Assembly (NCBI GenBank): GCA_965237685.1
Contig: CBDEGF010000004.1
Span: 264,541-328,540 of the forward strand
Reading direction: 5' to 3'
From: Candidatus Marinacidobacterales bacterium
Lineage (GTDB): Bacteria; Acidobacteriota; Vicinamibacteria; Marinacidobacterales; SMYC01
DNA length: 64,000 bases
In this document: positions 1 to 64,000 of the stretch, piece by piece
How positions within the stretch are numbered: the first letter of the stretch is position 1
Layout of the letters: each line of letters opens with the position of its first letter
Made by a program: the position numbers and the translations under genes
The notes under the pieces: generated by a model
The model's input: only the letters and a program-made list of their open reading frames with translations
Told to the model about the DNA's origin: nothing
Databases searched by the model: none

Positions 1-678
1 CCGCGGCCACACTGGCGAGCGCAACGAGCTCTTCCGTCTTCGCATAGGTTCCGGGCGGGTAGATGAGAGCGGTGGAGATTCCGACGGCACCGTCCTGCAT
101 GGCCTGCTCGACGAGAGTCTTCATCTGTTCGAGCTGTGCCGCGGTGGGCTGCACCTCCTCGTCCCCGAGAACGACGCGCCTCACCTGGGCGGCACCGACA
201 TTGTGTACGACGTTGAGCGCCACGCCTTTCTGCTCCAGCAGGTCGAAGTACTCGGCGAAGCGCACCCACCGGGTGCCTTCGGGGAGCCCCTCCGCGAGAT
301 CCCCGAACGTATCCGGGCTCTGAGGAGCAAGGGATCCGCCTTCGCCAGCCATCATCGTCGTGATGCCCTGCCGCAGCTTGCTCTCGGCGGTCTTCGCATC
401 TCGCAGCAATGGAATCGTCGAGCCGCCCATCATGTCGATGAAACCGGGTGCGATCACACGTCCGTTGGCGTCGATGACGCGCTCGGCGCTCCCGGTCGTC
501 AGCGCGCCGACCTCGACGATACGGCCATCACGAATGGCGACACTTCCCCGCTCGCCCGGGCTTCCCGAGCCATCGATCAGGAGACCGTCACGGAGGATGA
601 GATCGAAAGCGGCTTCGTCGGACGACGGCCGACACCCCGCAAGCGATAGCGCCACGGAGCAGGCAAGCAGACCACGCA
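1..678 (-). CDS. N-acyl-D-amino-acid deacylase (D-aminoacylase) family amidohydrolase, N-terminal ~225 aa; 3' end of the gene lies beyond the window start
   Basis: Reverse-strand ATG at 676-678 preceded by GGAGGTG. Translation is MRGLLACSVALSLAGC (lipoprotein-type signal) ...FDLILRDGLLIDGSG...PGFIDMMGG...MMAGEGGS...ALIYPPG, typical of the D-aminoacylase/amidohydrolase N-terminal domain. The forward-frame ORFs listed here are antisense shadows. Confidence 0.65.
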
Positions 679-726
679 TAGACACCTCCAGCAGCGCATC
701 TTAGCCCCAATTTACGATTCCCGTAA

Positions 727-788
727 AAAACGGGGACAGGTAATTCTTTTTTCGTTTTTTGAAAAAAGAATTACCTGTCCCCGTTTTT
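727..788. repeat. Perfect 26-bp inverted repeat (AAAACGGGGACAGGTAATTCTTTTTT / AAAAAAGAATTACCTGTCCCCGTTTT) separated by 10 bp, AT-rich, in a divergent intergenic region
   Basis: Read directly from the sequence: 727-752 is the exact reverse complement of 763-788. Local GC is far below the ~66% window average. Confidence 0.9.
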
Positions 789-926
789 TACCAATTACGT
801 AACTCCAAACGTGCCTCCTGGCGCGACTAGTGCTCTTTGGCGCAATCGTGCAAGATAGCGTCGGCGAGAGTCCGGCCCGCGCGGTTCCGGAGGGCCGACG
901 ATCGCACATTTCGGGAGGGCCTTCAC

Positions 927-1481
927 ATGGAAAGTATCATTTCCAGACTGCTTCTGGATTTCGAAGAAGGAAAGATGACTCGACGCCAGCTCATTCAGAG
1001 TCTGGCACTTGCGGCCACTGCGGCGTCCACCGCGAGCACAGCCGTCTCGGCTGCTCCCGCGTAAGGCGGGTTCAAAACGGTCGGGCTGGACCATATTTCC
1101 TACCAGGTCTCCGACTACCGCAAAACTCGCGATTTCTACGCCGACCTGATGGGAATGACCGTGTCTGGCGACAACGGCAGTACTCAGTGTCAGCTTGGTT
1201 TCGGTGAGGGATCCATCTTGATCGCCCGTAATCACCGCACGCGGCCCGGAGAGGCCGCGGATCTCGACCCGAAGCCAACCGTCGATCACATCGCGTACAA
1301 GATCGACGACTGGGACACGGACCGGGTAAGAGCGGAACTGGAGAGCCGTGGTCTGAACCCGCGGCTGGATACGGGTGGCGGGGACGACTACGCCAGTTTC
1401 CACGTTCCCGACCCCGACGGCTACGACCTCCAGATCAGCGGAGACGTGAAGCCGGGAGACTCCTTGCACAAGAAGAGTTAA
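927..1481 (+). pseudogene. Tat-signal-peptide VOC/glyoxalase-family protein interrupted by an in-frame TAA (1062-1064)
   Basis: GGGAGGG RBS sits 6 nt before ATG 927. The N-terminus is MESIISRLLLDFEEGKMTRRQLIQSLALAATAAS, a twin-arginine motif followed by an Ala-rich h-region. After TAA the same frame continues GGFKTVGLDHISYQVSDYRKTRDFYADLMGM...HIAYKIDDWD (VOC fold). No ATG/GTG/TTG lies between the TAA and codon 1149. Confidence 0.5.
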
Positions 1482-1544
1482 GGGCCCGCGGCGCGGTTCG
1501 AAGCACTGCCGAAAACTGGTATAAAGGCACCAGGAGGTGAGCCC

Positions 1545-2102
1545 ATGGTGTCCATTCCGTCCTTGTGGTTGCCCATTGTCCTTTCGGCCGGGCTCGTTTT
1601 CATCGTGAGCTCCGTGATTCACATGTTTCTTCCCTACCACCGGAGCGATTTCGGAAAAGTGCCTGCCGAAGACGATGTCATGGATGCTCTTCGCAAGTTC
1701 GAGATTCCACCCGGCGAGTACGTCATCCCCTGCCCGGGCAGTCCGGAAGCAATGAAGTCAGAAGCATTTCAAGAGAAGGCGAACAAGGGTCCGGTCGCTT
1801 TCATGACCGTCATGCCGAGCGGCATGCCTGGGATGGGCAAGAGCCTGGTGCAATGGTTCGTGTATTCCATCATCGTGGGCGTGATCGCCGCCTACATCGC
1901 CGGCAGGGCGCTCGGGCCGGGCGCGGAGTATCTGAAGGTCTTTCAACTCGCCGGATGCACGGCTTTCGTCGGATACGCCGTTGCGCTGTGGCAGAACTCG
2001 ATCTGGTACAAGCGAAAGTGGAGCACGACTCTGAAGAATACGTTCGACGGGCTCGTTTACAGCCTCCTGACGGGCGGCGCGTTCGGGTGGCTCTGGCCCT
2101 AG
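1545..2102 (+). CDS. Hypothetical integral membrane protein (185 aa, 3-4 predicted TM segments)
   Basis: AGGAGGTG RBS precedes ATG 1545. Hydrophobic stretches: LWLPIVLSAGLVFIVSSVIHMF and VQWFVYSIIVGVIAAYIAG. No family recognised. Confidence 0.5.
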   Translation: MVSIPSLWLPIVLSAGLVFIVSSVIHMFLPYHRSDFGKVPAEDDVMDALRKFEIPPGEYVIPCPGSPEAMKSEAFQEKANKGPVAFMTVMPSGMPGMGKSLVQWFVYSIIVGVIAAYIAGRALGPGAEYLKVFQLAGCTAFVGYAVALWQNSIWYKRKWSTTLKNTFDGLVYSLLTGGAFGWLWP

Positions 2103-2276
2103 CAGGCTGCCGATGTCTTTTCAGCGGCCTGCCGCTTGCCGGTCCGGGTCCACAGATCGACCTCAAGCGTCACTTCGTCGCTGATGAAGTTGGGGATCGC
2201 GCTGTGCTGGAAGCCGGATCCAATGCCGTAGTCCTGCCGGTCGATCGCGCTTCGAGCGACAGGGCAGGAAACGATT

Positions 2277-2315
2277 TTGACATGTGATTCTGATGAAAGT
2301 AAGCTAGTTACATGT
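2277..2315 (+). promoter_or_regulatory. Putative sigma70 promoter (TTGACA-17 nt-TAAGCT) overlapped by an ACATGT...ACATGT inverted-repeat operator upstream of the TA operon
   Basis: TTGACA is at 2277-2282 and TAAGCT at 2300-2305. ACATGT occurs at 2280-2285 and again at 2310-2315, overlapping the -35 box and the start codon. This is the typical autoregulatory site of an RHH antitoxin. Confidence 0.4.
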
Positions 2316-2542
2316 CGGCGATGATCCAGATTCGCAACGTTCCCGAGAATATGCACCGTCAACTCAAAGCGCGGGCAGCACTCGCGGGAATGACGCTCTC
2401 CGAATACCTCCTGCAAGAGCTGAAGAAAGATCTCGAGAGACCAACGCGTGAAGAGTTGCTGGATCGCATAGCGAAACTTCCCGGCGTGAAGCTTTCGAAA
2501 ACGCCAGCGGAAATCATACGAGAGGAACGAGATCGTCGTTGA
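2312..2542 (+). CDS. vapB: Ribbon-helix-helix type II antitoxin (FitA/VapB-like)
   Basis: MIQIRNVPENMHRQLKARAALAGMTLSEYLL is a classical Arc/MetJ-type RHH antitoxin N-terminus. The stop overlaps the toxin start by 4 nt (TTGA). Confidence 0.75.
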   Translation: MSAMIQIRNVPENMHRQLKARAALAGMTLSEYLLQELKKDLERPTREELLDRIAKLPGVKLSKTPAEIIREERDRR

Positions 2543-2934
2543 TCGCTCTCGATGCCCCCGCACTGGTCGAGCTCCTTCTGAACACCGGGCCGGGTGGAAG
2601 GCTTGCTCGACGAGTCCATTCCTCCAGGGTGACGCTGCATGCTCCGCACCTCATTGATCTCGAGGTCGCGCAAACCCTCCGACGATACGTGCGCAACGGT
2701 GACATCGATGAGGAGCGCGCGCGGATCGCTCTCCGGCATCTCACTGCTCTCGACTTGAACCGGTACGCGCATTCGGATTTCCTGCCGAGGATCTGGGCGC
2801 TCAAGGAGAACGTCACCGCCTATGACGCCGCTTACGCCGCCCTTGCCGAAGCGCTCGGCGCGATCCTGGTGACCGGTGACCGCCACCTGGCGAACGTACC
2901 GGGGATCCGCGCCGAGATCGAGGTCCTCCGGTAG
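2539..2934 (+). CDS. vapC: PIN-domain ribonuclease toxin VapC
   Basis: TTG start at 2539 overlaps the antitoxin stop. MIALDAPALVELLL...DLEVAQTL...AYDAAYAALAEALGAILVTGDRHL carries the PIN acidic residues and the C-terminal TxD-like motif. Confidence 0.8.
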   Translation: MIALDAPALVELLLNTGPGGRLARRVHSSRVTLHAPHLIDLEVAQTLRRYVRNGDIDEERARIALRHLTALDLNRYAHSDFLPRIWALKENVTAYDAAYAALAEALGAILVTGDRHLANVPGIRAEIEVLR

Positions 2935-3037
2935 GCTTCAATCGGATCGACGGCTTCGCCGTCGGGCTTGTGGAAAGCGGTTGGGCCGCTCGACCCGACC
3001 GCCTTGAGAGGCGGGGCGTGACACGACCGACGCCCCC

Positions 3038-3553
3038 CTAACGAGGCCTGGAGTTTTCCAGAGCCTCGGCCTTCGCGACGACAGCCGCCGCGGTCTTTTC
3101 ACAGGAGTCGTAGCAGCGAAGCTTGAGCACGAACGTTTTCAGGCGAACATCCAGCTTTCGCCGAAACCTCTTGAGGTAGTCCTCGGTACCGAGCTCGATG
3201 CGCTGAGCGCCGCTGTGCACCGTAAACGGCGTCACCGCGAGGCGCGCGGTGTAGTCCTCACCGTCCGCGCGGGTGCCTTCGACGCGCAACTGGGTGAGCT
3301 CCGGCTCGACGCGACCGAGCTTCGGGTAGTATGTGAACTGGAAGATCTTCCTGCCCGGCACGCGTCCCGCGACTTCGTCACCCTGGTACAAAACCGAGTT
3401 CTCCAGGTGTGGACAGGTGCGAAAATAGATTGGAACGTAGATGCTTCGGGTAAGAAACTCACCGGCAAGGGCAAGGTTCGACGCAGCGAAAAGGGTCACT
3501 ATGAGGACGAGCAGCGCGATCCTCGAGTGGCGGGTGAAAGTGATCTCGGCCAT
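3038..3553 (-). CDS. Hypothetical N-terminally membrane-anchored protein (about 171 aa from the internal Met)
   Basis: GGAG RBS precedes ATG 3553 (MAEITFTRHSRIALLVLIVTLFAASNLALAG = signal anchor). The longer ORF from 3658 lacks an RBS. Confidence 0.45.
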   Translation of the reverse strand: MAEITFTRHSRIALLVLIVTLFAASNLALAGEFLTRSIYVPIYFRTCPHLENSVLYQGDEVAGRVPGRKIFQFTYYPKLGRVEPELTQLRVEGTRADGEDYTARLAVTPFTVHSGAQRIELGTEDYLKRFRRKLDVRLKTFVLKLRCYDSCEKTAAAVVAKAEALENSRPR

Positions 3554-3891
3554 GGCAAGCTCCAACACTGGGAGTGCAGTCCACCGGGTTAGCTGCAGGT
3601 GCCCCCACAAACACCCGCGCACCGGGCACTCTTCGCCGGCTTCATTCGCCGGCTTCAAGGCCTGTGACCGCCGCGATCTAGTCGAATAAACTGTTCTGGA
3701 AGCTGTTAAACCTACTTCTTTATAAAAGCAAGAAGGATGCCAGGCAGGGTGAGTCCGTAAACCGTTGCGTTCTCGTTCGACGCGAGTGGAAATACGTCAG
3801 ATCCGATGTTCCAGAATGACAAAGTTTGGTCCCGGGTGTGGGTTTTTTCCGGAACCAAGTGTGGGGCTTTTCGGAATACGATAGCGGGGCG

Positions 3892-4071
3892 ATGCGTACG
3901 ATCGATAGCCCAGACCAGACGTCGACCCTGCTGAGGGACGTCAAACATCTGCGGCGGCTCGCATCGATGCTGTTCGCCTACTTCACTGCGGGCGCCCGCG
4001 TGCGGCGCCTTTATCGCAAGAAGGAAGAAGACGGCGACGTCGTCTGGGTCGATGAGGAGATGTCCCCGTGA
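3892..4071 (+). CDS. Small hypothetical protein, translationally coupled (GTGA overlap) to the downstream Fe-S gene
   Basis: MRTIDSPDQTSTLLRDVKHLRRLASMLFAYFTAGARVRRLYRKKEEDGDVVWVDEEMSP. It sits in a lower-GC segment (3690-3830). Confidence 0.3.
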   Translation: MRTIDSPDQTSTLLRDVKHLRRLASMLFAYFTAGARVRRLYRKKEEDGDVVWVDEEMSP

Positions 4072-5025
4072 AACCAGATGCGCCTCCAGGAACGAGCTAC
4101 GCCTTTGGCTATCGCCATGCCCCGGAACCGGGAAACGCCATCAACGGGCTCGGGGAAAAAGACCGACGCCAGGCTCGCCATGTGTTTCACAACGCCACGG
4201 GAGAAGATCTGGCCTGGAAGGACCTCGATAACTTCTTTAGTTACATCAACCCATGGGGCGTGGTCCGACAGCTGCTGGCGAACAGCTGGCAGCTGCGGCG
4301 CCGTCAGGGCCCGGTAGGCAGCTCTTGCCGGGCGGTCGACGATCCCCGGGCCATGGCCTCGGAGATCAAGGCCAAAGCGCGTGAGCTGGGTGCGGGGCTG
4401 GTCGGGATCACCCGCATCACGGAAGAAGCCCTGTACGAGGGTCACGAGGTGTCCTACGAAAGCGCTGTCTGCATCGGGCTCCCCATGAACCGCGTGGAGA
4501 TGGTCCACGTTCCCCAGAAGCGCGCCGCGGTGGAAGTCATGCGTACCTATCGTCGCGTGGCCCGCATCGCCATCGAGCTCGGCGAACACATCCGGCGCAT
4601 GGGCTGGCCCGCCAAAGCGTACGGCAATCCGAACAGCACCGAGATCCTCCACATCCCCCGCTGTGCGGGCCGGCCTGGGCGAGCTGGGAAAGCACGGCTC
4701 CATGATCAGCAAGGAGTACGGCTCCAACTTCCGGCTGGCGGCAGTGCTCACCGACCTCCCGATGACTTACGACGAACCGGTGGACATTGGCGTCGAGGAT
4801 GTCTGTACTCGCTGCCGGCGCTGCGTCATCGACTGCCCACCCGACGCTATCTTCAACGAAAAACAGTGGATACGCGGCGAGAAGCGCTGGTACGTGGACT
4901 TCGACAAAAGTATCCCGTACTTCGTGAAAACCTACGGCTGCGCCATCTGCATCGAGGTCTGTCCCTGGAGCGAGCCAGGCAGCGGCCCGAAGCTGTCGGA
5001 GCTCGTCCTCGCCAATCGAAAGTGA
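4068..5025 (+). pseudogene. QueG-like / reductive-dehalogenase-like 4Fe-4S dicluster protein with a +1/-1 frameshift at a C5 homopolymer (4655-4659)
   Basis: Frame 1 reads ...NSTEILHIP through the CCCCC run, then frame 2 continues AVRAGLGELGKHGSMISKEYGS...CTRCRRCVIDCPPDAI...YGCAICIEVCPWSE. These are two ferredoxin-type CxxCxxCxxxCP motifs. Removing one C restores IPAVRAGLGELGK, the conserved QueG-family motif. Confidence 0.55.
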
Positions 5026-5039
5026 ATGGGTTCACGGAG

Positions 5040-5085
5040 CGGGGAACCCGCAACCAAGAAAAAGATCAACGCAAAGACGCGAAGT
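5040..5085. repeat. Short dispersed repeat (CGCGAAGTCGCCAAGATCGCAAAGG core); second copy at 63435-63512
   Basis: AACCAAGAAAAAGATCAACGCAAAGACGCGAAGTCGCCAAGATCGCAAAGG at 5043-5083 matches AACCAAAAGAAAACGAAAAGGCGCAAAGACC...TTGCGATCTTTGCGACTTCGCG at 63435-63512. Confidence 0.5.
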
Positions 5086-5333
5086 CGCCAAGATCGCAAA
5101 GGTTCACTCCTCCTCGCCTTCGGCGGCCTTTGCGCCTGAGGTGGCTCCGTGGCGAAAGCGTTGCCTTGGCTGGAAAAGACGCGAGCTGAGGCGGAAAGAA
5201 TGGGTTCCGGGTACATGGAGCGAGTCTTGCGTTCTTTCGGCCTTCGCGCCTTTGCGTTGTCTTTTCTCTACAGGAAACAGAGGCCCGTCACGGTGGATGC
5301 CGTGTTGCGGCGACACGAAGTTCGGCTCGCGAA

Positions 5334-7148
5334 TCACTCCGACTCGCGGAGCAGCTGAAGGAACACCTCGCCGTACTTGTCGAGCTTGGCGGCGCCGACG
5401 CCGGAGATCGTGGCCAGAGACGCGAGCGAGCTCGGCTTTTCGATCGCCATCTCGATCAGCGTTCGATCGTGGAAGATGACGTAGGGTGGGAGGTTCGCCT
5501 CACGGGCAAGCTCGAGCCGCTTCGCGCGCAGGGCTTCGAAGAGCTTTTCGTCTCTGAGTGACGTCAGTACCGTCGCCGTCGACCGACCCGCTTTCGGTTT
5601 TCCGCTGCCCTTGACGGGCGCTGGATCGCGGCGCAAGGTGAAGCCCGCCTCGCCTTTGAGAACCGGCCAGGCGTGCCGTGCGAGCGACAGGCCTCCGTGC
5701 TCCGGCTCGACCGCGAGCATGCCAGCCGCCACCAGCTGTCGATACACGCTCATCCACCCATTGCGATCGCGCTCTTCCCCGATGCCGAAGGTCGAGACGC
5801 TGGAATGTCCGTTGCGGCGGACACGCTCGTCGTCCTTGCCCAAGAGGACATCGGCGAGGTAGGCGGCGCCAAAGCGCTGGCCGGTGCGGTAGACGTTCGA
5901 AAGGGCTTTCTGTGCCTCGGTCGTTCCGTCGTAACTCTCGACGGGATTCAGGCAGGTGTCGCAGTTCCCGCACTCGCCCGCGTGCTCCTCGCCGAAGTAA
6001 CGCAGCAGGACTGCCCGCCGGCACTCGGCACTCTCGCAATACCCTAGAAGGCTGTTGAGCTTCAGATGCTCGATTCGCTTCCGCTCGAGCGAGGTGTCGG
6101 ACCGCTCGACGAGTTGGCGGATGAGGACCGCATCGCCGTAGCCGTAGCACATCCAGGCATCGGAGGGGAGGCCGTCACGGCCCGCCCGCCCGGTCTCCTG
6201 ATAGTAGGCCTCGAGGCTCTTCGGCAGATCCAGATGGGCGACGAAGCGCACGTCCGGCTTGTCGATACCCATGCCGAAGGCGATGGTCGCGACGATGACG
6301 ACGCCGTCCTCGTTCTGGAAGCGCTCCTGGTGCGCCTGTCGAACGCTTTTGTCGAGCCCGGCATGATAGGCGAGCGCTTCGATCCTCTCTTCGCGCAGCC
6401 ACCCCGTCGTCTGCTCGACTTTCTTCCGGCTCATGCAGTACACGATGCCGCTCTCGCCGGAATGGCGTGCCCCAAGAAAGCGCAGGAGTTGGCGGCGCGC
6501 GTTCGACTTCGGCACCACCTCGTAACGGATGTTGGGCCGGTCGAAGCCCGAGACGAACAGTCCTGCCTCGGGAAGCGCGAGATGCGACAGGATCTCGCGG
6601 CGGGTCGGCGCATCGGCGGTGGCGGTCAGCGCAATCCGTGGCACTTCCGGGTACCGCTCTTGGAGCACGTCGAGCTTCCTGTATTCGGGACGGAAGTCGT
6701 GGCCCCACTGACTGACGCAGTGGGCCTCGTCGATCGCGAAAAGAGCGATCCGGGTCCGGTCGAGCTGCTCCAGAAACGACGAGGTGACGAGCCGTTCGGG
6801 CGCGACGTAGACGAGATCGTACCTGCCGGCCACCATGTCGGTCTCGATCTGCCGCGCCTGGTGGGGCGGAAGCGTCGAGTTGACGAAGGCCGCTTCGATG
6901 CCGGCCTCGCGCAGGGCATCGACCTGGTCCTTCATCAAGGCAATCAGCGGTGAGACGACGAGACCCACGCCCTCTCGGGCCATCGCCGGGATCTGGTAGC
7001 AGAGGCTCTTGCCGCCGCCGGTCGGCATGAGCACCAGCGCATCGCCACCGGCCACGACATGATCAATGACGCTCTCCTGCAGGCTCCGAAAGCTCGAATA
7101 GCCGAAGACGGATCGCAGGATCTCGTGAGGTGTGGAGCGTGCAGACAT
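5334..7148 (-). CDS. recQ: ATP-dependent DNA helicase RecQ
   Basis: 604 aa: [44 protein letters not shown] box ([20 protein letters not shown]), Zn-binding CxxC...C, RQC and HRDC ([23 protein letters not shown]). Confidence 0.95.
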
Positions 7149-7273
7149 TCGGATCGCCAGCGTTCGCCAGTCAGTCTAGCAAACTCGACATGGCGTGCCC
7201 TGCGGCTAGGAGATAGAATTCACCGTCCCAGGCTTCCGATACGCCGCGCCCGGGCGGTGTCGGACATGTTTGC

Positions 7274-7990
7274 CGCGGCCTGGCGAAGGTGCAGCAGAAA
7301 GTCTTGACAGGCGGCTCGGCGAGCGAACTGCCCACCGAGCAGATGACTGCGGACGGGCGGATCCTCGGGACCGTTGCCTACATGTCGCCCGAGCAGACCC
7401 AGGGCAAGAATGTCGATCACCGCACCGACATCTTCTCCGCAGGCGTCGTTCTCTACGAGATGGCGACCGGTCAGAAGCCATTCAGTGGCGATTCACCCGC
7501 AACGATCCTCTCTTCCATAATCAAGGACACGCCGCGCTCGGTGACCGAGCTGAACGCCTCCGTGCCGCGCGAGCTGGGAAAGATCATTCGACGCGGCCTG
7601 GCGAAAGATCCGGACCGGCGCTACCAGAGCGCGAAGGACCTTCGCAACGAGCTGGAAGAGCTGAAGCAGGAGGTCGAATCCGGTGAGCTGCTAGACGGTG
7701 TTCCGGTCCGCGGGCAAAAGCGCGCTCCGCTCGCCGTCATCGTGGTGGGAGCGGTGCTCGTCACGGCGATCGCAACCTATCTGCTGGTCGGACGCGGTGG
7801 AGACACCGGGCCAGGTACCACCGCCCCAACGGTGTCCGGCTTCACTCAGCTCACGTCCGATCCGGGCATAGAGAGCTTCCCGAGCCTGTCGCCCGATGGC
7901 AGGACCGTCGCCTACACGCGCGACGGAGACATCTACTTGAGACGCGTCGGCGGTGAACGCGTCCTCAACCTGACCGAGGATTCGCCGGTC
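7274..7990 (+). pseudogene. Internal fragment of a PknB-type Ser/Thr kinase: C-lobe from the GLAK/APE region, TM helix, start of a TolB-like beta-propeller; both ends missing
   Basis: Kinase similarity starts abruptly at CRGLAKV...GTVAYMSPEQ...DIFSAGVVLYEMATG...DPDRRYQSAKDL, followed by the TM helix LAVIVVGAVLVTAIATYLL and then SLSPDGRTVAYTRDGDIYL. No N-lobe (glycine loop, VAIK, HRD) lies upstream; the in-frame stop is at 7214. The 3' part runs into the convergent gene. Confidence 0.55.
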
Positions 7991-8579
7991 ACGGACGAAC
8001 AGCCCGAAACACCTCATCCACGACGAAGAGAACGTTGCGCGCGGCCGCAAAGTCGTGAAGCTCGCGAAGTGCCTTTTCGCTGAGAACCTTTCCCGTCGGA
8101 TTGTGAGGCCGGTTGATCAGGAGGAGCTTCGTTCGGTCATCCACCAGCGAGCGGATCTCGTCGGGATCGATTCGAAAGCTCTCGTCGGTCCGAAGCCGAT
8201 ACGACCTCACCTCGAGGCCCAGGGTTTCGGGCAGGGCGGCGAAACCCGGATAGCCGGGCGCGGGAAGCACCACGTTCGCTCCCGGCTCGGCCACGTGGTG
8301 AAAGAGACAGAGAAGCCCCTCGGAAGCTCCGGTCACGATCTGCACATCGTCCGGCTCGACGTCGTTCCAATCTGCGACGACCTGCCGAAGCCCCTCCGTG
8401 CCGGCGGCGGGCGGGTACGTCAGTTTCGACTCCCACAGCGCCTCCTGCTCTTCGGGCGACAACAGACTCAGCAGCTCGCGCACCGACCACGCGGGCCCGC
8501 TGCTCGCGGCGAGATTCAGACGGGTTCGCCGCTCCTGATCTTCCAGCCACGCCTCGAGAGCGAACAATTTCAACTCCAT
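7989..8579 (-). pseudogene. N-terminal half (196 aa) of a class I/II PLP-dependent aminotransferase, truncated before the Schiff-base lysine
   Basis: MELKLFALEAWLEDQERR...YPPAAGTEGLRQVVADW...LLLINRPHNPTGKV...LFVVDEVF then stop. A full-length enzyme is ~380 aa. The SxxK and C-terminal domain are absent from every frame. Confidence 0.6.
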
Positions 8580-8589
8580 TCATGCCCCC

Positions 8590-8645
8590 CTATTGTCATA
8601 TTACATTTGTCTCATATGGTGACGAACAACAATATGACAATATCG
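8590..8645. promoter_or_regulatory. AT-rich promoter/operator region with a 10-bp inverted repeat (ATTGTCATAT...ATATGACAAT) overlapping the GNAT start codon
   Basis: 8592-8601 is the reverse complement of 8632-8641. GC drops sharply here within a 66% GC background. Confidence 0.35.
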
Positions 8646-8990
8646 CCAAAATTGTCCTACGTACCAACTCACCACATCGAGCGACTGGACTCGTTGAGCC
8701 AGGCTCAAATCGAAGATCTGCACACGTTCTACCAGAACGAGTGGTGGACGCGAGGCCGAAAGCTCTCGGACGTCGCCGAGGCCGTCGCGGGCTCGGATGT
8801 CGTCGTGGCCTATCGCGATAACGGCAAGCTGGTGGGCTTTGCACGCGTGCTGGACGTGGTGTCTCACCCTCGCCTTTCCGGCGTGCGGCACTTCGAGCTC
8901 TACTGTCTTCCCGAGCTGGTCCCCTACTACGAGCATTTCGGTTTCACGCGCGCTCCCGGGCGAGTCATCCTCATGAGGAGGGGCTCATGA
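8616..8990 (+). CDS. Small GNAT-family N-acetyltransferase (about 120 aa)
   Basis: ...VAYRDNGKLVGFARVLDVVSHPRLSGVRHFELYCLPELVPYYEHFGF carries the acetyl-CoA-binding motif A and the C-terminal Y..FGF. The last codons (MRRGS) are the first unit of the downstream tandem repeat. Confidence 0.6.
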   Translation: MVTNNNMTISPKLSYVPTHHIERLDSLSQAQIEDLHTFYQNEWWTRGRKLSDVAEAVAGSDVVVAYRDNGKLVGFARVLDVVSHPRLSGVRHFELYCLPELVPYYEHFGFTRAPGRVILMRRGS

Positions 8991-9031
8991 GGAGGGGCTC
9001 ATGAGGAGGGGTTCGTGAGGAGGGGTTCGTG
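8973..9031 (+). repeat. 14-bp tandem repeat x4 (ATGAGGAGGGGCTC / GTGAGGAGGGGTTC), each unit = Shine-Dalgarno + start codon
   Basis: Units are at 8973, 8987, 9001 and 9015. The real GTG of the MocR gene is at 9029. Units 1-3 (ATG) read MRRGS* and unit 4 (GTG) reads VRRGS*; each stop shares its A with the next start (TGATG / TGAGTG). Confidence 0.9.
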
Positions 9032-10497
9032 ACGGAGCTTCGCATCGACAAGGCCGATCGGGAGCAGCCACTCTATCGTCAGATCGCCGACCGGATCATT
9101 TCGGGTATTCGCGAGAGACATCTGGAGCCGGGCGGTCGACTCCCGACCGTGCGAGAGCTGGCGGAGGAGCTCGAGGTGACGCGGGTCACTGCTCACAACG
9201 CGTACCGGTTCCTGTCTTCCGAAGGCTGGATCGACGCGACGTGGGACGTGGCACGTTCGTCGCCGAGCGACCGCCGCTACCGGCGCCGCCGGCCTCGAGC
9301 TCTCTCTCGCCCGACGCGGTGATGGCGGGCCTCTGCCGTGCAGGTCGAGCGCGCGGCGTGCGTTCTCTCGGAATGGCCGAGCCCGACCACCGTTCGTATC
9401 CAGTCGACGATTTCATGGCCATTCTGCACTCGATGCACGACGAGCTTCGGGAGCTCTTCGACTACGGTCCGACGGATGGAGATGGCGCGCTCCGTGAGGC
9501 GGTCAGTACCGTTCTGCGACCGCGCGGTCTGACGCTTGCGGCCGAAGACGTCCTCATCACGTCCGGCGTTACTCAGGGTCTTTCGATCGTAACGGCCGCG
9601 CTGTCCGAGCCGGGACAAACCGTACTCGTGGAAGAGCCCACGTATCTCGGCTTCATCAGCTTGTTGGAGTCGTATGGTCTCCGGCCACTCGGCGTGCCAC
9701 TCGACGACGAAGGAGCTCGGCTCGATGTCCTGGAGCGATTCCTGTTGCGGGAGCGACCGAGTTTTTTCTATACCATCCCGACGTTTCACAACCCGACGGG
9801 AATCTCCATGACGGAGGACCGACGCGCGGGGCTCCTCGCCCTGGCGTCGGAGTACGGCCTCACGATCGTCGAGGACAATATCTACGGGCGTCTCGCCTAT
9901 GACGGCCCGGCACCTTCGCTGCTCAAAGCGCGGGACGAGCACGACCTCGTCGTCTATTTGGACGGCTTTTCGAAGGCCCTGTTGCCGGGGATCCGCACGG
10001 GCTATGTGATTGCCCCACCCGCGCTCAGGCCGCGACTTTCCTACCTTCTCAGAACGCGAGAGATGGGCGGCTCTACATTTCTGCAGAGGGCGCTGGCCCT
10101 CTTCCTTTCCCAGGGCCTGTACGATGCACACGTGGAGCGCGTACTGCCGACGTATCGAAAAAGGCGCAACGCGCTGGTAGCGGCGCTCTCGGAGCACATG
10201 CCGCCGGAAGTCAGCTGGACCCACCCGTCCGGAGGCTACTGCTGCTGGCTGAGTCTGCCCGAGAATGGCGACTTCACGAACCTGCACCGGATGGCTCTCT
10301 CCCGTGGCGTCCTCGTCACGCCGGGCGACGTCTTCTTCACGAGGTCGCCCCACCGCTCTCACCTTCGCATCTGCTTCGGCGGTGAGGACGAGCGCGTCCT
10401 CGGGGAGGCCGTTCGCGTACTCGCCGACTGCATCGGTGAGCTCCTGGAACGACCCGCCACCACCGCGGGGGCTCCCATGACCCGACCCATCGTCTGA
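9029..10497 (+). pseudogene. MocR/GabR-family regulator (GntR HTH + class-I aminotransferase-like domain) split by a frameshift near 9234-9242
   Basis: The HTH frame reads LYRQIADRIISGIRERHLEPGGRLPTVRELAEELEVTRVTAHNAYRFLSSEGWIDA. Frame +2 then reads VGRGTFVAERP...AEPDHRSYPVDDF...FHNPTGISM...LDGFSKALLPGIRTGYVIAPP. Confidence 0.6.
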
Positions 10498-10608
10498 ACG
10501 TGACGGAACCAGCTTCTTTCTCGACATTCAGGATTCTTCTTCACGCCAAGCCCGAGCCCGAGCCCCTGCCCGGAAGTTAGCGCCTCAGAATGAACACGAA
10601 GATCGCAA

Positions 10609-10713
10609 AGGGGGGATGACGACGTTCAAGGAGGCCCTTCCTTACGCCTTCAGTACGGATGACTTCATGCCGGACGCCGTGGAGGAGTTCCCGGAGAAGC
10701 GCGCCCGACAGTA
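10609..10713 (+). pseudogene. Possible relic of the C-terminal tail of an enoyl-CoA hydratase/crotonase (about 34 aa)
   Basis: [32 protein letters not shown] resembles the crotonase C-terminus (AF.S.D..EGV.AF.EKR.P.F). No upstream domain exists. Weak. Confidence 0.2.
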
Positions 10714-10763
10714 GTCGTTTCTCCCGCGTTGGACCGCGGCGTTCGTTTTCGGACTCTCCTCTA

Positions 10764-11166
10764 GTGGTCGTCGAAGTGGCGGTCGCGCTCACGCTCCTCG
10801 TCGGCGCGGGTCTCTTGATGCGGAGCTTCGCCGCCCTGACGTCCGTCGACCCTGGATTCGATACCCGAAACCTCCACCCACGACATTGGAATTCGAATGG
10901 CGATGGGGGCGAGCTCCGGTGACGTGCTCAAGCTGGTCATCGGTCGAGGGATGCTGCTCATGGCCCTGGGAGGGGCGATCGGGCTTGTCGCGTCGTTCGC
11001 GGCAACGCGGTTCATGGAAAGCCTGCTATTTGAGGTCGGCGCCACCGACCCAATGACCTTCGCCGCCGTCCCGCTGGTCCTCGCCGCGGTGGCGCTCGTC
11101 GCCTGCTACGTGCCCGCCCGTCGTGCCGCCGCGGTAGATCCAGTCATCGCGCTCCGCTACGAGTGA
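10764..11166 (+). pseudogene. Two pieces of an ADOP/MacB-type FtsX permease joined by an internal deletion
   Basis: Piece 1 (10764-10876) is [37 protein letters not shown], the segment starting the second periplasmic loop. Piece 2 (10883-11166, other frame) is [21 protein letters not shown]...[45 protein letters not shown], the canonical C-terminus. About 250 aa between them is absent. Confidence 0.5.
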
Positions 11167-11192
11167 AGCCCTCTCACTCTGTTGCGTGTTGA

Positions 11193-12197
11193 TCACGGTG
11201 CCGGCGACGCACCGGCTCGAGACGGTGGTTTCGCTGTGGCTTTGCGCCTTTTCGTTTCGCTCTTCTTGTTCCTGGCCTTCCACTCCCGGTTGAAGCGCTT
11301 CCGCTTGATGAAGGATTTCTGCGTGCCGATGCCGGTCGTCGAGATCCCCGCATAGAGGTTCGCGCGCGCCACGGCATCCCGCTCCGCCATGCCTTCGGCG
11401 AGAAAAACCGCGAAGCTTCCGATGAAAGCATCTCCCGCACCTGTGGAATCCACCGTCTTCACCTCGTAGGCGGGCACGAGCTCCACTCCGTCGGGTCCGG
11501 CGATGAGTGCTCCCCGCTCGCCGAGGGTCAGAATGACGCGCTTCAAACCTTGCTCCAGGAAGAAGGCCGCGCAAGCCTTCGCCTGGTCGACCGTTTGCAC
11601 GGGCATCCCGCTGATCGTCTCGGCCTCGCTCTCGTTTGGAATGAAGTAGTCGACTCCCGCGATGCGCTCGAGATCAACGGGGAGCGCCGGTGCCGGGTTC
11701 ACGATGCAACGGATTCCGTGTTTTCGGGCGAGCTTGACCGTGTGGTAGATGGTCTCCATCGGAATCTCGAACTGGAGCACGATGACGTCCGCCTTTTTCA
11801 GCATCGACGCCGCGTCGTCGACCACCTTTGGGGTCAGCTTGTCATTGGCACCCTTGACCACTACGATGCGGTTCTGACCCTTCTTGTCGACGAAGATCGG
11901 CGCGACGCCACTCGACACCTTCTTCACCTTCCTGACGTGGCGCGCGCGGATACCGAGCGTCTTGAAGTTCTTGATGGTGGCCGGCCCGAAGAGGTCGCCA
12001 CCGACACGGGCAACCATGTGCGCCTCCGCACCACAGTAAGTCGCAGCCACCGCCTGGTTAGCGCCCTTGCCTCCGAAGCCCAGGTCGAAGTGATCTCCAA
12101 ACAGGGTTTCTCCGGGCTTGGGGAAATGGTCGGTGAAAATTGTCAGGTCGATGTTGGCACTTCCGACAACCGCGATACGGGCTTTCTTCTTGGCCAT
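11193..12197 (-). CDS. rbsK: Ribokinase with a ~35-aa Lys/Arg-rich C-terminal extension
   Basis: RIAVVGSANIDL, GGKGANQAVAA, DSTGAGDAFIGSF (anion hole / GAGD motif). Tail is KSFIKRKRFNREWKARNKKSETKRRKATAKPPSRAGASPAP. Confidence 0.85.
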   Translation of the reverse strand: MAKKKARIAVVGSANIDLTIFTDHFPKPGETLFGDHFDLGFGGKGANQAVAATYCGAEAHMVARVGGDLFGPATIKNFKTLGIRARHVRKVKKVSSGVAPIFVDKKGQNRIVVVKGANDKLTPKVVDDAASMLKKADVIVLQFEIPMETIYHTVKLARKHGIRCIVNPAPALPVDLERIAGVDYFIPNESEAETISGMPVQTVDQAKACAAFFLEQGLKRVILTLGERGALIAGPDGVELVPAYEVKTVDSTGAGDAFIGSFAVFLAEGMAERDAVARANLYAGISTTGIGTQKSFIKRKRFNREWKARNKKSETKRRKATAKPPSRAGASPAP

Positions 12198-12211
12198 CGT
12201 GGGTCCTCCAA

Positions 12212-13285
12212 TCAGTGGTGTTTTATTCGTTCGAGGAACATCGACACGAAGCGCTCGCCGTCCACGACCACCGGAACGTCGGCGTTCGGAATGAGTCTCG
12301 GGAAGCCCGAAATCGTGTAGTGGTCGCCGGCGTCTTCGATGGCCTCCGCTATCAGGTCCCGATTGGCAACCGTCTCGCCGTAGCTGTGCTCTCCCTTCGT
12401 CTCCACGTAGATGCGCATCGGGCGGAGGTCGGTAGCCAGCGTCTTGTCGATGGCCATCCCCACCGCGAGCGGATCGTGAAGATCCGAACCTTCGTCGAAA
12501 CCCAGGTTCTCCGAGAATGCGATGTAGAAATCGCCAATCTCGGCCACGTAGTTCGCGACCGCAGAGCTCGAGTTTCGAAGCTCCGGCAGATGCGAGCGGG
12601 TGAGTCTCGCCTGGGCCGTCGCCCCCAGCCCGACCATGGTGATGGGGATGCCGGACTCGAAAACGACTTTCGCCGCCTCGGGATCGTTATAGATGTTGGC
12701 CTCCGCCGCCGGACTGGCGTTTCCACCGACGATGGAGCCACCCATGAGGATGATCTCGGGAATCTTGTCCCGGATCGACGGCTCCTTCAAGAAAGCCAGC
12801 GCGATGTTCGTGAGTGGCCCGACTGGCACGAGCGTGATCTGACCGGGATTCGCGTTGACGGTCTCGAGGATCACGTCCACCGCGTGGCGAGGATCGAGAC
12901 GCTTGGTCGGCGACGGCAAGGGTTTCCCCCCCAGACCACCCGGACCGTGCACCGCCTCGGCAGTGATGAGCTTCCGCTGCAGCGGATACTTGGCCCCTTT
13001 GGCAACGATGAGATCCCGACGGCCCGCCAGCTCGACGAGCTTGAGAGCGTTCTCGGCACCCTGGTCCACGATGACGTTTCCCGATACCACCGTGATTGCC
13101 TCGATCCGAAGCTCGGGAGATCGCATGGCAAGGAGCATGGCCATTGCATCGTCGATACCCGGATCGACGTCGAGGATGATGCGGCGCGGGGCGTCCGTCG
13201 TGGGGTTCGCCTGCGGAGCGACGTTCTGCGCGCGAGCGTCGAGAACAACACTCAGCCCGAAGGAGACGAGCAGCAGAAAGCGCAT
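12212..13285 (-). CDS. Inosine-uridine-preferring nucleoside hydrolase (IU_nuc_hydro family), secreted (signal peptide)
   Basis: MRFLLLVSFGLSVVLDARAQ (signal), then ILDVDPGIDDAMAMLLA (DxDxxxDD motif), GPLTNIALAF, NIYNDPEAAKVVFESG. The stop/start overlap (TGATG) couples it with the upstream permease. Confidence 0.85.
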   Translation of the reverse strand: MRFLLLVSFGLSVVLDARAQNVAPQANPTTDAPRRIILDVDPGIDDAMAMLLAMRSPELRIEAITVVSGNVIVDQGAENALKLVELAGRRDLIVAKGAKYPLQRKLITAEAVHGPGGLGGKPLPSPTKRLDPRHAVDVILETVNANPGQITLVPVGPLTNIALAFLKEPSIRDKIPEIILMGGSIVGGNASPAAEANIYNDPEAAKVVFESGIPITMVGLGATAQARLTRSHLPELRNSSSAVANYVAEIGDFYIAFSENLGFDEGSDLHDPLAVGMAIDKTLATDLRPMRIYVETKGEHSYGETVANRDLIAEAIEDAGDHYTISGFPRLIPNADVPVVVDGERFVSMFLERIKHH

Positions 13286-14271
13286 CAACTCGCGTCCGAA
13301 GCGTAGGCGAGACAGGCGATGGCTCCCACATAGAACATGAACATGAGACCGAGGTAGCGTTTGGCTTTCGCGTTCGCGCCTTCGAACTCTTTCCACACCG
13401 CCACACCCCAGAGAGCGGCGACCATCGGGGCGCTCTGCCCGATCGCGTAGGAGATGGCGAAACCGACTTGGCTTCCGGCAATCAGGTTGAAGCCGGTCCC
13501 GATGCTCCAGATGCACCCGCCAAGGATCCCCAGCACATGCCAGTTCACTCCGCCTTCGAAGTAGCCCGCCATCGAGACCGCCTCTCCGACCAGAGGCTTC
13601 TTCATGAAATAGAGGTTGAACGGTATCGTGGACAGGAGGGCGGCGAGCGTGAAGAAGACGGTGCTGGTGTAGGGCGTCAGCTGGCCATCTCCTGGGGCCA
13701 TCGCAACCGTCGTGAAACGGACCCAGCTTCCCATCAGAAGCCCGCTCACTATGCAGATCCACAAGCCCTTCTTCGTCACTGTGAGTTTGCCGCCGCCGAG
13801 CTCCTTGTAGGCGAGCGCGTCCGAGAGGATGGCCCCCACCGCCAGAGCCACGCCCAGAGCGATGAGGGTCGCATTGCCCTTCGGCTCCTCGACATAGGCC
13901 CAGACGGTTCCGAGCACTAGCGCGGTGCCGATCGAGACGGGAAACGCCACCGCAAGCCCGGCGATGGCGATGGCCGCTACCAGCAGGATGTTCGCGAGAT
14001 TGAAAATGGCGCCGCCGATCAACGCCTGAGCGACGCGCTCGCTCGAGGCCTGCTCCAGATTGGCTAGAAACGCCTGCCCTCCTCCCCCGGAGCTCCCCAG
14101 CGTGAACGCGAGGATGAGCGCCATGACGAAAATGCCGATCGCATAGTCCCAGTAGAAGAGCTCGAAGCGAACGCCCTTCGTGAGCTTGTAGGTGTTGGCC
14201 CACGAGCCCCAGCAGATCGCGCAGACGATCATCATGAGGAGGGCCAATCCCCAGGATTCCGGTACGAACAT
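13285..14271 (-). CDS. 10-TM sugar/ribose uptake permease (GlcU/RbsU-like, DMT superfamily) - tentative
   Basis: 328 aa and very hydrophobic. CWGSWAN resembles the GRP-family LFWGS motif. It is operonic between a nucleoside hydrolase and ribokinase. Family assignment is an inference. Confidence 0.45.
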   Translation of the reverse strand: MFVPESWGLALLMMIVCAICWGSWANTYKLTKGVRFELFYWDYAIGIFVMALILAFTLGSSGGGGQAFLANLEQASSERVAQALIGGAIFNLANILLVAAIAIAGLAVAFPVSIGTALVLGTVWAYVEEPKGNATLIALGVALAVGAILSDALAYKELGGGKLTVTKKGLWICIVSGLLMGSWVRFTTVAMAPGDGQLTPYTSTVFFTLAALLSTIPFNLYFMKKPLVGEAVSMAGYFEGGVNWHVLGILGGCIWSIGTGFNLIAGSQVGFAISYAIGQSAPMVAALWGVAVWKEFEGANAKAKRYLGLMFMFYVGAIACLAYASDAS

Positions 14272-14482
14272 CTCTAGTGCCTCATCGCGCGCTCACTCCT
14301 CGTTCCCGCCTACGCCCTCCGGGCTTCGGCGAGGTCCCGACGAAGCCTTGGCGAAGTCGGACGCGCGCGGCGCCTCGCTCCTCGCGCGGCGCTCGGTGTG
14401 CTATCGGCCCATTCGGGCCGGTCTCGCAGCAGACGCGGCGGCTTGCCGCTCGGCAGGCTGCGGATGCATATTTGGCAGCCTG

Positions 14483-15520
14483 CTAGCGCGTCATCAAATC
14501 AACAAACTCTTCCACGAAACGCGGGTAGTCCAGGTCGAGCAGCACTTCGACCTTGCGTACCCCGGACGGTGGCTGGCGCCGGCTCTGCCAGTGGAGAGTG
14601 CCACCATAGAAGGCGCCGTGGTCGATCTCGACGTCGAAGTATATCTCCTCAGATCGTTTTACGACGTCCGGCTCGAGCAGAGACAATGCCGCAATCTGGT
14701 CGTACATGAGCGGGGAGATCGGCGCCCAGTGCCGTTTCAGAAACGTCTCCGCGAAGTACTTCGCGATCGGCGAATCACCTTCCGAGGCCCGGCTCGCCAC
14801 TTCCTTCGTGAAGGGCGCCTGGCGGCAGATGTTGAGGGGTGTCACCGCCACTTCACGCCAGGGTGCCCGCAACACGATCCTCGCCGCCTCCGGGTCCATC
14901 CAGAAATTGAACTCGGGGAGCGTGTCGATACCGCCACCCATCACGAGGAGCTTTTTGGCCAGCGTGGCGATTTCAGGATCTTTCGCAACGGCGAGCGCGA
15001 CATTGGTCAGGGGGCCGATGGCCGCCACCACCACTTCCCCGGGATTCTCCCGGATGGCGCGAATGAGGAAGTCCACCGCATGCTCGGATTCCGCTTCTCT
15101 CGAAGCGAACTGACCGTCCGGTGGCCGGCGCTCGTCGCGCCCGGGACCATCCGCACGCCAGGCTCCTTTGTAAGCCGCCTCGCTCGTCGAGCCGAAAAGG
15201 AGCTCTCGCGCCTTCATCTCCTCCTGGCTGGTGACCAGCGGAAACTCCGCTCCGGGGTACACCGGCACTTCCGGGCGACCCGCAATCTCGAGCAGGCGTA
15301 GCGCGCTCGCCACTTCCTGTCGCAGCCAGTCGTTGCCGGTGACCACAGTGACGCCGAGGAGGTCCACACGCGGGGATTGCGTGAGGATCAGGAGCGCCAT
15401 CGCGTCGTCGCTGCCGAATCCCAGGTCCGTATCCAGAACGACCTTGAGCCTCTCCCGCTCCACACTTTCTCCGGAAGACACAATTCCGGCAAGAACCAGT
15501 GCCACTATCATGAGTCTCAT
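14483..15520 (-). CDS. Second secreted nucleoside hydrolase (IU_nuc_hydro family)
   Basis: GGAG RBS precedes ATG 15520. MRLMIVALVLAGIVSSG (signal), VVLDTDLGFGSDDAMALLIL, GPLTNVALAVA, NFWMDPEAARIVL. Confidence 0.85.
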   Translation of the reverse strand: MRLMIVALVLAGIVSSGESVERERLKVVLDTDLGFGSDDAMALLILTQSPRVDLLGVTVVTGNDWLRQEVASALRLLEIAGRPEVPVYPGAEFPLVTSQEEMKARELLFGSTSEAAYKGAWRADGPGRDERRPPDGQFASREAESEHAVDFLIRAIRENPGEVVVAAIGPLTNVALAVAKDPEIATLAKKLLVMGGGIDTLPEFNFWMDPEAARIVLRAPWREVAVTPLNICRQAPFTKEVASRASEGDSPIAKYFAETFLKRHWAPISPLMYDQIAALSLLEPDVVKRSEEIYFDVEIDHGAFYGGTLHWQSRRQPPSGVRKVEVLLDLDYPRFVEEFVDLMTR

Positions 15521-15591
15521 AGCCGCTCCACCCAAAGACGGGCAGTCTAACGCCTGGCCGAGCTGGATCAAAGCGACGCCGTCGCCTTCAG

Positions 15592-15620
15592 TTGACAGCC
15601 CGACGGGCCGGATTTACGAT
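15592..15620 (+). promoter_or_regulatory. Putative sigma70 promoter for the TonB-dependent receptor (TTGACA-17-TACGAT)
   Basis: TTGACA at 15592-15597, 17-nt spacer, TACGAT at 15615-15620, about 85 nt upstream of ATG 15704. It lies in the divergent region shared with the hydrolase operon. Confidence 0.4.
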
Positions 15621-15703
15621 ACGTCACAATCGTCATCGACGCGGAGTTCGCAGGTTCCGTCGGGACGGCGAGTGTGGTCATTCCGGAGAAGAGACAGCTG
15701 GGC

Positions 15704-18658
15704 ATGAAATTCTCAAAAGTGTTTCCGGGAACACTCTTAGTGCTCCTCCTAGGCGGCTCGCTCTTCGCGCAGGTCCTCGACCGCGGAGAGCTCAGCGGGA
15801 TAGTGCGCGATGAATCGGGCGCCGTACTGCCCGGCGTGACCGTCACCGTCACGCAGGTGCAGACCGGGTTCACGCGCGTCGCCACCTCGGACGACGGCGG
15901 ACGCTACCGCGCGCCGCTCCTTCCCATCGGCAACTACGTACTGACCGCGGAGCTTCCGGGCTTTGCGACGGTGACGCGTGACGGCGTTGTGGTGGCGGTC
16001 GGCTCGTCGGTAGTGATCGATCTTCTCCTCCCGCTCGCCAGCGTGACGGAGGCGGTCACCGTCACCGCGGCCTCCCCGGTGGTCGAGACAAGGCGCTCGG
16101 TCGTCAGTACGACGCTCAACCAGGAGGCGGTCTCCACGCTGCCGGTCGACGGACGCGACTTCCGGAACTTCGCAACGCTATCGCCCAATGCGAGCCAGAC
16201 GCCCGGGCTTCGCTCGCCGATCCGTTTCGGCGGCCAGCAGGGGGACTACTCCATGCTCACCGTCGACGGGGCCGACATGACGAACTCGTTCTTCGCCGAG
16301 TACGCGGGCTCGCTCGAGACGCAGAACTTCACCATCTCCCAGGAAGCCATTCAGGAGTTCCAGATCCTCACCAACGGTTTCGACGCCGAGTTCGGTCGCT
16401 CCACCGGCGGTGTCATCAACGTGGTGACGAAGTCCGGGACCAACGACGTGCGCGCATCGGCGTTCTTCTTCCACAAGGACGAGAACCTGACTGCAAACGA
16501 CCCGTTCGGGAACCCGCCGACTCAGTTCTCCCGGCAACAAGTCGGCGCTAGCGTCGGCGGCCCTATCGCCGAGGGCAAGGCCTTTTTTTTCATCGCCGCC
16601 GATATTCAAGATGCGGACGGTCCGATCACCACGCAGTTCAGCCGCGACGTGGATGGCGTGTCTGTTCCGGAGCTTGGAATCGACAACCTGGCCGACTTCG
16701 AAGGGCAAACCCCTCAGAAGCAGGATCTCAAGACCTTCTTCGGCCGGGTCGACTTCGACGTCAACAGCTCCAACCGCCTGACCGTCCGGGCCAACTTCAG
16801 CGACAACAACTCCGACTCCTTCACCGGCGGTCGCGGCCAGAATGTCGTGAACGCGGCCCCCAATAACTTCGAGAACTTCAGTAACTCGGCGCTCTCGGTC
16901 GTGACGAGCTTGACGACGGTCATCGGAACCAACAAGTTCAACGAGTTCAAATACCACTACATCCGCGAAGATCGTCCTCGCATGGCGCTGAGCGACGACC
17001 CCGAGGCCCAGATCTCCGATACCGGAGCTTTCGGCCGGCGCTTCTTTCTTCCCATCACGGGCGACACCATACGTCATCAATTCACGGACAGCTTCAGCTA
17101 CCTCTTTGGAAGCCACGACCTGAAGTTCGGTGTCGACTGGAACTCGGTCGAGCTGACCGACAACGCCTTCATCGGATTCTCCGCTGGCACGTACTTCTTC
17201 GATACGCTCGAGGACTTCGAGGCCCGACAGGCCTCCGGCTTCCTCCAGCGCGTCTTCATCAACGGCTTCACGCCCGAGACCCACGTCACCAACGACTACT
17301 GGACGCACGAGCTCGGTTTGTTCATTCAGGACAAATGGCAGGTGCGGAGCAATCTCACCGTCAGCTACGGACTGCGCTACGAAGCCCAGTACAACGGCGA
17401 TCCCAAGTTCCCGACTCTCGACGTCAACGGCAACCCGGCGGGTGCGGTGAGACGTCCGGGATCGACCGAGCTGCGGACGGTGCCGCAGACGATCGCGAAC
17501 GACACCAACAACTGGGGTCCGAGGCTCGGCATCTCCTGGGATCCGACCAAAGAGGGGCGCACCGTCGTTCGTGGCGGGCTCGGCTTGTACTACGGTCGAA
17601 CGGCTCAGATTTTCATGCCCACCGGCGGTTCCAACTTCCAATCCGGTGTCATCGAGACCTTCCCGCCACTGCTCACTTATCCCGCGATCTTCCAGAGCAT
17701 CATCCCCGAGGGGAAGGAGCCGCCGGTCCCGTTGCCGCCACCTAGCATCAGCTTCGTGGACGAGAATTTCAACAACCCGCGGGTTCTGAACGTCAACATC
17801 GGCTTCGACCACGAGCTGGCCGAGGATCTCGCCGTCGGTTTCGACTTCGTCTACTCCCGCACCGAGAACGCGCGCGTGGGCGGCTTTCTCCCGTTCAACA
17901 TGAACACGAAGCCGCCCACCGGGACCGACGCGTTCGGCCGGCCGATCGGCATCGACGCCTCGTTCATCGATAGCGACGGCGACGGGCAGATCTTCCGGGT
18001 GCAAGAGCCGGCGCTCGGGGCGTCGAACATCCTTTCGAGTGTCGGCAGGGCCCGCTACAGGGCATTCACCGTCTCGGCGCGGAAGTCCTTCGTGGCCGGC
18101 AGCCAGTTCCAGGCCTTCTACACCTGGTCTCGCGACGAGTCGAACGCCGACACCGAGCGCGACGTCGACGTCTTTCTCGGCGGCTCCGCCCCGTTCCTGC
18201 CGTTCATCGAGGACGATTTCGGGATCGACGAGCGCGACATCTCCCATCGGTTCGTCTTTCAGGGGACGACCGAGCTTCCCGCTAATCTGCTGCTCAGCGG
18301 TATCGTCAACCTCCGCTCGGGCCGCGCCGCGCCCGGCTACACGTTCACCGACGTCAATGGCGACAACCAGACCGGGACACCCGGCAATCAGTTCGACCGC
18401 CCGGTGATGAACGGCCAAGTGCTGCCACGGTTCCCGTTTCGCCAGCCTGCTTTCTACACTGTCGATGTGCGCCTCATGTGGACGGGGACCTTCGGCAAGA
18501 ACAACGTCGATCTGCTTTTCGAAGTCTTCAACCTCTTCAACTCCAGCAACTTCGAGACCACGCTCTTCAACGTGAGTACCGTCAACTTTCTGGAGAACAG
18601 CACGTTCGTGGGCACGCAGCGGACCGCTCAGATCGGCATCAAGTGGCGGTTCCAGTAG
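15704..18658 (+). CDS. TonB-dependent outer-membrane receptor with N-terminal carboxypeptidase-regulatory-like domain (Acidobacteria-type)
   Basis: MKFSKVFPGTLLVLLLGGSLFAQV (signal); GIVRDESGAVLPGVTVTVT...GNYVLTAELPGFAT (CarboxypepD_reg); plug and barrel motifs; terminal ...IGIKWRFQ. Confidence 0.85.
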   Translation: MKFSKVFPGTLLVLLLGGSLFAQVLDRGELSGIVRDESGAVLPGVTVTVTQVQTGFTRVATSDDGGRYRAPLLPIGNYVLTAELPGFATVTRDGVVVAVGSSVVIDLLLPLASVTEAVTVTAASPVVETRRSVVSTTLNQEAVSTLPVDGRDFRNFATLSPNASQTPGLRSPIRFGGQQGDYSMLTVDGADMTNSFFAEYAGSLETQNFTISQEAIQEFQILTNGFDAEFGRSTGGVINVVTKSGTNDVRASAFFFHKDENLTANDPFGNPPTQFSRQQVGASVGGPIAEGKAFFFIAADIQDADGPITTQFSRDVDGVSVPELGIDNLADFEGQTPQKQDLKTFFGRVDFDVNSSNRLTVRANFSDNNSDSFTGGRGQNVVNAAPNNFENFSNSALSVVTSLTTVIGTNKFNEFKYHYIREDRPRMALSDDPEAQISDTGAFGRRFFLPITGDTIRHQFTDSFSYLFGSHDLKFGVDWNSVELTDNAFIGFSAGTYFFDTLEDFEARQASGFLQRVFINGFTPETHVTNDYWTHELGLFIQDKWQVRSNLTVSYGLRYEAQYNGDPKFPTLDVNGNPAGAVRRPGSTELRTVPQTIANDTNNWGPRLGISWDPTKEGRTVVRGGLGLYYGRTAQIFMPTGGSNFQSGVIETFPPLLTYPAIFQSIIPEGKEPPVPLPPPSISFVDENFNNPRVLNVNIGFDHELAEDLAVGFDFVYSRTENARVGGFLPFNMNTKPPTGTDAFGRPIGIDASFIDSDGDGQIFRVQEPALGASNILSSVGRARYRAFTVSARKSFVAGSQFQAFYTWSRDESNADTERDVDVFLGGSAPFLPFIEDDFGIDERDISHRFVFQGTTELPANLLLSGIVNLRSGRAAPGYTFTDVNGDNQTGTPGNQFDRPVMNGQVLPRFPFRQPAFYTVDVRLMWTGTFGKNNVDLLFEVFNLFNSSNFETTLFNVSTVNFLENSTFVGTQRTAQIGIKWRFQ

Positions 18659-18679
18659 CCTGAGGCACGTTAGGATAGA

Positions 18680-18710
18680 GGCCGGGCCCAGAGGGGCCCC
18701 GGCCTTTTTC
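18680..18710 (+). terminator. Rho-independent terminator
   Basis: GGCCGGGCCCAGAGGGGCCCCGGCC stem-loop followed by TTTTT, 20 nt after the receptor stop. Confidence 0.7.
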
Positions 18711-18721
18711 GTTCTCCGACA

Positions 18722-20146
18722 ATGACGTGGATTGCCATATTCGCAACGCTTGCGCTCCCGGCGGCGCGCCAGGACGTCGAGTTCGAGACGCTGGTCACCG
18801 AGGCTCTGGCCGCCGAGCGTGCAGGCCAGATCGTCGAGGCCATCGCCGCGCTCGAAAAAGCTCGAGAGCTACGCCCGGAGGTGGCTCAGATACACTCGAC
18901 TCTGGCCTGGCTCCACTATCGTCAGGGCCGGCTCACCGAAGCGCTCTCCGAGGTTCAGGAAGCGATACGCCTCCGGCCCGACATGGCCCCGTACCATCAC
19001 TTGAAGGGGCTCGTAGCGCGCGACCTACGGCGCCCAACAGAAGCCGTCGAAGCCTTCACCGAGGCGATTGCGAGAGCGCCGTCTCTGGGAGAAGCCTATC
19101 TGGCTCTCGCCGATCTCCACCAGGCGGAGCAGGAGCTCGGGAAGGCCACCGAGGTGCTGCGGCGTTATCTCGACGTCTACCCCGACGACACTCGAGCTCT
19201 GTACTTCCTCGGGAGTGTCTTGAGCTACCAGAACCAGTTCGACGAAGCGGCGGTTCTTCTCGAGAAGGTGGTGAAAGCAGCCCCCGATCACGCTCGAGCC
19301 TGGTTTCGAAAAGCGCACCTCGAGGCACAACGCCCGGAAACGCACCCGCAGGCAATCCAGAGCTATGAACGGGCCATTCGGCTCGACGGCGCGTACGCCT
19401 ACGCGCATTACGAGTACGGAACGCTTCTCGAAAAGCTTGGGCGGTCCGATGAGGCGGTGAACGCTCTCGAGCGTGCCGTCGCACTCGCCCCCGATCACGC
19501 CGAGGCCCATTACGCGCTCGGGAACGCGCTGAGCCGCCTCGGACGCACGGACGAGGCGGAGGTGGAGCTGGGGCGCTTTCAGGAACTGAGAAGCAGGACC
19601 GACGAACAAAGAGCTCAGGCCGGCCGGGCCCTCGCCGCCTTCGGCCACGGCCGGCAGGCTCTGGAGCAGGGCCGTCTCGAGGAGGCGACCGAAGCTTTTC
19701 TCGAGATGACCGAGCTCGATCCGAGGAACCACATCGGCTATGCGTTTCTCGCCAAAAGCTACGCCTCGCTCGGCCAACTCGGAGTCGCCATCGCCTACGC
19801 ACGGCGCGCGGCGGAGCTGTCACCGGGAACGAGCGAGTATCCCTATCTGCTGTCGCTGTTTCTCAAGGAGCAAGGTAATGTGGGAGGCGCCCTCGAGGCG
19901 GTTCGAAAAGCCATCTCCTTGGATCCACGAAACGCGACGTTGCACAACCTGTATGGCGTCATCCTGGACGATCTGGGACGGGTGAGCGCGGCGGTGGCTA
20001 TCTACGAGAAGACGGTCGCGCTCGACCCTTCGAATCCAAGCTTTGCGCTGAATCTGGCCGCTGCCTACCGGAAGCTCGGCAACGACGCGAAAGCCGACGC
20101 GATGATGGATCGCTACCGACGACTCGTCTCGGGGAAAACCCGTTGA
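18722..20146 (+). CDS. TPR-repeat protein (474 aa)
   Basis: Repeated 34-aa units with W-LG-Y / A-F-A-P patterns (e.g. AEAHYALGNALSRLGRTDEAEVEL). Confidence 0.8.
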   Translation: MTWIAIFATLALPAARQDVEFETLVTEALAAERAGQIVEAIAALEKARELRPEVAQIHSTLAWLHYRQGRLTEALSEVQEAIRLRPDMAPYHHLKGLVARDLRRPTEAVEAFTEAIARAPSLGEAYLALADLHQAEQELGKATEVLRRYLDVYPDDTRALYFLGSVLSYQNQFDEAAVLLEKVVKAAPDHARAWFRKAHLEAQRPETHPQAIQSYERAIRLDGAYAYAHYEYGTLLEKLGRSDEAVNALERAVALAPDHAEAHYALGNALSRLGRTDEAEVELGRFQELRSRTDEQRAQAGRALAAFGHGRQALEQGRLEEATEAFLEMTELDPRNHIGYAFLAKSYASLGQLGVAIAYARRAAELSPGTSEYPYLLSLFLKEQGNVGGALEAVRKAISLDPRNATLHNLYGVILDDLGRVSAAVAIYEKTVALDPSNPSFALNLAAAYRKLGNDAKADAMMDRYRRLVSGKTR

Positions 20147-21793
20147 CCGTAGTGCGGCTCGCCTCAGCCATCGTCGTGTTTCTGACGGCGATCGGCCCCG
20201 CCGGGGGGTGGTCCGCACAGGCGGTGTTTCGACGTGGACCGGACCTCCAGTTCCAGCACCGATCGGGTGATCCCGACAAGCGCTACATCCTCGGCGCCAT
20301 GGGTTCCGGCGTCGCTCTGTTCGACTACGATCTCGACGACGACCTGGACATCTTCCTCGTCAACGCGACGGAGCCGGGCCGGCTCTTCCGAAACGATATG
20401 GACGGGCAGGACGGGCAAGGCCTTCGTTTCACGGACGTGACGTCCTCCGCCGGTCTCACTCCGAGCGGGTTCGGTCAGGGCGTGGCGGTGGCTGACGTCG
20501 ACAACGACGGGGATCCAGATCTCTACGTCACGAACTTCGGAGCGAACGCTCTCTTCCGAAACCGCGGCGACGGCACGTTCGAGCAGATGAGCTCGGGAGC
20601 AAGAGGACGAACGATGGGGTGCGAGCGCGGCTTTCTCCGACACCGACCACGACGGCTTCGTCGATCTCTACGTCACGAACTACCTCGACTTCGACCAAGA
20701 GCTCCTGGACCGTGTCGTGCCAGAGGAGTTCTGTCGCCGGAAGGGTCTTGCGGTCAACTGTGGCCCGCGAGGCTTTCCGTTCGTCTCCAGCACGTTCTAC
20801 CGCAACCGTGGTGACGGGACCTTCGAGGATGTCACCCGGGCGTCGGGACTCGAGAACCGCCGGACCTACCAGCTGGGTGTGGTCTTCTCCGATCTCGATC
20901 TCGATGGCGACACCGATCTCTACATCGCAACCGACTCCACACCGAACCTTCTCTTCGAGAACCAGGGGGACGGGACGTTTCGGGATCGCTCGCTGATCTC
21001 GGGCGCGGCACTCTCTCACCTCGGCACCGATCAGGCGGGCATGGGCGTCGACGCGGGCGACGCCAGCGGCGACGGCCTCTTCGATCTCCTCGTCACGAAC
21101 TTCGCCGACGACTACAACACGCTCTACATCAATCAGGACGAGATGCGCTTTCAGGACGCGACGGACCTCGCCCACCTCGCCGTGGCCAGCCTTCCCTATC
21201 TGGGCTGGAGCGCGTTTCTCGAGGATATCGACGGCGACGGCGATCTGGACATCCTCGTCGTAAACGGCCACGTCTACCCACAGGTCGATGGTTCCGGCGT
21301 CGGCGAGAGCTTCCGCCAGCCGATGCAGCTCTTCTGGAATCGCGGAGACGGCACGTTCGAGCCCGCCCCGGCAACCGAGCTCGGCGCGCTCGCGGAACCG
21401 GTTTCGGCGCGGGGAGCCGGTCTCGGTGATCTCGACGGCGACCTGGACCTGGACGCGGTGGTGAACGTCATGGACGGCGCGCCGCTGGTGCTTCAGAACG
21501 AGAAACGCGTCCGGGGCGTCGCTCTACGCCTGGTGGGACGGCGCTCCAACCGCGACGGCCTCGGCGCTGTTCTGACCGCCCGGCACGGCGGGCGGCTCCT
21601 CCGGCGAGAGCTGCGCGGCGGACGCGGCTATCTCTCCCATAGCGCCAGCCGTGCCTTCTTTGGTCTTGCCGATGACAACGCCATCGACGAGCTCACGATT
21701 GCATGGCCGGGGAGTTCAACGGAGACTATCGAAGGCCTTCGACCCGGACGCTACACTGTCGCGGAAGGGCTCGGCGTGATCCACAAGGAGTAG
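20143..21793 (+). pseudogene. ASPIC/UnbV (CRTAC1-family, FG-GAP/VCBS repeat) protein with a frameshift near 20585-20600
   Basis: TTG start overlaps the TPR stop. Frame A ends ...NRGDGTFEQMSSGA. Frame B continues EQEDERWGASAAFSDTDHDGFVDLYVTNYLDF...FYRNRGDGTFEDVT...FENQGDGTF. The UnbV_ASPIC C-terminal domain is intact. Confidence 0.65.
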
Positions 21794-21881
21794 CCAGGTG
21801 CTCGACGGCCGCCTGTGGGCGCACTACCACACGACACATTGGCCGCATCATCTGACCGTCACGTCGGCGTACTCGACAAGA

Positions 21882-22817
21882 ATGAAACGCATCGTTATCG
21901 ACTGCGACCCCGGCCAGGACGACGCGGTCATGCTGCTCCTCGCGTTGGCCTCACCCGAAGAGCTGGACATCCTCGGCATCACCACCGTTGCCGGCAACGT
22001 GCCGCTAAACAAGACCGAGCGTAACGCCCGCATCATTTGTGAGCTCGCGGGGAGATCTGAGATCAGGGTATTCGCAGGCTGCGCCCGTCCCATGATGCGG
22101 CCGCTGGTGACCGCCGAGTACGTTCACGGCAAGGAAGGGATCGACGGCGCCGAGATCTACGAGCCCGAGATGCCGCTTCAGGACCGCCACGCCGTCGAGT
22201 TCATCGTCGAGACGCTGATGGCTTCCGACGACGAATCGGTGATCCTCGTGCCGACCGGCCCACTGACCAACATCGGCATGGCTCTGGTCCGCGAGCCGCG
22301 GATCGCATCAAGAATCTGCGAGATCGTGCTCATGGGCGGCGCGATGCGCGAAGGCGGCAACACCACCCCCTCGGCCGAGTTCAACATCTACGTCGACCCT
22401 CATGCCGCGGCGGTCGTCTTCGATTGCGGGCGTCCCATCGTCGCGATGAGCCTCGACGTCACCCACCGGGTCCTCACGACGCCCCAGCGCATCAAGGCCA
22501 TCGGGGACATCGGGAGCGCCGTCGCCTCGACGGTGAAGAGCATGCTCGAGTTCTACAACCGCTACGATCTGGAGAAGTACGGTATGGAAGGCGGGCCCCT
22601 CCACGATCCATGCACGATCGCCTACCTTCTGAAGCCCGAGCTCTTCCAGGGCAAGCACGTCAACGTCGAGATCGAAACGCAATCGGAGCTGACGATGGGG
22701 GAGACGGCGGTCGATTTCTGGGGCGTGACCGATCGACCGAAAAACGCCGTCTGGATCTACGACGCGGACGCGGACGGCTTCTTCGCGCTCCTGACCGAGC
22801 GCCTCGCGCGTTTATAG
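21882..22817 (+). CDS. Cytoplasmic nucleoside hydrolase (RihA/IunH-like, no signal peptide)
   Basis: MKRIVIDCDPGQDDAVMLLLAL, PTGPLTNIGMAL, NIYVDPHAAAVVF, HDPCTIAYLL. Confidence 0.85.
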   Translation: MKRIVIDCDPGQDDAVMLLLALASPEELDILGITTVAGNVPLNKTERNARIICELAGRSEIRVFAGCARPMMRPLVTAEYVHGKEGIDGAEIYEPEMPLQDRHAVEFIVETLMASDDESVILVPTGPLTNIGMALVREPRIASRICEIVLMGGAMREGGNTTPSAEFNIYVDPHAAAVVFDCGRPIVAMSLDVTHRVLTTPQRIKAIGDIGSAVASTVKSMLEFYNRYDLEKYGMEGGPLHDPCTIAYLLKPELFQGKHVNVEIETQSELTMGETAVDFWGVTDRPKNAVWIYDADADGFFALLTERLARL

Positions 22818-22822
22818 GAACG

Positions 22823-23218
22823 TCAGCTCTGGTTCACAACGGTGATCTGGTCGTTCAACGTCCACATGTTGTACAAATAGCCGATGCCCAGAAACGCTGC
22901 CGTCAGGAGATAGAGGATCCCGGTGAGCCACTTCCCAATGTACATCCGGTGGACACCGAAGAAACCCAGAAAAGTAAGAAGAATCCAGGCCACCGTGTAG
23001 TCGATCTTTCCAGCCTTGAACCGGAGATCCGCGTCCCGATCCATCGCCGGAATCAGGAACAGATCGATGAGCCACCCCACCCCGAGCAATCCCGCCGTAA
23101 AGAACCAGATGGTCCCCGAGATCGGCTTGCCGTAGTAGAAACGGTGCGCACCCGTGAAACCGAAGATCCAAAGGATGTAACCGATAGATTTGAGATGGGT
23201 GTCGTTCGTTTCGCTCAT
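22823..23218 (-). CDS. TM2-domain (NINE-like) membrane protein
   Basis: MSETNDTHLKSIGYILWIFGFTGAHRFYYGKP...GFFGVHRMYIGK: duplicated TM2 motif. Confidence 0.7.
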   Translation of the reverse strand: MSETNDTHLKSIGYILWIFGFTGAHRFYYGKPISGTIWFFTAGLLGVGWLIDLFLIPAMDRDADLRFKAGKIDYTVAWILLTFLGFFGVHRMYIGKWLTGILYLLTAAFLGIGYLYNMWTLNDQITVVNQS

Positions 23219-23309
23219 GGAATCCCCGCATCGGACGTTGCCTTCATCACAGGCAATACGTAAGCTCTTGCAGCCTGGTTCAACGGCCTGGCGATAGGAG
23301 GGACATATC

Positions 23310-24632
23310 ATGCGCCTCACGTACTTGCCAATCGGCGTGCTCTTCGTTCTGAGCTCCGTCGGCCGGTCGGACGGCCAGGTCCGCAGCGCCCGCGAACGCC
23401 ACGATCGCGAGTGGGAGACCAAGGCCCGGAAAATGGAGAGCCACCTGCTCCCGACGATGCGGAAGCACGGCATCGATATGTGGATCCTGATGAGCCGGGA
23501 GAACCACCCCGATCCGATCCTCGATCTCTTCGGGAAAAACGGCGTCTCCGGATGGTACGGCCACCGAAACGCCTACATCTTCTACGACGACGGACAGGTC
23601 CTCGAAACCACGGTTATCGGAACGCACCTGAGCGACCATCTCGCACGCTTCTACAAGAACATCATCTCGTACGGAGAAGAGGGCCTGGCTGGCCACTTGA
23701 AGGAGTTCGTCGAAGAGCGGGATCCGGAGCGCATCGCCATCAACCGATCGCGCACGATCTCGATGGCGGATGGATTGACCGCTTCGCTCCTGCAGTATCT
23801 GGAGGAGGCCATCGGTCCAAAGTACACGGAGCGAATGGAATCGTCCGAGCCCATGGCGATCGACTACATCAGCTATCGGACGGACGCGGAGCTCGCGATC
23901 GAGCGCGAGGCGAGCTGGGCCACGTTTCACATCCTTCGGCGCGCCTTCTCGAACGAGGTGATTACGCCCGGCAAGACGACGCTCATGGACGTCTACTGGT
24001 GGATCGTAAACCAGTGGAAAGCCCAGGATCTCGAGTTCAATTTCGCGCCCGGCATCGACATCCAGCGAAAAGGGGTGGAAGGCCGCATCGATGACGCCGC
24101 TGACCCGATCATCCAGCCCGGCGACGTCCTGCACGTGGACTTCGGCGTCCGTTTGATGGGCCTGGTGACCGATCAGCAGAAGATGGCCTACGTGCTGCGG
24201 CACGACGAGACGGAGCCTCCCGAAGGTATCCGCAAAGCTTTCGAGGACTCGGTTCGCCTGGGGGTGATCCTCACCGAAGAGCTGAAGCCGGGAGTGCTCG
24301 GCCATGTCGTCAAAGAGCGAGCGGAGGAACGAGGAATCGGCGAAGGCATCATCAGCTCGATCTATCCGCACTCGCAGGGCAACTGGGTCCACGGAGCCGG
24401 CTCCTGGGTCAGTTTCAACTGGCCGGAGCGCTACGGCCGCCACCCGCGAGAGCCAGTGCGCCAGCGCGAAATCTGGTCCATCGAGTACTCGGCGTCCCGC
24501 GACATTCCCGAATGGGGAGGCCAGCGCGTCTCCATGCCCCGCGAGGAGGACGCTTGGGTCGATGAGGACGGCGAGGTTCACTACTTTGCCGGCCCGCAGA
24601 AGGAGCTGTGGCTCATTCGAACCGAGCCGTGA
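23310..24632 (+). CDS. Secreted M24-family metallopeptidase (Xaa-Pro aminopeptidase-like)
   Basis: Signal MRLTYLPIGVLFVLSSVG. Pita-bread metal ligands are in GDVLHVDFGVRLMGLVTDQQKM...HSQGNWVHGAG...REIWSIEYS. Confidence 0.75.
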   Translation: MRLTYLPIGVLFVLSSVGRSDGQVRSARERHDREWETKARKMESHLLPTMRKHGIDMWILMSRENHPDPILDLFGKNGVSGWYGHRNAYIFYDDGQVLETTVIGTHLSDHLARFYKNIISYGEEGLAGHLKEFVEERDPERIAINRSRTISMADGLTASLLQYLEEAIGPKYTERMESSEPMAIDYISYRTDAELAIEREASWATFHILRRAFSNEVITPGKTTLMDVYWWIVNQWKAQDLEFNFAPGIDIQRKGVEGRIDDAADPIIQPGDVLHVDFGVRLMGLVTDQQKMAYVLRHDETEPPEGIRKAFEDSVRLGVILTEELKPGVLGHVVKERAEERGIGEGIISSIYPHSQGNWVHGAGSWVSFNWPERYGRHPREPVRQREIWSIEYSASRDIPEWGGQRVSMPREEDAWVDEDGEVHYFAGPQKELWLIRTEP

Positions 24633-24775
24633 ACCGACAGTGTCCTGACTGACAACTGAGGGGCTTTTTCCCCGATCGGCGCGACCCGCCTTGCTGTATC
24701 CACTTGAGCCCTAGCAGCTTGCCCGCGCCACTCTGATGGCACAGCGCTTGCGATCCCCATTCGCGGAGGATCGAG

Positions 24776-25198
24776 ATGAAGACTCAAGCACTCACGAGGT
24801 TGCTCCTGACTATGGCTCTTCTGCCCGGCGCCGGCATCGCCAGTGGCCAGCAACCGGAGGATGCCGCCCAAGCGGGCGCCAAGGCATGGCTGGCGCTCGT
24901 GGATCAAGCCGAATACGCCCAGAGCTGGGAAGAGGCGGCCGCCTTCTTCAAGGGCGCGATCAGCAAGGAAGACTGGGTGAAGATGGTGGCGGGCGTGCGC
25001 AATCCGCTCGGCAAGCGGATCAGCCGCAAGGTGAGAAGCCGGCACTACGCGGAAGAGCTCCCCGGAGCCCCGGACGGCAAGTACGTCGTCATCCAGTTCG
25101 AAGCGACGTTCGAGAACAAGAAGAGAGCCATCGAGACCGTCACACCCGTGCTCGACGATGACGGTGTGTGGCGGGTATCGGGCTACTACATTAATTAA
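24776..25198 (+). CDS. Small secreted protein (DUF4019-like), 140 aa
   Basis: Signal MKTQALTRLLLTMALLPGAGIASG. Family guess from size and pattern only. Confidence 0.4.
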   Translation: MKTQALTRLLLTMALLPGAGIASGQQPEDAAQAGAKAWLALVDQAEYAQSWEEAAAFFKGAISKEDWVKMVAGVRNPLGKRISRKVRSRHYAEELPGAPDGKYVVIQFEATFENKKRAIETVTPVLDDDGVWRVSGYYIN

Positions 25199-25285
25199 AC
25201 AACACCCGCTCACTTGCCAGTTTTTCGCTGAGCTGGCATAGTCTCGGGCGGGACCGCGCCCCAGGGGCTCGTCCTCGTCCTGCCT

Positions 25286-25753
25286 ATGAAGACCAGTGCT
25301 GGCCTGCTCATGTATCGGCGGCACCCGTCCCTCGAGGTATTTCTGGTCCATCCCGGCGGGCCGTTGTTCGAGAACAAAGACGACGGTAGCTGGTCGATTC
25401 CCAAGGGTCTCCTCGAGGAAGGAGAGGATCCCCTCGAGACGGCACGACGCGAGTTCCGGGAAGAGACCGGTCTAGCGGTTCCGGAGAACGACTTCCTGGA
25501 TTTGGGAGAGGTGACGCAGAAAGGCGGCAAACGCGTTCTGGCGTGGGCCTTCGTCGGTGATTGCGATCCCGATGCGATCGAGAGCAACACCTTCGAAATG
25601 GAGTGGCCTCCGCGCTCCGGTCGCAAGAGCTCCTTTCCGGAAATCGATCGCGCCGCGTTCTTCACCCCCGACGCCGCGCGTCGCAAGCTCCTGAGTGCCC
25701 AGACGCCTTTCGTGGATCGTCTGGAGACCGTCTTGAGGCCGACCGCTTCGTGA
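25286..25753 (+). CDS. NUDIX hydrolase
   Basis: Nudix box GLLEEGEDPLETARREFREETGL (GX5EX7REUXEEXGU). Confidence 0.8.
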   Translation: MKTSAGLLMYRRHPSLEVFLVHPGGPLFENKDDGSWSIPKGLLEEGEDPLETARREFREETGLAVPENDFLDLGEVTQKGGKRVLAWAFVGDCDPDAIESNTFEMEWPPRSGRKSSFPEIDRAAFFTPDAARRKLLSAQTPFVDRLETVLRPTAS

Positions 25754-27351
25754 TGAAAAGACCCGTCGTTCTCGTCATCACCGTCGCCATGGCCACTCAG
25801 GCGCTCGCACAGAGCTCGTCGTACCAGGCGCTTCTCGTACTCAACGACGAGCTGGCGGATTGGGCCGAGCCCGTTACGAAAGACGGCGTCATCGATGAGC
25901 GCTCCGAGACGATTGGAGCCAAACACGAGGCGCTTCGAACTTTGTCGGAACGGTTGTCGGCCATCGATCCCTCGTCGTGGTCCCGCTCCGAGAAGATCGA
26001 CTACCTCCTCGTTCGCGCCCGTATTCGCGAGGCGGAGTTCGAGCACCGCGTGATGCGCCCCTGGTCGCGGGATCCCGTCCGCTCGGTGAACCGGATCGGT
26101 CGTATCCCCTATCGGGACGTGCCCGTTCCCGAGGCGGACGTCGCAGATTTCCGAGCCCGGCTCAATAGCGTCGGTCCCACCCTCGCGCAGGCCCGGCACA
26201 ACCTCACGGAGGTCTCCACCGACCTAGCGAACCAGGCGATTCGCCATCTCGAGCGGCACGACGGCGTGGGGCAGGGAGAGCCGGTACGCGAGCCGCCCGT
26301 CGCAGGGATCATCGGCTGGTACCGCGACCTGCACGAGAGGCTCTCGGAGAAAGAGCCCGAGCTCGCGGCGGAGGCCCTAGCCGCGCTCCTCGCCTGCGAG
26401 AGCTTCCGCGACTGGCTGCGGGGAAGTCTCCCGCGCCTGACTCACTCGGCCGCCATTGGCCTCGACAACTACGATTGGTATCTGAAACACGTTCGGCTGA
26501 TGCCCTACACGTCCGAGGACGTGCGACGGCTCGGGGAGCGGGAGCTCCAGCGAGCGCTGACGTTTTTGGCGATCGAGGAGAACAGGAACCGCAACCTGCC
26601 CGAGCTCACGCCCGCGACGAGCAAGGAGCAGTACGACGCGATGACCGCGGAAGCGGAGGCACAGATTCGGGCCATCATCGCCGATCAGAATCTGCTGACC
26701 ATCCCATCGGATACACCGCCGGCTTTCGAGACGGATGCGTTCTTCATTCGCCGGCCCGGAGGCAAGCGGCACTTCTGGGAAGAGATCCAGTACCGGAACG
26801 CGCTGAACAATCACATCCATGCGTCGATCCCCGGGCACCGTTTCGACGGATTTCTTCAGCGGCCTGTGACGAACCCCATCCGCGCGCGCCACCGGGACGG
26901 GTCGAGAGCCGAGGGCTGGACGTTCTACATCGAAGAAATGCTGCTCCAGGCCGGAATCCTGGACGAGATCCCGCGGGCGCGCGAGCTCTTCTACATCGCG
27001 CAGCTGGCCCGGGCGGTGCGCATCCCCTCCGAGCTGAGCCTCCAGACGGGCCGGATGTCTCTCGACGACGCGGTCGCATACATGGTGGGGATGGTGCCGC
27101 TGATGGAGGAAGACCTCGCGCGCTACGATCTCGAGATCTACCTGAGGCGTCCCGCCTACGGGATGAACTACACGATGGGCATGATCCAGCTCGAGGCGCT
27201 GGTTGCCGAACAGGCCCACGCGCTCGGAGACGACTTCGACCTCGGCGCTTTCCACGACAGGTTTCTGAGCGCCGGCTCCATCCCGATCTCGCTCATCGCC
27301 TGGGAGATGGCGGAAGACGATGCTGCGTACGAGTGGCTGTGGGAGGAGTAG
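25753..27351 (+). CDS. DUF885-family secreted protein (532 aa)
   Basis: ATG shares a base with the NUDIX stop (TGATG). Signal MKRPVVLVITVAMATQALAQ. Contains GWTFYIEEMLL...GMNYTMGMIQ. Confidence 0.55.
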   Translation: MKRPVVLVITVAMATQALAQSSSYQALLVLNDELADWAEPVTKDGVIDERSETIGAKHEALRTLSERLSAIDPSSWSRSEKIDYLLVRARIREAEFEHRVMRPWSRDPVRSVNRIGRIPYRDVPVPEADVADFRARLNSVGPTLAQARHNLTEVSTDLANQAIRHLERHDGVGQGEPVREPPVAGIIGWYRDLHERLSEKEPELAAEALAALLACESFRDWLRGSLPRLTHSAAIGLDNYDWYLKHVRLMPYTSEDVRRLGERELQRALTFLAIEENRNRNLPELTPATSKEQYDAMTAEAEAQIRAIIADQNLLTIPSDTPPAFETDAFFIRRPGGKRHFWEEIQYRNALNNHIHASIPGHRFDGFLQRPVTNPIRARHRDGSRAEGWTFYIEEMLLQAGILDEIPRARELFYIAQLARAVRIPSELSLQTGRMSLDDAVAYMVGMVPLMEEDLARYDLEIYLRRPAYGMNYTMGMIQLEALVAEQAHALGDDFDLGAFHDRFLSAGSIPISLIAWEMAEDDAAYEWLWEE

Positions 27352-27353
27352 GC

Positions 27354-27656
27354 GTGCCCAGAGACTTTCGAAGCTTTGGCGAGTTCTATCCTTATTACCT
27401 TTCGGAACATCGAAACCCCACCTGCCGGCGCCTCCATTTCGTGGGGACGGGGCTCGTCATCGCCATCACCATTTCCGCCGTCGCAACTGGGACGTGGACG
27501 CTCCTCCTCTTCATGCCGATCGTTGGCTACGGCTTTGCCTGGGCCGGTCACTTCTTCTTCGAGAAGAACAAGCCCGCCACGTTTCGCCACCCGCTGTATA
27601 GCCTCGCCGGAGATTTTCGGATGTTCGGTGAGATGCTCGCCGGTCGCCACCGCTAA
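27354..27656 (+). CDS. DUF962 / Mpo1-like small membrane protein
   Basis: GGGAGGAG is immediately upstream of GTG 27354. FGEFYPYYLSEHRNPTCRRLHFVGTGLVIA...FAWAGHFFFEKNKPATF matches the DUF962 signature. Confidence 0.55.
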   Translation: MPRDFRSFGEFYPYYLSEHRNPTCRRLHFVGTGLVIAITISAVATGTWTLLLFMPIVGYGFAWAGHFFFEKNKPATFRHPLYSLAGDFRMFGEMLAGRHR

Positions 27657-27689
27657 CCGCAAAGACCGAGACAGCACCACAAACAGCAA

Positions 27690-27930
27690 AGAGATCATAC
27701 GGAACCCCGGAAAAGCGGAACCCCGGAACCCACGAGGAATCTAGAAACGAGACCGCGACCGATCGAATCCGCGCAGGATGCTTCCGGAACTTAACGGTAG
27801 AGGCGCACGCGAAGGGTTCTCACTAGATTGGATTCCCAGCTCGAGTTTCCGGGGTTCCGTTGTTCCGGGGTTCCTGATGTGCCGGGTTTCTTCGAGCATC
27901 CAGGTGCGGAGTTCCGAGTTTCCTAATCGA
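27690..27930. repeat. About 200-bp imperfect palindromic intergenic element whose arms are direct repeats of GGAACCCCGG; related elements at 39890-40080 and 52375-52560
   Basis: Left arm is CGGAACCCCGGAAAAGCGGAACCCCGGAACCC. Right arm is GTTTCCGGGGTTCCGTTGTTCCGGGGTTCC. Next to it is the GGATGCTCGAAGAAACCCGGCACATCAGGAA block, shared with the 52385 copy. Confidence 0.7.
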
Positions 27931-28540
27931 AGTCGGTCGGCAAGTCGGGATTTCTCAGGTGCTCGAAGCATCGTGCGATCTGCGATGGCGTCGTCCTTCC
28001 CAGGGACAGCTCCGGGAGGCGATCCGGCGCGAAAAACGAGGCGCCCTCCGTCTCCACGCTCGAGCGGGCCTGGCCACCGGTGAGCTCGCACCGAAACAAG
28101 AGCTTGTAGATATGGGCTGCGTGGGGCGGATGGCCGTGCTTTCGGCGGTCGAGGACGGCGAGGAGTTTCGACACCTTTGTTTCGAAACCTGATTCCTCGC
28201 GCACTTCGCGCTCGACCGCCTCGGCGGGCGTTTCCCCGACATCGGCCCAGCCACCGGGAAGGGTCCACTTTCCGTCGGCGATCTCCTTGACGAGAAGGAT
28301 TTTCTCGTCGCAGAAAGCGACGCCCCGGACATCGACTTTCGGCGTGGCGTAGCCCGTCTCCTGGACGAAAATCTCGTGAATGCTCGACGCCGGGAGCCCG
28401 CTCGGCTCGGCAAGCATCTCCGCCGCCACGTCGCGGATGGCTTCGTAGCGCTCCCGGTCGTAGGGGTCCTTCGTGTAGAGAAGTCCATTGTGCGCCATCG
28501 CCGCAAGGCGTTGTGACCAGTCGATCCATTTGGGCTCCAT
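27923..28540 (-). CDS. NUDIX hydrolase with N-terminal NUDIX_N-type domain (ADP-ribose pyrophosphatase-like)
   Basis: MEPKWIDWSQRLAAMAHNGLLYTKDPYDRERY..., Nudix box GGWADVGETPAEAVEREVREESGF. Confidence 0.75.
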   Translation of the reverse strand: MEPKWIDWSQRLAAMAHNGLLYTKDPYDRERYEAIRDVAAEMLAEPSGLPASSIHEIFVQETGYATPKVDVRGVAFCDEKILLVKEIADGKWTLPGGWADVGETPAEAVEREVREESGFETKVSKLLAVLDRRKHGHPPHAAHIYKLLFRCELTGGQARSSVETEGASFFAPDRLPELSLGRTTPSQIARCFEHLRNPDLPTDFD

Positions 28541-28677
28541 GAAACGATCTTAACCCCGATCCGAAATTCCTCCGCCTGAGATTTTGTTTCGGATCGGGGT
28601 GAACCCAACCTTGTGGAGCCGCTTTGGAGTTGTTACCCTGATGTAACAATCCCCGTGTATCAGCAGGAGCGGAACCC

Positions 28678-29574
28678 ATGCGCCTCGTGACTCGTGGAAA
28701 CCTGGATGGTCTCACCTGTGCGGTTCTCATCAAACATGCGGAGCGCCTGGATTCGATCGAGCTCATTCACCCCCAGGACATCACCGACAGCGTCTTCGAG
28801 ATCAAAGCCGGAGATATTCTGGCCAACGTGCCCTATCACCCCGCCTGCGCCAAGTGGTTCGACCACCACTCGGCGACGCGGACCTACGAGAAGCCGCCCG
28901 AAAGGTTCGAGGGGAATTTCGGTCTCGCTCCCAGCACCGCCCGCCTGGCGTACGACTACTACCTGCACGAAAACCCCGGTCTGAAGCTCTACGAGGAGCT
29001 GGTCAAAGAGACGGATCGCTACGACAAGGCCGATCTCACGGTGGAGGACGTCACCGACCCCAAAGGCTACATCCTCCTCGGATTCACCATGGATCCTCGC
29101 ACCGGCCTCGGCGACTTCCGGAACTACTTCTTGAACCTCGTGGAGGAGCTCGCCGAGAAATCGGCAGACGAGATTCTGGGCCTCCCCGAGGTGAAGGCGA
29201 GAGTGGATCGCATCGCGGAGGAGCGCGAGAAGTTCCTCGACGCCACGCGCAAATACTCACGTGTCGTGAAGAACCTGGTCGTGACCGACCTGCGGGACGC
29301 GGTGGATCTGCCTGCCGGCAATCGCTTCCTTATTTATACGCTGTACCCGGAGACCAACGTCTCGATGCGGATTGCCTGGGGTCCGAACAAGAAGTTCGTC
29401 GTGGCCACCGTTGGCCACAGCATTTTCAACCGCACCTGCGAGGTACACGTAGGCAGCCTGCTCGCCAAGTACGGTGGCGGCGGTCACAAGGGCGCCGGCG
29501 CCGCGCCTCTCGACGCGGAGCAGGCCAACGAGCTCATTGGCGAGCTAATCCCGAAGCTCACCGAAGAGTCCTAG
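28678..29574 (+). CDS. DHH/DHHA1-family phosphoesterase (NrnA-like) - tentative
   Basis: C-terminal GGGHKGAGAA matches the DHHA1 GGGH motif. N-terminal DHH-like region is present. The stop codon TAG lies inside the MITE terminal repeat. Confidence 0.5.
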   Translation: MRLVTRGNLDGLTCAVLIKHAERLDSIELIHPQDITDSVFEIKAGDILANVPYHPACAKWFDHHSATRTYEKPPERFEGNFGLAPSTARLAYDYYLHENPGLKLYEELVKETDRYDKADLTVEDVTDPKGYILLGFTMDPRTGLGDFRNYFLNLVEELAEKSADEILGLPEVKARVDRIAEEREKFLDATRKYSRVVKNLVVTDLRDAVDLPAGNRFLIYTLYPETNVSMRIAWGPNKKFVVATVGHSIFNRTCEVHVGSLLAKYGGGGHKGAGAAPLDAEQANELIGELIPKLTEES

Positions 29575-29788
29575 TGCACGAACCCGCTGATACTGTCGGC
29601 AAACTCCAAAGTCATTTTTCGTGCTGGCAAGGCGCTCCGACGAAGTCATATCTAGATATTTCGAGCCGCCTTCCGCAGCGAGCCTGTCGAGCGGAGGGCT
29701 AGGCCGGAGGCCGAACTGCAACAAATGGAGCAACGCCGCCAGCGCGGAAAAGGACGAGGAATTTGCGGCAGGATTAGCGGGCTCGTGC
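29571..29788. mobile_element. MITE-like non-autonomous element (218 bp) with 21-bp terminal inverted repeats and a GAGTC 5-bp target duplication
   Basis: Left end is CTAGTGCACGAACCCGCTGAT. Right end is ATTAGCGGGCTCGTGCAC. Flanks are GAGTC (29566-29570) and GAGTC (29789-29793). A second, internally deleted copy in opposite orientation is at 36683-36843. Confidence 0.6.
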
Positions 29789-29793
29789 ACGAG

Positions 29794-30174
29794 TCAGCCT
29801 TCCGCTCTGACCTTCAGCGTGAGGCCGTCGACGGCCGCAACCACGACTCGCTCGCCTTTCGGCACCGCGCCCGAGGGCGTGGCAAGCTCGGCACGCCACA
29901 ATTCTCCCCGGACGCGCACGTAGCCTGTCCGGTCGAGTGTCTCCTGCGCCACACCCTGAAGCCCCAGCAGGCTGTCTTCCGAGCCTCGCTCATGGAAGTG
30001 ATACGCGTGCTTCAGAATCGGGTACAGCACGACATCTTTGACCAGCCAGGCGACGAACACGACGATGGCGAGACCGATCGAGATGTCGAACCACCGGCGG
30101 GCCGCCACGAGGAGCGCGACCAGGATGAACCATCCGGGAACCTGCAGGAGCCAGTACTTCCAGAAGACGTGCAT
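29794..30174 (-). CDS. NfeD-like membrane/OB-fold protein
   Basis: N-terminal TM helices followed by GYVRVRGELWRAELAT...GERVVVAAVDGLTLKV (NfeD C-terminal beta-barrel). Confidence 0.5.
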   Translation of the reverse strand: MHVFWKYWLLQVPGWFILVALLVAARRWFDISIGLAIVVFVAWLVKDVVLYPILKHAYHFHERGSEDSLLGLQGVAQETLDRTGYVRVRGELWRAELATPSGAVPKGERVVVAAVDGLTLKVRAEG

Positions 30175-30195
30175 CGAGGCGAGCGCTAGCAGCAG

Positions 30196-30657
30196 CTAGA
30201 GAGGGTCATGCTCGGACGGCTTCACATCGTAGATCGGACCCGAGTCCGAAGAAGTCGGGGCGCCTAATCCCGAGACCTGTACGCGCAGCTCGCCCGCCTC
30301 GATGGAGTTCTTGATGCGCTTCGCGAGCCAACTTTTGACCAGGCCGCGAAAGGCCGGAACCAGCAAGAGAAAACCGAGCGCATCCGTCAGGATGCCCGGC
30401 GTCATCAGCAGGGCCCCGGCGACCAGAATCATCGCCCCATCGACCACCGCGCCGGCTGGAAGCTGCCCGCGGTTGACCTCTTCCTGCATGTGGCGAAGCA
30501 CGGCGAAGCCCTCGAGCCGTGCGAGATAGGCCCCGACGACACCGGTGATCACGATCAGGCCGAGCGTAGGAATCGTCCCAATGCGAGAGCCGACTTCAAT
30601 GAGGAGCGCGAGCTCGACCGCCGGAACGACGATGAAGAGAAGGAGCAGCTTGCCCAT
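30196..30657 (-). CDS. fxsA: FxsA-family cytoplasmic membrane protein
   Basis: MGKLLLLFIVVPAVELALLIEVGSRIG...LIVITGVVGAYLAR...ILTDALGFLLLVP matches FxsA. Confidence 0.7.
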   Translation of the reverse strand: MGKLLLLFIVVPAVELALLIEVGSRIGTIPTLGLIVITGVVGAYLARLEGFAVLRHMQEEVNRGQLPAGAVVDGAMILVAGALLMTPGILTDALGFLLLVPAFRGLVKSWLAKRIKNSIEAGELRVQVSGLGAPTSSDSGPIYDVKPSEHDPL

Positions 30658-30906
30658 ACTGACCTATTATAGGCACGTGACGAAGAGATACGGGTTTCTG
30701 CTCTGCTCTGGCCAGTCTTTCGGCCTGCGCCGAAGAGACGGCGCCAAGCTCGGTGATTGCCGGAATGGCCCGGGTCGATGCGGTCCAAGCGCGCATCCTG
30801 GAGTCCTTCCCGGTCCAGGTGCATGGTGTCCTTGCGGCAGCAGTGCGTGACTTAGGTGCTGTTGGGTTCGTAAGCTGAGCGGAGAGATTGCTCAAGGAGG
30901 CCATCG

Positions 30907-31449
30907 ATGCGCTCAAAGAAGGCAGAACTCGAAGACGTTGTGAAACAGTTCGAAGCATGGCGGGCGAAGCCACACGGACGGCTGATCCCGGAGGAGTTGT
31001 GGAAAGCGGCGCTGGGGTTGCTCGATCGGTATGCGCCGAGCACGATCTGCAGTCATCTCCGAGTCAATGCGGCGCGATTCAAACAGGTCCGAGAGAGTGG
31101 AGGGGCCGTTGTGGGCGAGAAGCGTTTCAAGGGGCACGGGCGAACGGGTGCTACGGGTCGGTCCCCGCGCACAGTACAGGATCGGAGTGCGGCGGAGCGG
31201 GTCACGGCGTTAGCTCCAAGTGGCAACGCGTTCGTCGAGCTGCCGCAGTTCGGCATGGGCTTAGGGGGCGGCATGATGACACCGCCGCTCGGCGAGGTTC
31301 AGCATGGAGCGAGCAGATGCCGTCTGACGGTGGAGAGCGCAGCGGGGAGCCTCACGGTCGTGACGGCGAGCGGCGAGGGTGAGAATGAGTTGGTCGAAGC
31401 CGTGTGTCGTTTCGTGCTCGGCGCGCTGGAAGGCAGCTCCCGAGCATGA
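30907..31449 (+). CDS. IS66 Orf1 (TnpA-like accessory protein)
   Basis: AAGGAGG RBS. MRSKKAELEDVVKQFEAWRAKPHGRLIPEELWKAALGLL is the typical IS66 orf1 N-terminus. Confidence 0.65.
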   Translation: MRSKKAELEDVVKQFEAWRAKPHGRLIPEELWKAALGLLDRYAPSTICSHLRVNAARFKQVRESGGAVVGEKRFKGHGRTGATGRSPRTVQDRSAAERVTALAPSGNAFVELPQFGMGLGGGMMTPPLGEVQHGASRCRLTVESAAGSLTVVTASGEGENELVEAVCRFVLGALEGSSRA

Positions 31450-31799
31450 TCCAGCTCGTTCCCCAGCTGAAGGTGCTGGTTGCCTGCGAGCCCGTCGATT
31501 TCCGCAAGGGCATCGATTCTTTGGCTTGTGTGTGCCGGCAACAGTTCCAGCTCGACCCATTCCTCGGAACGCTATTCGTTTTCCGCAACCGTTCAGGCAC
31601 GGCCCTCAAACTATTGGTCTACGACGGCCAGGGCTTTTGGTTGTGCCAGAAGCGTTTCTCGAAGGGGCGCCTGCAGTGGTGGCCGCGTCAGACGACGGAT
31701 GGCGTTGCGGCGCTACCCGCCGAGCAGTTGGCGGTGCTTATCTACAACGGACTTCCGCTGCGAGCGGGGATGGCCGAGCCGTGGCGGCGGGTCGGTTGA
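31446..31799 (+). CDS. tnpB: IS66 Orf2 (TnpB)
   Basis: MIQLVPQLKVLVACEPVDFRKGIDSLACVCRQQFQLDPFLGTLFVFRNRSGTALKLLVYDGQGFWLCQKRFSKGRLQWWP is canonical IS66 TnpB, full length (117 aa). Confidence 0.8.
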   Translation: MIQLVPQLKVLVACEPVDFRKGIDSLACVCRQQFQLDPFLGTLFVFRNRSGTALKLLVYDGQGFWLCQKRFSKGRLQWWPRQTTDGVAALPAEQLAVLIYNGLPLRAGMAEPWRRVG

Positions 31800-33290
31800 G
31801 CCTTTCCAACGTCTTCTGGTAGCTCCAAGGCAGCCACGACTCGGGTGCTGCTCTAGCGTCTCGAGCGTGCATGGAGATGTTCGTCAGATAGTGCACCGGG
31901 TCGACACCGTTTTTTACCGCGGTGCGGATCATGCTCAGGAGCACGTCGCCCACGTCGGCGCCTGCTGGGTCTTGAAGAAGAGCGAGTTCTTGCGATGCCG
32001 TTGTGAGGGCTTCAGCTCCTGCTCGACCTCGTTGTTGTCGAGGGGCACGCCCGGCACTTCGAGGAAGCGGGTTAGCCCTTGCCAGTGATTTTTGACGTAG
32101 GAAAAGGCTTTTCCAAGGCGGCTGTTGGGCTCCACCACGCGCTCGCGGAACTGCTTTTCGATCCACTCGTAGAGCGCATCCATCACCGGCCGGCTGTGTT
32201 GCTGGTGATATGCAAGCCGCGCATCGGGGGTCATGTCGCGCGTTTCGTCGTCGTTGCGGTAGATGGTCGCGATGTCCTCGAGCACCCGCTCGCAGTGTTC
32301 GGGGAAGGCTGGCTCGGCCTCGAAGAAGTAGCGGCGTGCGTGCACCATGCACTTGGCGGTAATCCGTCGCGGCGAGCGCGGTGCCATCGAGGAGGCGTCG
32401 GCCATATGGATGACATCGCTCTCCTGAACGGTGCGCTGATTCAGGAGCCGGTCCATGTTTTCGCCCGCATGCCGTCGTCCGCTCGCGTACAGGATGATCG
32501 GAGCAAGCGTGGCGTCCAAGCCGCGGGCAACAATGCCCGTGGTGAAGATGCCCGTGCGCTCGCCTTTGCCTTGAGTCAAGGTCTCGTTCTCCGCCATCAA
32601 CGTGAGGATCCGTGCGCCGGTGTCGTCACTGTGAACCAGCGGCCGGTTCGCGGCTATCGTCTCCATGTGGCGGAAGACCGGGAACACGGCATTCGCCATC
32701 GCTTCGACCCGCTCGAACTGCGTGGAGGCGGCAAACGGAACCCCCGCCCACTTTTGCCACTGCGCCAGGCGGTGGTGGGGCATGCCCATGGCGTAGCGCA
32801 ACACCGAAACGACCGCGTCCACACTCGGATGGTACTTGCTCGCCCAGGCCTGAGACGGAAGTGGCGCTGTGAACGTCTTCTGGCAACTTGCGCATCGCAG
32901 CATCTGGCGCTCGTACACCGTCGCCTGGATCGGCGGCTGAGCCTTCAGCTCCACATCCTTGTTCGCCGCATGGGTGTCGTAGAGCTTGCCCCGGCACAGT
33001 GGCTCGGGGCAGGGGCCGCTCGCCTTCAGCTCGGGATGCGAAACCGCTACGTGCTCGGCACCAGGGTAGTCCTTGGCCCCGTTGCGCCCGTGGCCCTTGT
33101 TCTTCCCTTTCCCCTTTGCCTTCGTGCGTTTCGCGCGACGTTCCGTTGTCGCCATGCCAGCGCCTCGACGATAGCGACATCGCAGCAGATGACGCACCGC
33201 CTCGAGCAGCACCGGACACGCATCCTCGGGAATCTCCCCTTTCGACAGCCGCTCTTCCAGGCGCAGGAGCTCGGCCCGCTCGACCTTCAT
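31780..33290 (-). pseudogene. IS66-family transposase TnpC with a C-terminal frameshift, in inverted orientation relative to tnpA/tnpB
   Basis: Zn-finger CPEPLCRGKL...CASCQKTF, DDE region, then PLDNNEVEQELKPSQRHRKNSLFF. After a -1 shift it continues AGADVGDVLLSMIRTAVKNGVDPVHYLTNI...ESWLPWSYQKTLERL (IS66 C-terminal signature). It ends with no stop, abutting the tnpB 3' end. Confidence 0.75.
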
Positions 33291-34201
33291 CGCGAAACGC
33301 CGAGCTCTCGGCGAAACTCACGCACCAGCGGATACACCAAGCATGTTTTCACCGCTTCGGCTTTTCTCTTGTGCCGGTCCATCCGGCCCCGGCCCGAAGT
33401 CACTCCCACCTCCACCCAGTTCGCTGCCAGATAGCACGTCCCCTCGTAACGCTCCCTCTCCACAAACGTCTCGAGCAACACCGGCCTCACCCCGTAGGCT
33501 TCCTCCCAGTCATCGACCACCACTCGCGCTGCCAACGACAGCACGTGACTCGCGAGGCCTTTGATGGAAAGCCACGGCAGGATCAGGAACCGACTGTTGT
33601 TGACCACCCGGGGAAGGTTCTTCTGCCGCGTTGCGTCATCCCAACCGATGAAGCCGTCACGCGCCTGAAGCCACCGCGCCGCCGAGGAGAACTGCACGCA
33701 CCCACAGAGCTCCCGCCGAGGATTCGACATCCAGACCAAGTACCGCAGGTGCGCGCCAAAGGCCACCTTGTGGCCCAGGTAGTGGTAACGCGCGACCAGT
33801 TCCCTCCATAGCGCTCGCTCCTCAGCGTTCGCCACCAAGCCCAGCATCACCGGAGCGACGTCCGATAGCTTGCCCTCACGCCGTGGCCGCTCGCGACCAG
33901 CCTTCGTGTAGTGGATGCTCGTCGGTCCGCGGCGCCGCTGCTCGTGACGCGGGGGCAACGTCACCAGCCCCTTCGCTTCGACAACCTCCAGGTACTCGTA
34001 GCATTCCCGGGTCTTGAGATTGCCGTTCCGACGAACCCACCCCAGGCCCTCACAGATCGTGCGCGCCAGCTCGTGCCGGGACAGACCACACGTGGCGATG
34101 ATCTCCGTCAGCACGCTCCATTCCTCGGCGGTCACGGTCGTGCCGCAAAAGGTGGGTCGCTTGGCTGCGGTGTCGAGTGCAGCGTTTCCTGTCTGGGTCA
34201 C
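33287..34201 (-). CDS. Conserved 304-aa IS-associated accessory protein (wHTH-like N-terminus + HYLG / NNSRFLILPW C-terminal domain; possibly DUF4338-like), translationally coupled (ATGA) to TnpC
   Basis: GGGAGG RBS precedes the GTG start. LSRHELARTICEGLGW...ECYEYLEVVEAKGLVTLPP; ARYHYLGHKVAFGAHLRYLVW...DGFIGWDDATRQKNLPRVVNNSRFLILPWL. The same gene (5'-truncated) precedes TnpC in the second copy at 53459-53989. Confidence 0.6.
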   Translation of the reverse strand: MTQTGNAALDTAAKRPTFCGTTVTAEEWSVLTEIIATCGLSRHELARTICEGLGWVRRNGNLKTRECYEYLEVVEAKGLVTLPPRHEQRRRGPTSIHYTKAGRERPRREGKLSDVAPVMLGLVANAEERALWRELVARYHYLGHKVAFGAHLRYLVWMSNPRRELCGCVQFSSAARWLQARDGFIGWDDATRQKNLPRVVNNSRFLILPWLSIKGLASHVLSLAARVVVDDWEEAYGVRPVLLETFVERERYEGTCYLAANWVEVGVTSGRGRMDRHKRKAEAVKTCLVYPLVREFRRELGVSR

Positions 34202-34304
34202 TGTTTTCCTCCCAGCCTGAGATTACACAGTCAGCCAGCGTTTGTCCAGTCCTTTTTTCCCTCTCTCTCTGCCCGCGAGAAAAACGACACACCCGGCGTT
34301 CAGC

Positions 34305-34601
34305 TTACCGAATCGCCCCCACGTTCTCACGCACTACTACCGCAAGGACACGGTGCATGCCGTTGCGACCGGCAACCTGCCGGATCCCTGCACGCGCATC
34401 GACGAGGTCAGCCAATCCCGTCAGGGGAACGTATTCACCGTTCGATTGACGACCGCGCGGCCCGCCGATGTCGCGTGTATCCAGGTGATAGCGCCTTTCG
34501 AAGAAGTCATCCCTCTAGAAGTGCGCGGCCTGCCCGCTGGAGACTACACGGTCGACGTCAACGGCGTACGGGCGAGCTTCACGCTTCAAGTGGACAATTA
34601 G
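34305..34601 (+). CDS. Hypothetical protein fragment immediately outside the IS right end (about 98 aa, no start codon)
   Basis: ...NLPDPCTRIDEVSQSRQGNVFTVRLTTARPADVACIQVIAPFEEVIPLEVRGLPAGDYTVDVNGVRASFTLQVDN. The ORF upstream portion is IS sequence. Confidence 0.3.
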   Translation, partial: LPNRPHVLTHYYRKDTVHAVATGNLPDPCTRIDEVSQSRQGNVFTVRLTTARPADVACIQVIAPFEEVIPLEVRGLPAGDYTVDVNGVRASFTLQVDN

Positions 34602-34637
34602 ATGCAGTGATGAATACGCGCGAGCTCGACGCTCCTA

Positions 34638-34787
34638 GAGGGCGGTCCAGGTCTCGCGGTCGATGCCTGCCTGTCGCAAGATACGAATCAGCAGCTCCTT
34701 GCTTACATCGCCGCGATGGAGATTGGGTATTCGTAACGTCGTGTCGCCCCTGACCATTAACTGGATGTCTACCAGTCGAAGCACAAA
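34638..34787 (-). pseudogene. hicA: 5'-truncated HicA-family mRNA-interferase toxin remnant (about 50 aa)
   Basis: VLRLVDIQLMVRGDTTLRIPNLHRGDVSKELLIRILRQAGIDRETWTAL resembles the HicA C-terminal half (tvPhh.kdl..gtl.sILkqAGl). The N-terminal GSHH part is missing. The ORF is cut exactly at the boundary of the 70-bp repeat. Confidence 0.35.
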
Positions 34788-34793
34788 CTAGCC

Positions 34794-34868
34794 GCGTAGC
34801 TGCTGCTTCGCATCGTAGCGATGTGGACGCGAATGGTCCTCAATCAAAGTCCATCGGGCTCAGGCTCG
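34794..34868. repeat. 70-bp dispersed repeat AGCTGCTGCTTCGCATCGTAGCGAT...GGTCCTCAATCAAAGTCCATCGGGCTCAGGCT; second copy 53384-53458 abuts the truncated IS copy 2
   Basis: The two copies differ at about 6 positions. Copy 1 continues into a GGGCTCGGGCTCGGTAACGGGCACGGG block, also seen at 47671-47703. Confidence 0.8.
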
Positions 34869-34968
34869 GGCTCGGTAACGGGCACGGGATGAACGTCCTC
34901 GTACTTTCGTTAACAGAACCGGCACCTTTGGCCTGCTCTCAATAGGGGAGTTCTGAGTCTAGTGGGAG

Positions 34969-36580
34969 CTACTTGCCTCCCTGATCTGTCGCCCGGCTGC
35001 GGGCTTTCGCCTCTTCCACCATGCGGGCGACGTCGGCGAGAAGCTCCTTCGCGTCGTAGATGATTCCGTCCTTGATGGTGTACTTCACACCGCCGACGCG
35101 CTCCGGGCTCCGCGTCTCGTCGTTCAGACGCTCAGCGCCGGTGCCGTAGAGCACCTTGAGATTCGCCACGGGGTTTTCGTCGACAATGACGAGGTCGGCG
35201 AGAAGACCCGGCTCGACGACGCCGAACTCGATCGGCTTGCCCTTTGGCTCGAAGAGCGCCTGAGCGCCGTGCATGGTGGCACCACGGAAGATCTCCAGTG
35301 GATGGAACCCCGCCTCCTGCAGAAGCTCCATCTCTTCGATGTTCCCGAAGCCCCAGAGGTTGTAGATGTAGGCCGCATCGGCGCTCACCGTGACGCGTCC
35401 ACCGCGGTCCTTGTAGTCATCGAGGAAGTCCATCCACTTGCCGTAGAAGTTCTTCCACGCCACTTCCTCCCACGTCGTCCAGTAGTACCAGTACGAGCCA
35501 TGATCGGTGCGGCTCGGTAGATAGAACTCCCACAACGACGGAAGCGTGTACGTGTCGTGCCACTCGGCGCGGCGCTCGCGCATCACGTCACGCCCGGCCA
35601 GATACGCGGTCATGGTCGGATCGAGGATAGTGTTGAGCTCGAGAAGCTCGTCGAGAAGCGCGTTCCACTTCTCCCCTCCGACTCTGACGTACTGAGCCTG
35701 CCTGGCGACCTGAGCGAAACGGTCCTGTTCGTTGCTGTAATTCACGTCGGCCGGCCAGAACTGGACGTCGGTATCCTCGTACATCGCCTCGAAGAGGCCA
35801 TAGAAGTGCGTCACCGTTCCGAGACCCAATCGTGCCGCGTCCAGCGCGTTCATCTGGGCCACACCGGTCTGCGCCAGGTGCGCCGTCGAGCCGAGACCGT
35901 GCTTTTGGGCCTCGTCGAGAAGGGCCTCCATGATGTCGGGCCGATAGGAGCCGAGCTTCATGCCATCGATCCCCTTCTCGGCCGCCCAGCGCACCCACTC
36001 TCGCGCCTTTTCGGGAGTCCGAAGCGGTCCGCCTTCCCAGTCTTCGCCGCTACCCGGTCGGTGATAGGCGAAGATGCGGGGGGCGACGATCTCGTTGTTG
36101 GCACTGCGCTCGCGCTCACTGAGCGTCCAGTTCATGGGACCGGCGGCAACGCCTCGGATAGAGGTGATCCCGTGGGCCATCCACAACTTGTACGTATAGG
36201 TCGCCTCGGGGGCCTTCGGAATGCCGCCCACGTGCGCATGCAGGTTGACGAAGCCGGGCAGCACCCACGAGCCGTGTGCGTCGATCTCCTTCGTGGCGTC
36301 TTTCGGCCGCCCCTCCTCATCGATGGGCACATTGGGAACCCCGACGCCCTGGACCCGAACGATGCGGTTGTTCTCGATCACGATGTCCACCGGGCCGCGC
36401 GGCATGGCGCCGGTGCCGTCGATCAGGGTCGCACCGCGAATGATGAGCCGCTCGAACGGCCCCTCTCCCTGGTCTCCCCGGTCGGGCGCGGGAATGAGCT
36501 CGTCCTGAGCCCAGGCCACCGCACCCAGTGCGACGAGACAGATGAGCGATACCGTTGCTAGCGATCGGGCCAAAGCCATG
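34969..36580 (-). CDS. Secreted amidohydrolase-family metallohydrolase (537 aa)
   Basis: GGAGG RBS precedes ATG 36580. Signal MALARSLATVSLICLVALGAVAWAQDE. LIDGTGA...VLPGFVNLHAHVGG (HxH metal site), C-terminal ...GLLADLVIVDENPVANL. The longer listed ORF (to 36933) is read-through of the MITE. Confidence 0.8.
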
Positions 36581-36682
36581 AAAACCTCCTCTTTTCCTGG
36601 ACGAACTCCCCTTCGAGTCGGGGGGGCAATTATTGTCCGAAGTCGGGCTCGCGTCGAGCTCCTAGTGCTCGAACCGCTAGTG

Positions 36683-36843
36683 CTAGTGCACGAACCCGCT
36701 AATCCTGCCGCAAATTCCTCGTCCTTTTCCGCGCTGGCGGCGTTGCTCCTCCTCGAAATATCTAGATATGACTTCGTCGGAGCGCCTTGCCAGCACGAAA
36801 AATGACCTTGGAATTTGCCGACAGTATCAGCGGGTTCGTGCAC
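36683..36843. mobile_element. Second MITE-like copy (161 bp, inverted orientation, about 60 bp internally deleted), near-perfect 5-bp target duplication TAGTG / TAGTC
   Basis: CTAGTGCACGAACCCGCTAAT...ATCAGCGGGTTCGTGCAC, with extra partial TIR copies at 36661-36682 and 36853-36872. Confidence 0.6.
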
Positions 36844-36911
36844 TAGTCCTGTCGACAACGGGTTCGTGAACAATCTCGTCCTAGCTGCGTACGGGACAAA
36901 CATGATGCTCA

Positions 36912-37187
36912 TTGCGCATGGCGATGGGAGCACGCCCGGCAGACGTGTTGAAGCTCATCGTCGGTCAGGGAGCCTGGCTCGTCGCGGCGGGAGTGCTGTT
37001 GGGGCTGGCCGGTGCGTTTACCGTCACCCGGTGGATGGCCAGCCTGTTGTTCGAAGTCGGCACCGCCGACCCGATCACGTTCTTCGGCCTTGCGCTACCC
37101 TTGGCCGTCGTCGCGATCGCCGCCTGCTACCTGCCGGCGCGACAGGCGACGCGGGTGGACTCGATGCTGTCGCTTCGCTGCGAGTAG
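36912..37187 (+). pseudogene. C-terminal 91-aa remnant of a second ADOP/MacB-type FtsX permease
   Basis: RMAMGARPADVLKLIVGQGAWLVAAGVLLGLAGAFTVTRWMASLLFEVGTADPITFFGLALPLAVVAIAACYLPARQATRVDSMLSLRCE; nothing of the rest of the ~800-aa protein is upstream. Confidence 0.5.
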
Positions 37188-37190
37188 AGC

Positions 37191-38246
37191 TTAGCGCTCC
37201 AGCTCTTCGTCTATCACGGCGCGAAACGCCTCGAACGGCTGCGCTCCGGAGAGAAAGCGGCCGTTGATGAAGAAAACAGGCGTCGCGTTGAGGCCGAGCT
37301 CCTCGGCGTTCTGGTAGTCCTCCTGAACCGCCTCACGAAAGGTCCCTGAGCTCAGGCAACTCTTGAAGAGGTCGACGTCCAGCGCGAGCTCCACCGCGAA
37401 ACGCTCGAGGTTGTCCGGCGTCAGCGCACGCTGGTTCTCGAAGATCTTGTCGTGGTACTCCCAGAACCTTCCTTGAGCATGAGCGCACTGGGCAGCCTCG
37501 GCGGCGGGAAACGCCTGTGGATGATTGGGGAGCGGGAAGTCTCGATAGACGATGCGGACCTTGTCGCGATACGTCTCTCTGACCTGCCGGAGGGTCGGAC
37601 CGACCCTCGCGCAGTACGGTCATTGAAAATCCGAATACTCGACGATCGTGACGTCGGCATCCGGAGGTCCTTTCGTGGGCTCGTTGCTCGCGACCGTGAT
37701 CGGCATACGTGGCGGGTCGAGAGAAATGTCCACGTCGGAGTTCTCGCGAAGCTCTTCCAGAAAAGCTTGTCGGACCGTGTTCGTTTGCTGGGCCTCCAGC
37801 AACTGCCGTATCTGAGGACCGATCCGCTCGAGGGGCTGGCCTCCGACGCGCGCCTTGTTGATATTGAAGAAATCCTCGACGTCGGCGTCCGTGACCGGCT
37901 TGACTTTGCTTGTGATCTCCTGGACCAGGAGCTCATCCTTCGTGACGCCACGCGCAGCCGCCTCCTGATTCAGAAGAACGTCGGCAACGAGCTTCTCGAG
38001 AGCCTGACGTCGCGCGTTGTAGAGCTCCTGATAGGCGGTCATGTTGGCAGTCAGCGCTTTTTCGTCCACCTGCTCGAGGGTGATGGACTCGCCATCGACC
38101 TGGGCGACGACGTTCTCGCTCGAATCCGAACGCGTCTGCTCCGCGCTAGCCGAGGGCGGGCGATCGCTGCAGGCCAGCACGGCAAAGAGCGAGGCGGTGA
38201 GCACGACAGTGTCCCGCCAGGCAAGCTCGTTGAGCATTGATTTCAT
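37191..38246 (-). CDS. Periplasmic SurA_N-like + DsbA-like thiol:disulfide oxidoreductase with in-frame TGA at the first Cys of CxxC (UPYC): candidate selenoprotein (alternatively a nonsense pseudogene)
   Basis: N-terminal signal anchor [26 protein letters not shown]. The thioredoxin domain reads ...[74 protein letters not shown]...[20 protein letters not shown] is at 37620-37622 (complement). The downstream 143 codons are intact and conserved. Confidence 0.6.
37584..37614 (-). promoter_or_regulatory. bSECIS-like mRNA stem-loop downstream of the UGA
   Basis: mRNA: UGA CCGUA CUGC GC GAGGGUC GGUCC GACCCUC CG GCAG. A 4-bp lower stem, 2x2 internal loop, 7-bp G/C upper stem and 5-nt apical loop GGUCC. 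The upper stem begins 11 nt after the UGA. Confidence 0.45.
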
Positions 38247-38427
38247 CTCCTTGGAATGGACGCTCCAGGTCCCAGCCTAGCACAAGTAAGTCCAGAGCCG
38301 ACACCGACCTCCGGCCATTTGGAGGCTACCACCTGTCTTCGGGCTCGTGTATACTTGGGGCAATTGCCGTTCCCGAAGCCCACGTCGCGTCCCGTACTCG
38401 TGAGCCTCACCGGCTGGAGAGAGAAAA

Positions 38428-38737
38428 TATGAAGATATACGTCGGAAACCTGAACTTTGCTTCCACCGAGGGAGCTCTCCGCGATCTATTCGGCGAGCAC
38501 GGGGAGGTCGAGGATGTCCGCATCGTGACCGATCGCGACACCGGTCGCTCGCGCGGATTCGGCTTCGTCGCCATGCCCGATCACGACAACGCGCAGGCAG
38601 CGATCGAAGCGCTCAACGGAAGAGAGCTCGACGGCCGAACCCTCAAAGTCAACGAGGCTCGCCCCCGCGAAGACCGAGGTGGAGGTGGAGGTGGAGGTGG
38701 AGGTGGAGGCCGAGGACGCGGTCGCGGCCGCTACTGA
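38428..38737 (+). CDS. Glycine-rich RNA-binding protein (RRM domain)
   Basis: [22 protein letters not shown] (RNP2) ... RGFGFVAM (RNP1) ... ([19 protein letters not shown]) tail encoded by a GGTGGA tandem repeat at 38680-38720. Confidence 0.85.
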
Positions 38738-38984
38738 TTCAACCCGCCCTGTCTTTGATGCCTCTCACGACGTCCGGCACTTTCCGCAGCAAGATCACAA
38801 AAAGCAGTTCGCCATCCGTGATGACCTTCGCTCGCTAGTTTTCCTTGATATGAACGTGACATAGCCCGCCGCCTTCTATTCCAAGCGAATTCCGCGACCT
38901 GGTGGATGTGACGGTCCCTGTGTGGCCGAGGTTAGAGGGGCAGGACCAGGCACGAGAGCGTCCCGAGCAGAATCCGCTGCGACA

Positions 38985-39470
38985 TCATTTCCCCTCCGCG
39001 AGCTTTTCCAGAGTCTTTCCCGTCGCACGAAAAATGGTCCACCCGTCCATAGGGGTGGCGCCCAGATTCTTGTAGAAGTCGATGGCCGGCTCGTTCCAGT
39101 CGAGCACCGACCACTCGAGCCTTCCGCAGCCCCGCTCCGTCGCGATCTGCGCCAATCGTCTCAGAAGCGCCCCCCCGATGCCTCTCCCCCTTGCTCGCTC
39201 CCGAACGTAGAGATCTTCCAGGTAGATGCCCTGGCGGGCCAGAAACGTCGAGTAATTGTGGAAGAAGAGAGCGAATCCCTCGGGCTCACCCTCCCACTCG
39301 GCGATGAGCACCTCCGCCCCCCGGCGCTCCCCGAAGAGCGTCCGCCCAAGCTGCTCTTCGGTGGCAATCACTTCGTGGGACAGCCGCTCATACTCTGCGA
39401 GCTCTTTGATCAGACTCAGGATCAACGGGGCGTCCTCGACGCCCGCGACGCGAATGGTAGCCTGGGTCAT
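38985..39470 (-). CDS. GNAT-family N-acetyltransferase
   Basis: IRVAGVEDAPLILSLI...RGRGIGGALLRRLAQIATERGCGRLEWSVLDWNEPAIDFYKNLG contains the Q/RxxGxG/A motif. Confidence 0.8.
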   Translation of the reverse strand: MTQATIRVAGVEDAPLILSLIKELAEYERLSHEVIATEEQLGRTLFGERRGAEVLIAEWEGEPEGFALFFHNYSTFLARQGIYLEDLYVRERARGRGIGGALLRRLAQIATERGCGRLEWSVLDWNEPAIDFYKNLGATPMDGWTIFRATGKTLEKLAEGK

Positions 39471-39511
39471 GGTCCGGACTATACTCTACCGCGGCAGTCG
39501 GGGGAGACTTG

Positions 39512-39810
39512 TCGTGCCCGGCTTTGCGACCATCCGGGAGCTGGAGGCACTGGTGATCACCGGTGTGCCGGCGTTCGGTGCGCTCGAGGCGGGCACACGA
39601 AATCCCGCCCGCTACTTCGGCCTCGACGATTCGTTTGGCACGGTCTCCGTCGGCAAACGCGCCGACTTGTTGCTGGTGGAAGGCAATCCTCTCGATGACG
39701 TCAGCAACGTAAGGAAGCTGGCGGGCGTCATGATTGCGGGGCGCTGGTTGTCCGCGGACGAGATAAGGAGCGGCCTCGAAAAGTTCGCGACGCCGTCGAC
39801 GTCGAACTGA
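39512..39810 (+). pseudogene. C-terminal about 100 aa remnant of an amidohydrolase
   Basis: VPGFATIRELEALVITGVPAFGALEAGTRNPARYFGLDDSFGTVSVGKRADLLLVEGNPLDDVSNV... is the conserved C-terminal stretch of amidohydrolases. No catalytic core is upstream. Confidence 0.5.
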
Positions 39811-39889
39811 GACATCAACGCGAAAGCGCAAGGCGAAACGAGGCAGCAACCCTTCCGGACCGCGGCTCACCGAATCCGTGGAAGAGACG

Positions 39890-40080
39890 AGTCGGCACCA
39901 CAGAGAGCACAGAGACACACAGAGAACGAAACCCGGAGTTCCGCACTCGGACGTTCGCGGAAACCCGGCACGGCAGGAAGCCAGGAGTAAAATCCAACCG
40001 GGCCAATTCCCGTTCCGTTTCCGGGTTTCCCAGCTTCCGGGTTTCCTGCTCTACCGGGTTTCTCGTTAGCGTCCACTAGC
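39890..40080. repeat. Palindromic GGAAACCCGG-type intergenic element (family of 27690-27930 and 52375-52560)
   Basis: Arms are GAAACCCGG...GGAAACCCGGCACGGCAGGAAGCCAGGA and CCGTTTCCGGGTTTCCCAGCTTCCGGGTTTCCTGCTCTACCGGGTTTCTC, around a non-repetitive centre. Confidence 0.7.
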
Positions 40081-40139
40081 GGAATTCCTGGCTTCGACGG
40101 GAAACTGACGCCGGCGCGTTGTGCTACTCTCTGCCGCCT

Positions 40140-41915
40140 ATGGGGACCTTCACACTTGCGGTACTCGCCCTCCTTCCGATCCTGACCGTAGCGCTCTTTC
40201 TGGTCATTCTTCGCTGGCCGGCAAGCCGCGCCATGCCACTGTCGTACCTCGTGGCGTGTCTTCTCGCCCTGTTCGTCTGGCAGGTACCGGGAATTCGTGT
40301 GGTGGCGGCCACGGTGAACGGTCTCGTCGTCGCGGGAACGCTCCTCTACATCATCTTCGGCGCCATTCTGCTCCTGAACACACTGTCCGAGAGCGGTGGG
40401 CTCAGAGCCATCCGACACGGCTTTACGAACATCACCCCCGACCGGCGGATCCAGGTCCTCATCATTGCCTGGCTTTTCGGTTCGTTCATCGAAGGCTCGG
40501 CCGGCTTCGGAACCCCGGCGGCCGTCGCGGTGCCGCTTCTCGTGGGGCTCGGTTTTCCCGCCATGGCGGCGGTCATGGCGGGAATGCTCATCCAGAGCAC
40601 GCCCGTCTCTTTCGGTGCGGCGGGAACGCCGATTCTGGTTGGAGTGAACACCGGCCTCTCCGGAGCGCCGGCGGTCGAGGCTTTCGCAGCGAGCATTGGC
40701 CTCACGGACTGGAACAGCTTTCTGGCAATGATTGGAACGCGGGTCGCTCTCCTCCACGCGATTGCCGGGACGCTGGTTCCATTGATCGTCGTGTCGTTCA
40801 TGACGCGTTTTTTTGGCCCCAACCGCTCGTTCACCGACGGGCTCAAAGTGTGGCGTTTCGCGCTCTTCGCGGCCTTCGCCATGACGGTGCCCTACATCAT
40901 CGTCGCGAACTTCCTCGGACCGGAGTTCCCTGCTCTGCTCGGGGGCCTGATTGGGCTGGCCATCGTGGTCACGGCGGCGAAAAGAGGCTTCCTCATGCCG
41001 CCGCTTGAGGAAGCCTGGGACTTCGCACCTCGCGAAACATGGGATCCGGAGTGGAGCGGCAGCATCGAGGTCGAAGACGTCGCTCACAAGAGCGGGGCGA
41101 TGAGCTCCTGGCTGGCCTGGACGCCCTACGCTTTGGTGGGTTCGTTGCTTGTCGTGACCCGGCTCGATTTCCTCCCATTCAAAGGCTGGCTCAACGCGTG
41201 GACGGTCGCCTGGCCGAACATCTTCGGATCGGACATCACCGCGAGGTTTCAACCGCTCTTCCTTCCCGGCACCGTCTTCATCGCGGTGTCGGTGATTACG
41301 TACTTCGTCCACGGTGTGGAGCCGAGCGCTTACGGTCGTGCCTGGAAGCGGTCGCTCAAGACGATGGCGGCCGCCTCCGTGGCGCTCGTTTTCACCGTCC
41401 CGATGGTTCAGGTCTTCATCAACAGCGGCGGTGGCGCGGCCGGTTTCGAGCAAATGCCCATCGTACTCGCCGACGGGGTTGCAGCCCTTGCCGGGGGAGC
41501 CTGGCCATTCTTCGCCACGTTCATCGGCGGCATGGGAGCCTTCGTCGCCGGGAGCAACACGGTCAGCAACATGATGTTCTCGCTCTTCCAGTTCGGTGTC
41601 GGCGAGCGCATCGGTGTCGATCCCGCGTGGATGGTGGCGCTGCAAGCGGTCGGCGGTGCCGCCGGCAACATGATCTGCGTCCACAACGTCGTCGCCGCCT
41701 CCGCAGTCGTGGGCCTGATCGGAAAGGAAGGCGTGGTCATCCGGATGACCTTCCTCCCCTTCGTCTACTACGCGCTGCTCCCGGGGGCGCTCGGCTACCT
41801 CATCGTCTGGCAGGACGAGAGGGGATGGTTGAACGCGGGAAGCCTCCTCGTGACGGGAATCGCGGTCGGGGTCGTGATCCTAGTCTCACGACAATTGCGA
41901 TCCACACGTTTTTGA
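40140..41915 (+). CDS. L-lactate permease family (LctP) transporter
   Basis: 592 aa, about 13 TM segments. [27 protein letters not shown] and [23 protein letters not shown] are LctP signatures. Start may be 40119. Confidence 0.75.
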
Positions 41916-41925
41916 CACACTCCCA

Positions 41926-41942
41926 ACAAGTGCCTGGCACCT
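41926..41942 (+). promoter_or_regulatory. 17-bp palindromic motif ACAAGTGCCTGGCACCT (copy 1; degenerate copy at 41971-41984; further copies 49929-49945 (rc) and 57200-57216)
   Basis: Exact 17-mer found three times, always intergenic and upstream of + strand genes (GGDEF-EAL, M1 peptidase, metH). Core GTGCC-N-GGCAC is a perfect dyad. Confidence 0.6.
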
Positions 41943-42272
41943 TTCCACAGCTTCTCGACAGCCCAGCCAGCAAGTGCCTGGCCCTTACCCACACGATTTG
42001 AACCGCTCAGCGGAGGTTCTCCACAACTTTCCCACCGGGCCAAACACTTGTGCTCACAGGCGTTCCACCGCTTTATCCACAGATTTCGCACATGTTCCAG
42101 GGCGGTGTAAATCCCCTACGATTTATGGGACATTGCCCACGCCTTCCGCTTAGTCTACGCCTAACCAGTTGAAACAATGAGAGTTCCACCAAACCCTCCA
42201 GAGCACCGGGTGGCGTGAATGTTGCACCCCTGTCTTTTGCGGATCCTGCTTCGAGAGGGATCGGATTTGCCT

Positions 42273-44661
42273 ATGGGGAATGTGCTTCGTGGTCTCAAGC
42301 GCTGGCTCGGCCTGTGGACTGCGTCGCTCTCGCGTCAGCTCTGGCTCTGGGCAAGCCCCGCCGCCGGTGTACTGGCCGGCGCTGCCATCTACGGATGGTC
42401 GAATCGTGCGCCGCCGGTTCTGTTCGCGAGCCTCCTGGCGACAGGTATCGGCCTCGCGTTCCTGCTGTTCGCCCTGCGTCGCGGCATGATCGCTCCGCTG
42501 GAAGAGCTTCACGAAGGGGTGGCGGTGCTGCGACGCCACGGCGCAAAGCTGCCGTCTGAGCTGCCACTTCGACGCTCGGATGAGCTCGGACGGCTGGCCC
42601 GTGAGGTGGCGCTCCTGGCCGGGGATCGAAACGTCAGCGAGACTCGCCGTCAACAGGCGGTCGATCGCCTGAAGGCGATCCTCGGTAGTCTGCCCGACGC
42701 GCTGCTTCGGGTCGAACGAAGCGGGATCGTGCTCGACGCCAGCTGGCCCGACGACTTTCCACTGGTGGCAGCGGGATCGGTGGAAGCGGGCCGACCCTTC
42801 GAGGCACTCTTTCCGGCGGTGCTCTCACAAAAACTCGTTGAAGCGCTCGAGACGGTGGACGCCGACAACCCCCAGCGATTCGAGTACGAGACGGTGATTG
42901 ACGGCGAGTCGCGTTGCTTCGACATCCGGGCGTTCGCGAGTGGGGACGCGGAGGCACTCATCATCCTGGAGAACGTCACGCCGCTGAAGCAATCCGCGGC
43001 CACGCAGGACCGGCTCCGTTCCATCCTCGACGCCACCAAGGATCTGGTGGTGACGACCGACCTCGAGGGGACCGTTCATTTCGTGAACTCGGCGGGCAAG
43101 CGGCTCCTCAGGATCCAGGACGACCGGGGCTTCAATCTCCAGAAAGGAGATTTTCTGCCCTCGTGGGCTCGCGACCAGGTCTTTGGCACCGCGGTGCCGG
43201 CGGCTCTCAAAGACGGGCTCTGGGAAGGTGAATCCGCGCTCGTGTCGACGGACGAAATCGAGATTCCGGTCTCATTGATGGTCCTCGCGCACCGCACCGT
43301 TCACGGCAACGTGGACTACCTTTCCTTCGTGGCCCGGGATCTCAGCGAGCGGAAGCGTCTGGACGACGACCTGCGCTACCTCAAGGACTACGACCCGCTG
43401 ACGTCGCTCTACAGTCGCCAGCGTTTCACCGAAGAGCTCGGACGGGAGCTGTCCAAGGCGACACATTTGGGCTCCCGCGGAGCGGTTCTCCTCATCGATC
43501 TCGACGATTTCAAGATCATCAACGACAGCCTGGGGCACGGTGCCGGGGATCAGCTTCTGACCGGCACCGCCGCTGTGATCCGCAACACCATTCGCGCCTC
43601 GGACATGATGTCGCGGCTCGGCGGCGACGAGTTCGCCATCCTGTTTCGCGAGGCGGAAGAAGAGCGACTGCGTCAGGTCTCGGAGCGACTCCTGAACGCG
43701 ATCCGTGAGCATTCGATCAGCATTGGTGACCGCCAGGTCGGCGTGACCGCAAGCGCAGGCATCGCGGTCTTTCCGGACAATGGAAGCACCGCCGAAGAGA
43801 TTCTCGCGCGCGCCGATCAGGCCATGTACCGCGCCAAGGAAAAGGGGCGGGACGGGTACGTCTTCTACGAGCCCGACGAGGGATGGGAGGCGGACGTCCA
43901 GTCACGGCTGTCCGGCGAAAAGAGGATTCGCCAGGCGCTGGCGGAGGATCGTTTTCTCCTCTACGCACAACCCATTCTCGATTCGAAGACCAATCAGATC
44001 AGCCAGTTCGAGATCCTGCTGCGCATGACGGACGAGGAGAACCGGATCCTGCCGCCAGCGGCGTTCCTCAGTACCGCAGAGCGCTTCGGTCTGATCCAGT
44101 CGGTTGACCGGTGGGTCGTAAGGCACGCTATTCTCCTCATGGCAGAGCAGCATCGTGCCGGAAATCCGGTACACCTCTCGGTCAACCTCTCCGGCAAATC
44201 ACTCGCCGACACCGAGCTGCTCTCGATCATCGAGTCGGAGCTCGAGGCGAACGAGGTGCCTCCGTCCACGCTGACGCTCGAGATCACCGAGACGAGCGCG
44301 ATCTCCGACACCAATCGGGCGCAGGCTTTTGCGAACGGCCTGAAGCGAATCGGCTGCCGTCTGGCGCTCGACGACTTCGGGGTGGGCTTCTCGTCGCTCT
44401 ACCACCTCAAGCACCTTCCGGTGGACTTCCTGAAGATCGATGGGAGCTTCATCCGCGAGCTTCCCGACAGCACCGTCGACCAGCACCTCGTCCGGGCCAT
44501 GGGTCGAGGTGGCGCGAGCGCTTGGTAAACGAACGGTGGCCGAGTTCGTCGGGAACGAGGAGACCGTGCGCCTGCTACAGGAGTTCGGCGTCGACTTTCT
44601 TCAGGGCTATCACATTGGCAAGCCAATGGCGGTCGAAGAGACTATCGGGAAGAAGCACTAG
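42273..44661 (+). pseudogene. Membrane-anchored PAS-GGDEF-EAL c-di-GMP signalling protein with a frameshift in a G-run (about 44501-44503) near the EAL C-terminus
   Basis: Two TM helices, PAS region, GGDEF (RLGGDEFAIL), EAL (QPILD...EILLRM...). Frame 1 ends ...QHLVRAMGRGGASAW*. The next frame continues VEVARALGKRTVAEFVGNEETVRLLQEFGVDFLQGYHIGKPM (EAL C-terminal conserved block). Confidence 0.65.
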
Positions 44662-44668
44662 TCTGATC

Positions 44669-44989
44669 TCAGCCCGCTCGCGCTCCATTCGGTAGCGGCC
44701 TTTCCGGAACGGCCAGACACGGCGTCACGCCGTCGGGGTAGCCGATGTCGAAGAGCATTCCCTCGGAAAGCCTGCCCTTCATGCGGCGAGGTTCCAGATT
44801 CACCACGAAAAGAGCCTGCCGTCCGGTGAGAGTTTGTACGTCCTCGCGTTCTTCCTTGAGACCAGCGAGGATGGAGCGTCGCCGGTCGCCGAAATCAACG
44901 AGGAGCTCGACCAGCTTGTCCGCACCCTCGATGTCCCGAACCTCGGCGATGGTTCCCACCCGAATATCGATCTTCTCCAGATCGCTCAT
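44669..44989 (-). CDS. tRNA-binding domain protein (CsaA / Myf-domain, EMAP-like)
   Basis: MSDLEKIDIRVGTIAEVRDIEGADKLVELLVDFGD...RRSILAGLK...GMLFD is the OB-fold tRNA_bind motif. Confidence 0.65.
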   Translation of the reverse strand: MSDLEKIDIRVGTIAEVRDIEGADKLVELLVDFGDRRRSILAGLKEEREDVQTLTGRQALFVVNLEPRRMKGRLSEGMLFDIGYPDGVTPCLAVPERPLPNGARAG

Positions 44990-45174
44990 GGAAATCGTGG
45001 GCTTGATGGGCGAGGATCTAATCAATTCAAACCACTGATAAACAGGATTGGCGCGATGTCGCGCCTCGTCCTGACCGCCGGCGGGAATCGGATCGTGCGC
45101 CAGCGGACAAAAAATAGGGAGGGCAGCGAGTGCCCTCCCATCGACTCGAAAAGAGGTTGGTCGTCGGATCTAGT

Positions 45175-45591
45175 CTAGTAGCGGTGCGAGGCCTGAACGC
45201 GCCCCTTCGTGTTGTAGATCTTGACTTGACCGGAGACCTTCTTGGCCTCCCGCTTCCCGCGCTTCACGGCGACCGTCTTGGTCTTGTGAGAGCTCACGGG
45301 TTTGCGGGCACCTTTTTTCGACACGTCCCAGGTGCCGTCTGCCCCGTTCGACCGAACGTGGAACTCCGCTCCGCCCGTTTTCCGAGCGGTGCTCTTCTTC
45401 GCCTTGCGGGTCGGCTTCCGAGCGGCACGCTTTCGGGTCGATTTTGTTGCCGAGGACTTGCGCGCGGACCTTCGTGCCGTTCCCTTTCGGACCGGCTTTC
45501 TGGCCGTTCGCTTCTTGGCCGTCTTGCGGCTCACAGCCTTGCGAGTCGGCTTGCGCACCGTCCTCTTTTTAGCCGTTCGTTTCTTAGCCAT
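45175..45591 (-). CDS. Histone-H1-like Lys/Arg-rich repeat protein fused to a DUF2188-like C-terminal domain
   Basis: GGAGGTAAGAAG RBS. MAKKRTAKKRTVRKPTRKAVSRKTAKKRTARKPVRKG...; C-terminal HVRSNGADGTWDVSKKGARKPVSSHKTKTVAVKRGKREAKKVSGQVKIYNTKGRV. Confidence 0.55.
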   Translation of the reverse strand: MAKKRTAKKRTVRKPTRKAVSRKTAKKRTARKPVRKGTARRSARKSSATKSTRKRAARKPTRKAKKSTARKTGGAEFHVRSNGADGTWDVSKKGARKPVSSHKTKTVAVKRGKREAKKVSGQVKIYNTKGRVQASHRY

Positions 45592-45827
45592 CTTCTTACC
45601 TCCGAACCACGGGAATCGTTCGGACGCCGCGTCGCGCAAACGACGTGGCTTCTTGACGACTCCAAGCGTGATGGGTTTGTCCGAACCGACCGCTCGGTAC
45701 CTCGCACCGTGCTCGGCACTCGCGGTGGCTCTTCTAGTTGTTGAACGGTATTGTCTTCACCATACCGCCTGATCGGGTGTACGTCAAGCGAAGGACCGCC
45801 AATTTGTGAGGTTGACCGGACAAGGAG

Positions 45828-47243
45828 GTGATGGCTAGAATCCCCGCGCATAAGTCGATGAAGCACGTTCCTTCGTCAGCCACCGTCGGTATCGCCGACA
45901 CTGTCACCGGAATGCGCAGCGACGGGCTCGATGTCGTCGACTTCTCCGCGGGACGTGCTTCCGAGCACACGCCCGACTACATCGTGCAGGCCGCCATCGC
46001 TGCACTCGAACAGGGCGACACACACCAGACGATGGCTCGAGGCAACAACGGAGCTCCGGCGTGCCTGCGCGGCGAAGCTCGCGAGAGAGAACGGGCTCGA
46101 AGCCGACCCGGAGACGGAGATCCTCGTCACGATGGGCGCCAAACAAGGGCTGGCGCTCGCTGTTCTCAGTACGCTCGAGTCCGGCGACGAGGTCCTGGTG
46201 GAGGATCCGGGCTTCGTCAGCTACCAGCCCGCGATCTAGTACGCGGGTGGCGTGGCAGTTCCCATTCCGCTCACGCGGGAGACCGGTTTTCGGTGGTCGG
46301 GTGTAGCACTACAGAACGCGGTAACCGAGCGCACGCGCGCCCTGATCCTCTGCTCGCCGCAGAATCCAACCGGCGCCGTGCACACGGAAGAGGACCTGGA
46401 CGCGATCGCCTCCGTCGCACGGGAGCGCGACCTCCTCGTGTTCGCCGACGAGACGTACGAGCAGATCATCTGGGGTGAGCGCCGCCATCTCTCGATCGCC
46501 ACTCGCGAGGGGATGCGCGAACGGACCGTCAACCTGATGGGGCTCACAAAAAGCTTTTCCATGGGCGGCTGGCGCGTGGGGTTCGCCGTCGCCGCACCGT
46601 CCGTCCTTTCCGCCATGGTCACCGCGCAGCAGCACCTCGTCACCTGCCCCAGCTCGTTCGCCCAGGCGGGAGCGGTCGTCGCCCTGCGCGACGCGCCGCG
46701 TCCCGAGCTCCGTGCCCTCTGGGACGACTGGGAGAAGCGGTGTCGCCGCGTGGTACAGGCTCTCGATGACATCAAAGGCGTATCCTGTGAGATGCCCGAG
46801 GGCGGTTTCTACGCCTGGGCAGCCGTTCGGCCAGTGGCTCCGAAGATTCGCCGAGCTCGCGAACGTCGGTCATCACCCGGGACGGCAAGCCATTCATGAG
46901 CTTCGGTGTCATGGGCGGTGACGTCCAGCCTCAGATGCATGCGGCCATCGTGATGAAGATGGTGGATTTCGGAATGAACCTTCAGGAAGCGGGCGACGCT
47001 CCCCGTTGTATTCACTCCGGCTCATCCCAGCCGACCGGTGAAACCATGACCGACGGAGGCGAGGTTCACGTCGAGTCCGGGATCTCTCGAGACACCGTTC
47101 AGGCGCTCACGCAAAAGGGCCACCGCATCTCAGCGGATGTCGTCGCCTTTGGCGGCTACCAGGCGATCTGCCTCGACCGGGAGACGCAGGTCTATTCCGG
47201 CACGTCGGAGTCGCGAAAGGACGGCCACGCGGCCGGGTATTGA
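45828..47243 (+). pseudogene. Mosaic: aspartate/aromatic-type aminotransferase (a frameshift about 46040, in-frame TAG 46237-46239, a second frameshift near 46830-46870, C-terminus truncated) fused at about 46870 to the C-terminal about 125 aa of a gamma-glutamyltransferase
   Basis: Aminotransferase pieces: TTELRRACAAKLARENGLEADPETEILVTMGAKQGL...FVSYQPAI-TAG-YAGGVAVPIPL...CSPQNPTGAV...LTKSFSMGGWRVGF...GGFYAW. GGT piece: VITRDGKPFMSFGVMGGDVQPQMHAAIVMKMVDFGMNLQEAGDAPRCIHS...AFGGYQAI...SESRKDGHAAGY*. Confidence 0.55.
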
Positions 47244-47262
47244 GCGAGCGAGCCTACACGTA

Positions 47263-47532
47263 ATGTCTCAATGCCGATTCACCTTCGATTTTCCGGGCAG
47301 CGCGGCGGATCTGCTGAGCCGAATCGACAATGCGATCGGAGGGGCGGGTGGATCGTTTCAGAGTCGTAGCAATGCCGGCTCGTTCGCCATCGCCACGCCC
47401 GTCGGCGACTTCCGCGGAGAGCTGACGGTCTCGGGGCAGACTGTCTACGTCGAGGTGAGCGAGAAGCCCTTTCTGGTTTCGTGCCGTATCATCGAGACGA
47501 AGCTGAGGGAATATATCTCGGGCGAAGGATAG
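47263..47532 (+). CDS. Small hypothetical protein (89 aa)
   Basis: MSQCRFTFDFPGSAADLLSRIDNAIGGAGGSFQSRSNAGSFAIATPVGDFRGELTVSGQTVYVEVSEKPFLVSC...; weak resemblance to PHA-granule-associated small proteins, unverified. Confidence 0.3.
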   Translation: MSQCRFTFDFPGSAADLLSRIDNAIGGAGGSFQSRSNAGSFAIATPVGDFRGELTVSGQTVYVEVSEKPFLVSCRIIETKLREYISGEG

Positions 47533-47597
47533 AGCTAGCCTCTAACTCTCCAGAAGTGTGAATTCCGTTCACGTTGCGCGAGTCGCTGATCGGAGCC

Positions 47598-47703
47598 TCG
47601 TTTCGAGCCCGAGCCCGTGCCCCAGCCCGTCTCCTTCGTCAGGAATCGGCACGGACGCTACCCGGCTCATCGGGCTCAGGCTCGGGCTCGTTTACGGGCA
47701 CGG
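47598..47703. repeat. Inverted pair of GGGCTCGGGCTCG / CGGGCACGGG short repeats (family also at 10545-10568, 34849-34883, 53442-53458)
   Basis: CGTTTCGAGCCCGAGCCCGTGCCCC at 47598-47621 and GGGCTCAGGCTCGGGCTCGTTTACGGGCACGGG at 47671-47703. Confidence 0.6.
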
Positions 47704-47736
47704 GACCCGTCGCTTTCAGGTCTACCTGGCTAAAGC

Positions 47737-48303
47737 TCAGGCCGACTGTGGCTGTCCGAACAAGCTCCGGAGCTTTCGCAGGCTCACCACGGCGAGCACC
47801 ACGACGAGCGCCAGTGCTACCAGCGGGACCACGACGGCAAGCACCGCCATCAGAAAAGAGCCGCCAAGCTCCAGCGTGGAGACGATGAAGTTGGCAAAGC
47901 CGGCGGTCGTCACCGTGGAGGCTCCTCGCACCATCGTGGTGGAGCCCTTGACGATCCCGGCCAGGCCGCCACCACCGATGATGGCGAGGCTCCACTTCAG
48001 GAACGGGTCCACATCACCGATCGTCGAAGCGGCGACGATGGTGCCGGCAACCACCGCTGCTGGACCGGAGATCGTGTCCAGCGCGTTATCCACCCACGGA
48101 ATGTAGTACGCGGCGATCTCGAGAACCGTGGCCGTCCCGAAGGTGACGAGCGCCGGGAGACTCCCGATCCACTCGAACCCCGAGCCGAGCTCGAGATAGC
48201 CCGAGTACGAGGCGATGCTCATCACCAGGAGCGGCACGAAAACCCGGAACCCACAGGCGGCCGCCAGGCCGAGCCCCATCGCAACGCTGACCACGTGGTC
48301 CAT
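47737..48303 (-). CDS. DUF4126-family membrane protein
   Basis: 188 aa, 4-5 TM segments, Gly/Ala-rich. The family is a pattern-based guess. Confidence 0.45.
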   Translation of the reverse strand: MDHVVSVAMGLGLAAACGFRVFVPLLVMSIASYSGYLELGSGFEWIGSLPALVTFGTATVLEIAAYYIPWVDNALDTISGPAAVVAGTIVAASTIGDVDPFLKWSLAIIGGGGLAGIVKGSTTMVRGASTVTTAGFANFIVSTLELGGSFLMAVLAVVVPLVALALVVVLAVVSLRKLRSLFGQPQSA

Positions 48304-48312
48304 GCTTCTATT

Positions 48313-49314
48313 TTAACAGGCCGGCGGGCTGAGGGCTCCTTCGGCGAAGAGCGCCGGCTCGCCGCCGGTGTGCAGAAAGACCACCGTCTCGTCCTTCCCG
48401 ATGCGCCCCTCGGAAATCTCCTCCATAAGGCCGGCCATCACCTTCCCCGTGTAGTTCTGATCCAGGAAGACGCCCTCGGTGCGGGCCACGAGCCGAATGG
48501 CCTCGATGCCTTCCCGGGTCGGTATCCCGTAGCCCGCTCCGATGAACCCGCCGCGGACGACGACATCCTCCTCGCTCACCTCGATCTCACGCCCCACGAT
48601 TCCGGCGGCCTCACGTGCGAACTGCTGGATGCGTGCGACACACTCGTCGACCGGCCGGCTCACCGTGATGCCCAGCAGTCGGTAGGGGGCGGAAAAGATC
48701 TTGCTGCCGGCGAGAAGGCCGGCGTGGGTGCCACAGGCGCCTGTCGCGAGCACCACCCAGTCAAGGTGCACGTCGAGCTCCTCGAGCTGGCGCGCCATCT
48801 CTCGAACACACAGGACGTAGCCAACGCAGCCGAGCCCACTGGTACCTCCCCGGGGAACGACGTAGGGGCGCCGGCCGCTGCGGCGGAGCTCCTCCGCGAC
48901 GTCGAGGATCCCGCTGTCCACGGTGGAGCGATCGGCCTCGTTTGTGAAGCGGATCTCCGCACCCAGGATCTCGTCCAGGAGCAGGTTCCCCTCGATCCTC
49001 TCCGGGCGCGAGTCGTGGAGGACACCGACCACGTCCAGCCCGGCCACGCGGGCGGCCGCGGCGGTAGCCCGAACGTGGTTCGACTGAGGACCCGCACCGG
49101 TGACGATCGTGTCCGCCTTCTCACCGAGGGCCGCCGCCAGGTAGTACTCCAGGCCGCGGACCTTGTTGCCTCCGAACCCGAACCCGATCAAATCGTCTCG
49201 TTTGAAGAAGATACGGGGCCCGCCCAGCCGCTTCGAGAGATACCGGGCCTCCACGAGGGGGGTCGGGAGAACGGCGAGCGGGAACTTCTCGGGCACGCAA
49301 AGGGCATCGGGCAT
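48313..49314 (-). CDS. PLP-dependent D-cysteine desulfhydrase / ACC deaminase family enzyme
   Basis: LPTPLVEARYLSKRLGGPRIFFKRDDLIGFGFGGNKVRGLEYYL (PLP lysine in GGNKVR), ...GGTSGLG..., tryptophan-synthase-beta fold. Start could also be 49359. Confidence 0.7.
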   Translation of the reverse strand: MPDALCVPEKFPLAVLPTPLVEARYLSKRLGGPRIFFKRDDLIGFGFGGNKVRGLEYYLAAALGEKADTIVTGAGPQSNHVRATAAAARVAGLDVVGVLHDSRPERIEGNLLLDEILGAEIRFTNEADRSTVDSGILDVAEELRRSGRRPYVVPRGGTSGLGCVGYVLCVREMARQLEELDVHLDWVVLATGACGTHAGLLAGSKIFSAPYRLLGITVSRPVDECVARIQQFAREAAGIVGREIEVSEEDVVVRGGFIGAGYGIPTREGIEAIRLVARTEGVFLDQNYTGKVMAGLMEEISEGRIGKDETVVFLHTGGEPALFAEGALSPPAC

Positions 49315-49468
49315 CGGGTCGTCAACCTCGGTTTCGTTTAGTACACTAAGGATATACATCCACTACAACGTATAACACCTGGTTCGGCACGCTGACGCCC
49401 CCACCGACCGCGTGCCGCAGGCACTTTTCAGCGTTTTCTGAAAACGAATCTCTGGAGGAAAAGACGAC

Positions 49469-49849
49469 ATGCGAGCAAGCAGAATTGAAAGAAGTGCCGC
49501 GGTGGTTGTGGGCTCAATGCTGGTGTTGACAGCCGCAGGTTGTGGACTATTCGACGTCTTCATCGACCAGGTGAAGGCCGATATCAAGGACAATCCGGTG
49601 ATCGTCCAGCACATCGGAACCATCCAGTCCATGGAGATCGACTGGGCAGGCACCGGTAGCGAGCCGGACGAGAACACCTTCGTGTTCAACGTTACGGGCT
49701 CCAAAGGCTCCGGCGTCCTGACGGCCGAGTGCATCACCATCGACGCCAATACGGAAGACGTCCGCTCCGGCAAGCTCGAGACGAGCGCGGGCCAGACCTT
49801 CGACCTCTTTGCGAGAGGTCGAGCGGGCGGGAGCCAGAAGTATCGCTAG
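49469..49849 (+). CDS. Hypothetical lipoprotein (126 aa)
   Basis: GGAGGAAAAGACGAC precedes ATG. Lipobox LVLTAAGC. Confidence 0.5.
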   Translation: MRASRIERSAAVVVGSMLVLTAAGCGLFDVFIDQVKADIKDNPVIVQHIGTIQSMEIDWAGTGSEPDENTFVFNVTGSKGSGVLTAECITIDANTEDVRSGKLETSAGQTFDLFARGRAGGSQKYR

Positions 49850-49997
49850 TCTGTCTTCTAGTCTCTTCTGAACCGCTCCGATCCTTCATTTCTTCGTGCC
49901 TGTCACCTGTCCCCGGACAGGTGCCAGGCACTTGTTTCATCCACCGCCTCGGCCGCGTTCCTTGACAGCCCGCAGGGCCCAAACTACGGTACCGTCT

Positions 49998-52355
49998 GTG
50001 TTTCGCCGCCTGCTCATTCCGCTTCTCCTCCTGGCGGTCATCATCCTGAGCAGCCCGGCGGACGCCCAGACGCCGAGCTCCATAGAACAGGACTACGAGG
50101 CGCTTCAGCGCTAGGAGTTCACTCAGAATCCGTCCCCGGTCCCGCAAGAGGGGATTTTGCTCGGCCGGGATACCGCTCTCTGGCGCCTCGAATCCGGCCG
50201 GTTCCATCTGATGCGACCCACGTCTGCAGGACAGATTACCGGTCTGGTTTTCGAGGGCCGCGGGCAGTTTCGGATGGCGATCCCCGACCCGTTCGAGCTC
50301 GCGCAACTTCGCCGGTTCACCGAGGAAGCCGAGCTGACGAGCCTCGATGTCGCCTTCGAGCAGCTGGTGCTCCGGACCTCCGACGGGCTGATTCACGAGC
50401 TCTCCCCGTCCCCGGTGGCGCCCTACCGCCGGCACCGCCTCGCCGCGAAGCGTCACGAGGAGTGGCTCGAGCGGCGGAGCGACGATGTGGACGCCCGTAT
50501 CCTGGCTGCTCTTCACGATCCTGGGGACGTCTACTTCCGTGTCGATGTGAAAACAAAAGACTGGGGATGGCTCACCTACGAGCACGACGGTCGTCGTACG
50601 GAGGAGATCCAGCTCATCCGCCAACACAAGACCTTTCCCGAGATCTGGCTCAGCCTGGACCAGGAGGCGGACCGGACCGCCTCGGGCCGACCTTCCGGGC
50701 GGCGAATCAACACCTGCGACCTGATACATATCGATGTGGTCGCCGATTTGACTCACAACGCGAGCCACGACCGAGCGGGTCGAAGCTGGGTACGCGGAAT
50801 CCGCGCCAAGTTCGACGTCGGTGTGACGGTGGAGCCGCGGATCGCCGGTGCCACCGCCTTGACCTTCGACCTCCACCCCATGGCGGAGGTCGCCTCGGTG
50901 AAAAACGCCCGAGGGGAGGAGCTCCCTTTCCTGCGGGACAACGTCGGGGATCGCACGATGCGGCTCGACGACGACCTCTACGATGATTCGATCGTGGTCC
51001 TGCTCGACCGGCCCCTCGTCGAGGGCGAGGCGCGTGAGCTGCAGTTCGAGTACGAGCTCGACATTCTGAACTTCGTCGAAGGAAAGCTCTGGTACCCGAC
51101 CCTTCGGCACAACCATCTGGATCGGCACACCGCCAGGCTCACGCTCACCGCGCGCAGAAAAGAAGATGTCCACGCGATGGGGCGCAAGGTCGACGAAAGG
51201 GAGGACGGCAAACATCGGACGTCGATCTGGGAGATCGATAACCCTGCCACGATGATCACGTTTGCGATCAATCGTCCGGTCGAGCGGGAAAGCGTTGCTC
51301 TCGACGGCGTCCCGGAGATTGTGTCCGTGGGACCGGTTTTCGGGCTCAGCGGAGGCAAGAAAGCGAGGAAAGTCTGCGAAGACATCGCCGAGAGCATCGA
51401 CTTCTTTCAGCACCTGTTCGACATCGAGCTTCCGATCGACCGTCTCGTCGTAACGAGCATCGCGGCAGACCACGGTCAGTCCTTCGACGGCTTCCTCCAG
51501 CTTCCTGAAACATCACTGTACGAGGAGCGCTCCGGACCCTCGGAGCTGTTTCGCGCTCACGAGGTCGCACACCAGTGGTGGGGCCACGCCGTGGGCTGGC
51601 GAACCTACCGGGACGTCTGGATCAGCGAGGCCTTCGCCGGGTACTCGGCCATGATGTACGTCGAGGCGAGAGTCGACGACGGCGACGAGTACTATCGGGA
51701 CATACTGGCCGCGTACCAGAACATGCTCCACGGCTCGCTCCGGAGCGTCTGGAACCGGTTCACCCGAACGCGACTCATCGAAATACGAAGTCGGCACCGC
51801 GATCGTCTCGGCCCCCTGGACGTCGGCGTGCGCGCGAGCACCAAGGATTTTCCAGAGGGTCACATCCTGCAGGTCTACCACAAAGGACCCCTCGTGCTGC
51901 ACATGCTCCGGGAGCTGCTGAGAGAGCAGACCGGCTCCGACGAGGCTTTCGTGTCGGTGCTCCGGGACTTCCTGAAGGCGCACCAGGGCGGACTGGCGGG
52001 AACAGAGGACTTCCGCGCCGTGGTGGAACGCCACGCGCCAGGCGACTGGAGCTGGTTCTTCGAACAGTGGGTCTACCGCGCCGAGATTCCGACCTACCGT
52101 TGGAGCTACCAGAGCGGCCGGCTCGGAGCCCGCAACGAGTACTCGCTCCAGCTGACGGTCGAGCGGAGCGACGTACCGGAAGATTTCCGGATGCCGGTGC
52201 CGGTGGAAGTCGAGCTGGAGAACGGCGACGTTACCACGTTTCACGTCCTGGTGGACGAGGACCACGAGGTGTTTCGTGAAACGCTACCCGCCCCCGCGAA
52301 GCGCGTCGTCTTCAACCCGGACTACGCCGTCCTGGCCAAGGTGCGAAAGAAGTAG
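49998..52355 (+). pseudogene. Secreted M1-family (gluzincin) aminopeptidase-like protein; in-frame TAG (50112-50114) separates the signal peptide from the body
   Basis: GTG 49998: VFRRLLIPLLLLAVIILSSPADAQTPSSIEQDYEALQR-TAG-EFTQNPSPVPQEGILLGRDTALW... in one frame. HEVAHQWWGHAVGWRTYRDVWISEAF is the HExxH-x18-E motif. TTG 50157 would give a signal-less protein. Confidence 0.6.
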
Positions 52356-52374
52356 CCGCCGAAGCCAGGAGTGT

Positions 52375-52560
52375 CGCAACCGGATGCTCGAGGAAACCAG
52401 GCACATCAGGAAAACAGGAAGCCAAGAAACCAGCAACAGGAAACACCAAGTCTCGAACCGGGATTTGTTCCCCGATTCTCCTGGTTTCCCCGTTTCCTGG
52501 CTTCCTGCTTGACCTGGTTTCTCTTTGACTTCCTGGCTTCCCGCCTAAAAGACTCGGACG
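52375..52560. repeat. Palindromic GGAAACC(A/C)GG-type intergenic element (third family member)
   Basis: Begins CCGGATGCTCGAGGAAACCAGGCACATCAGGAAAACAGGAAGCC, matching the reverse complement of 27860-27900. Right arm is CTGGTTTCCCCGTTTCCTGGCTTCCTGCTTGACCTGGTTTCTC. Confidence 0.7.
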
Positions 52561-52829
52561 ATAGGACAGCCTGGGAGGAGCGAAAGGGCACCCCTCGCAA
52601 CACGGGTAGCACTCCCGCACCGGGCCGGAACCCTCGGCGTGCGACGCACTAGCTCCGCTCCGAAATCAAATCTCGGTTGGTATCTTCCAGCGGCGGTACA
52701 GGGAAGGGCAATTTTTCGTTTTGCCAGCGCGTCCCAAACTCAAATAAAGTGCCGTAGGAACAACATGGCCCGGCGTGCGCCGAGCCGCTCCTGGAGCACA
52801 TCAGCAGACCAAAGAATTTCGGATCGGGG

Positions 52830-53162
52830 CTAGCCGAAGCTCTGGATCGCTTCGTCTTCGGTGTCGAAACTATCGAAAACAGTCAGCAACTTGGTGATGG
52901 ACAACAGGTCGCGCAGCCGCGACGTCAGATTGGCCAGCTTCAGTTTCGCGTCCCCGTTCTTGGCCGTGGTGTAACAGGACACCAGATAGCCCAAACCCGT
53001 ACTGTCTACATACGATACGCCGGCGAAATTCAGAACGATCTTCCTGTTCCCACCGTCGATGAATCCCTTGACCTTCTCGTGCAAGCCTTCGTCGCCGTGC
53101 ACGATTTGGCCTTTGAGGTCGATTATTTTTACGTCACCAACGCTTCGCTCTGACAACTCCAT
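52830..53162 (-). CDS. STAS-domain anti-sigma-factor antagonist (SpoIIAA-like), in a low-GC (~52%) island
   Basis: GGAGGATATCTCAAT precedes ATG 53162. MELSERSVGDVKIIDLKGQIV...KIVLNFAGVSYVDSTGLGYLVSCY...GDAKLKLANL (phosphorylatable Ser in DSTG). Confidence 0.7.
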   Translation of the reverse strand: MELSERSVGDVKIIDLKGQIVHGDEGLHEKVKGFIDGGNRKIVLNFAGVSYVDSTGLGYLVSCYTTAKNGDAKLKLANLTSRLRDLLSITKLLTVFDSFDTEDEAIQSFG

Positions 53163-53265
53163 ATTGAGATATCCTCCAAAAGACGACTCATGGAAGGCCT
53201 TAACTATGGGAATTATATACGATCTTACCCCGCAGCCGTGATACAATCCCATGACGTAGCCAAGC

Positions 53266-53301
53266 CGGGCGTGGGTGCCCGGCTTGGCTACCCTGCCAAC
53301 T
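53266..53301. other. Perfect 14-bp-stem hairpin GTAGCCAAGCCGGGC-GTGGGTG-CCCGGCTTGGCTAC without U-tract
   Basis: Directly visible in the sequence, upstream of the STAS gene promoter side. Confidence 0.7.
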
Positions 53302-53383
53302 TGACTTGAGAGTCCGGCAGGAACGCGATCGCGCGGAGATTCTACCCTCGCGCAATCGCCATTTCAAGGCTCTCCCCAACAAA

Positions 53384-53458
53384 GCCCAGAAGCTGCTGCT
53401 TCGCATCGTAGCGATATTGACGTCGAATGGTCCTCAATCAAAGTCCATCGGGCTCAGG
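53384..53458. repeat. Second copy of the 70-bp dispersed repeat; abuts the truncated IS copy 2
   Basis: AGCTGCTGCTTCGCATCGTAGCGATATTGACGTCGAATGGTCCTCAATCAAAGTCCATCGGGCTCAGGCT. Confidence 0.8.
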
Positions 53459-55498
53459 CTGCCTTTGGCGCGCACCTGCGGTACTTGGTCTGGATGTCGA
53501 ATCCTCGGCGGGAGCTCTGTGGGTGCGTGCAGTTCTCCTCGGCGGCGCGGTGGCTTCAGGCGCGTGACGGCTTCATCGGTTGGGATGACGCAACGCGGCA
53601 GAAGAACCTTCCCCGGGTGGTCAACAACAGTCGGTTCCTGATCCTGCCGTGGCTTTCCATCAAAGGCCTCGCGAGTCACGTGCTGTCGTTGGCAGCGCGA
53701 GTGGCTTTCCATCAAAGGCCTCGCGAGTCACGTGCTGTCGTTGGCAGCGCGAGTGGTGGTCGATGACTGGGAGGAAGCCTACGGGGTGAGGCCGGTGTTG
53801 CTCGAGACGTTTGTGGAGAGGGAGCGTTACGAGGGGACGTGCTATCTGGCAGCGAACTGGGTGGAGGTGGGAGTGACTTCGGGCCGGGGCCGGATGGACC
53901 GGCACAAGAGAAAAGCCGAAGCGGTGAAAACATGCTTGGTGTATCCGCTGGTGCGTGAGTTTCGCCGAGAGCTCGGCGTTTCGCGATGAAGGTTCGAGCG
54001 GGCCGAGCTCCTGCGCCTGGAAGAGCGGCTGTCGAAAGGGGAGATTCCCGAGGATGCGTGTCCGGTGCTGCTCGAGGCGGTGCGTCATCTGCTGCGATGT
54101 CGCTATCGTCGAGGCGCTTGGCATGGCGACAACGGAACGTCGCGCGAAACGCACGAAGGCAAAGGGGAAATGGAAGAACAAGGGCCACGGGCGCAACGGG
54201 GCCAAGGACTACCCTGGTGCCGAGCACGTAGCGGTTTCGCATCCCGAGCTGAAGGCGAGCGGCCCCTGCCCCGAGCCACTGTGCCGGGGCAAGCTCTACG
54301 ACACCCATGCGGCGAACAAGGATGTGGAGCTGAAGGCTCAGCCGCCGATCCAGGCGACGGTGTACGAGCGCCAGATGCTGCGATGCGCAAGTTGCCAGAA
54401 GACGTTCACAGCGCCACTTTCGTCTCAGGCCTGGGCGAGCAAGTACCATCCGAGTGTGGACGCGGTCGTTTCGGTGTTGCGCTACGCCATGGGCATGCCC
54501 CACCACCGCCTGGCGCAGTGGCAAAAGTGGGCGGGGGTTCCGTTTGCCGCCTCCACGCAGTTCGAGCGGGTCGAAGCGATGGCGAATGCCGTGTTCCCGG
54601 TCTTCCGCCACATGGAGACGATAGCCGCGAACCGGCCGCTGGTTCACAGTGACGACACCGGCGCACGGATCCTCACGTTGATGGCGGAGAACGAGACCTT
54701 GACTCAAGGCAAAGGCGAGCGCACGGGCATCTTCACCACGGGCATTGTTGCCCGCGGCTTGGACGCCACGCTTGCTCCGATCATCCTGTACGCGAGCGGA
54801 CGACGGCATGCGGGCGAAAACATGGACCGGCTCCTGAATCAGCGCACCGTTCAGGAGAGCGATGTCATCCATATGGCCGACGCCTCCTCGATGGCACCGC
54901 GCTCGCCGCGACGGATTACCGCCAAGTGCATGGTGCACGCACGCCGCTACTTCTTCGAGGCCGAGCCAGCCTTCCCCGAACACTGCGAGCGGGTGCTCGA
55001 GGACATCGCGACCATCTACCGCAACGACGACGAAACGCGCGACATGACCCCCGATGCGCGGCTTGCATATCACCAGCAACACAGCCGGCCGGTGATGGAT
55101 GCGCTCTACGAGTGGATCGAAAAGCAGTTCCGCGAGCGCGTGGTGGAGCCCAACAGCCGCCTTGGAAAAGCCTTTTCCTACGTCAAAAATCACTGGCAAG
55201 GGCTAACCCGCTTCCGCGAAGTGCCGGGCGTGCCCCTCGACAACAACGAGGTCGAGCAGGAGCTGAAGCCCTCACAACGGCATCGCAAGAACTCGCTCTT
55301 CTTCAAGACCCAGCAGGCGCCGACGTGGGCGACGTGCTCCTGAGCATGATCCGCACCGCGGTAAAAAACGGTGTCGACCCGGTGCACTATCTGACGAACA
55401 TCTCCATGCACGCTCGAGACGCTAGAGCAGCACCCGAGTCGTGGCTGCCTTGGAGCTACCAGAAGACGTTGGAAAGGCTCAACCGACCCGCCGTTGTC
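53459..55498. mobile_element. Second, degenerate copy of the accessory-ORF + IS66 TnpC module in + orientation, inverted relative to copy 1
   Basis: About 98% identical to 31780-33764. Accessory gene is 5'-truncated (starts at FGAHLRYLVW) and carries a 52-bp tandem duplication (53649-53700 = 53701-53752). TnpC has two single-T insertions near its 5' end plus the same C-terminal frameshift. It ends at the same position as copy 1. Confidence 0.7.
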
Positions 55499-55735
55499 GA
55501 GGACTTTTCGCACCGCACCGGGCTCGGTGAGATCCTGAGGAATGGCGACCACGTTGGTGCCGTGCTTTGCCTTCAGCTCCTCAGCCAACTCGGCCAATCG
55601 CTGTTCGCGTCGAGCGACCACGATAACGTTCTTGAAACCTTCCCTCGCGAGCTCGCGAGCGAACTCCCTGCCGAAGCCCGACGAGGCCCCGGTGACCAGG
55701 GCGGTGTCGCCATACACGTCGGATAGCTTGCCCAT
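55499..55735 (-). pseudogene. N-terminal 78 aa of a short-chain dehydrogenase/reductase truncated by IS copy 2
   Basis: GGAGGGG RBS. MGKLSDVYGDTALVTGASSGFGREFARELAREGFKNVIVVARREQRLAELAEELKAKHGTNVVAIPQDLTEPGAV (TGxxxGxG NAD(P)-binding motif). Beyond 55499 the frame is IS sequence. Confidence 0.6.
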
Positions 55736-55864
55736 GAGAGATCCCCTCCGTTTCAGATCGCGAATTGTGGCATCTTAGGATCGCGGGAGTCTGTCGCGCC
55801 ACTGACAGGGCCCGGAACAGGGCTCACCCGTCAATTCCGAAAGGGGCGACGCCCTTCGATGGAG

Positions 55865-57100
55865 TCAGACGCCGTCGGACTCTTCTATTTCCCCTTCGGC
55901 GGCGCCGACGTAGGTCGTGTTCGTGAGCTGACCGATGATGTTGATCGAGGAGCGGAGCATGTCGAGCGGTCGCTCGACGCCGAACACGAGCGCCGCTCCC
56001 TCGACGGGCAGCCCCAGCGCGGAGAGGAGGATGGTGAGATTGATGAAGCTGGCGGAAGGGACGGAGGCGACGGCCAGAGACGACAGCATCGCCGCTACGA
56101 GGAGCGTGACCAGCTCGCCACCACTGAGGCTCTTTCCGTAGACCTGTGCGATGAACAACACCGATATCGCCTGATACATCGCACTGCCGTCGCGACCCAT
56201 GGCGGCACCGAGAGGCACGACGAAGCTCGTGACCCGATTCGACAGGCCCATCCCGGTCTGCATGACCGACAACGAGACCGGAAGCGCCGCCGACGTCGAG
56301 CAGGTCGCGAAGGTAATGAGCAACGGCGAGCGGATCGTCCGAGCGAAACGCAGAATGCTCTGCCGAGCCAGAGCTTTCAGGACGAAGCCGTAGACCAGGA
56401 CCACCTGGAGCACGAGTGCCGCCGCAACCACGACAACGTAGTAGCCGAGCGTCCAGAGAACCGAGAGTCCCGAGCGGCCGACCACCGCGGCCATGATGCC
56501 GAAGACAACGAAAGGAGCGAGCTCGAGGATCCAGCCCACCAGTTTGAACATGACGTGGGCGGTGGCGGTCGCCAGCTCCACGAGCGGCGCTCGGGCCGCC
56601 TCCGGAAGGGCGCTCGTCGCCAGACCGATGAGCACCGAAACGAACAGGATCTGCAGCACGTTCCCCTGCGCGGCCGCGCTGAAGATGTTCTCGGGGACGA
56701 GCTCGATCAAAGTCTGAACGAACGTGGCGCGGGGGGCGTCCGGGTCCACCTCAGGCACCGCTCCGGAATGCGACTGCAGGAGTGCATCACGCGCCTCGGC
56801 GCTGAGGCCCGCCCCGGGCTGAAGCAAGAGTCCACAGCCTATGGCGATGATGAGAGCCACCGCCAGGCTGACCAGGATGAAGCCGAAGGCCCTGACACCC
56901 ATCCGGCCGAGCGCTCCGCGCCCCGGCAAGCTCGTGATCGCCATGATGAGAGACGAGGCGACGAGGGGAACGATGAGCATCCGAATGAGGCGAATGAAGA
57001 GCGTGCCCAGCGGTTCCAGAACCGCGGCGGAAGGCCCAAAAATGGCTCCGACGAGGACGCCGGCGAGAAGGCCAATGGCAACGCGGGTGTGGATCTTCAA
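55865..57100 (-). CDS. Dicarboxylate/amino acid:cation symporter (DAACS family, GltP/DctA-like)
   Basis: 411 aa with 8+ TM segments. AAMGRDGSAMYQAISVLFIAQ and SVPSASFINLTILLSALGLP are DAACS re-entrant loop motifs. Confidence 0.8.
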   Translation of the reverse strand: MKIHTRVAIGLLAGVLVGAIFGPSAAVLEPLGTLFIRLIRMLIVPLVASSLIMAITSLPGRGALGRMGVRAFGFILVSLAVALIIAIGCGLLLQPGAGLSAEARDALLQSHSGAVPEVDPDAPRATFVQTLIELVPENIFSAAAQGNVLQILFVSVLIGLATSALPEAARAPLVELATATAHVMFKLVGWILELAPFVVFGIMAAVVGRSGLSVLWTLGYYVVVVAAALVLQVVLVYGFVLKALARQSILRFARTIRSPLLITFATCSTSAALPVSLSVMQTGMGLSNRVTSFVVPLGAAMGRDGSAMYQAISVLFIAQVYGKSLSGGELVTLLVAAMLSSLAVASVPSASFINLTILLSALGLPVEGAALVFGVERPLDMLRSSINIIGQLTNTTYVGAAEGEIEESDGV

Positions 57101-57199
57101 ATCAGGCTTCTTTAGCGTCCAAGTCGTGACAGTTCAACACTTAGGGTCCGCGCGCTTCTACCACAACCGCCGTCCCGCAGACCAGTGCCCGTCCCGCGG

Positions 57200-57216
57200 A
57201 CAAGTGCCTGGCACCT
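57200..57216 (+). promoter_or_regulatory. Third copy of ACAAGTGCCTGGCACCT motif, 105 nt upstream of metH
   Basis: Exact 17-mer, preceded by GTCCCGCGGAC (as copy 2 at 49929-49945 is flanked by GTCCCCGGAC). Confidence 0.6.
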
Positions 57217-57321
57217 ATTCCGGCCGCCATTCACCGGGGCTCCGGGCCCTCTGAACCTCCGGCCGAACCCACTCTTTTCATTTGACTTGCTCCGATCCGT
57301 AGAACTTGTTACAGGTTAGAC

Positions 57322-61011
<3,690 letters not shown>

Positions 61012-61075
61012 CAAGCGGCAGCGTAACAGACTTCCCGTCGCTTCCCTCGTAGAATATGCGCGGGAGGAACGACGG

Positions 61076-62089
61076 ATGACGAAGAAGTCTCTCTGGAAAC
61101 GCTGGCTCGGCGGGCTCGCCGGCATCGGCTTGCTCCTTGCTGCCGCGGCTCTGCTGGTTCCGGCAAACGTACGAAACACGGTCGTCCAGTTCGTAGCCGG
61201 CATCTACCGGCAGCCCCTGCTCTCGTTCGGCAGTTTCAACCTCACCATCGCCACGGTGGTGGAGTTCACGGTTTTCCTGACGATTCTTCTGATCGGCTCA
61301 CGCGTCGTGGGACGTGTTCTGCGGCGAAGAGTGCTCGTTTACCTGCCGATCGGCGCGGGTCCCAGGTACGCTATCTCCAAGGGCGTCGAGTACTTGGCCT
61401 TCGCACTGGGCCTCGTGGTAAGTCTGCACGCGATCGGGCTCAACCTGAGCAGCCTGGCGGTGCTGGGCGGCTTCGTGGGCATCGGCGTCGGCCTCGGTCT
61501 TCAGAACATCGCCAACAACTTCGTGTCGGGATTGATCCTGCTCCTGGAGCGCCCGATCAAGGTCGGCGACCGGGTCGAGGTCGCGAATCTCTCCGGAGAC
61601 GTCGTCAAGATCGAGAGCCGCGCAACCTGGGTGCGAACGAACGACAACGTCGTGATCATCATCCCCAACTCGGAGTTCGTGAGCCAGCGGGTGACGAACT
61701 GGACGGCAAACGACCGGCAAGTGCGTTTCAGCGTGCCGCTCGGCGTTTCCTACGGGAGCGATCCCGAGCAGATACGCGAGCTGCTACTGGAGGTCGCCCA
61801 ATCGGATCCGGATGTCCTCAGAAACCCGGTGCCCGACGTCCTGTTCGTGGGATTCGGAGACAGCTCCCTCGACTTCGAGCTGCGCGTGTGGACGATGTCG
61901 CGCGTGCAGACGCCGCACATCCTCAAGAGCAACCTTTACTTCGCCCTCTTCGAGATCTTCAAGAAGCACGACATCGAGATCCCTTTTCCGCAGCGGGATC
62001 TCCATGTCCGTTCCGCTCCCGGCCTCACCCGGCTCCCGGCCGCAGGCGGTCCGGCGGATCTCTCGGCCTCAGCTGCCGATGGCAATTAG
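61076..62089 (+). CDS. Small-conductance mechanosensitive channel (MscS family)
   Basis: N-terminal TM helices; LGGFVGIGVGLGLQNIANNFVSGLILLLERPIKVGDRVEV is the MscS pore-helix/beta-domain signature. Confidence 0.8.
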   Translation: MTKKSLWKRWLGGLAGIGLLLAAAALLVPANVRNTVVQFVAGIYRQPLLSFGSFNLTIATVVEFTVFLTILLIGSRVVGRVLRRRVLVYLPIGAGPRYAISKGVEYLAFALGLVVSLHAIGLNLSSLAVLGGFVGIGVGLGLQNIANNFVSGLILLLERPIKVGDRVEVANLSGDVVKIESRATWVRTNDNVVIIIPNSEFVSQRVTNWTANDRQVRFSVPLGVSYGSDPEQIRELLLEVAQSDPDVLRNPVPDVLFVGFGDSSLDFELRVWTMSRVQTPHILKSNLYFALFEIFKKHDIEIPFPQRDLHVRSAPGLTRLPAAGGPADLSASAADGN

Positions 62090-63370
62090 CTCCCGGTCGG
62101 TACGGAAATACCAGCGTCCGTCCACCAGGGCCGGCGAGGCCAGAGTCCGGGCGCCCAGCCGGTTGACATGGAGGAGCTTGAACTCGGCGCCTGCCTCCAC
62201 GACGAAGGTCTCACCCTCGTCGTTCGTCCAGAACACCTTCCCGTCCACCGCCACCGGCGAGGCGGAAAAGCCTTCCTTGCGCGCCGTTCCGAGCCTCCCC
62301 TGGAACATCACCTTGCCGGTCTTCGCCTCGAAGGCGGTCACCACGCTCACTATATCGTTGATGGTATAGAGGTAGTCGCCAACGATGATCCCCGAAGGGA
62401 TGAAAGGTGCTCCCTTGGGACTCTTCCAGGCGATGTGTGTTTCCGTGACGTCGCCGCTCCCGCCGGGCCGAATGGCAAGCGTGGGCCCCGCCCGGCCCGA
62501 GGAGCAGAACACGAGGTCGTGCCCGACCACCGGCGTGGGAATGACCTCGAAGAGGTTTCCCGCCGCACTCCAGAGCTCTTTCCCCGTGCCGGGATCGTAG
62601 GCCGAGACGCGCTTCTGACTGCTCACGATGAGCTCGTCGCGCTCGCCCGTACGGATGACGACCGGCGTGCCCCAGCCCGTCGTCGCCGTTCGGTCGGTTC
62701 GCCACACGGTCTTCCCGCTGTCCTTCTGAAAGGCGGCGACGAAGGACTCGGTCTCGTCCGTTCCTCGGTGATCCTGATAGAGGATGACCGTGTCCTCGTA
62801 CAGGAGGGGCGAGCCGGCGGACCCGTGGTAGTTGTCGAGCCGGCCGACTTCGCGATGCCAGACGATCTTCCCGTCGAAGTCCATCGCAACCAGACCATGC
62901 GTCCCGAAGGAGACGTAGATCTTCTGTCCGTCGGTGACCGGCGTCGCCGAGGCGTGACCGTTCTTCGTGTGCGCGTGCTCGACGCCTTTCTGCGGGGCGA
63001 ACGTTTCCCATAGCAGCTCGCCATCGCTCCGACGGAAACACAGAAGGGAGAGCTTCGCGCCACCGTCGCGGGCGGTGGTCAGGAAGATGCGATCGCCCCA
63101 GACGATCGGAGACGAGTTGCCGCTCCCGGCAACGCTGGCCTTCCAGACGACGTTGTCCGTGTCGGACCAGGTGTCGGGATAACCGGTGCCCTCGACATGG
63201 CCCTGGCCGGAGGGCCCGCGCCATCGCGGCCAGTACTTCGCACCTTCGCCCTCGACTTCGACCATGTGGACCGACTCGGCCGCACGGACGGGCTCGTCGT
63301 AGCGCACCGTGGCGGTGAGGGCCACCGAGAGACTCACCCCAACCAGCGTCGCCGAACTGAGCTTGTTCAT
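62069..63370 (-). CDS. Secreted PQQ-like beta-propeller repeat protein
   Basis: Signal MNKLSSATLVGVSLSVALTAT. Repeated SSPIVWGDRIF / GELLWET / GKELWSAAG propeller blades. Confidence 0.7.
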   Translation of the reverse strand: MNKLSSATLVGVSLSVALTATVRYDEPVRAAESVHMVEVEGEGAKYWPRWRGPSGQGHVEGTGYPDTWSDTDNVVWKASVAGSGNSSPIVWGDRIFLTTARDGGAKLSLLCFRRSDGELLWETFAPQKGVEHAHTKNGHASATPVTDGQKIYVSFGTHGLVAMDFDGKIVWHREVGRLDNYHGSAGSPLLYEDTVILYQDHRGTDETESFVAAFQKDSGKTVWRTDRTATTGWGTPVVIRTGERDELIVSSQKRVSAYDPGTGKELWSAAGNLFEVIPTPVVGHDLVFCSSGRAGPTLAIRPGGSGDVTETHIAWKSPKGAPFIPSGIIVGDYLYTINDIVSVVTAFEAKTGKVMFQGRLGTARKEGFSASPVAVDGKVFWTNDEGETFVVEAGAEFKLLHVNRLGARTLASPALVDGRWYFRTDRELIAIGS

Positions 63371-63434
63371 GAAGACGCTCCTCTCATACCTTTCATCCCT
63401 CTAACATCGTCATTCTGCCGCACGCGGGTCGCCA

Positions 63435-63512
63435 AACCAAAAGAAAACGAAAAGGCGCAAAGACCACGGAAGGCGAAGAGTCGTAAACCCTTGCGATCTT
63501 TGCGACTTCGCG
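63435..63512. repeat. Second copy of the CGCAAAGAC / CGCGAAGTCGCAAAGATCGCAAG repeat, internally palindromic
   Basis: See 5040-5085. Confidence 0.5.
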
Positions 63513-63575
63513 TGGATCCTGTTTTTTGGGTGCGGGTTCCCTGCCCTGCGCCTTTGCGTTGGGTTTTTCCCGTTC

Positions 63576-64000
63576 TCACAGGAAATTCCCGAGCGGTGGG
63601 CCCGGCGGCAACGGATAACGCGAGCGCGGACGACGACCCCAGGCGGGGGCGGCCGACTCGGGCGCCACCCCGGCCGGGTCTTCCAGATAGCGCGCGATGT
63701 CCCGCTCGGCCTGTCTCAAATGGGCCTCCGTGACCGCATCGTCGTCGTGACGAGCGGCGAGCGAGGCACCGAGCACCGCCACTCGCTGAAGCACCACCGC
63801 ACGCACATCCGCCGTGGCCTCAGGGTGGGCGCCGAAAATCATCATCGAGTCCAGCGCGACCTGCTCGGCCACGCGCCGCAGGGACCGCTGGCGCTTTTCT
63901 GCGGCTCACGGCGCTCCCCACGTAGCCTCGACGATCGCGTCGAGCACCTGGGGTAGCGTCAGGGCGTTCTCCTGGCGGTCGGCGAAGGCGACGAGACGCG
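63576..64000 (-). CDS. Hypothetical protein, partial (runs off window end), with an in-frame TGA at 63901-63903 (complement) 9 codons upstream of a GTG
   Basis: ...LVAFADRQENALTLPQVLDAIVEATWGAP-TGA-AAEKRQRSLRR-V(GTG)AEQVALDSMMIFGAHPEATADVRAVVLQRVAVLGASLAARHDD... Either two adjacent genes in the same frame or one gene with a stop. Confidence 0.25.

Follow-up and report, generated by a model that had tools for sequence, protein, structure and literature searches.

One of the two closest described systems is the rus PUL of Bacteroides thetaiotaomicron (BT2802-2809), with the rus-like PULs of other Bacteroidetes; in it RusT and two ribokinases accompany a periplasmic RusNH (Glowacki et al., bioRxiv 10.1101/574913; Cell Host Microbe 2020). 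Mutants in rusC/D and rusNH of this organism still grew on nucleosides (bioRxiv 10.1101/574913). The CUT loci of Xanthomonas and Caulobacter are the other. In one of them, the sux sucrose locus, the TonB receptor SuxA takes up sucrose (Blanvillain et al. 2007, PMC1790865), and Oar-like N-terminal extensions are known in the Xanthomonas CUT receptor set (PMC1790865). In X. albilineans, a putative nucleoside hydrolase has been noted within a TonB-receptor operon. Finally, the plant extracellular nucleoside hydrolase NSH3 works together with nucleoside/base importers (PMC4688390).

Here we describe a gene cluster in a 64,000-nucleotide stretch of an acidobacterial contig (the window) that is probably a TonB-dependent nucleoside/ribose utilization locus, a functional counterpart of the rus PUL and of the Xanthomonas CUT loci. 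Like the rus PUL, it brings together a TonB-dependent transporter, a (here predicted) periplasmic nucleoside hydrolase, a permease and a ribokinase; in both systems enzyme content varies among relatives and includes ADP-ribosyl glycohydrolases, and the minimal unit is permease plus kinase. In contrast to the rus PUL, it has no SusD homologue among the Pfam matches listed, and by its NCBIfam matches the receptor is of Oar type rather than SusC/RagA, with TPR and FG-GAP/ASPIC proteins as partners. It further differs in having two to six predicted periplasmic hydrolases, some of them from a clade that lacks the catalytic histidines, a single ribokinase, no RusR-like regulator, and a distribution in Acidobacteriota and partly Gemmatimonadota. 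As in CUT loci, a degrading enzyme and an inner-membrane transporter are grouped with a TonB receptor whose (here proposed) cargo is a small carbohydrate; the locus differs in its proposed substrate class (nucleosides/ribose), in the proposed periplasmic cleavage before import and in the TPR/ASPIC accessory genes, and it yielded no regulator gene. The likeness to plant NSH3, namely cleavage of nucleosides outside the cytoplasmic membrane and subsequent uptake of the products, is one of logic and not of locus, since that system is eukaryotic and apoplastic and has neither an outer membrane nor a TonB step. The first-pass annotation had called secreted nucleoside hydrolases unusual. This holds only in part, because a periplasmic one within a TonB-receptor locus is already known from the rus PUL.

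Organization of the locus

All open reading frames lie where the first-pass annotation had placed them, and Pfam and NCBIfam profile matches across the locus agree with the families it named (Table 1). The genes for the TPR and FG-GAP/ASPIC proteins fall inside the same interval and had gone unmentioned. A TGATG overlap had been assigned to the first two operon genes; it belongs instead to the permease/NH2 junction (13283-13287). NH1 and the permease are separated by 211 nt of junction sequence with a hairpin at the NH1 stop, for which Rfam gave no match. RbsK has a GGAGGA ribosome-binding site, 14 nt past the NH2 stop. On the other strand, the ASPIC gene start overlaps the TPR stop (ATGA). 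Tblastn with the L002 orthologue as query places a single break in the ASPIC frame of this assembly, between 20583 and 20603. NH3 follows on the same strand, 88 nt 3′ of the ASPIC gene. The locus carries no gene for a regulator, nuclease, phosphatase or ADP-ribosyl hydrolase. The regulator gene closest to it is of MocR type and frameshifted (9029-10497); FtsX fragments lie between this gene and the locus, and in relatives it does not stand beside the locus.

Table 1. Features of the locus; coordinates are positions in the window
Feature	Position	Strand	Remarks
Ribokinase RbsK	11193..12197	-	Last operon gene; TIGR02152, PfkB
NH2 (nucleoside hydrolase 2)	12212..13285	-	PF01156
DMT/GRP-type permease	13285..14271	-	PF07168, PF06800, PF07857; stop overlaps NH2 start
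Hairpin	14453..14483	-	Perfect 9-bp stem GCAGGCTGC-13 nt-GCAGCCTGC; overlaps NH1 stop codon, without T-run
NH1 (nucleoside hydrolase 1)	14483..15520	-	PF01156; predicted secreted, divergent clade
NH1 operon promoter-like site	15544..15571	-	TTGATC-16-TAGACT, 23 nt before ATG, then GGTGGAG ribosome-binding site
Receptor promoter, sigma-70-type	15592..15620	+	TTGACA-17-TACGAT, 10/12 consensus matches
Oar-type TonB-dependent receptor	15704..18658	+	CarboxypepD_reg and OMP_b-brl_4
Terminator-like hairpin	18684..18709	+	GGGCCCAGAGGGGCCC then T-run, between receptor and TPR gene
TPR-repeat protein, 474 aa	18722..20146	+	TPR families; predicted secreted
FG-GAP/UnbV_ASPIC protein, CRTAC1 family	20143..21793	+	Pfam; frame broken
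NH3 (nucleoside hydrolase 3)	21882..22817	+	PF01156; ORF itself from 21798

Hydrolases, permease and ribokinase

All three hydrolases match PF01156 far above its cutoff of 34.2 bits: NH1 with 219.5 bits (E 1.1e-64, a full-length domain match), NH2 with 297.6 bits (E 1.7e-88) and NH3 with 333.3 bits (E 2.2e-99). They share the fold and the Ca/ribose-binding residues of E. coli RihA/RihB/RihC and the Crithidia IU-NH (PDB 1q8f, 3g5i, 1mas), and NH2 and NH3 align with these enzymes over their full length and retain the catalytic histidine. However, the known enzymes are cytoplasmic, whereas NH1 and NH2 carry export leaders. Judged by N-terminus heuristics and family conservation, both operon hydrolases are predicted to be exported, as had been proposed: each begins with a short basic N-terminus, a hydrophobic core of 10-13 residues and small residues at -3/-1, and neither leader contains a lipobox or twin-arginine motif. 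Leaders were likewise seen on the receptor and the ASPIC protein, and none on NH3 or RbsK.

NH2 is a canonical group-I, RihA-like IU-NH with a DVDPGIDD motif and an LHD(P) histidine (PDB alignments to RihA). Its Sec-type leader, MRFLLLVSFGLSVVLDARA followed by QN, would be cleaved between ARA and Q and leads into a linker of ~15 aa; NH2 orthologues in four related loci (L007, L009, L011, L012) also carry leaders. NH3 has the motifs DCDPGQDD and LHDP and is RihA/UriH-like, with 332 bits against the RihA model, under its cutoff of 433. Its most likely start is the ATG at 21882 (MKRIVIDCDPGQDD), which lies directly at the catalytic motif and thus leaves no room for a leader. The third, cytoplasmic hydrolase that had been annotated is present and leaderless, with its start most likely at 21882 instead of 21798.

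NH1 is the divergent member. Its leader, MRLMIVALVLAGIVSSG, would be cleaved between SSG and ES by the same heuristics. Sec-type leaders occur in 68 of 84 ORFs of NH1 relatives, and one further relative has a Tat-type leader; these leaders differ in sequence, are alike in character and always lie N-terminal to the domain. The Asp motif reads DTDLGFGSDD, so that five rather than three residues separate the Asp pairs, and both the canonical DXDXXXDD spacing and the group-I histidines (YeiK H82 and H239) are absent. In alignments to YeiK and others, these base-side histidines are swapped for aromatics (H82 to F109, H239 to Y273), and in family alignments a distant clade has Trp at the second position (motif MWDE). 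NH1 also contains an aromatic-rich insertion of ~25 residues. Nevertheless, the Ca and ribose ligands D30, D32, D38, D39, T172, E203, N205 and D274 are retained and form invariant columns in family alignments A1/A2. An AF2 model (pLDDT 81) has the NH fold, with Foldseek TM of about 0.7-0.85 to NH structures and plant NRH structures as its best matches. Because NH1 lacks both group-I histidines and has an altered Asp spacing, its substrate may be something other than a standard nucleoside, and the aromatic-substituted active site possibly has another base preference.

The permease is compatible with the ten transmembrane segments annotated for it, eight strong and two weaker in a simple hydropathy scan. 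Its top Pfam match is Ureide_permease (PF07168, 71.7 bits, E 6e-20), mostly over the C-terminal third; Sugar_transport (PF06800, cutoff 26.3) reaches 27.8 bits and spans residues 15-317, and the RhaT/GlcU model TIGR00776 scores 23 bits against a cutoff of 319.6. Database sources call its homologues "GRP family sugar transporter" or "glucose uptake protein." RbsK passes the equivalog cutoff of TIGR02152 (337.3 versus 299.65 bits) and matches PfkB with E 3e-63. The basic C-terminal tail singled out as unusual is so only in its last ~22 residues, which form a genome-specific, low-complexity, lineage-specific extension; the first ~17 (IKRKRFNREWKARNKK) are common to orthologues, and those compared end at 307-312 aa and keep the basic C-terminal helix. 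Comparison with orthologue C-termini rules out a frameshift product.

The receptor, its partners and their conservation

The receptor has the features of the Oar-like subclass: a signal peptide (predicted cleavage between LFA and QV), an N-terminal CarboxypepD_reg extension, a TonB-box-like EAVTVTA at residues 116-122, a large barrel and a C-terminal aromatic strand, AQIGIKWRF(Q). The plug match is weak (PF07715, 19.4 bits, E 0.0015, cutoff 23.9), there is no sequence match in the PDB, and the SusC/RagA model is absent from its four NCBIfam matches. The TPR and ASPIC genes both accompany the receptor. The TPR protein has a hydrophobic N-terminus without a lipobox; among the 25 Pfam matches listed, those of its gene are to TPR families only. 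Its gene adjoins the receptor in six related loci (L002, L003, L009, L011, L012, L018) and in a distant clade, and is fused to ASPIC in L081 and L083. The ASPIC profile matches human CRTAC1 (PDB 9etn).

The "clean" sigma-70 promoter claimed for the receptor is present, but taken alone it is at chance level: a consensus scan found 2 sites where 1.5 were expected. Its weight comes from comparison of six orthologous loci (the window, L007, L009, L011, L012 and L018), in all of which it is conserved, TTGACA-17/18-TAnnAT being kept in the five relatives though the flanking sequence has diverged. The site proposed for the NH1 operon recurs as TTGAT(A/C)-16/18-TAGACT at the equivalent position in L009, L012 and L018. 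The two transcription units may be co-regulated.

The pairing of TonB receptor and secreted hydrolase proved to be conserved in related genomes. Of 47 Acidobacteriota loci with NH1-family genes, 39 have an Oar-type receptor no more than 5 kb from them, and two gene orders occur. A distant clade contributes 35 of 39 loci, with the receptor mostly upstream on the same strand and NH1 directly 3′ of it, often 170-300 bp away. In the close clade the receptor is found in four of eight loci, divergent as in the window, with the permease in all eight and RbsK in seven. Two gene orders with the same partners argue for a functional receptor-hydrolase link; on this sequence evidence, the association is not chance. 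The permease adjoins RbsK in nearly every architecture. Relatives add further genes: DeoC and six NH paralogues in L081; an NCS1 base transporter, a dihydropyrimidinase-like enzyme and a CN_hydrolase in L084; an ADP-ribosyl glycohydrolase near NH1 in L001 and L002; and GH172, likewise near NH1. All but the last have been taken to fit nucleoside catabolism. Gemmatimonadota relatives carry NH1-permease-RbsK without the receptor, and some Acidobacteriota likewise have the NH-permease-RbsK unit alone. Overall, conservation of the cluster extends over Vicinamibacteria-like and Terriglobia-like genomes, many soil and marine Acidobacteriota among them, and over some genomes of Gemmatimonadota.

The receptor and its partners also occur apart from hydrolases. 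Of 44 soil-contig loci that are 8 kb or longer, 22 have a receptor within 1.5 kb of ASPIC/TPR genes, and none has an NH gene. In unrelated soil contigs the trio adjoins LacI regulators and glycosidases, and so looks like a generic uptake core. Tentatively, the Oar receptor, TPR protein and FG-GAP/ASPIC protein might be a SusD-independent core that Acidobacteriota reuse for many carbohydrates, with TPR/ASPIC as substrate-capturing or docking partners and the window as its nucleoside edition; we regard this as possible rather than likely.

Proposed pathway and its alternatives

A PUL-like nucleoside-scavenging reading had been proposed for this DNA, and the leaders, the receptor link, the conserved promoters and the permease-RbsK adjacency all support it. 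In our scheme, the Oar-type receptor and the secreted TPR and FG-GAP/ASPIC proteins would deliver to the periplasm either nucleosides or small ribosylated compounds. There, NH1 and NH2, Sec-exported Ca-dependent N-ribohydrolases of different active-site type, would split base from ribose. The DMT/GRP permease would import the ribose and RbsK would make ribose-5-phosphate, the bases being taken up elsewhere, while cytoplasmic NH3 would handle nucleosides that enter intact. The sequence itself shows the gene families, the leaders, and the conservation of catalytic residues, synteny and promoters; from these we infer the localization of the proteins, their substrate, the direction of transport and the part played by TPR/ASPIC. 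Several observations count against the locus reading: the frameshifted ASPIC gene, the missing group-I histidines and altered Asp spacing of NH1, the hairpin-bearing NH1-permease gap, the receptor-free Gemmatimonadota units, the higher score of the permease on a plant ureide-permease model than on the GRP sugar model, and the want of a regulator, nuclease or phosphatase in the locus.

Nucleosides are small enough to pass through porins, which counts against TonB-dependent nucleoside uptake, as does the growth of the rusC/D and rusNH mutants on nucleosides. Since the usual substrates of TonB receptors are either too big for porins or too scarce for them, the receptor cargo could be a larger or rarer ribose compound, such as NAD/ADP-ribose derivatives, oligonucleotides, ribosylated secondary metabolites or cytokinin ribosides. 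The hydrolases would then act on breakdown products, with enzymes, permease and kinase working as proposed. The ADP-ribosyl glycohydrolase and GH172 genes that adjoin NH1 in relatives, the altered base pocket of NH1 and the presence of up to six NH paralogues per locus all fit such a cargo. Rus systems presumably act on a variety of ribose conjugates, and for nucleosides rusC/D can be dispensed with. However, the window holds no phosphatase, nuclease or ADP-ribosyl hydrolase, IU-NH enzymes act on nucleosides only when these are free, TonB receptors are known to take molecules the size of sucrose, and pyrimidine-catabolic genes adjoin one related locus (L084). We consider such a larger or rarer cargo unlikely.

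Alternatively, the receptor, TPR and ASPIC genes could be an independent, generic uptake or export module that merely stands beside a separate periplasmic NH/ribose operon, with no shared substrate. The soil-contig trios without NH, permease or RbsK, the lone NH-permease-RbsK units and the terminator-like hairpin 3′ of the receptor would agree with this, as would the Myxococcus Oar receptor, which is needed for protein export. Against it, the receptor-NH1 pairing outlasts a change in gene order and ~60% sequence divergence, NH1 of the distant clade sits directly behind the receptor, and in the window the divergent promoters stand back to back, both conserved. Such independence thus appears improbable. 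Least probable, and very much so, is that the permease imports released bases (ureide/uracil/xanthine-type) rather than ribose, or that NH1 is a non-catalytic binding protein: the Ureide_permease score and the missing catalytic-side histidines point that way, but the sugar model spans the whole permease, its RbsK neighbor recalls the minimal rus permease-kinase unit, base transporters of another family occur separately (L084), and all Ca and ribose ligands of NH1 are invariant.

Acidobacteriota rank with the most abundant bacteria of soil, and little is known of how they feed. Decaying cells and extracellular nucleic acids release nucleosides, which are a source of carbon and nitrogen. If the nucleoside/ribose reading holds, the cluster offers a concrete route for using them: energized outer-membrane uptake, periplasmic base removal, then ribose import. 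It also exposes a large, uncharacterized clade of predicted exported nucleoside hydrolases whose active site is free of the usual histidines. More broadly, the receptor-TPR-ASPIC trio, which recurs next to glycosidases and sugar regulators, may play in Acidobacteriota the part that SusC/SusD play elsewhere. Should it prove to be an uptake core, bacterial CRTAC1/ASPIC proteins would gain their first testable function, and a dominant soil phylum would gain a PUL-like paradigm.

Gene layout and predicted export of the operon hydrolases

A six-frame ORF list recovers every gene claimed in the first-pass annotation at the coordinates claimed for it, and family scans agree with the families assigned (see table). 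A TGATG stop/start overlap, however, had been placed between the first two genes of the operon and in fact joins the permease stop to the start of the second hydrolase, NH2. The first hydrolase, NH1, lies 211 nt from the permease, and its stop codon carries a perfect 9-bp hairpin. The same spacer (14272-14482) is 77-84 nt long in the related loci L002 and L003; in the window it is GC-rich and holds several short inverted repeats, without an Rfam match. An Rfam scan of 10900-23600 (E ≤ 1) detected no riboswitch or leader in either this gap or the 5′ leader of the receptor, its sole match being a chance snoRNA. A GGAGGA site lies within the 14-nt gap between NH2 and the ribokinase (RbsK). On the receptor side, the stop of the TPR-repeat gene (TPR) is overlapped by the start of the FG-GAP/UnbV_ASPIC gene (ASPIC), and the start of the third hydrolase, NH3, is most likely the ATG at 21882 (MKRIVIDCDPGQDD).

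Genes of the nucleoside locus and the family evidence for each
Gene	Positions	Strand	Family evidence or placement
Ribokinase (RbsK)	11193-12197	−	TIGR02152, 337 bits vs cutoff 299.65
NH2, IU_nuc_hydro	12212-13285	−	E 1.7e-88
Permease, DMT superfamily	13285-14271	−	Family scan
NH1, IU_nuc_hydro	14483-15520	−	E 1.1e-64
TonB-dependent receptor	15704-18658	+	CarboxypepD_reg N-terminal domain and OMP_b-brl_4 barrel
TPR protein, secreted	18722-20146	+	Between receptor and NH3
FG-GAP/UnbV_ASPIC protein, secreted	20143-21793	+	Between receptor and NH3
NH3, IU_nuc_hydro	21798-22817	+	E 2.2e-99

Signal peptides had been proposed for both operon hydrolases, and their N-termini bear this out. NH1 begins with MRLMIVALVLAGIVSSG, a putative cleavage and then ES; NH2 begins with MRFLLLVSFGLSVVLDARA, a putative cleavage and then QN. 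Like the receptor and ASPIC, both start with basic residues, continue into a hydrophobic core whose mean Kyte-Doolittle value over 10 residues is 2.5-3.2, and have small residues at −3/−1; none of these four N-termini contains a lipobox or a twin-arginine motif. Such leader features are absent from the N-termini of RbsK and NH3, the latter in keeping with the cytoplasmic location proposed for it. In an alignment of 24 NH1 relatives, every Acidobacteriota and Gemmatimonadota member has a leader-like segment preceding the first catalytic Asp, conserved in character and not in sequence. Across the fetched loci, 68 of 84 NH1-family ORFs score positive for a leader, and several of the remainder score as leaderless only through a start-codon rule that misses the start. 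NH2 orthologues likewise carry leader-like N-termini. A single paralogue carries a leader of Tat type (MSRRQFVTASA), and the NH1 versions from Opitutae lack any N-terminal extension. Given the leader features, the conserved N-terminal segments and the frequency of leader-bearing ORFs, the best reading of the sequences is that NH1 and NH2 are exported to the periplasm. In the open-access literature searched, we found no periplasmic bacterial nucleoside hydrolase besides RusNH, which belongs to the Bacteroides ribose utilisation locus (rus PUL).

The sigma70 promoter described for the receptor, TTGACA-17-TACGAT (15592-15620), is not significant alone but is conserved: TTGACA-17/18-TAnnAT is retained in all five orthologous loci examined, within flanking sequence that has drifted. 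A direct pattern search shows that three of the five also retain a divergent site, TTGATC-16-TAGACT (15571-15544), assigned to the NH1 operon. The −10 box TAGACT in these three (L009 9945-9982, L012 9887-9922, L018 9968-10003) ends 6-8 nt 5′ of the ATG, a distance at which the mRNA would be leaderless. The corresponding box in the window ends 23 nt 5′ of the ATG, with a GGTGGAG ribosome-binding site in between.

Catalytic residues, the ribokinase tail and reading frames

NH2 and NH3 are canonical, with DxDxxxDD and LHD motifs and end-to-end alignment with RihA, YeiK and IU-NH. Judged by its sequence, NH1 is a member of a distinct clade that keeps four Asp, the GPLTN threonine, an E-x-N pair and the C-terminal Ca-ligand Asp without variation. 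Its Asp motif, DTDLGFGSDD, is two residues longer. Whereas two histidines flank the base in group-I enzymes, NH1 has Phe109 and Tyr273 instead; in the more distant clade, Trp stands at the second of these positions. NH1 also has an aromatic-rich insertion, in which Y117 and W121 are invariant. An AlphaFold model of NH1 (pLDDT 81) adopts the nucleoside hydrolase fold, its best structural matches being plant and archaeal nucleoside hydrolases (TM 0.7-0.8). We infer that NH1 may be an active ribohydrolase with another leaving-group strategy or base preference.

The 35-residue tail of RbsK had been called unusual, which applies to its last ~22 residues: these are specific to this genome, whereas IKRKRFNREWKARNKK is conserved in orthologues. 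The orthologues that share this segment end at 307-312 residues, and one orthologue carries an unrelated C-terminal extension. A frameshift artefact was rejected as the origin of the tail, as the basic helix is kept in orthologues and the two other frames hold no kinase C-terminus.

A single frameshift, at a site between 20583 and 20603 that has no long homopolymer, interrupts ASPIC; the L002 orthologue aligns to frame +3 before it and to frame +1 after it. The gene for a MocR-type regulator (GntR HTH plus aminotransferase domain; 9029-10497) occupies two frames split near 9240, and the expected ...DATVGRGTFVAE requires one additional base. The stretch at 7.3-11.2 kb contains several gene fragments. 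Those at 7289-8579 (a Ser/Thr kinase C-terminal half with PD40 repeat, overlapped on the opposite strand by an aminotransferase piece) and at 10659-11166 (FtsX permease pieces in two frames) suggest local decay or indel errors; frameshifts and fragments alike may reflect long-read indel errors or real decay.

A search of the wider window for nucleases, phosphatases and regulators returned only unrelated genes (RecQ, MetH, MscS, GGDEF-EAL, lactate permease, IS66). Convergent with NH3 is a membrane protein containing two TM2 domains (22823-23473, minus strand), after which comes a secreted homologue of M24-type peptidases (23310-24632, plus strand); we found no link from either to the nucleoside locus. 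Two inverted IS66 copies, 99-100% identical (31785-33768 and 53456-55493; arms of 1375, 293 and 249 nt), enclose about 20 kb encoding an amidohydrolase, a lactate permease, a GGDEF-EAL protein and an M1 peptidase. This stretch resembles either a composite transposon or an invertible segment.

Synteny in relatives and the receptor-TPR-ASPIC trio

The pairing of a TonB receptor with secreted hydrolases, whose conservation the first-pass annotation had raised, does recur in relatives. We fetched 76 loci with an NH1-clade profile, one genome per species, and used the proteins of the window to annotate them. Receptor distances were counted only where a locus extended 5 kb or more to each side. On that basis, 35 of 39 loci from a distant clade (Terriglobia-type, ~40% identity) and 4 of 8 from a close one (Candidatus Marinacidobacterales, Vicinamibacteria; 59-77% identity) have a receptor no more than 5 kb from NH1. 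The close clade repeats the whole window layout: ASPIC, TPR and receptor on one strand diverge from NH1, permease, NH2, often one further nucleoside hydrolase, and RbsK, with the permease in all eight loci and the ribokinase in seven. The distant-clade order is ASPIC, (NH2) receptor and NH1 on one strand, TPR, RbsK and permease. Gemmatimonadota have NH1-permease-RbsK without a receptor, and Opitutae a lone leaderless NH1 homologue.

Neighbouring genes vary among these loci. By precomputed annotation of further contigs, L081 encodes DeoC and six IU_nuc_hydro paralogues, one of them with a Tat-type leader, in one cluster (2802-21098). An NCS1 cytosine/purine permease, a dihydropyrimidinase-like amidohydrolase, a luciferase-like monooxygenase and a CN_hydrolase adjoin PfkB-receptor-NH-NH in L084 (107-12283), and these neighbours link the cluster to pyrimidine breakdown. 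In L001 and L002 the neighbours are an ADP-ribosyl glycohydrolase and GH172.

TPR and ASPIC, which the first-pass annotation did not name, accompany the receptor in both architectures, and are fused as a single polypeptide in L081 and L083. These giant fusions (at 11203-14904 in L083) contain FG-GAP, UnbV_ASPIC and TPR repeats as well as a thioredoxin-like AhpC-TSA/Redoxin domain. Against the PDB, the ASPIC profile matches human CRTAC1 solely, the TPR protein has no matches beyond generic TPR proteins, and a receptor sequence search gave zero matches. An ASPIC profile also retrieved 80 soil-metagenome loci, of which the 44 of at least 8 kb were counted. In 25 of these 44 a TPR gene lies no more than 1.5 kb from ASPIC, and in 22 an Oar-type receptor is equally close to ASPIC/TPR; none of the 44 contains a nucleoside hydrolase, a window-type permease or a ribokinase. 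Among their further neighbours are LacI regulators (6 ORFs), GH127 (4 ORFs) and GH32 (2 ORFs), together with melibiase, transporters (MFS and Sugar_tr), arabinose isomerase and glucuronate isomerase. Thus, since soil trios occur without nucleoside genes and beside sugar regulators and enzymes, the trio looks like a generic core for carbohydrate uptake that, in the window, has nucleoside enzymes attached. Tandem ASPIC or TPR paralogues are common across the soil loci. We found no report of an ASPIC/UnbV-TonB receptor link in the open-access literature searched.

A proposed route for nucleosides and its known counterparts

The path that we consider most likely has four steps. First, the receptor would mediate energised uptake of nucleosides or small ribosides. 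Second, two enzymes of differing active-site type would carry out N-ribohydrolysis in the periplasm. Third, the permease would import ribose, which, fourth, RbsK would phosphorylate. The bases would be left to other transporters, and NH3 would act on nucleosides arriving intact in the cytoplasm. Possibly the permease imports bases instead of ribose, as it scores better against the ureide-permease model; its constant position beside a ribokinase, however, argues for ribose. An Oar-like role of the receptor as exporter of the hydrolases was also considered, and no evidence supports it.

Receptor uptake is the weakest of the four steps. In B. thetaiotaomicron, RusC/D and RusNH are dispensable for growth on nucleosides (bioRxiv 10.1101/574913). 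The objection that nucleosides are too small for such a receptor is countered by SuxA, a TonB receptor that serves sucrose and hence cargo of about that size (PMC1790865).

By logic and parts list, the rus PUL is the nearest known system to this locus, earlier described as PUL-like. The locus is not itself a PUL, because it lacks the SusC/SusD pair. Compared with the CUT loci, the TonB-receptor carbohydrate loci of Xanthomonas, it shows three of four defining features, the regulator being the missing one. An operon pairing a TonB receptor with a putative nucleoside hydrolase has been mentioned in passing for X. albilineans. Relative to these systems, the phylum is new, as are the receptor class and its TPR and ASPIC partners. 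Also new are the presence of multiple hydrolases predicted to be exported and, as read from its alignments, the NH1 clade without the usual histidines.

Follow-up and report, generated by a model that had tools for sequence, protein, structure and literature searches.

A stretch of 64,000 nt from Candidatus Marinacidobacterales bacterium (GenBank assembly GCA_965237685.1, contig CBDEGF010000004.1, positions 264,541-328,540 of the forward strand; hereafter the window) contains at positions 30826-34351 what is very probably a single complete 3.5-kb IS. It belongs to a distinct, conserved IS66 subgroup whose members have a fourth gene, druA-like, for a probable accessory factor. The element consists of two inward-facing operons, with tnpA-tnpB reading from the left end and a coupled druA-like-tnpC pair from the right, arranged tail-to-tail with overlapping 3' ends. 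It inserted in a small lipoprotein gene, making the 8-bp duplication typical of IS66. Positions 53456-55493 hold no second unit but a decayed piece from the interior of this element. Curated examples of this four-gene subgroup may exist in ISfinder.

Ends and target site of the element

The mobile unit is 3526 bp long and is bounded by 25-bp terminal inverted repeats that start GTGTCCTTGCGG.... The left repeat, at the tnpA end (30826-30850, plus strand), reads GTGTCCTTGCGGCAGCAGTGCGTGA and matches the right repeat, at the druA end (34327-34351, minus strand; GTGTCCTTGCGGTAGTAGTGCGTGA), at 23 of 25 positions. The earlier note had reported no 8-bp target duplication; one is present, as GGTGCATG can be read from the sequence at 30818-30825 and again, identically, at 34352-34359. 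When 30826-34359 was removed in silico, a PF27154 lipoprotein gene was restored with an ORF continuous across the junction. The restored ORF has 380 homologues, and those aligned with it run uninterrupted at that point (...ILESFPVQVH/AVA.G.LPDPCT..., with the slash at the junction).

The relatives have the same limits. The earlier note had proposed to look for further ends and target duplications: some 25 related loci, whose flanks are unrelated, share the terminal motif GTGTCCTT(G/T)CGG..., and an 8-bp duplication, CAACCACA, also surrounds the related locus L022. The blastn homology of the relatives ends at 30824-30826 on the left and at 34351-34358 on the right, and that of two of them (L003 and L004) ends at the right terminal inverted repeat.

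IS66 termini usually begin with GTAA, and GTAAGC is the usual terminal motif in ISfinder. In contrast, the window element starts with GTGTCC, and the GTAAGCTGA motif lies 44 bp inward of each end, on the left as GTAAGCTGAGCG (30870-30881, plus strand; kept at the tnpA end of L009, L011, and L008) and on the right, in the minus-strand reading, as GTAAGCTGAACG (34297-34308). The GTAAGCTGA(G/A)CG inverted repeats that the earlier note took for the boundaries of the block therefore exist, but they are subterminal, and the element ends at 30826 and 34351.

Genes of the element

The first gene from the left is an ORF of 180 aa in the tnpA position (30907-31449, plus strand; from the ORF listing), which overlaps tnpB by ATGA. 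It had no Pfam or NCBIfam match, even at E values up to 5, and a pairwise BLASTP comparison with its equivalent in a canonical Thiodictyon IS66, where an ORF likewise precedes tnpB, gave an E value of 2e-5. The following gene, tnpB (31446-31799, plus strand), encodes an IS66 accessory protein of 117 aa (PF05717, 1.5e-28; NF033819, 94.6 bits with a cut-off of 50 bits). The dN/dS ratios were 0.38 for the tnpA-position ORF (against L005) and 0.06 for tnpB.

On the minus strand, tnpC (31738-33290, with its start at 33290) encodes the IS66 DDE transposase (PF03050, 1e-48, 166.6 bits; dN/dS 0.17), and its 3' end overlaps that of tnpB. It had been read as one ORF at 31780-33290. However, alignment with five relatives (L005, L011, L027, L009, and L063) revealed a 1-nt gap near 31975 that breaks the frame, and the ancestral stop TGA at 31792-31794 has become CGA, so that the tail frame extends to 31738. 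The intact tnpC of L005 encodes 495 aa and scores 219.9 bits with NF033517 (cut-off, 180 bits). Given the 1-nt gap in tnpC, the window copy itself may be inactive; the orthologous copy L063 has a 686-bp deletion.

Upstream of tnpC lies the druA-like gene (33287-34201, minus strand; 304 aa; dN/dS 0.16), whose end overlaps the tnpC start at 33290 by ATGA, in agreement with the coupling described earlier. The suspicion that its product is DUF4338-like and bears no resemblance to IS66 TnpA or TnpB was borne out by profile searches, in which residues 115-277 matched PF14236 (DruA, formerly DUF4338) at 1.4e-46. The gene is co-mobilized with tnpC and conserved; it is an integral part of the element and under selection. 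The IS66 subgroup that the earlier note had supposed, one with its own kind of accessory protein, is real. Elsewhere in the window, the longest ORF, of 1229 aa, was methionine-synthase-like when read by eye.

The druA-like protein and its probable transposase partners

The AlphaFold model of the druA-like protein had a pLDDT of 85. In Foldseek searches, residues of about 105-295 were matched to the GNAT fold (probability up to 1.0, E value about 1e-4, target TM-score about 0.6), and nearly all of the best 50 PDB matches were GNAT-fold proteins, including SpeG, the tabtoxin resistance protein, FeeM, AHL synthases, TmcA/NAT10, and AtaT/KacT. DUF4338 has also been treated as a GNAT domain in an independent published call (PMC10853773). 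The fold is shared with the GNAT acyltransferases, whereas the identity is only 9-16%, the cofactor loop is noncanonical, and the druA-like protein has an additional N-terminal domain. Read by eye, the loop after the NNSRFLILPW strand is SIKGLA in the window protein and VKNLA in most relatives; the canonical acyl-CoA pyrophosphate loop Q/RxxGxG/A is thus partly kept, with N replacing G in most relatives. The N-terminal domain is helical in the model and possibly of the winged-helix type; its top Foldseek matches were winged-helix or HTH domains at nonsignificant E values (best, 0.5). This domain probably binds DNA.

Homologs of the protein occur beside or fused to several other transposases. 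An ISKra4-family IS of 2825 bp (Vicinamibacterales OZ244976.1, L034-L041, and L048) has a druA-like gene as its first gene; ten copies, 99-100% identical, each carry it inside 19-bp inverted repeats, and six of the seven copies examined are flanked by perfect 9-bp duplications. The pair of a druA-like gene and an ISKra4-family transposase gene is also present in other phyla, and an IS4-family IS on a plasmid of Thiodictyon has a DUF4338 gene in its interior. Among the best 150 representatives of the DruA-like family, 49 are at least 400 aa long, and within these we found DDE_Tnp_1 (18), the Tn5 DNA-binding domain (10), the IS66 DDE domain (3), ISAzo13 (2), and the IS630 DDE_3 domain (1). Such transposase fusions were found again in independent datasets. 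A DruA-like region is also present in one protein that bears the annotation of an ISAs1 transposase, and one fusion partner is a nucleotide cyclase. Some family members have no adjacent transposase, such as those in Chloroflexi loci with an unknown gene and a HerA-like ATPase.

Most probably, the druA-like protein is an accessory factor dedicated to the transposase; the biochemical role set out here is inferred. Synthesized in coordination with TnpC, it would join the transposase as an accessory subunit. Its N-terminal domain would bind DNA, at the IS ends or the target, and the GNAT-like pocket might hold an acyl group, transfer one, or dock a partner, whereby the protein would control how the transposition complex assembles or how active it is. 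As a whole, this mechanism is tentative, and we place it slightly below even chances. As a neighbor or a fusion, the module accompanies unrelated DDE transposases (ISKra4, IS4/Tn5-like, ISAzo13, IS630, and IS66), which it would likewise serve, and the ISAs1-annotated protein is a further case.

It could also be proposed that the druA-like gene is cargo, namely, a Druantia-like defense sensor or effector that benefits the host and not transposition. The nomenclature points in this direction, since PF14236 is named after Druantia DruA and close relatives are entered at NCBI as 'Druantia anti-phage system protein DruA'; moreover, the HerA-like ATPases adjoining some distant relatives match defense models. 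The protein indeed shares the PF14236/DUF4338 family and a YHYLG...FSS..W core with the DruA of Druantia type I. However, the PADLOC DruA models, which are 407-675 positions long, cover a span of only 65 residues (PDLC00002, residues 145-209, 26.7 bits, E value 7e-7). The window ORFs include no druB, druC, druD, or large helicase druE, none is longer than 1229 aa, and the neighbors are IS genes and housekeeping genes. Translational coupling to the transposase, presence in ten near-identical IS copies within one genome, and in-frame fusions to at least five transposase families in other lineages, which would be unexpected for cargo, also argue against this proposal, which we regard as improbable. 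The druA-like protein is only distantly related to the DruA of Druantia and is not a Druantia component.

A marginally poorer prospect is that the protein is a GNAT toxin or an addiction or host-manipulation factor, which would stabilize the IS or aid its establishment outside the transposition reaction; aminoacyl-tRNA, nucleoid proteins, or host defense proteins might then be acetylated. Its fold is like that of AtaT and KacT, which are GNAT toxins, and of two RNA acetyltransferases, TmcA and NAT10. Some of its polar residues are strongly conserved, as might be expected of a functional pocket, and H140, Y141, E244, and Y257 are conserved residues of this putative pocket. However, the element contains no antitoxin-like partner gene, the Foldseek matches to GNAT toxins were weaker than those to small-molecule acyltransferases, and the in-frame transposase fusions together with 10-20 tolerated copies per genome better fit a partner acting in cis.

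Gene order, second copy, and relation to known systems

The layout of the window element, an inverted repeat followed by tnpA and tnpB converging on tnpC and the druA-like gene with its own inverted repeat, was found in at least seven lineages of Acidobacteriota at 65-84% nucleotide identity and with the same terminal repeats. Read from the druA end, ten loci have this order (L005, L009, L011, L015, L022, L027, L043, L044, L049, and L062), and L014 follows it as far as its contig end. L005 has all four genes in intact form, and in relatives free of such damage the stops of tnpC and tnpB overlap. As had been noticed before, the druA-like-tnpC pair lies inverted against tnpA-tnpB. Since the layout recurs in at least seven lineages, it did not arise from two ISs that nested or recombined. 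The druA-like gene comes in addition to tnpA and tnpB, whereas it had been thought to replace them. Replacement does describe some relatives in other lineages, namely, the two-gene druA-like-tnpC element L060 and the P0167 cluster of single-ORF TnpC-DruA fusions (810 aa), all of which lack tnpA and tnpB.

The second, near-identical inverted stretch announced by the earlier note is present at 53456-55493 (plus strand) and equals window positions 31785-33768. The same 304-aa ORF had been claimed for it, but apart from tnpC it retains only the C-terminal half of that ORF (residues of about 146-304). Both IS ends are missing, as are tnpA and almost the whole of tnpB. Further damage includes a tandem duplication of 52 bp (53649-53752) and insertions of 1 nt each at positions 53993 and 54118. 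The 1-nt gap and the CGA stop loss in tnpC are common to both copies. The stretch adjoins a truncated short-chain dehydrogenase gene. Because it lacks the 5' half of the druA-like gene, it is a fragment and not a unit. The claim that both copies end at the same nucleotide describes only the point where copy 2 breaks off; copy 1 continues into tnpB and tnpA, which belong to the same element.

It is in this light that the origin proposed earlier, a composite that arose when two IS66 members nested or recombined, with a tnpA-tnpB stump next to an inverted, self-mobile accessory-tnpC module ending at 31785, has to be judged: the break of copy 2 near the tnpC/tnpB boundary and the existence of L060 speak for it, but it is highly improbable given the recurrent layout, which closes on either side with these 25-bp termini, the clean duplications here and in L022, the perfect one enclosing the whole unit whose excision restores a conserved gene, the stop overlap present by design in intact relatives, the loss of the druA-like 5' half from copy 2 as well, and the finding that no IS end motif lies at 31785, the terminal motifs in the window being only at 30826 and 34351.

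The single-IS reading can be compared with known systems. With canonical IS66 elements (IS66, ISRm14, and IS679; IRL-tnpA-tnpB-tnpC-IRR), the window element has in common TnpC, TnpB, a small tnpA-position ORF overlapping tnpB, terminal inverted repeats, and an 8-bp target duplication. It differs in that tnpA-tnpB on the plus strand converge on druA-like-tnpC on the minus strand, the codirectional order tnpA-tnpB-tnpC being absent; in the fourth gene, upstream of and coupled to tnpC; and in the GTGTCC ends, with the GTAAGC motif of the usual IS66 terminus lying 44 bp inward. ISBst12-type members of the family contain tnpC alone, without tnpA and tnpB. L060 and the 810-aa fusions resemble them in this respect, whereas the window element retains both genes; to our knowledge, the DUF4338 module that L060 and the fusions carry has not been described for ISBst12. 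The ISKra4-family IS encodes a homologous 304-aa protein (50% identity) directly upstream of its transposase and inside the inverted repeats; however, its DDE transposase is unrelated (NF033572), it makes 9-bp duplications, and it is 2.8 kb long without tnpA and tnpB.

The finding may extend beyond this element. It is about an even chance that the 'DruA/DUF4338' proteins of about 300 aa, with a helical and a GNAT-fold part, for the most part form a hitherto undescribed class of transposase partners, which unrelated DDE transposases (IS66, ISKra4, IS4/Tn5-like, ISAzo13, and IS630, with the ISAs1-annotated protein as a further case) recruited repeatedly, either as a coupled gene upstream or as an in-frame fusion, and that the DruA of Druantia type I was exapted from, or donated to, mobile elements. 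If this is true, thousands of genomic 'Druantia DruA' annotations would be IS genes.

Boundaries and target site of the insertion sequence

The insertion sequence (IS) at window positions 30826-34351 had been placed by an earlier note between the GTAAGC motifs, where its inverted repeats GTAAGCTGA(G/A)CG were thought to bound the element. However, alignment with close and distant relatives passes these motifs and continues out to 30824-30826 and 34351-34358. The motifs, also written GTAAGCTGAGCG, are real but subterminal, lying 44 bp inside each end. The terminal repeat present at both ends is GTGTCCTTGCGG(C/T)AG(C/T)AGTGCGTGA, with agreement at 23 of 25 positions, and the identical terminus is found with unrelated flanks in about 25 related loci. 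Although no 8-bp target duplication had been recognized previously, GGTGCATG stands directly outside each true end (30818-30825 and 34352-34359), and CAACCACA flanks both ends of the related copy L022. When 30826-34359 was removed in silico, a continuous ORF was restored, which is matched by 380 database proteins of ~130 aa (PF27154, lipoprotein-like). The aligned PF27154 homologues are uninterrupted over the junction (...ILESFPVQVH/AVA.G.LPDPCT..., with the slash at the junction). The homology limits, the terminal repeats, the flanking 8-mers and the restored conserved ORF together establish that the element is 3526 bp long and is flanked by an 8-bp target duplication.

The 5' part of the interrupted lipoprotein gene (30677-30760) is apparently out of frame, as the GTG-started MTKRYGFLLC... 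and the ...ALASLSAC lipobox are read in different frames; this conflict may stem from a consensus error or from decay that followed the insertion. The IS-bearing region is also bracketed by two inverted copies of a repeat of ~225 nt (29571-29793 and 36683-36846), which are 97-98% identical in two blocks, with the central 61 nt replaced. This repeat has inverted termini of its own, GTGCACGA...TCGTGCAC, and is MITE-like in appearance. Both copies also occur in the sister strain L063. The repeat has no Rfam match, and a scan of the whole window at Rfam gathering thresholds gave no RNA family.

A conserved convergent layout of four genes

On the plus strand, the element carries an ORF of 180 aa in the tnpA position (30907-31449, from the ORF listing), the stop of which overlaps the next start (ATGA), followed by tnpB (31446-31799, 117 aa; PF05717, 1.5e-28; NF033819, 94.6 bits). 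On the minus strand are the druA-like gene of 304 aa (34201 to 33287) and tnpC, the IS66 transposase gene (start at 33290; PF03050, 1e-48). The earlier suggestion that the 304-aa ORF is DUF4338-like was correct, since it matches PF14236 "DruA", the former DUF4338, at 1.4e-46, and its reported ATGA coupling to tnpC was seen directly in the sequence as an overlap of its stop with the transposase start. The 180-aa ORF matched no Pfam or NCBIfam model, even at E up to 5, but in a pairwise alignment (E of 2e-5) it corresponds to the ORF ahead of tnpB in a canonical Thiodictyon IS66. A scan of 30700-34500 for sigma-70-like promoters found none and is uninformative for this organism.

A scan for relatives of the 304-aa protein, covering one genome per species, gave 54 loci, and gene order was determined by tblastn with the four window proteins. 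The order druA-like > tnpC > < tnpB < tnpA is found in L005 (Vicinamibacteria), L009 (an uncultured bacterium), L015 (Acidobacteriota) and L062, as far as the contig end in L014 (Blastocatellia), and in L011, L022, L027, L043, L044 and L049 among more than 20 copies in Ca. Marinacidobacterales. All four ORFs are intact in L005, where the opposite-strand stops of tnpC and tnpB overlap by 8 nt. In the comparison of the window with L005, dN/dS was 0.16 for the druA-like gene, 0.17 for tnpC, 0.06 for tnpB and 0.38 for tnpA. With a ratio close to that of tnpC, the fourth gene is under the same constraint as the transposase, and it comes in addition to tnpA/tnpB, not instead of them as had been proposed.

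The earlier interpretation of the element as a composite or nest of two IS66 members is ruled out by the recurrence of this layout across lineages, by the ends and target duplication of the whole unit, and by the uninterrupted homologues of the restored target gene. The observation behind it was real, but the architecture was misread: the element belongs to a variant IS66 subgroup in which the gene pairs converge and a fourth gene is present, unlike in the canonical IS66 layout. Its ends, target duplication and gene content are established, and the conservation of its layout across lineages is directly observed.

In Ca. Marinacidobacterales, the genome CBDANW01 (L006-L057) has over 20 four-gene IS copies. 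Most of them are rearranged by deletion or inversion within the element, or interrupted by other ISs (e.g., L008, L012, L013, L023, L030, L042 and L050), and among the copies checked the target duplication is retained only in L022.

The tnpC gene of the window, read previously as a single ORF, shifts frame after ...RKNSLFFKTQ. Alignment with L005, L011, L027 and L009 shows that one base is missing from both window copies, and that the ancestral stop TGA is CGA in both, so that the tail frame reads on. In the sister strain L063, which is 99.5% identical to the window, the orthologous IS copy (ERZ25067257 contig_135, 3241-5849) occupies the same site and has the CGA, but does not share the missing base at 31975. 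The frameshift therefore either arose very recently or is an error of the consensus at a GG run (CAG-GCAGG, at about 31975). L063 has an additional deletion of 686 bp within tnpC, corresponding to window 32079-32764, and the same sample contains a further truncated copy (L003).

The second window copy (53456-55493) corresponds only to window 31785-33768. It was described as holding the full 304-aa ORF, but only the C-terminal half is there, with no IS end. It differs from copy 1 by 3 substitutions, a tandem duplication of 52 bp and two 1-nt insertions, each of a T. A short-chain dehydrogenase gene (55494-55735, minus strand), reduced to its N-terminal 84 codons, runs directly into the end of copy 2, and the remainder of that gene is not on the other side, which suggests an IS-associated deletion. 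The 52-bp duplication (53649-53752) is perfect, as is one of 120 bp in L060 (1129-1368); both lie in the NNSRFLILPW...NLAS region of the druA-like gene, in two unrelated elements. A 40-nt direct repeat with 88% identity, which may be due to chance, has one unit at a distance of a few hundred bases from copy 1 (34790-34829) and the other ~35 nt before copy 2 (53383-53422).

DruA-like genes within other insertion sequences

The druA-like gene is found inside ISs of three transposase families and is fused to transposases of several others. Relatives with ~50% identity lie within a 2825-bp ISKra4-family IS of Vicinamibacterales OZ244976.1 (e.g., L034, 5707-8531), which is present in ten copies (98.7-100% identity) and has 19-bp inverted repeats and, in six of the seven copies examined, perfect 9-bp duplications. 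Its appearance is that of an element with recent activity. The same pair of ISKra4 transposase and druA-like gene occurs in Pseudomonadales, Acidimicrobiales and Gammaproteobacteria MAGs. On a Thiodictyon plasmid, a DUF4338 gene and an IS4-family transposase lie together within 33-bp inverted repeats, splitting a DUF2235 gene. In L060, the druA-like gene is coupled to a divergent IS66 tnpC, and the element ends 8 nt past tnpC, without tnpA/tnpB. An association with IS21 (L046, druA-like gene followed by istA/istB) was rejected as chance neighborhood, since the druA-like gene lies outside the IS21 element, whose inverted repeats are at 6942 and 9432.

An exhaustive family search (E up to 1e-3) gave 7072 clusters at 50% identity. 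Among the top 150 representatives, 49 have at least 400 aa, and all 49 contain the DruA domain, together with DDE_Tnp_1 in 18, a Tn5 DNA-binding domain in 10, an IS66 DDE domain in 3 (with DruA C-terminal), ISAzo13 in 2 and IS630 in 1. Individual fusion clusters comprise as many as 25 proteins, which come from independent sources, and the DruA domain is present as well in a RefSeq protein that bears the annotation ISAs1 family transposase. A wider lead is that DUF4338 "DruA" proteins may be mainly partners of transposases. The literature searched on DUF4338, PF14236, DruA and accessory proteins of IS66 and ISKra4 yielded no link between the family and ISs, and no statement of what DruA does.

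Other contexts also exist. Distant druA-like genes of Anaerolineae/Chloroflexi with 33-40% identity (L051, 5881-9570; L054, 5800-9868; L056) are followed by an uncharacterized gene of 354-386 aa and a HerA-like ATPase, which matches Pfam DUF87 and the PADLOC models for HerA and mad8. These loci lack a transposase, and the set may be a defence-type operon using a DruA-like module. In the representative protein P0158 (594 aa), the module is fused to the catalytic domain of an adenylate/guanylate cyclase (PF00211, 1.4e-28).

The 304-aa protein and its possible role

A database look-up for sequences identical to the 304-aa protein gave no match. An AlphaFold2 model of the protein from a 40-sequence alignment had a mean pLDDT of 85. 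In a structure search, residues ~105-295 matched GNAT enzymes in the PDB (SpeG, tabtoxin resistance protein, FeeM, AHL synthases, TmcA/NAT10 and AtaT/KacT) with E of about 1e-4 and a probability of 1.0. The modelled C-terminal domain thus shows a GNAT fold, in agreement with the published assignment of DUF4338 (PMC10853773). Among the conserved motifs are YHYLGHKV, NNSRFLILPW, NLAS..LS and ETFV...G..Y.AANW, and the usual GNAT cofactor loop is kept only in part. Three helices and a short hairpin make up the first 80 residues. When residues 16-95 were modelled separately (pLDDT 89), the top Foldseek matches were winged-helix/HTH domains, but none was significant (best E of 0.5), so that the winged-helix-like assignment is only suggestive.

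Membership in Druantia was rejected, because the curated DruA models match weakly (26.7 bits over 65 residues) and the window contains neither druB-E genes nor any ORF of more than 1229 aa. The druA-like gene could otherwise be a cargo defence gene or encode a toxin. Both are less likely, considering that the gene is coupled to the transposase, that its relatives are fused with transposases in other lineages, and that it is tolerated at 10-20 copies per genome. We infer instead that the protein is a dedicated accessory subunit of the transposase, in which the GNAT pocket and the N-terminal domain might serve to bind DNA, transfer an acyl group or dock a partner.

What TnpA and TnpB do in IS66 is as yet little understood. 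The subgroup defined here differs in the arrangement of its genes and has a fourth gene under selection, and its exact ends and duplications make it testable. Automatic annotation pipelines name members of the family as an anti-phage protein; since these members appear to sit mostly in ISs, Druantia counts from the DruA/DUF4338 domain alone would be inflated. The association of the wHTH-like and GNAT-fold module with no fewer than five unrelated transposase families suggests that it has a general, so far unstudied accessory function in DDE transposition. The module might also connect IS accessory proteins with a defence system in evolution.

Follow-up and report, generated by a model that had tools for sequence, protein, structure and literature searches.

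A SurA_N-DsbA gene with a predicted selenocysteine codon, split by annotation into two ORFs, in a probable Vicinamibacteria-like acidobacterium

Structure and coordinates of the SurA_N-DsbA gene

The window analysed in this work is a stretch of 64 kb belonging to a 4.03-Mb source contig. On its minus strand, the translation of the frame extending from 38246 to 37191 revealed a single interruption, a TGA codon at 37622-37620, behind which 142 codons remain open up to the TAA at 37193-37191. The first-pass annotation had assigned the gene to the span 37191-38246; the 37191 end holds, whereas the start codon is likely to be the second ATG (38237), preceded at a distance of 9 nt by an AAGGAG sequence and coinciding with the position where the database entry P0021 begins (MLNEL). 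The features of the gene can be listed as follows:

37191..38237, minus strand: predicted selenoprotein gene, complete, 348 codons from the ATG at 38237 (alternative ATG at 38246)
38247..38252, minus strand: AAGGAG, putative Shine-Dalgarno-like sequence 9 nt upstream of the ATG at 38237, from reading of the sequence
38169..38180, minus strand: V-L-A-C, lipobox-like, closing the hydrophobic N-terminal segment (LFAVLAC-SD), from reading of the translation
37896..38135, minus strand: SurA_N-like helical domain, chaperone-type (PF13623, residues 38-117)
37206..37682, minus strand: DsbA/Thioredoxin_4 domain spanning the UGA (PF13462, PF01323), including the conserved T-P (cis-Pro loop)
37620..37622, minus strand: in-frame UGA, predicted selenocysteine codon, first position of UxxC, aligned with an invariant Cys

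Gene callers split this locus in two, that is, a 205-aa hypothetical protein and a 67-aa DSBA fragment, an annotation as two ORFs that had been predicted from the sequence. P0021 is an exact database match to the 205-aa N-terminal fragment, and it is present in several assemblies.

The Pfam search was run on the protein with a Cys in place of the TGA stop. The thioredoxin-like half was retrieved with scores far over the respective cut-offs, by both Thioredoxin_4 (PF13462; residues 189-347, 4.8e-35, 121.6 bits vs 23.2) and DSBA (PF01323; 5.3e-24, 85.5 bits vs 25.6), and a PDB match was obtained with DsbA 4pwp (2.1e-22). The match of the N-terminal half is weak: SurA_N_2 (PF13623) scored 8.9e-07 and 29.3 bits, just over its gathering score of 28.5, and SurA_N_3 (PF13624) remained marginally under its own cut-off. 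The redox motif U-P-Y-C is located at 37622-37611 on the minus strand, and T322 and P323 are invariant in the alignment with full-length homologues; from the knowledge of the family, we take P323 to be the cis-Pro. According to this domain content, the predicted gene product is a DsbA/DsbG-type thioredoxin-fold oxidoreductase with a SurA_N-like N-terminal domain. Sequence and Pfam thus agree with the earlier description of a minus-strand SurA_N plus thioredoxin-fold gene with a TGA at 37620-37622, as well as with the statement that the frame stays open and DsbA-like past the TGA, given the 142 codons and the PF13462 and PF01323 scores.

The alignment with Cys-containing homologues, which had been proposed as a check, placed the TGA at the invariant first Cys of the C-P-x-C motif in 18 full-length homologues; this is the position (the first Cys of CPYC) to which the codon had been assigned by eye. 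All of the homologues of about 347 aa have SDFQ-C-P[FY]-C at the position of the TGA.

Concerning the cellular location, the N-terminal segment LFAVLAC-SD fits the broad lipobox pattern [LVI][ASTVI][GAS]C, and a crude family-wide check with a regular expression was uninformative. The lipobox-like V-L-A-C at the hydrophobic N-terminus, together with the naming of the nearest NCBIfam family as a "(seleno)lipoprotein" (see below), suggests that the protein is exported and probably lipid-anchored.

Recurrence of the TGA codon in strains and orthologues

The TGA is shared by a second strain (L001, ENA contig_135), 99.6% identical and differing by nine SNPs and an 18-nt indel over 6.6 kb; one of these SNPs, a synonymous one, lies 37 nt upstream of the TGA. 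It is also kept in L082, a syntenic orthologue with 72% identity, in which the gene order (lactate permease, acetyltransferase, RRM protein, and then the SurA_N-DsbA gene) is conserved, and in four more loci on long contigs (L083-L086). These five loci (L082-L086) were reached from the DNA behind three fragment entries of about 200 aa, and each of the five carries the TGA followed by 142-144 open codons.

In species-representative genomes, the two best matches (55% identity in a MAG of the Acidobacteriota and 50% in one of the Phycisphaeraceae) carry TGA at the same codon, as does a paralogue of a Planctomycetota MAG; the other 90 homologous sites among the matches listed have TGC or TGT. Moreover, a search with the N-terminal half revealed that 76 of the best 120 database matches are fragments of about 200 aa, all of them ending in ...S[DE][FY]Q.

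A pattern scan of metagenomes ([DE][FY]Q-TG[A/C/T]-P[FY]C-x-RVGP), combined with the previously fetched loci, returned 123 unique sites, of which 85 have TGA and 38 a Cys codon. The 85 unique TGA sites come from at least three phylum-level lineages; since the TGA forms are mutually related, these counts do not represent independent events. Every one of the 64 TGA loci long enough to be judged has at least 141 open codons behind the TGA. Downstream of the TGA, the dN/dS ratio amounts to about 0.10 (0.091/0.903 for the window vs L082, and 0.014/0.143 for L083 vs L085) and is lower than that in front of it. The intact frames and the low dN/dS argue that the region behind the UGA is translated both in the source lineage and in its relatives.

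Structure of the hairpin downstream of the UGA

The RNA downstream of the UGA folds as CUGC-GC-GAGGGUC-GGUCC-GACCCUC-CG-GCAG, with the following elements:

37584..37614, minus strand: SECIS-like stem-loop (lower stem, upper stem, apical loop)
37614-37611 with 37587-37584, minus strand: lower stem CUGC/GCAG, beginning 5 nt after the UGA
37608-37601 with 37597-37590, minus strand: upper stem GAGGGUCG/CGACCCUC, beginning 11 nt after the UGA
37601-37597, minus strand: apical GGUCC, a GUC triloop with a G-C closing pair

RNA folding reproduced the hairpin of the first-pass annotation, including its spacing (5 nt and 11 nt), and the apical loop GGUCC contains the G and U ascribed to it. The MFE of the 71-nt fold is -28.1 kcal/mol (z = -2.7), a value equalled by one out of 200 dinucleotide shuffles. 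The 48 nt downstream of the UGA have an MFE of -24.5 kcal/mol, and only 7 of the 1608 TGA trinucleotides of the window (0.4%) are followed by 48 nt with a value that low or lower; an uninterrupted stem of at least 8 bp meeting the SECIS loop and spacing rules is found after 2.5% of the same 1608 TGAs.

The bacterial SECIS model (PMC13188914) comprises four constraints: an apical loop of 3-9 nt, an upper stem of 4-16 bp, a G among the first two loop positions (N1-G-[G/U]-N-N2), and a UGA-to-loop spacing of 16-37 nt together with an MFE threshold of -7.5 kcal/mol. The hairpin agrees with all four of them, the loop being GUC (3 nt) or GGUCC, with a G in its first two positions (G-G-U-C-C), the upper stem measuring 8 bp, the distance from the UGA to the loop being 18-19 nt, and the MFE lying far under -7.5 kcal/mol. 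These data support the hairpin as a putative SECIS element for SelB-dependent decoding.

Comparison of TGA (predicted selenocysteine) and cysteine forms

The hairpin overlaps the codons of a conserved peptide, and the Cys homologues with the peptide RVGPT (L078-L080) fold a hairpin at the same place, even if a weaker one. The V-G-P-T codons are intrinsically palindromic, which accounts for the hairpin in the Cys forms; hence, a part of the hairpin is a by-product of the peptide, and its presence alone is not decisive. The pooled MFEs of the Sec and Cys forms overlap and do not discriminate between them. Cys orthologues devoid of the hairpin had been named beforehand as a finding that would speak against a selenoprotein; Cys forms do exist, but those with RVGPT retain this weaker hairpin and write the peptide with ordinary codons.

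The codons of the 85 TGA forms were compared with those of the 38 Cys forms, all with the same RVGP peptide. Arg is encoded by AGR in 80 out of 85 Sec forms and in 3 out of 38 Cys forms (Fisher 7e-22), and Gly by GGT in 84 out of 85 and in 14 out of 38, respectively (Fisher 1e-14). The exact 15-mer core GGGTCGGTCCGACCC is found in 64 of the 85 Sec forms and in none of the 38 Cys forms. In the genes of the window, only 6% of the Arg residues are encoded by AGG and only 14% of the Gly residues by GGT. Within the stem, the third base of the Arg codon lies opposite that of the Thr codon; the combinations observed are G-C (65), G-U (9), and A-U (6), with no case of A-C. Between the window and L082, only two substitutions fall at paired positions of the hairpin and both maintain the pairing, one turning C-G into U-G and the other G-C into G-U, with a dS of about 0.9. 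L101 and L155 retain the GGUC loop on a hairpin even though several of their codons, and residues too, are altered. These stem changes are compensatory.

The named structure pairs 88.8% of the cells of the alignment, vs 29-47% for slid controls. When applied to the complete set of 85 sequences, RNAalifold returned an unrelated weak structure instead of the hairpin, although on the same 85-sequence alignment the named structure gives -15.4 vs -3.6 kcal/mol. Once seven outliers are removed, leaving the 78 fully pairing sequences, RNAalifold does find the hairpin, as it does in random subsamples of 15 drawn from all 85; apparently, the few outlier sequences disqualify stem pairs, which would explain why the program missed it on the complete set. 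Taken at the codon level and among sequences encoding the same peptide, the comparison is decisive in pointing to the predicted hairpin as an RNA-constrained element.

Genetic code, selenocysteine machinery, and other stop codons of the window

TGA is the ordinary stop of many full-length genes of the window, e.g., that of the RecQ gene at 5334-7175, which matches full-length RecQ proteins. The genetic code is therefore the standard one, and an alternative code with UGA read as Trp or Gly is ruled out. The nearest named relatives of this RecQ belong to the Vicinamibacteria (70-71% identity), which makes an Acidobacteriota MAG the probable source.

The scan of the 64-kb window with ARAGORN did not retrieve any tRNA-Sec, and that with Rfam at gathering thresholds did not retrieve any match. 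To our knowledge, Rfam is not expected to contain a bacterial SECIS model, and a tRNA-Sec may sit anywhere in the 4 Mb of the contig, so both results are uninformative. When the loci of the relatives were added (207 sequences, 1.02 Mb), neither a tRNA-Sec (ARAGORN) nor a SelD-like sequence was found; the latter was searched for by tblastn with an E. coli SelD query. The Sec trait has been reported in Acidobacteriota (PMC1794560).

As previously noted from the sequence, other genes of the window are disrupted: two FtsX C-terminal fragments and fragments of an amidohydrolase, an aminotransferase, a GGT, and a kinase were found, together with a GGDEF-EAL gene with a +1 G homopolymer frameshift at 44501-44503. 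The decay of these genes consists of truncations and indels. Two IS66 copies are also located in the window. The stops at 1479-1481, 11164-11166, 30196-30198, and 48313-48315, considered as possible nonsense codons, turned out to be the ordinary ends of separate genes. A scan for in-frame TGAs with a coding signal on both sides yielded four weak candidates (63908, 62071, 59286, and 16353), which were discarded as further selenoprotein sites because of the lack of a redox context; the strict filter missed the DsbA site, too.

Alternative explanations for the in-frame UGA

Given the several decayed genes of the window, it is reasonable to ask whether the SurA_N-DsbA gene is a pseudogene like them, carrying a TGC-to-TGA nonsense mutation, all the more so as truncated and frameshifted genes lie nearby and gene callers give two ORFs. 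However, orthologous genes share this TGA at 85 unique sites that span at least three phylum-level lineages, the downstream frame is intact in all 64 judgeable loci with a dN/dS of about 0.10, and the other in-frame stop junctions of the window are ordinary gene ends; a nonsense mutation is, thus, extremely improbable. A substitution miscall of TGC during sequencing or assembly might be suspected, since the source assembly looks long-read metagenomic from its contig names and a homopolymer frameshift does occur at 44501-44503. Here, the independently assembled strain L001, nine SNPs apart, has the same TGA, which excludes a base-call error and leaves this explanation with a practically negligible probability; TGA also recurs in the assemblies of many further projects, obtained with other technologies. 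Both of these explanations, which the first-pass annotation had kept as its alternatives, are excluded by the comparative data.

Two other scenarios accept the UGA as genuine. According to one of them, the Sec machinery was lost in the source lineage and the UGA now terminates translation, the gene being a relic from which only the SurA_N-like fragment is made. The gene decay within the window and the reportedly frequent loss of the Sec trait in bacteria (PMC1794560) are in favor of it; nevertheless, we consider it unlikely, because two strains preserve the UGA and the hairpin as well as the open frame of 142 codons behind the UGA, and both substitutions that separate the paired positions from those of L082 keep the pairing in spite of a dS of about 0.9. 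According to the other, the UGA is recoded to Cys or to another residue by a selC* tRNA-Cys opal suppressor or an allo-tRNA; a selC* tRNA-Cys mimicking tRNA-Sec has been reported, together with candidate nonsense-suppressor allo-tRNAs in Acidobacteria (PMC5389517). This appears very unlikely to us, as the selC* of that work was found in other, anaerobic phyla, the 64-kb window contains no such tRNA, other genes of the window end normally at TGA, and the strictly conserved SECIS-type hairpin points to SelB-dependent decoding.

The reading as a selenoprotein, proposed from the sequence alone, was instead upheld by the UGA/Cys pair, the recurrence and conservation of the UGA, the purifying selection behind it, the fit to the SECIS model, and the constraint at the RNA level, with its synonymous-site conservation and compensatory changes, all of which are seen here. 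With the same UGA, hairpin, and unbroken, conserved frame found in dozens of distant relatives, the UGA is almost certainly read as Sec at the active site.

Relationship with known selenoproteins

UxxC selenoproteins of the DsbA-like (PF01323) and DsbG-like (COG1651; Zhang & Gladyshev 2005-2008) types have been described since 2005-2008 (PMC1088965, PMC1794560, PMC2398784) and are included in a 2026 review (PMC13188914). The best NCBIfam match of the window protein is NF041057, "Rcas_1661 family thioredoxin-like (seleno)lipoprotein" (2.6e-37). This match reaches 128.7 bits where the curated cut-off demands 190, and it is confined to the thioredoxin domain (profile positions 83-246 of 247); on these grounds, the protein is classified here as a relative of this family rather than as a member. 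NF041057 and the DsbG-like proteins share with it the DsbA/DsbG-type thioredoxin fold, the UxxC with a first-position Sec, the prediction as a lipoprotein, and the existence of Cys forms, whereas the SurA_N-like N-terminal half of the window protein falls outside the family model.

The DsbA-like selenoprotein form 1 (PF01323; Sargasso Sea, GOS "DsbA 1/2") has in common with the window protein the UxxC, widespread Cys homologues, and a SECIS that follows the UGA immediately (PMC1088965, PMC2398784). These families, here compared by description, differ in being defined on COG2761/FrnE-type, mostly marine sequences, and a SurA_N fusion is not mentioned in their descriptions (PMC1088965, PMC2398784).

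As in the bSECISearch model and in E. coli fdhF, the experimental prototype, the stem-loop lies right after the UGA within the coding region and has a small loop with a G and then a U; its spacing of 18-19 nt is inside the 16-37 nt range of the model. The minimal SECIS element of E. coli fdhF and the window hairpin have their upper stems beginning at the same distance, 11 nt, from the UGA; unlike fdhF, the upper stem of the window hairpin does not exhibit a bulged U comparable to U17. A further difference from the bacterial SECIS consensus is that in the family of the window gene the sequence GGGUCGGUCCGACCC is nearly frozen, because it also encodes R-V-G-P-T.

The closest Cys counterparts are SurA_N-DsbA orthologues of about 347 aa (P0036, P0039, P0048, and P0080), which share architecture, length, 49-55% identity, and the motif SDFQ-C-P[FY]C-ARVGPT with the window protein. 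They differ in having TGC or TGT in place of TGA, ordinary codons for RVGPT (CGC, GGC/GGN, and ACG), and only incidental or relic hairpins.

In a full-text literature search, nothing was found combining "selenoprotein" and PF13462, and none of the 237 database proteins examined contains a U residue. All the database entries seen for the TGA forms of SurA_N-DsbA are split into a "hypothetical protein" and a DSBA fragment. In the collections searched, the SurA_N-DsbA clade appears not to be labelled as a selenoprotein, and the comparison of sequences supports the view that the window gene belongs to a large, putatively Sec-containing SurA_N-DsbA clade, representing a known kind of selenoprotein that has been mis-split by annotation.

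Proposed function and implications

On the whole, it is very likely that the gene encodes an exported, probably lipid-anchored SurA_N-DsbA/DsbG thiol:disulfide oxidoreductase with Sec as the first residue of its CxxC motif (U-P-Y-C). From the sequence, we infer SelB binding, Sec insertion in the source organism, export, lipidation, and a redox role, according to the following scheme. The hairpin located 5 nt downstream of the UGA (37622-37620) would recruit SelB-GTP-Sec-tRNA(Sec) upon arrival of the ribosome; Sec would be inserted in place of termination, and translation would run on through the remaining 142 codons. Once in the envelope, the Sec/Cys pair would cycle between the selenol/thiol and the selenenylsulfide forms and, in doing so, might oxidise, reduce, or isomerise the disulfides of client proteins.

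For annotation, this would imply a single 348-codon selenoprotein gene instead of a 205-aa hypothetical protein and a 67-aa DSBA fragment, and the same mis-split affects at least 76 protein clusters of the public collection searched. The Vicinamibacteria-like acidobacterium studied here, along with many soil Acidobacteriota and Planctomycetota, would decode selenocysteine in an envelope disulfide oxidoreductase; if so, oxidative protein folding in these organisms would depend on the selenium supply. The known workings of selenoproteins are unchanged by this finding, which would not surprise a selenoprotein specialist; it represents a clean case, in which the comparison between Sec and Cys forms is unusually informative and bears on annotation.

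From an evolutionary viewpoint, the 85 Sec and 38 Cys forms constitute a natural data set in which one stretch serves as both the SECIS and a conserved peptide. A bolder interpretation, which we advance only tentatively, is that these genes make up an undescribed family of exported SurA_N-DsbA seleno-lipoproteins, widespread among Acidobacteriota and Planctomycetota of soil and sediment, in which the 15-nt SECIS core GGGUCGGUCCGACCC and R-V-G-P-T might be mutually frozen, the relic hairpins of the Cys relatives possibly recording Sec-to-Cys conversions, e.g., that of L089.

Sec and Cys forms among homologues

Selenocysteine (Sec, TGA) and cysteine (TGC/TGT) both occur at the catalytic codon among homologues of the selenoprotein gene. 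The sequence from the JGI contig Ga0114931_10119186 (L089, match 407-441) is a Cys form with the codon TGT; it retains the Sec-type codons AGG GTC GGT CCG ACT CTC, and the full hairpin is present despite the TGT. This looks like a recent Sec-to-Cys conversion, in which the SECIS is now a fossil. The Planctomycetota MAG JACQFE010000040 (L011) carries the gene in tandem copies on a single contig, at 779 and 2008, one of the Sec type (TGA) and the other of the Cys type (TGC). One homologue among the fetched database proteins (P0001-P0237) carries Trp in place of the first Cys of its CPxC-like motif ([DE][FYW][QE]-W-P-x-C), which could represent a TGA-to-TGG change.

Three Myxococcota multi-domain DsbA proteins (L078, L079, and L080) are Cys forms sharing the peptide RVGPT. 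Their genes show a 6-bp hairpin in the same position as in the Sec forms, built from other codons (CGC GTC/GTG GGT/GGC CCG/CCC ACG), whose facing third bases are complementary. This hairpin could have arisen by chance from GC-rich codon use, or it could be the relic of a former SECIS.

Genomic surroundings of the selenoprotein gene

Next to the selenoprotein gene, the RRM RNA-binding protein gene of the window differs in length from that of the second strain (L001) by 18 nt, in frame; the difference is a change in repeat number and falls within the Gly/Arg-rich tail (window 38692-38709).

A pair of repeats in inverted orientation, about 95 bp and 67 bp long and 97–98% identical, lies at 29571-29793 and 36683-36846, the right-hand one just upstream of the FtsX fragment that adjoins the selenoprotein gene. 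The 7-kb segment between them contains one of the IS66 copies together with FxsA/NfeD-like genes and a gene for an amidohydrolase, and may be a composite mobile unit.

The IS66-family element (transposase PF03050) occurs twice in the window, in inverted orientation (31785-33763 and 53461-55493); the copies are about 2 kb each and 99.7–100% identical to each other. Next to it is an ORF with a match to the DruA domain of Druantia (PF14236):

33287-34222, DruA-domain ORF, complete-looking
53642-53989, DruA-domain ORF, fragment

Six gene remnants that cover their Pfam profiles only in part were found (7217-8083, 10840-11166, 36906-37187, 39256-39810, 46240-46899, and 46791-47243), namely the C-terminal half of a kinase, two C-terminal ends of FtsX, the C-terminus of an amidohydrolase, an aminotransferase middle piece, and the C-terminus of a gamma-glutamyltranspeptidase (GGT). 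Since the GGT gene is full-length (547 aa) in the syntenic relative L082, the genome to which the window belongs seems the more eroded of the two.

Lastly, a PAS-GGDEF-EAL gene is split into two pieces:

42219-44528, first piece, EAL profile 2-195
44434-44661, second piece, EAL profile 196-236

Reading GG in place of the GGG run at 44501-44503 restores the frame (..VRAM-VEVARALGK..); the run reflects a true frameshift or else a homopolymer error of long-read sequencing.
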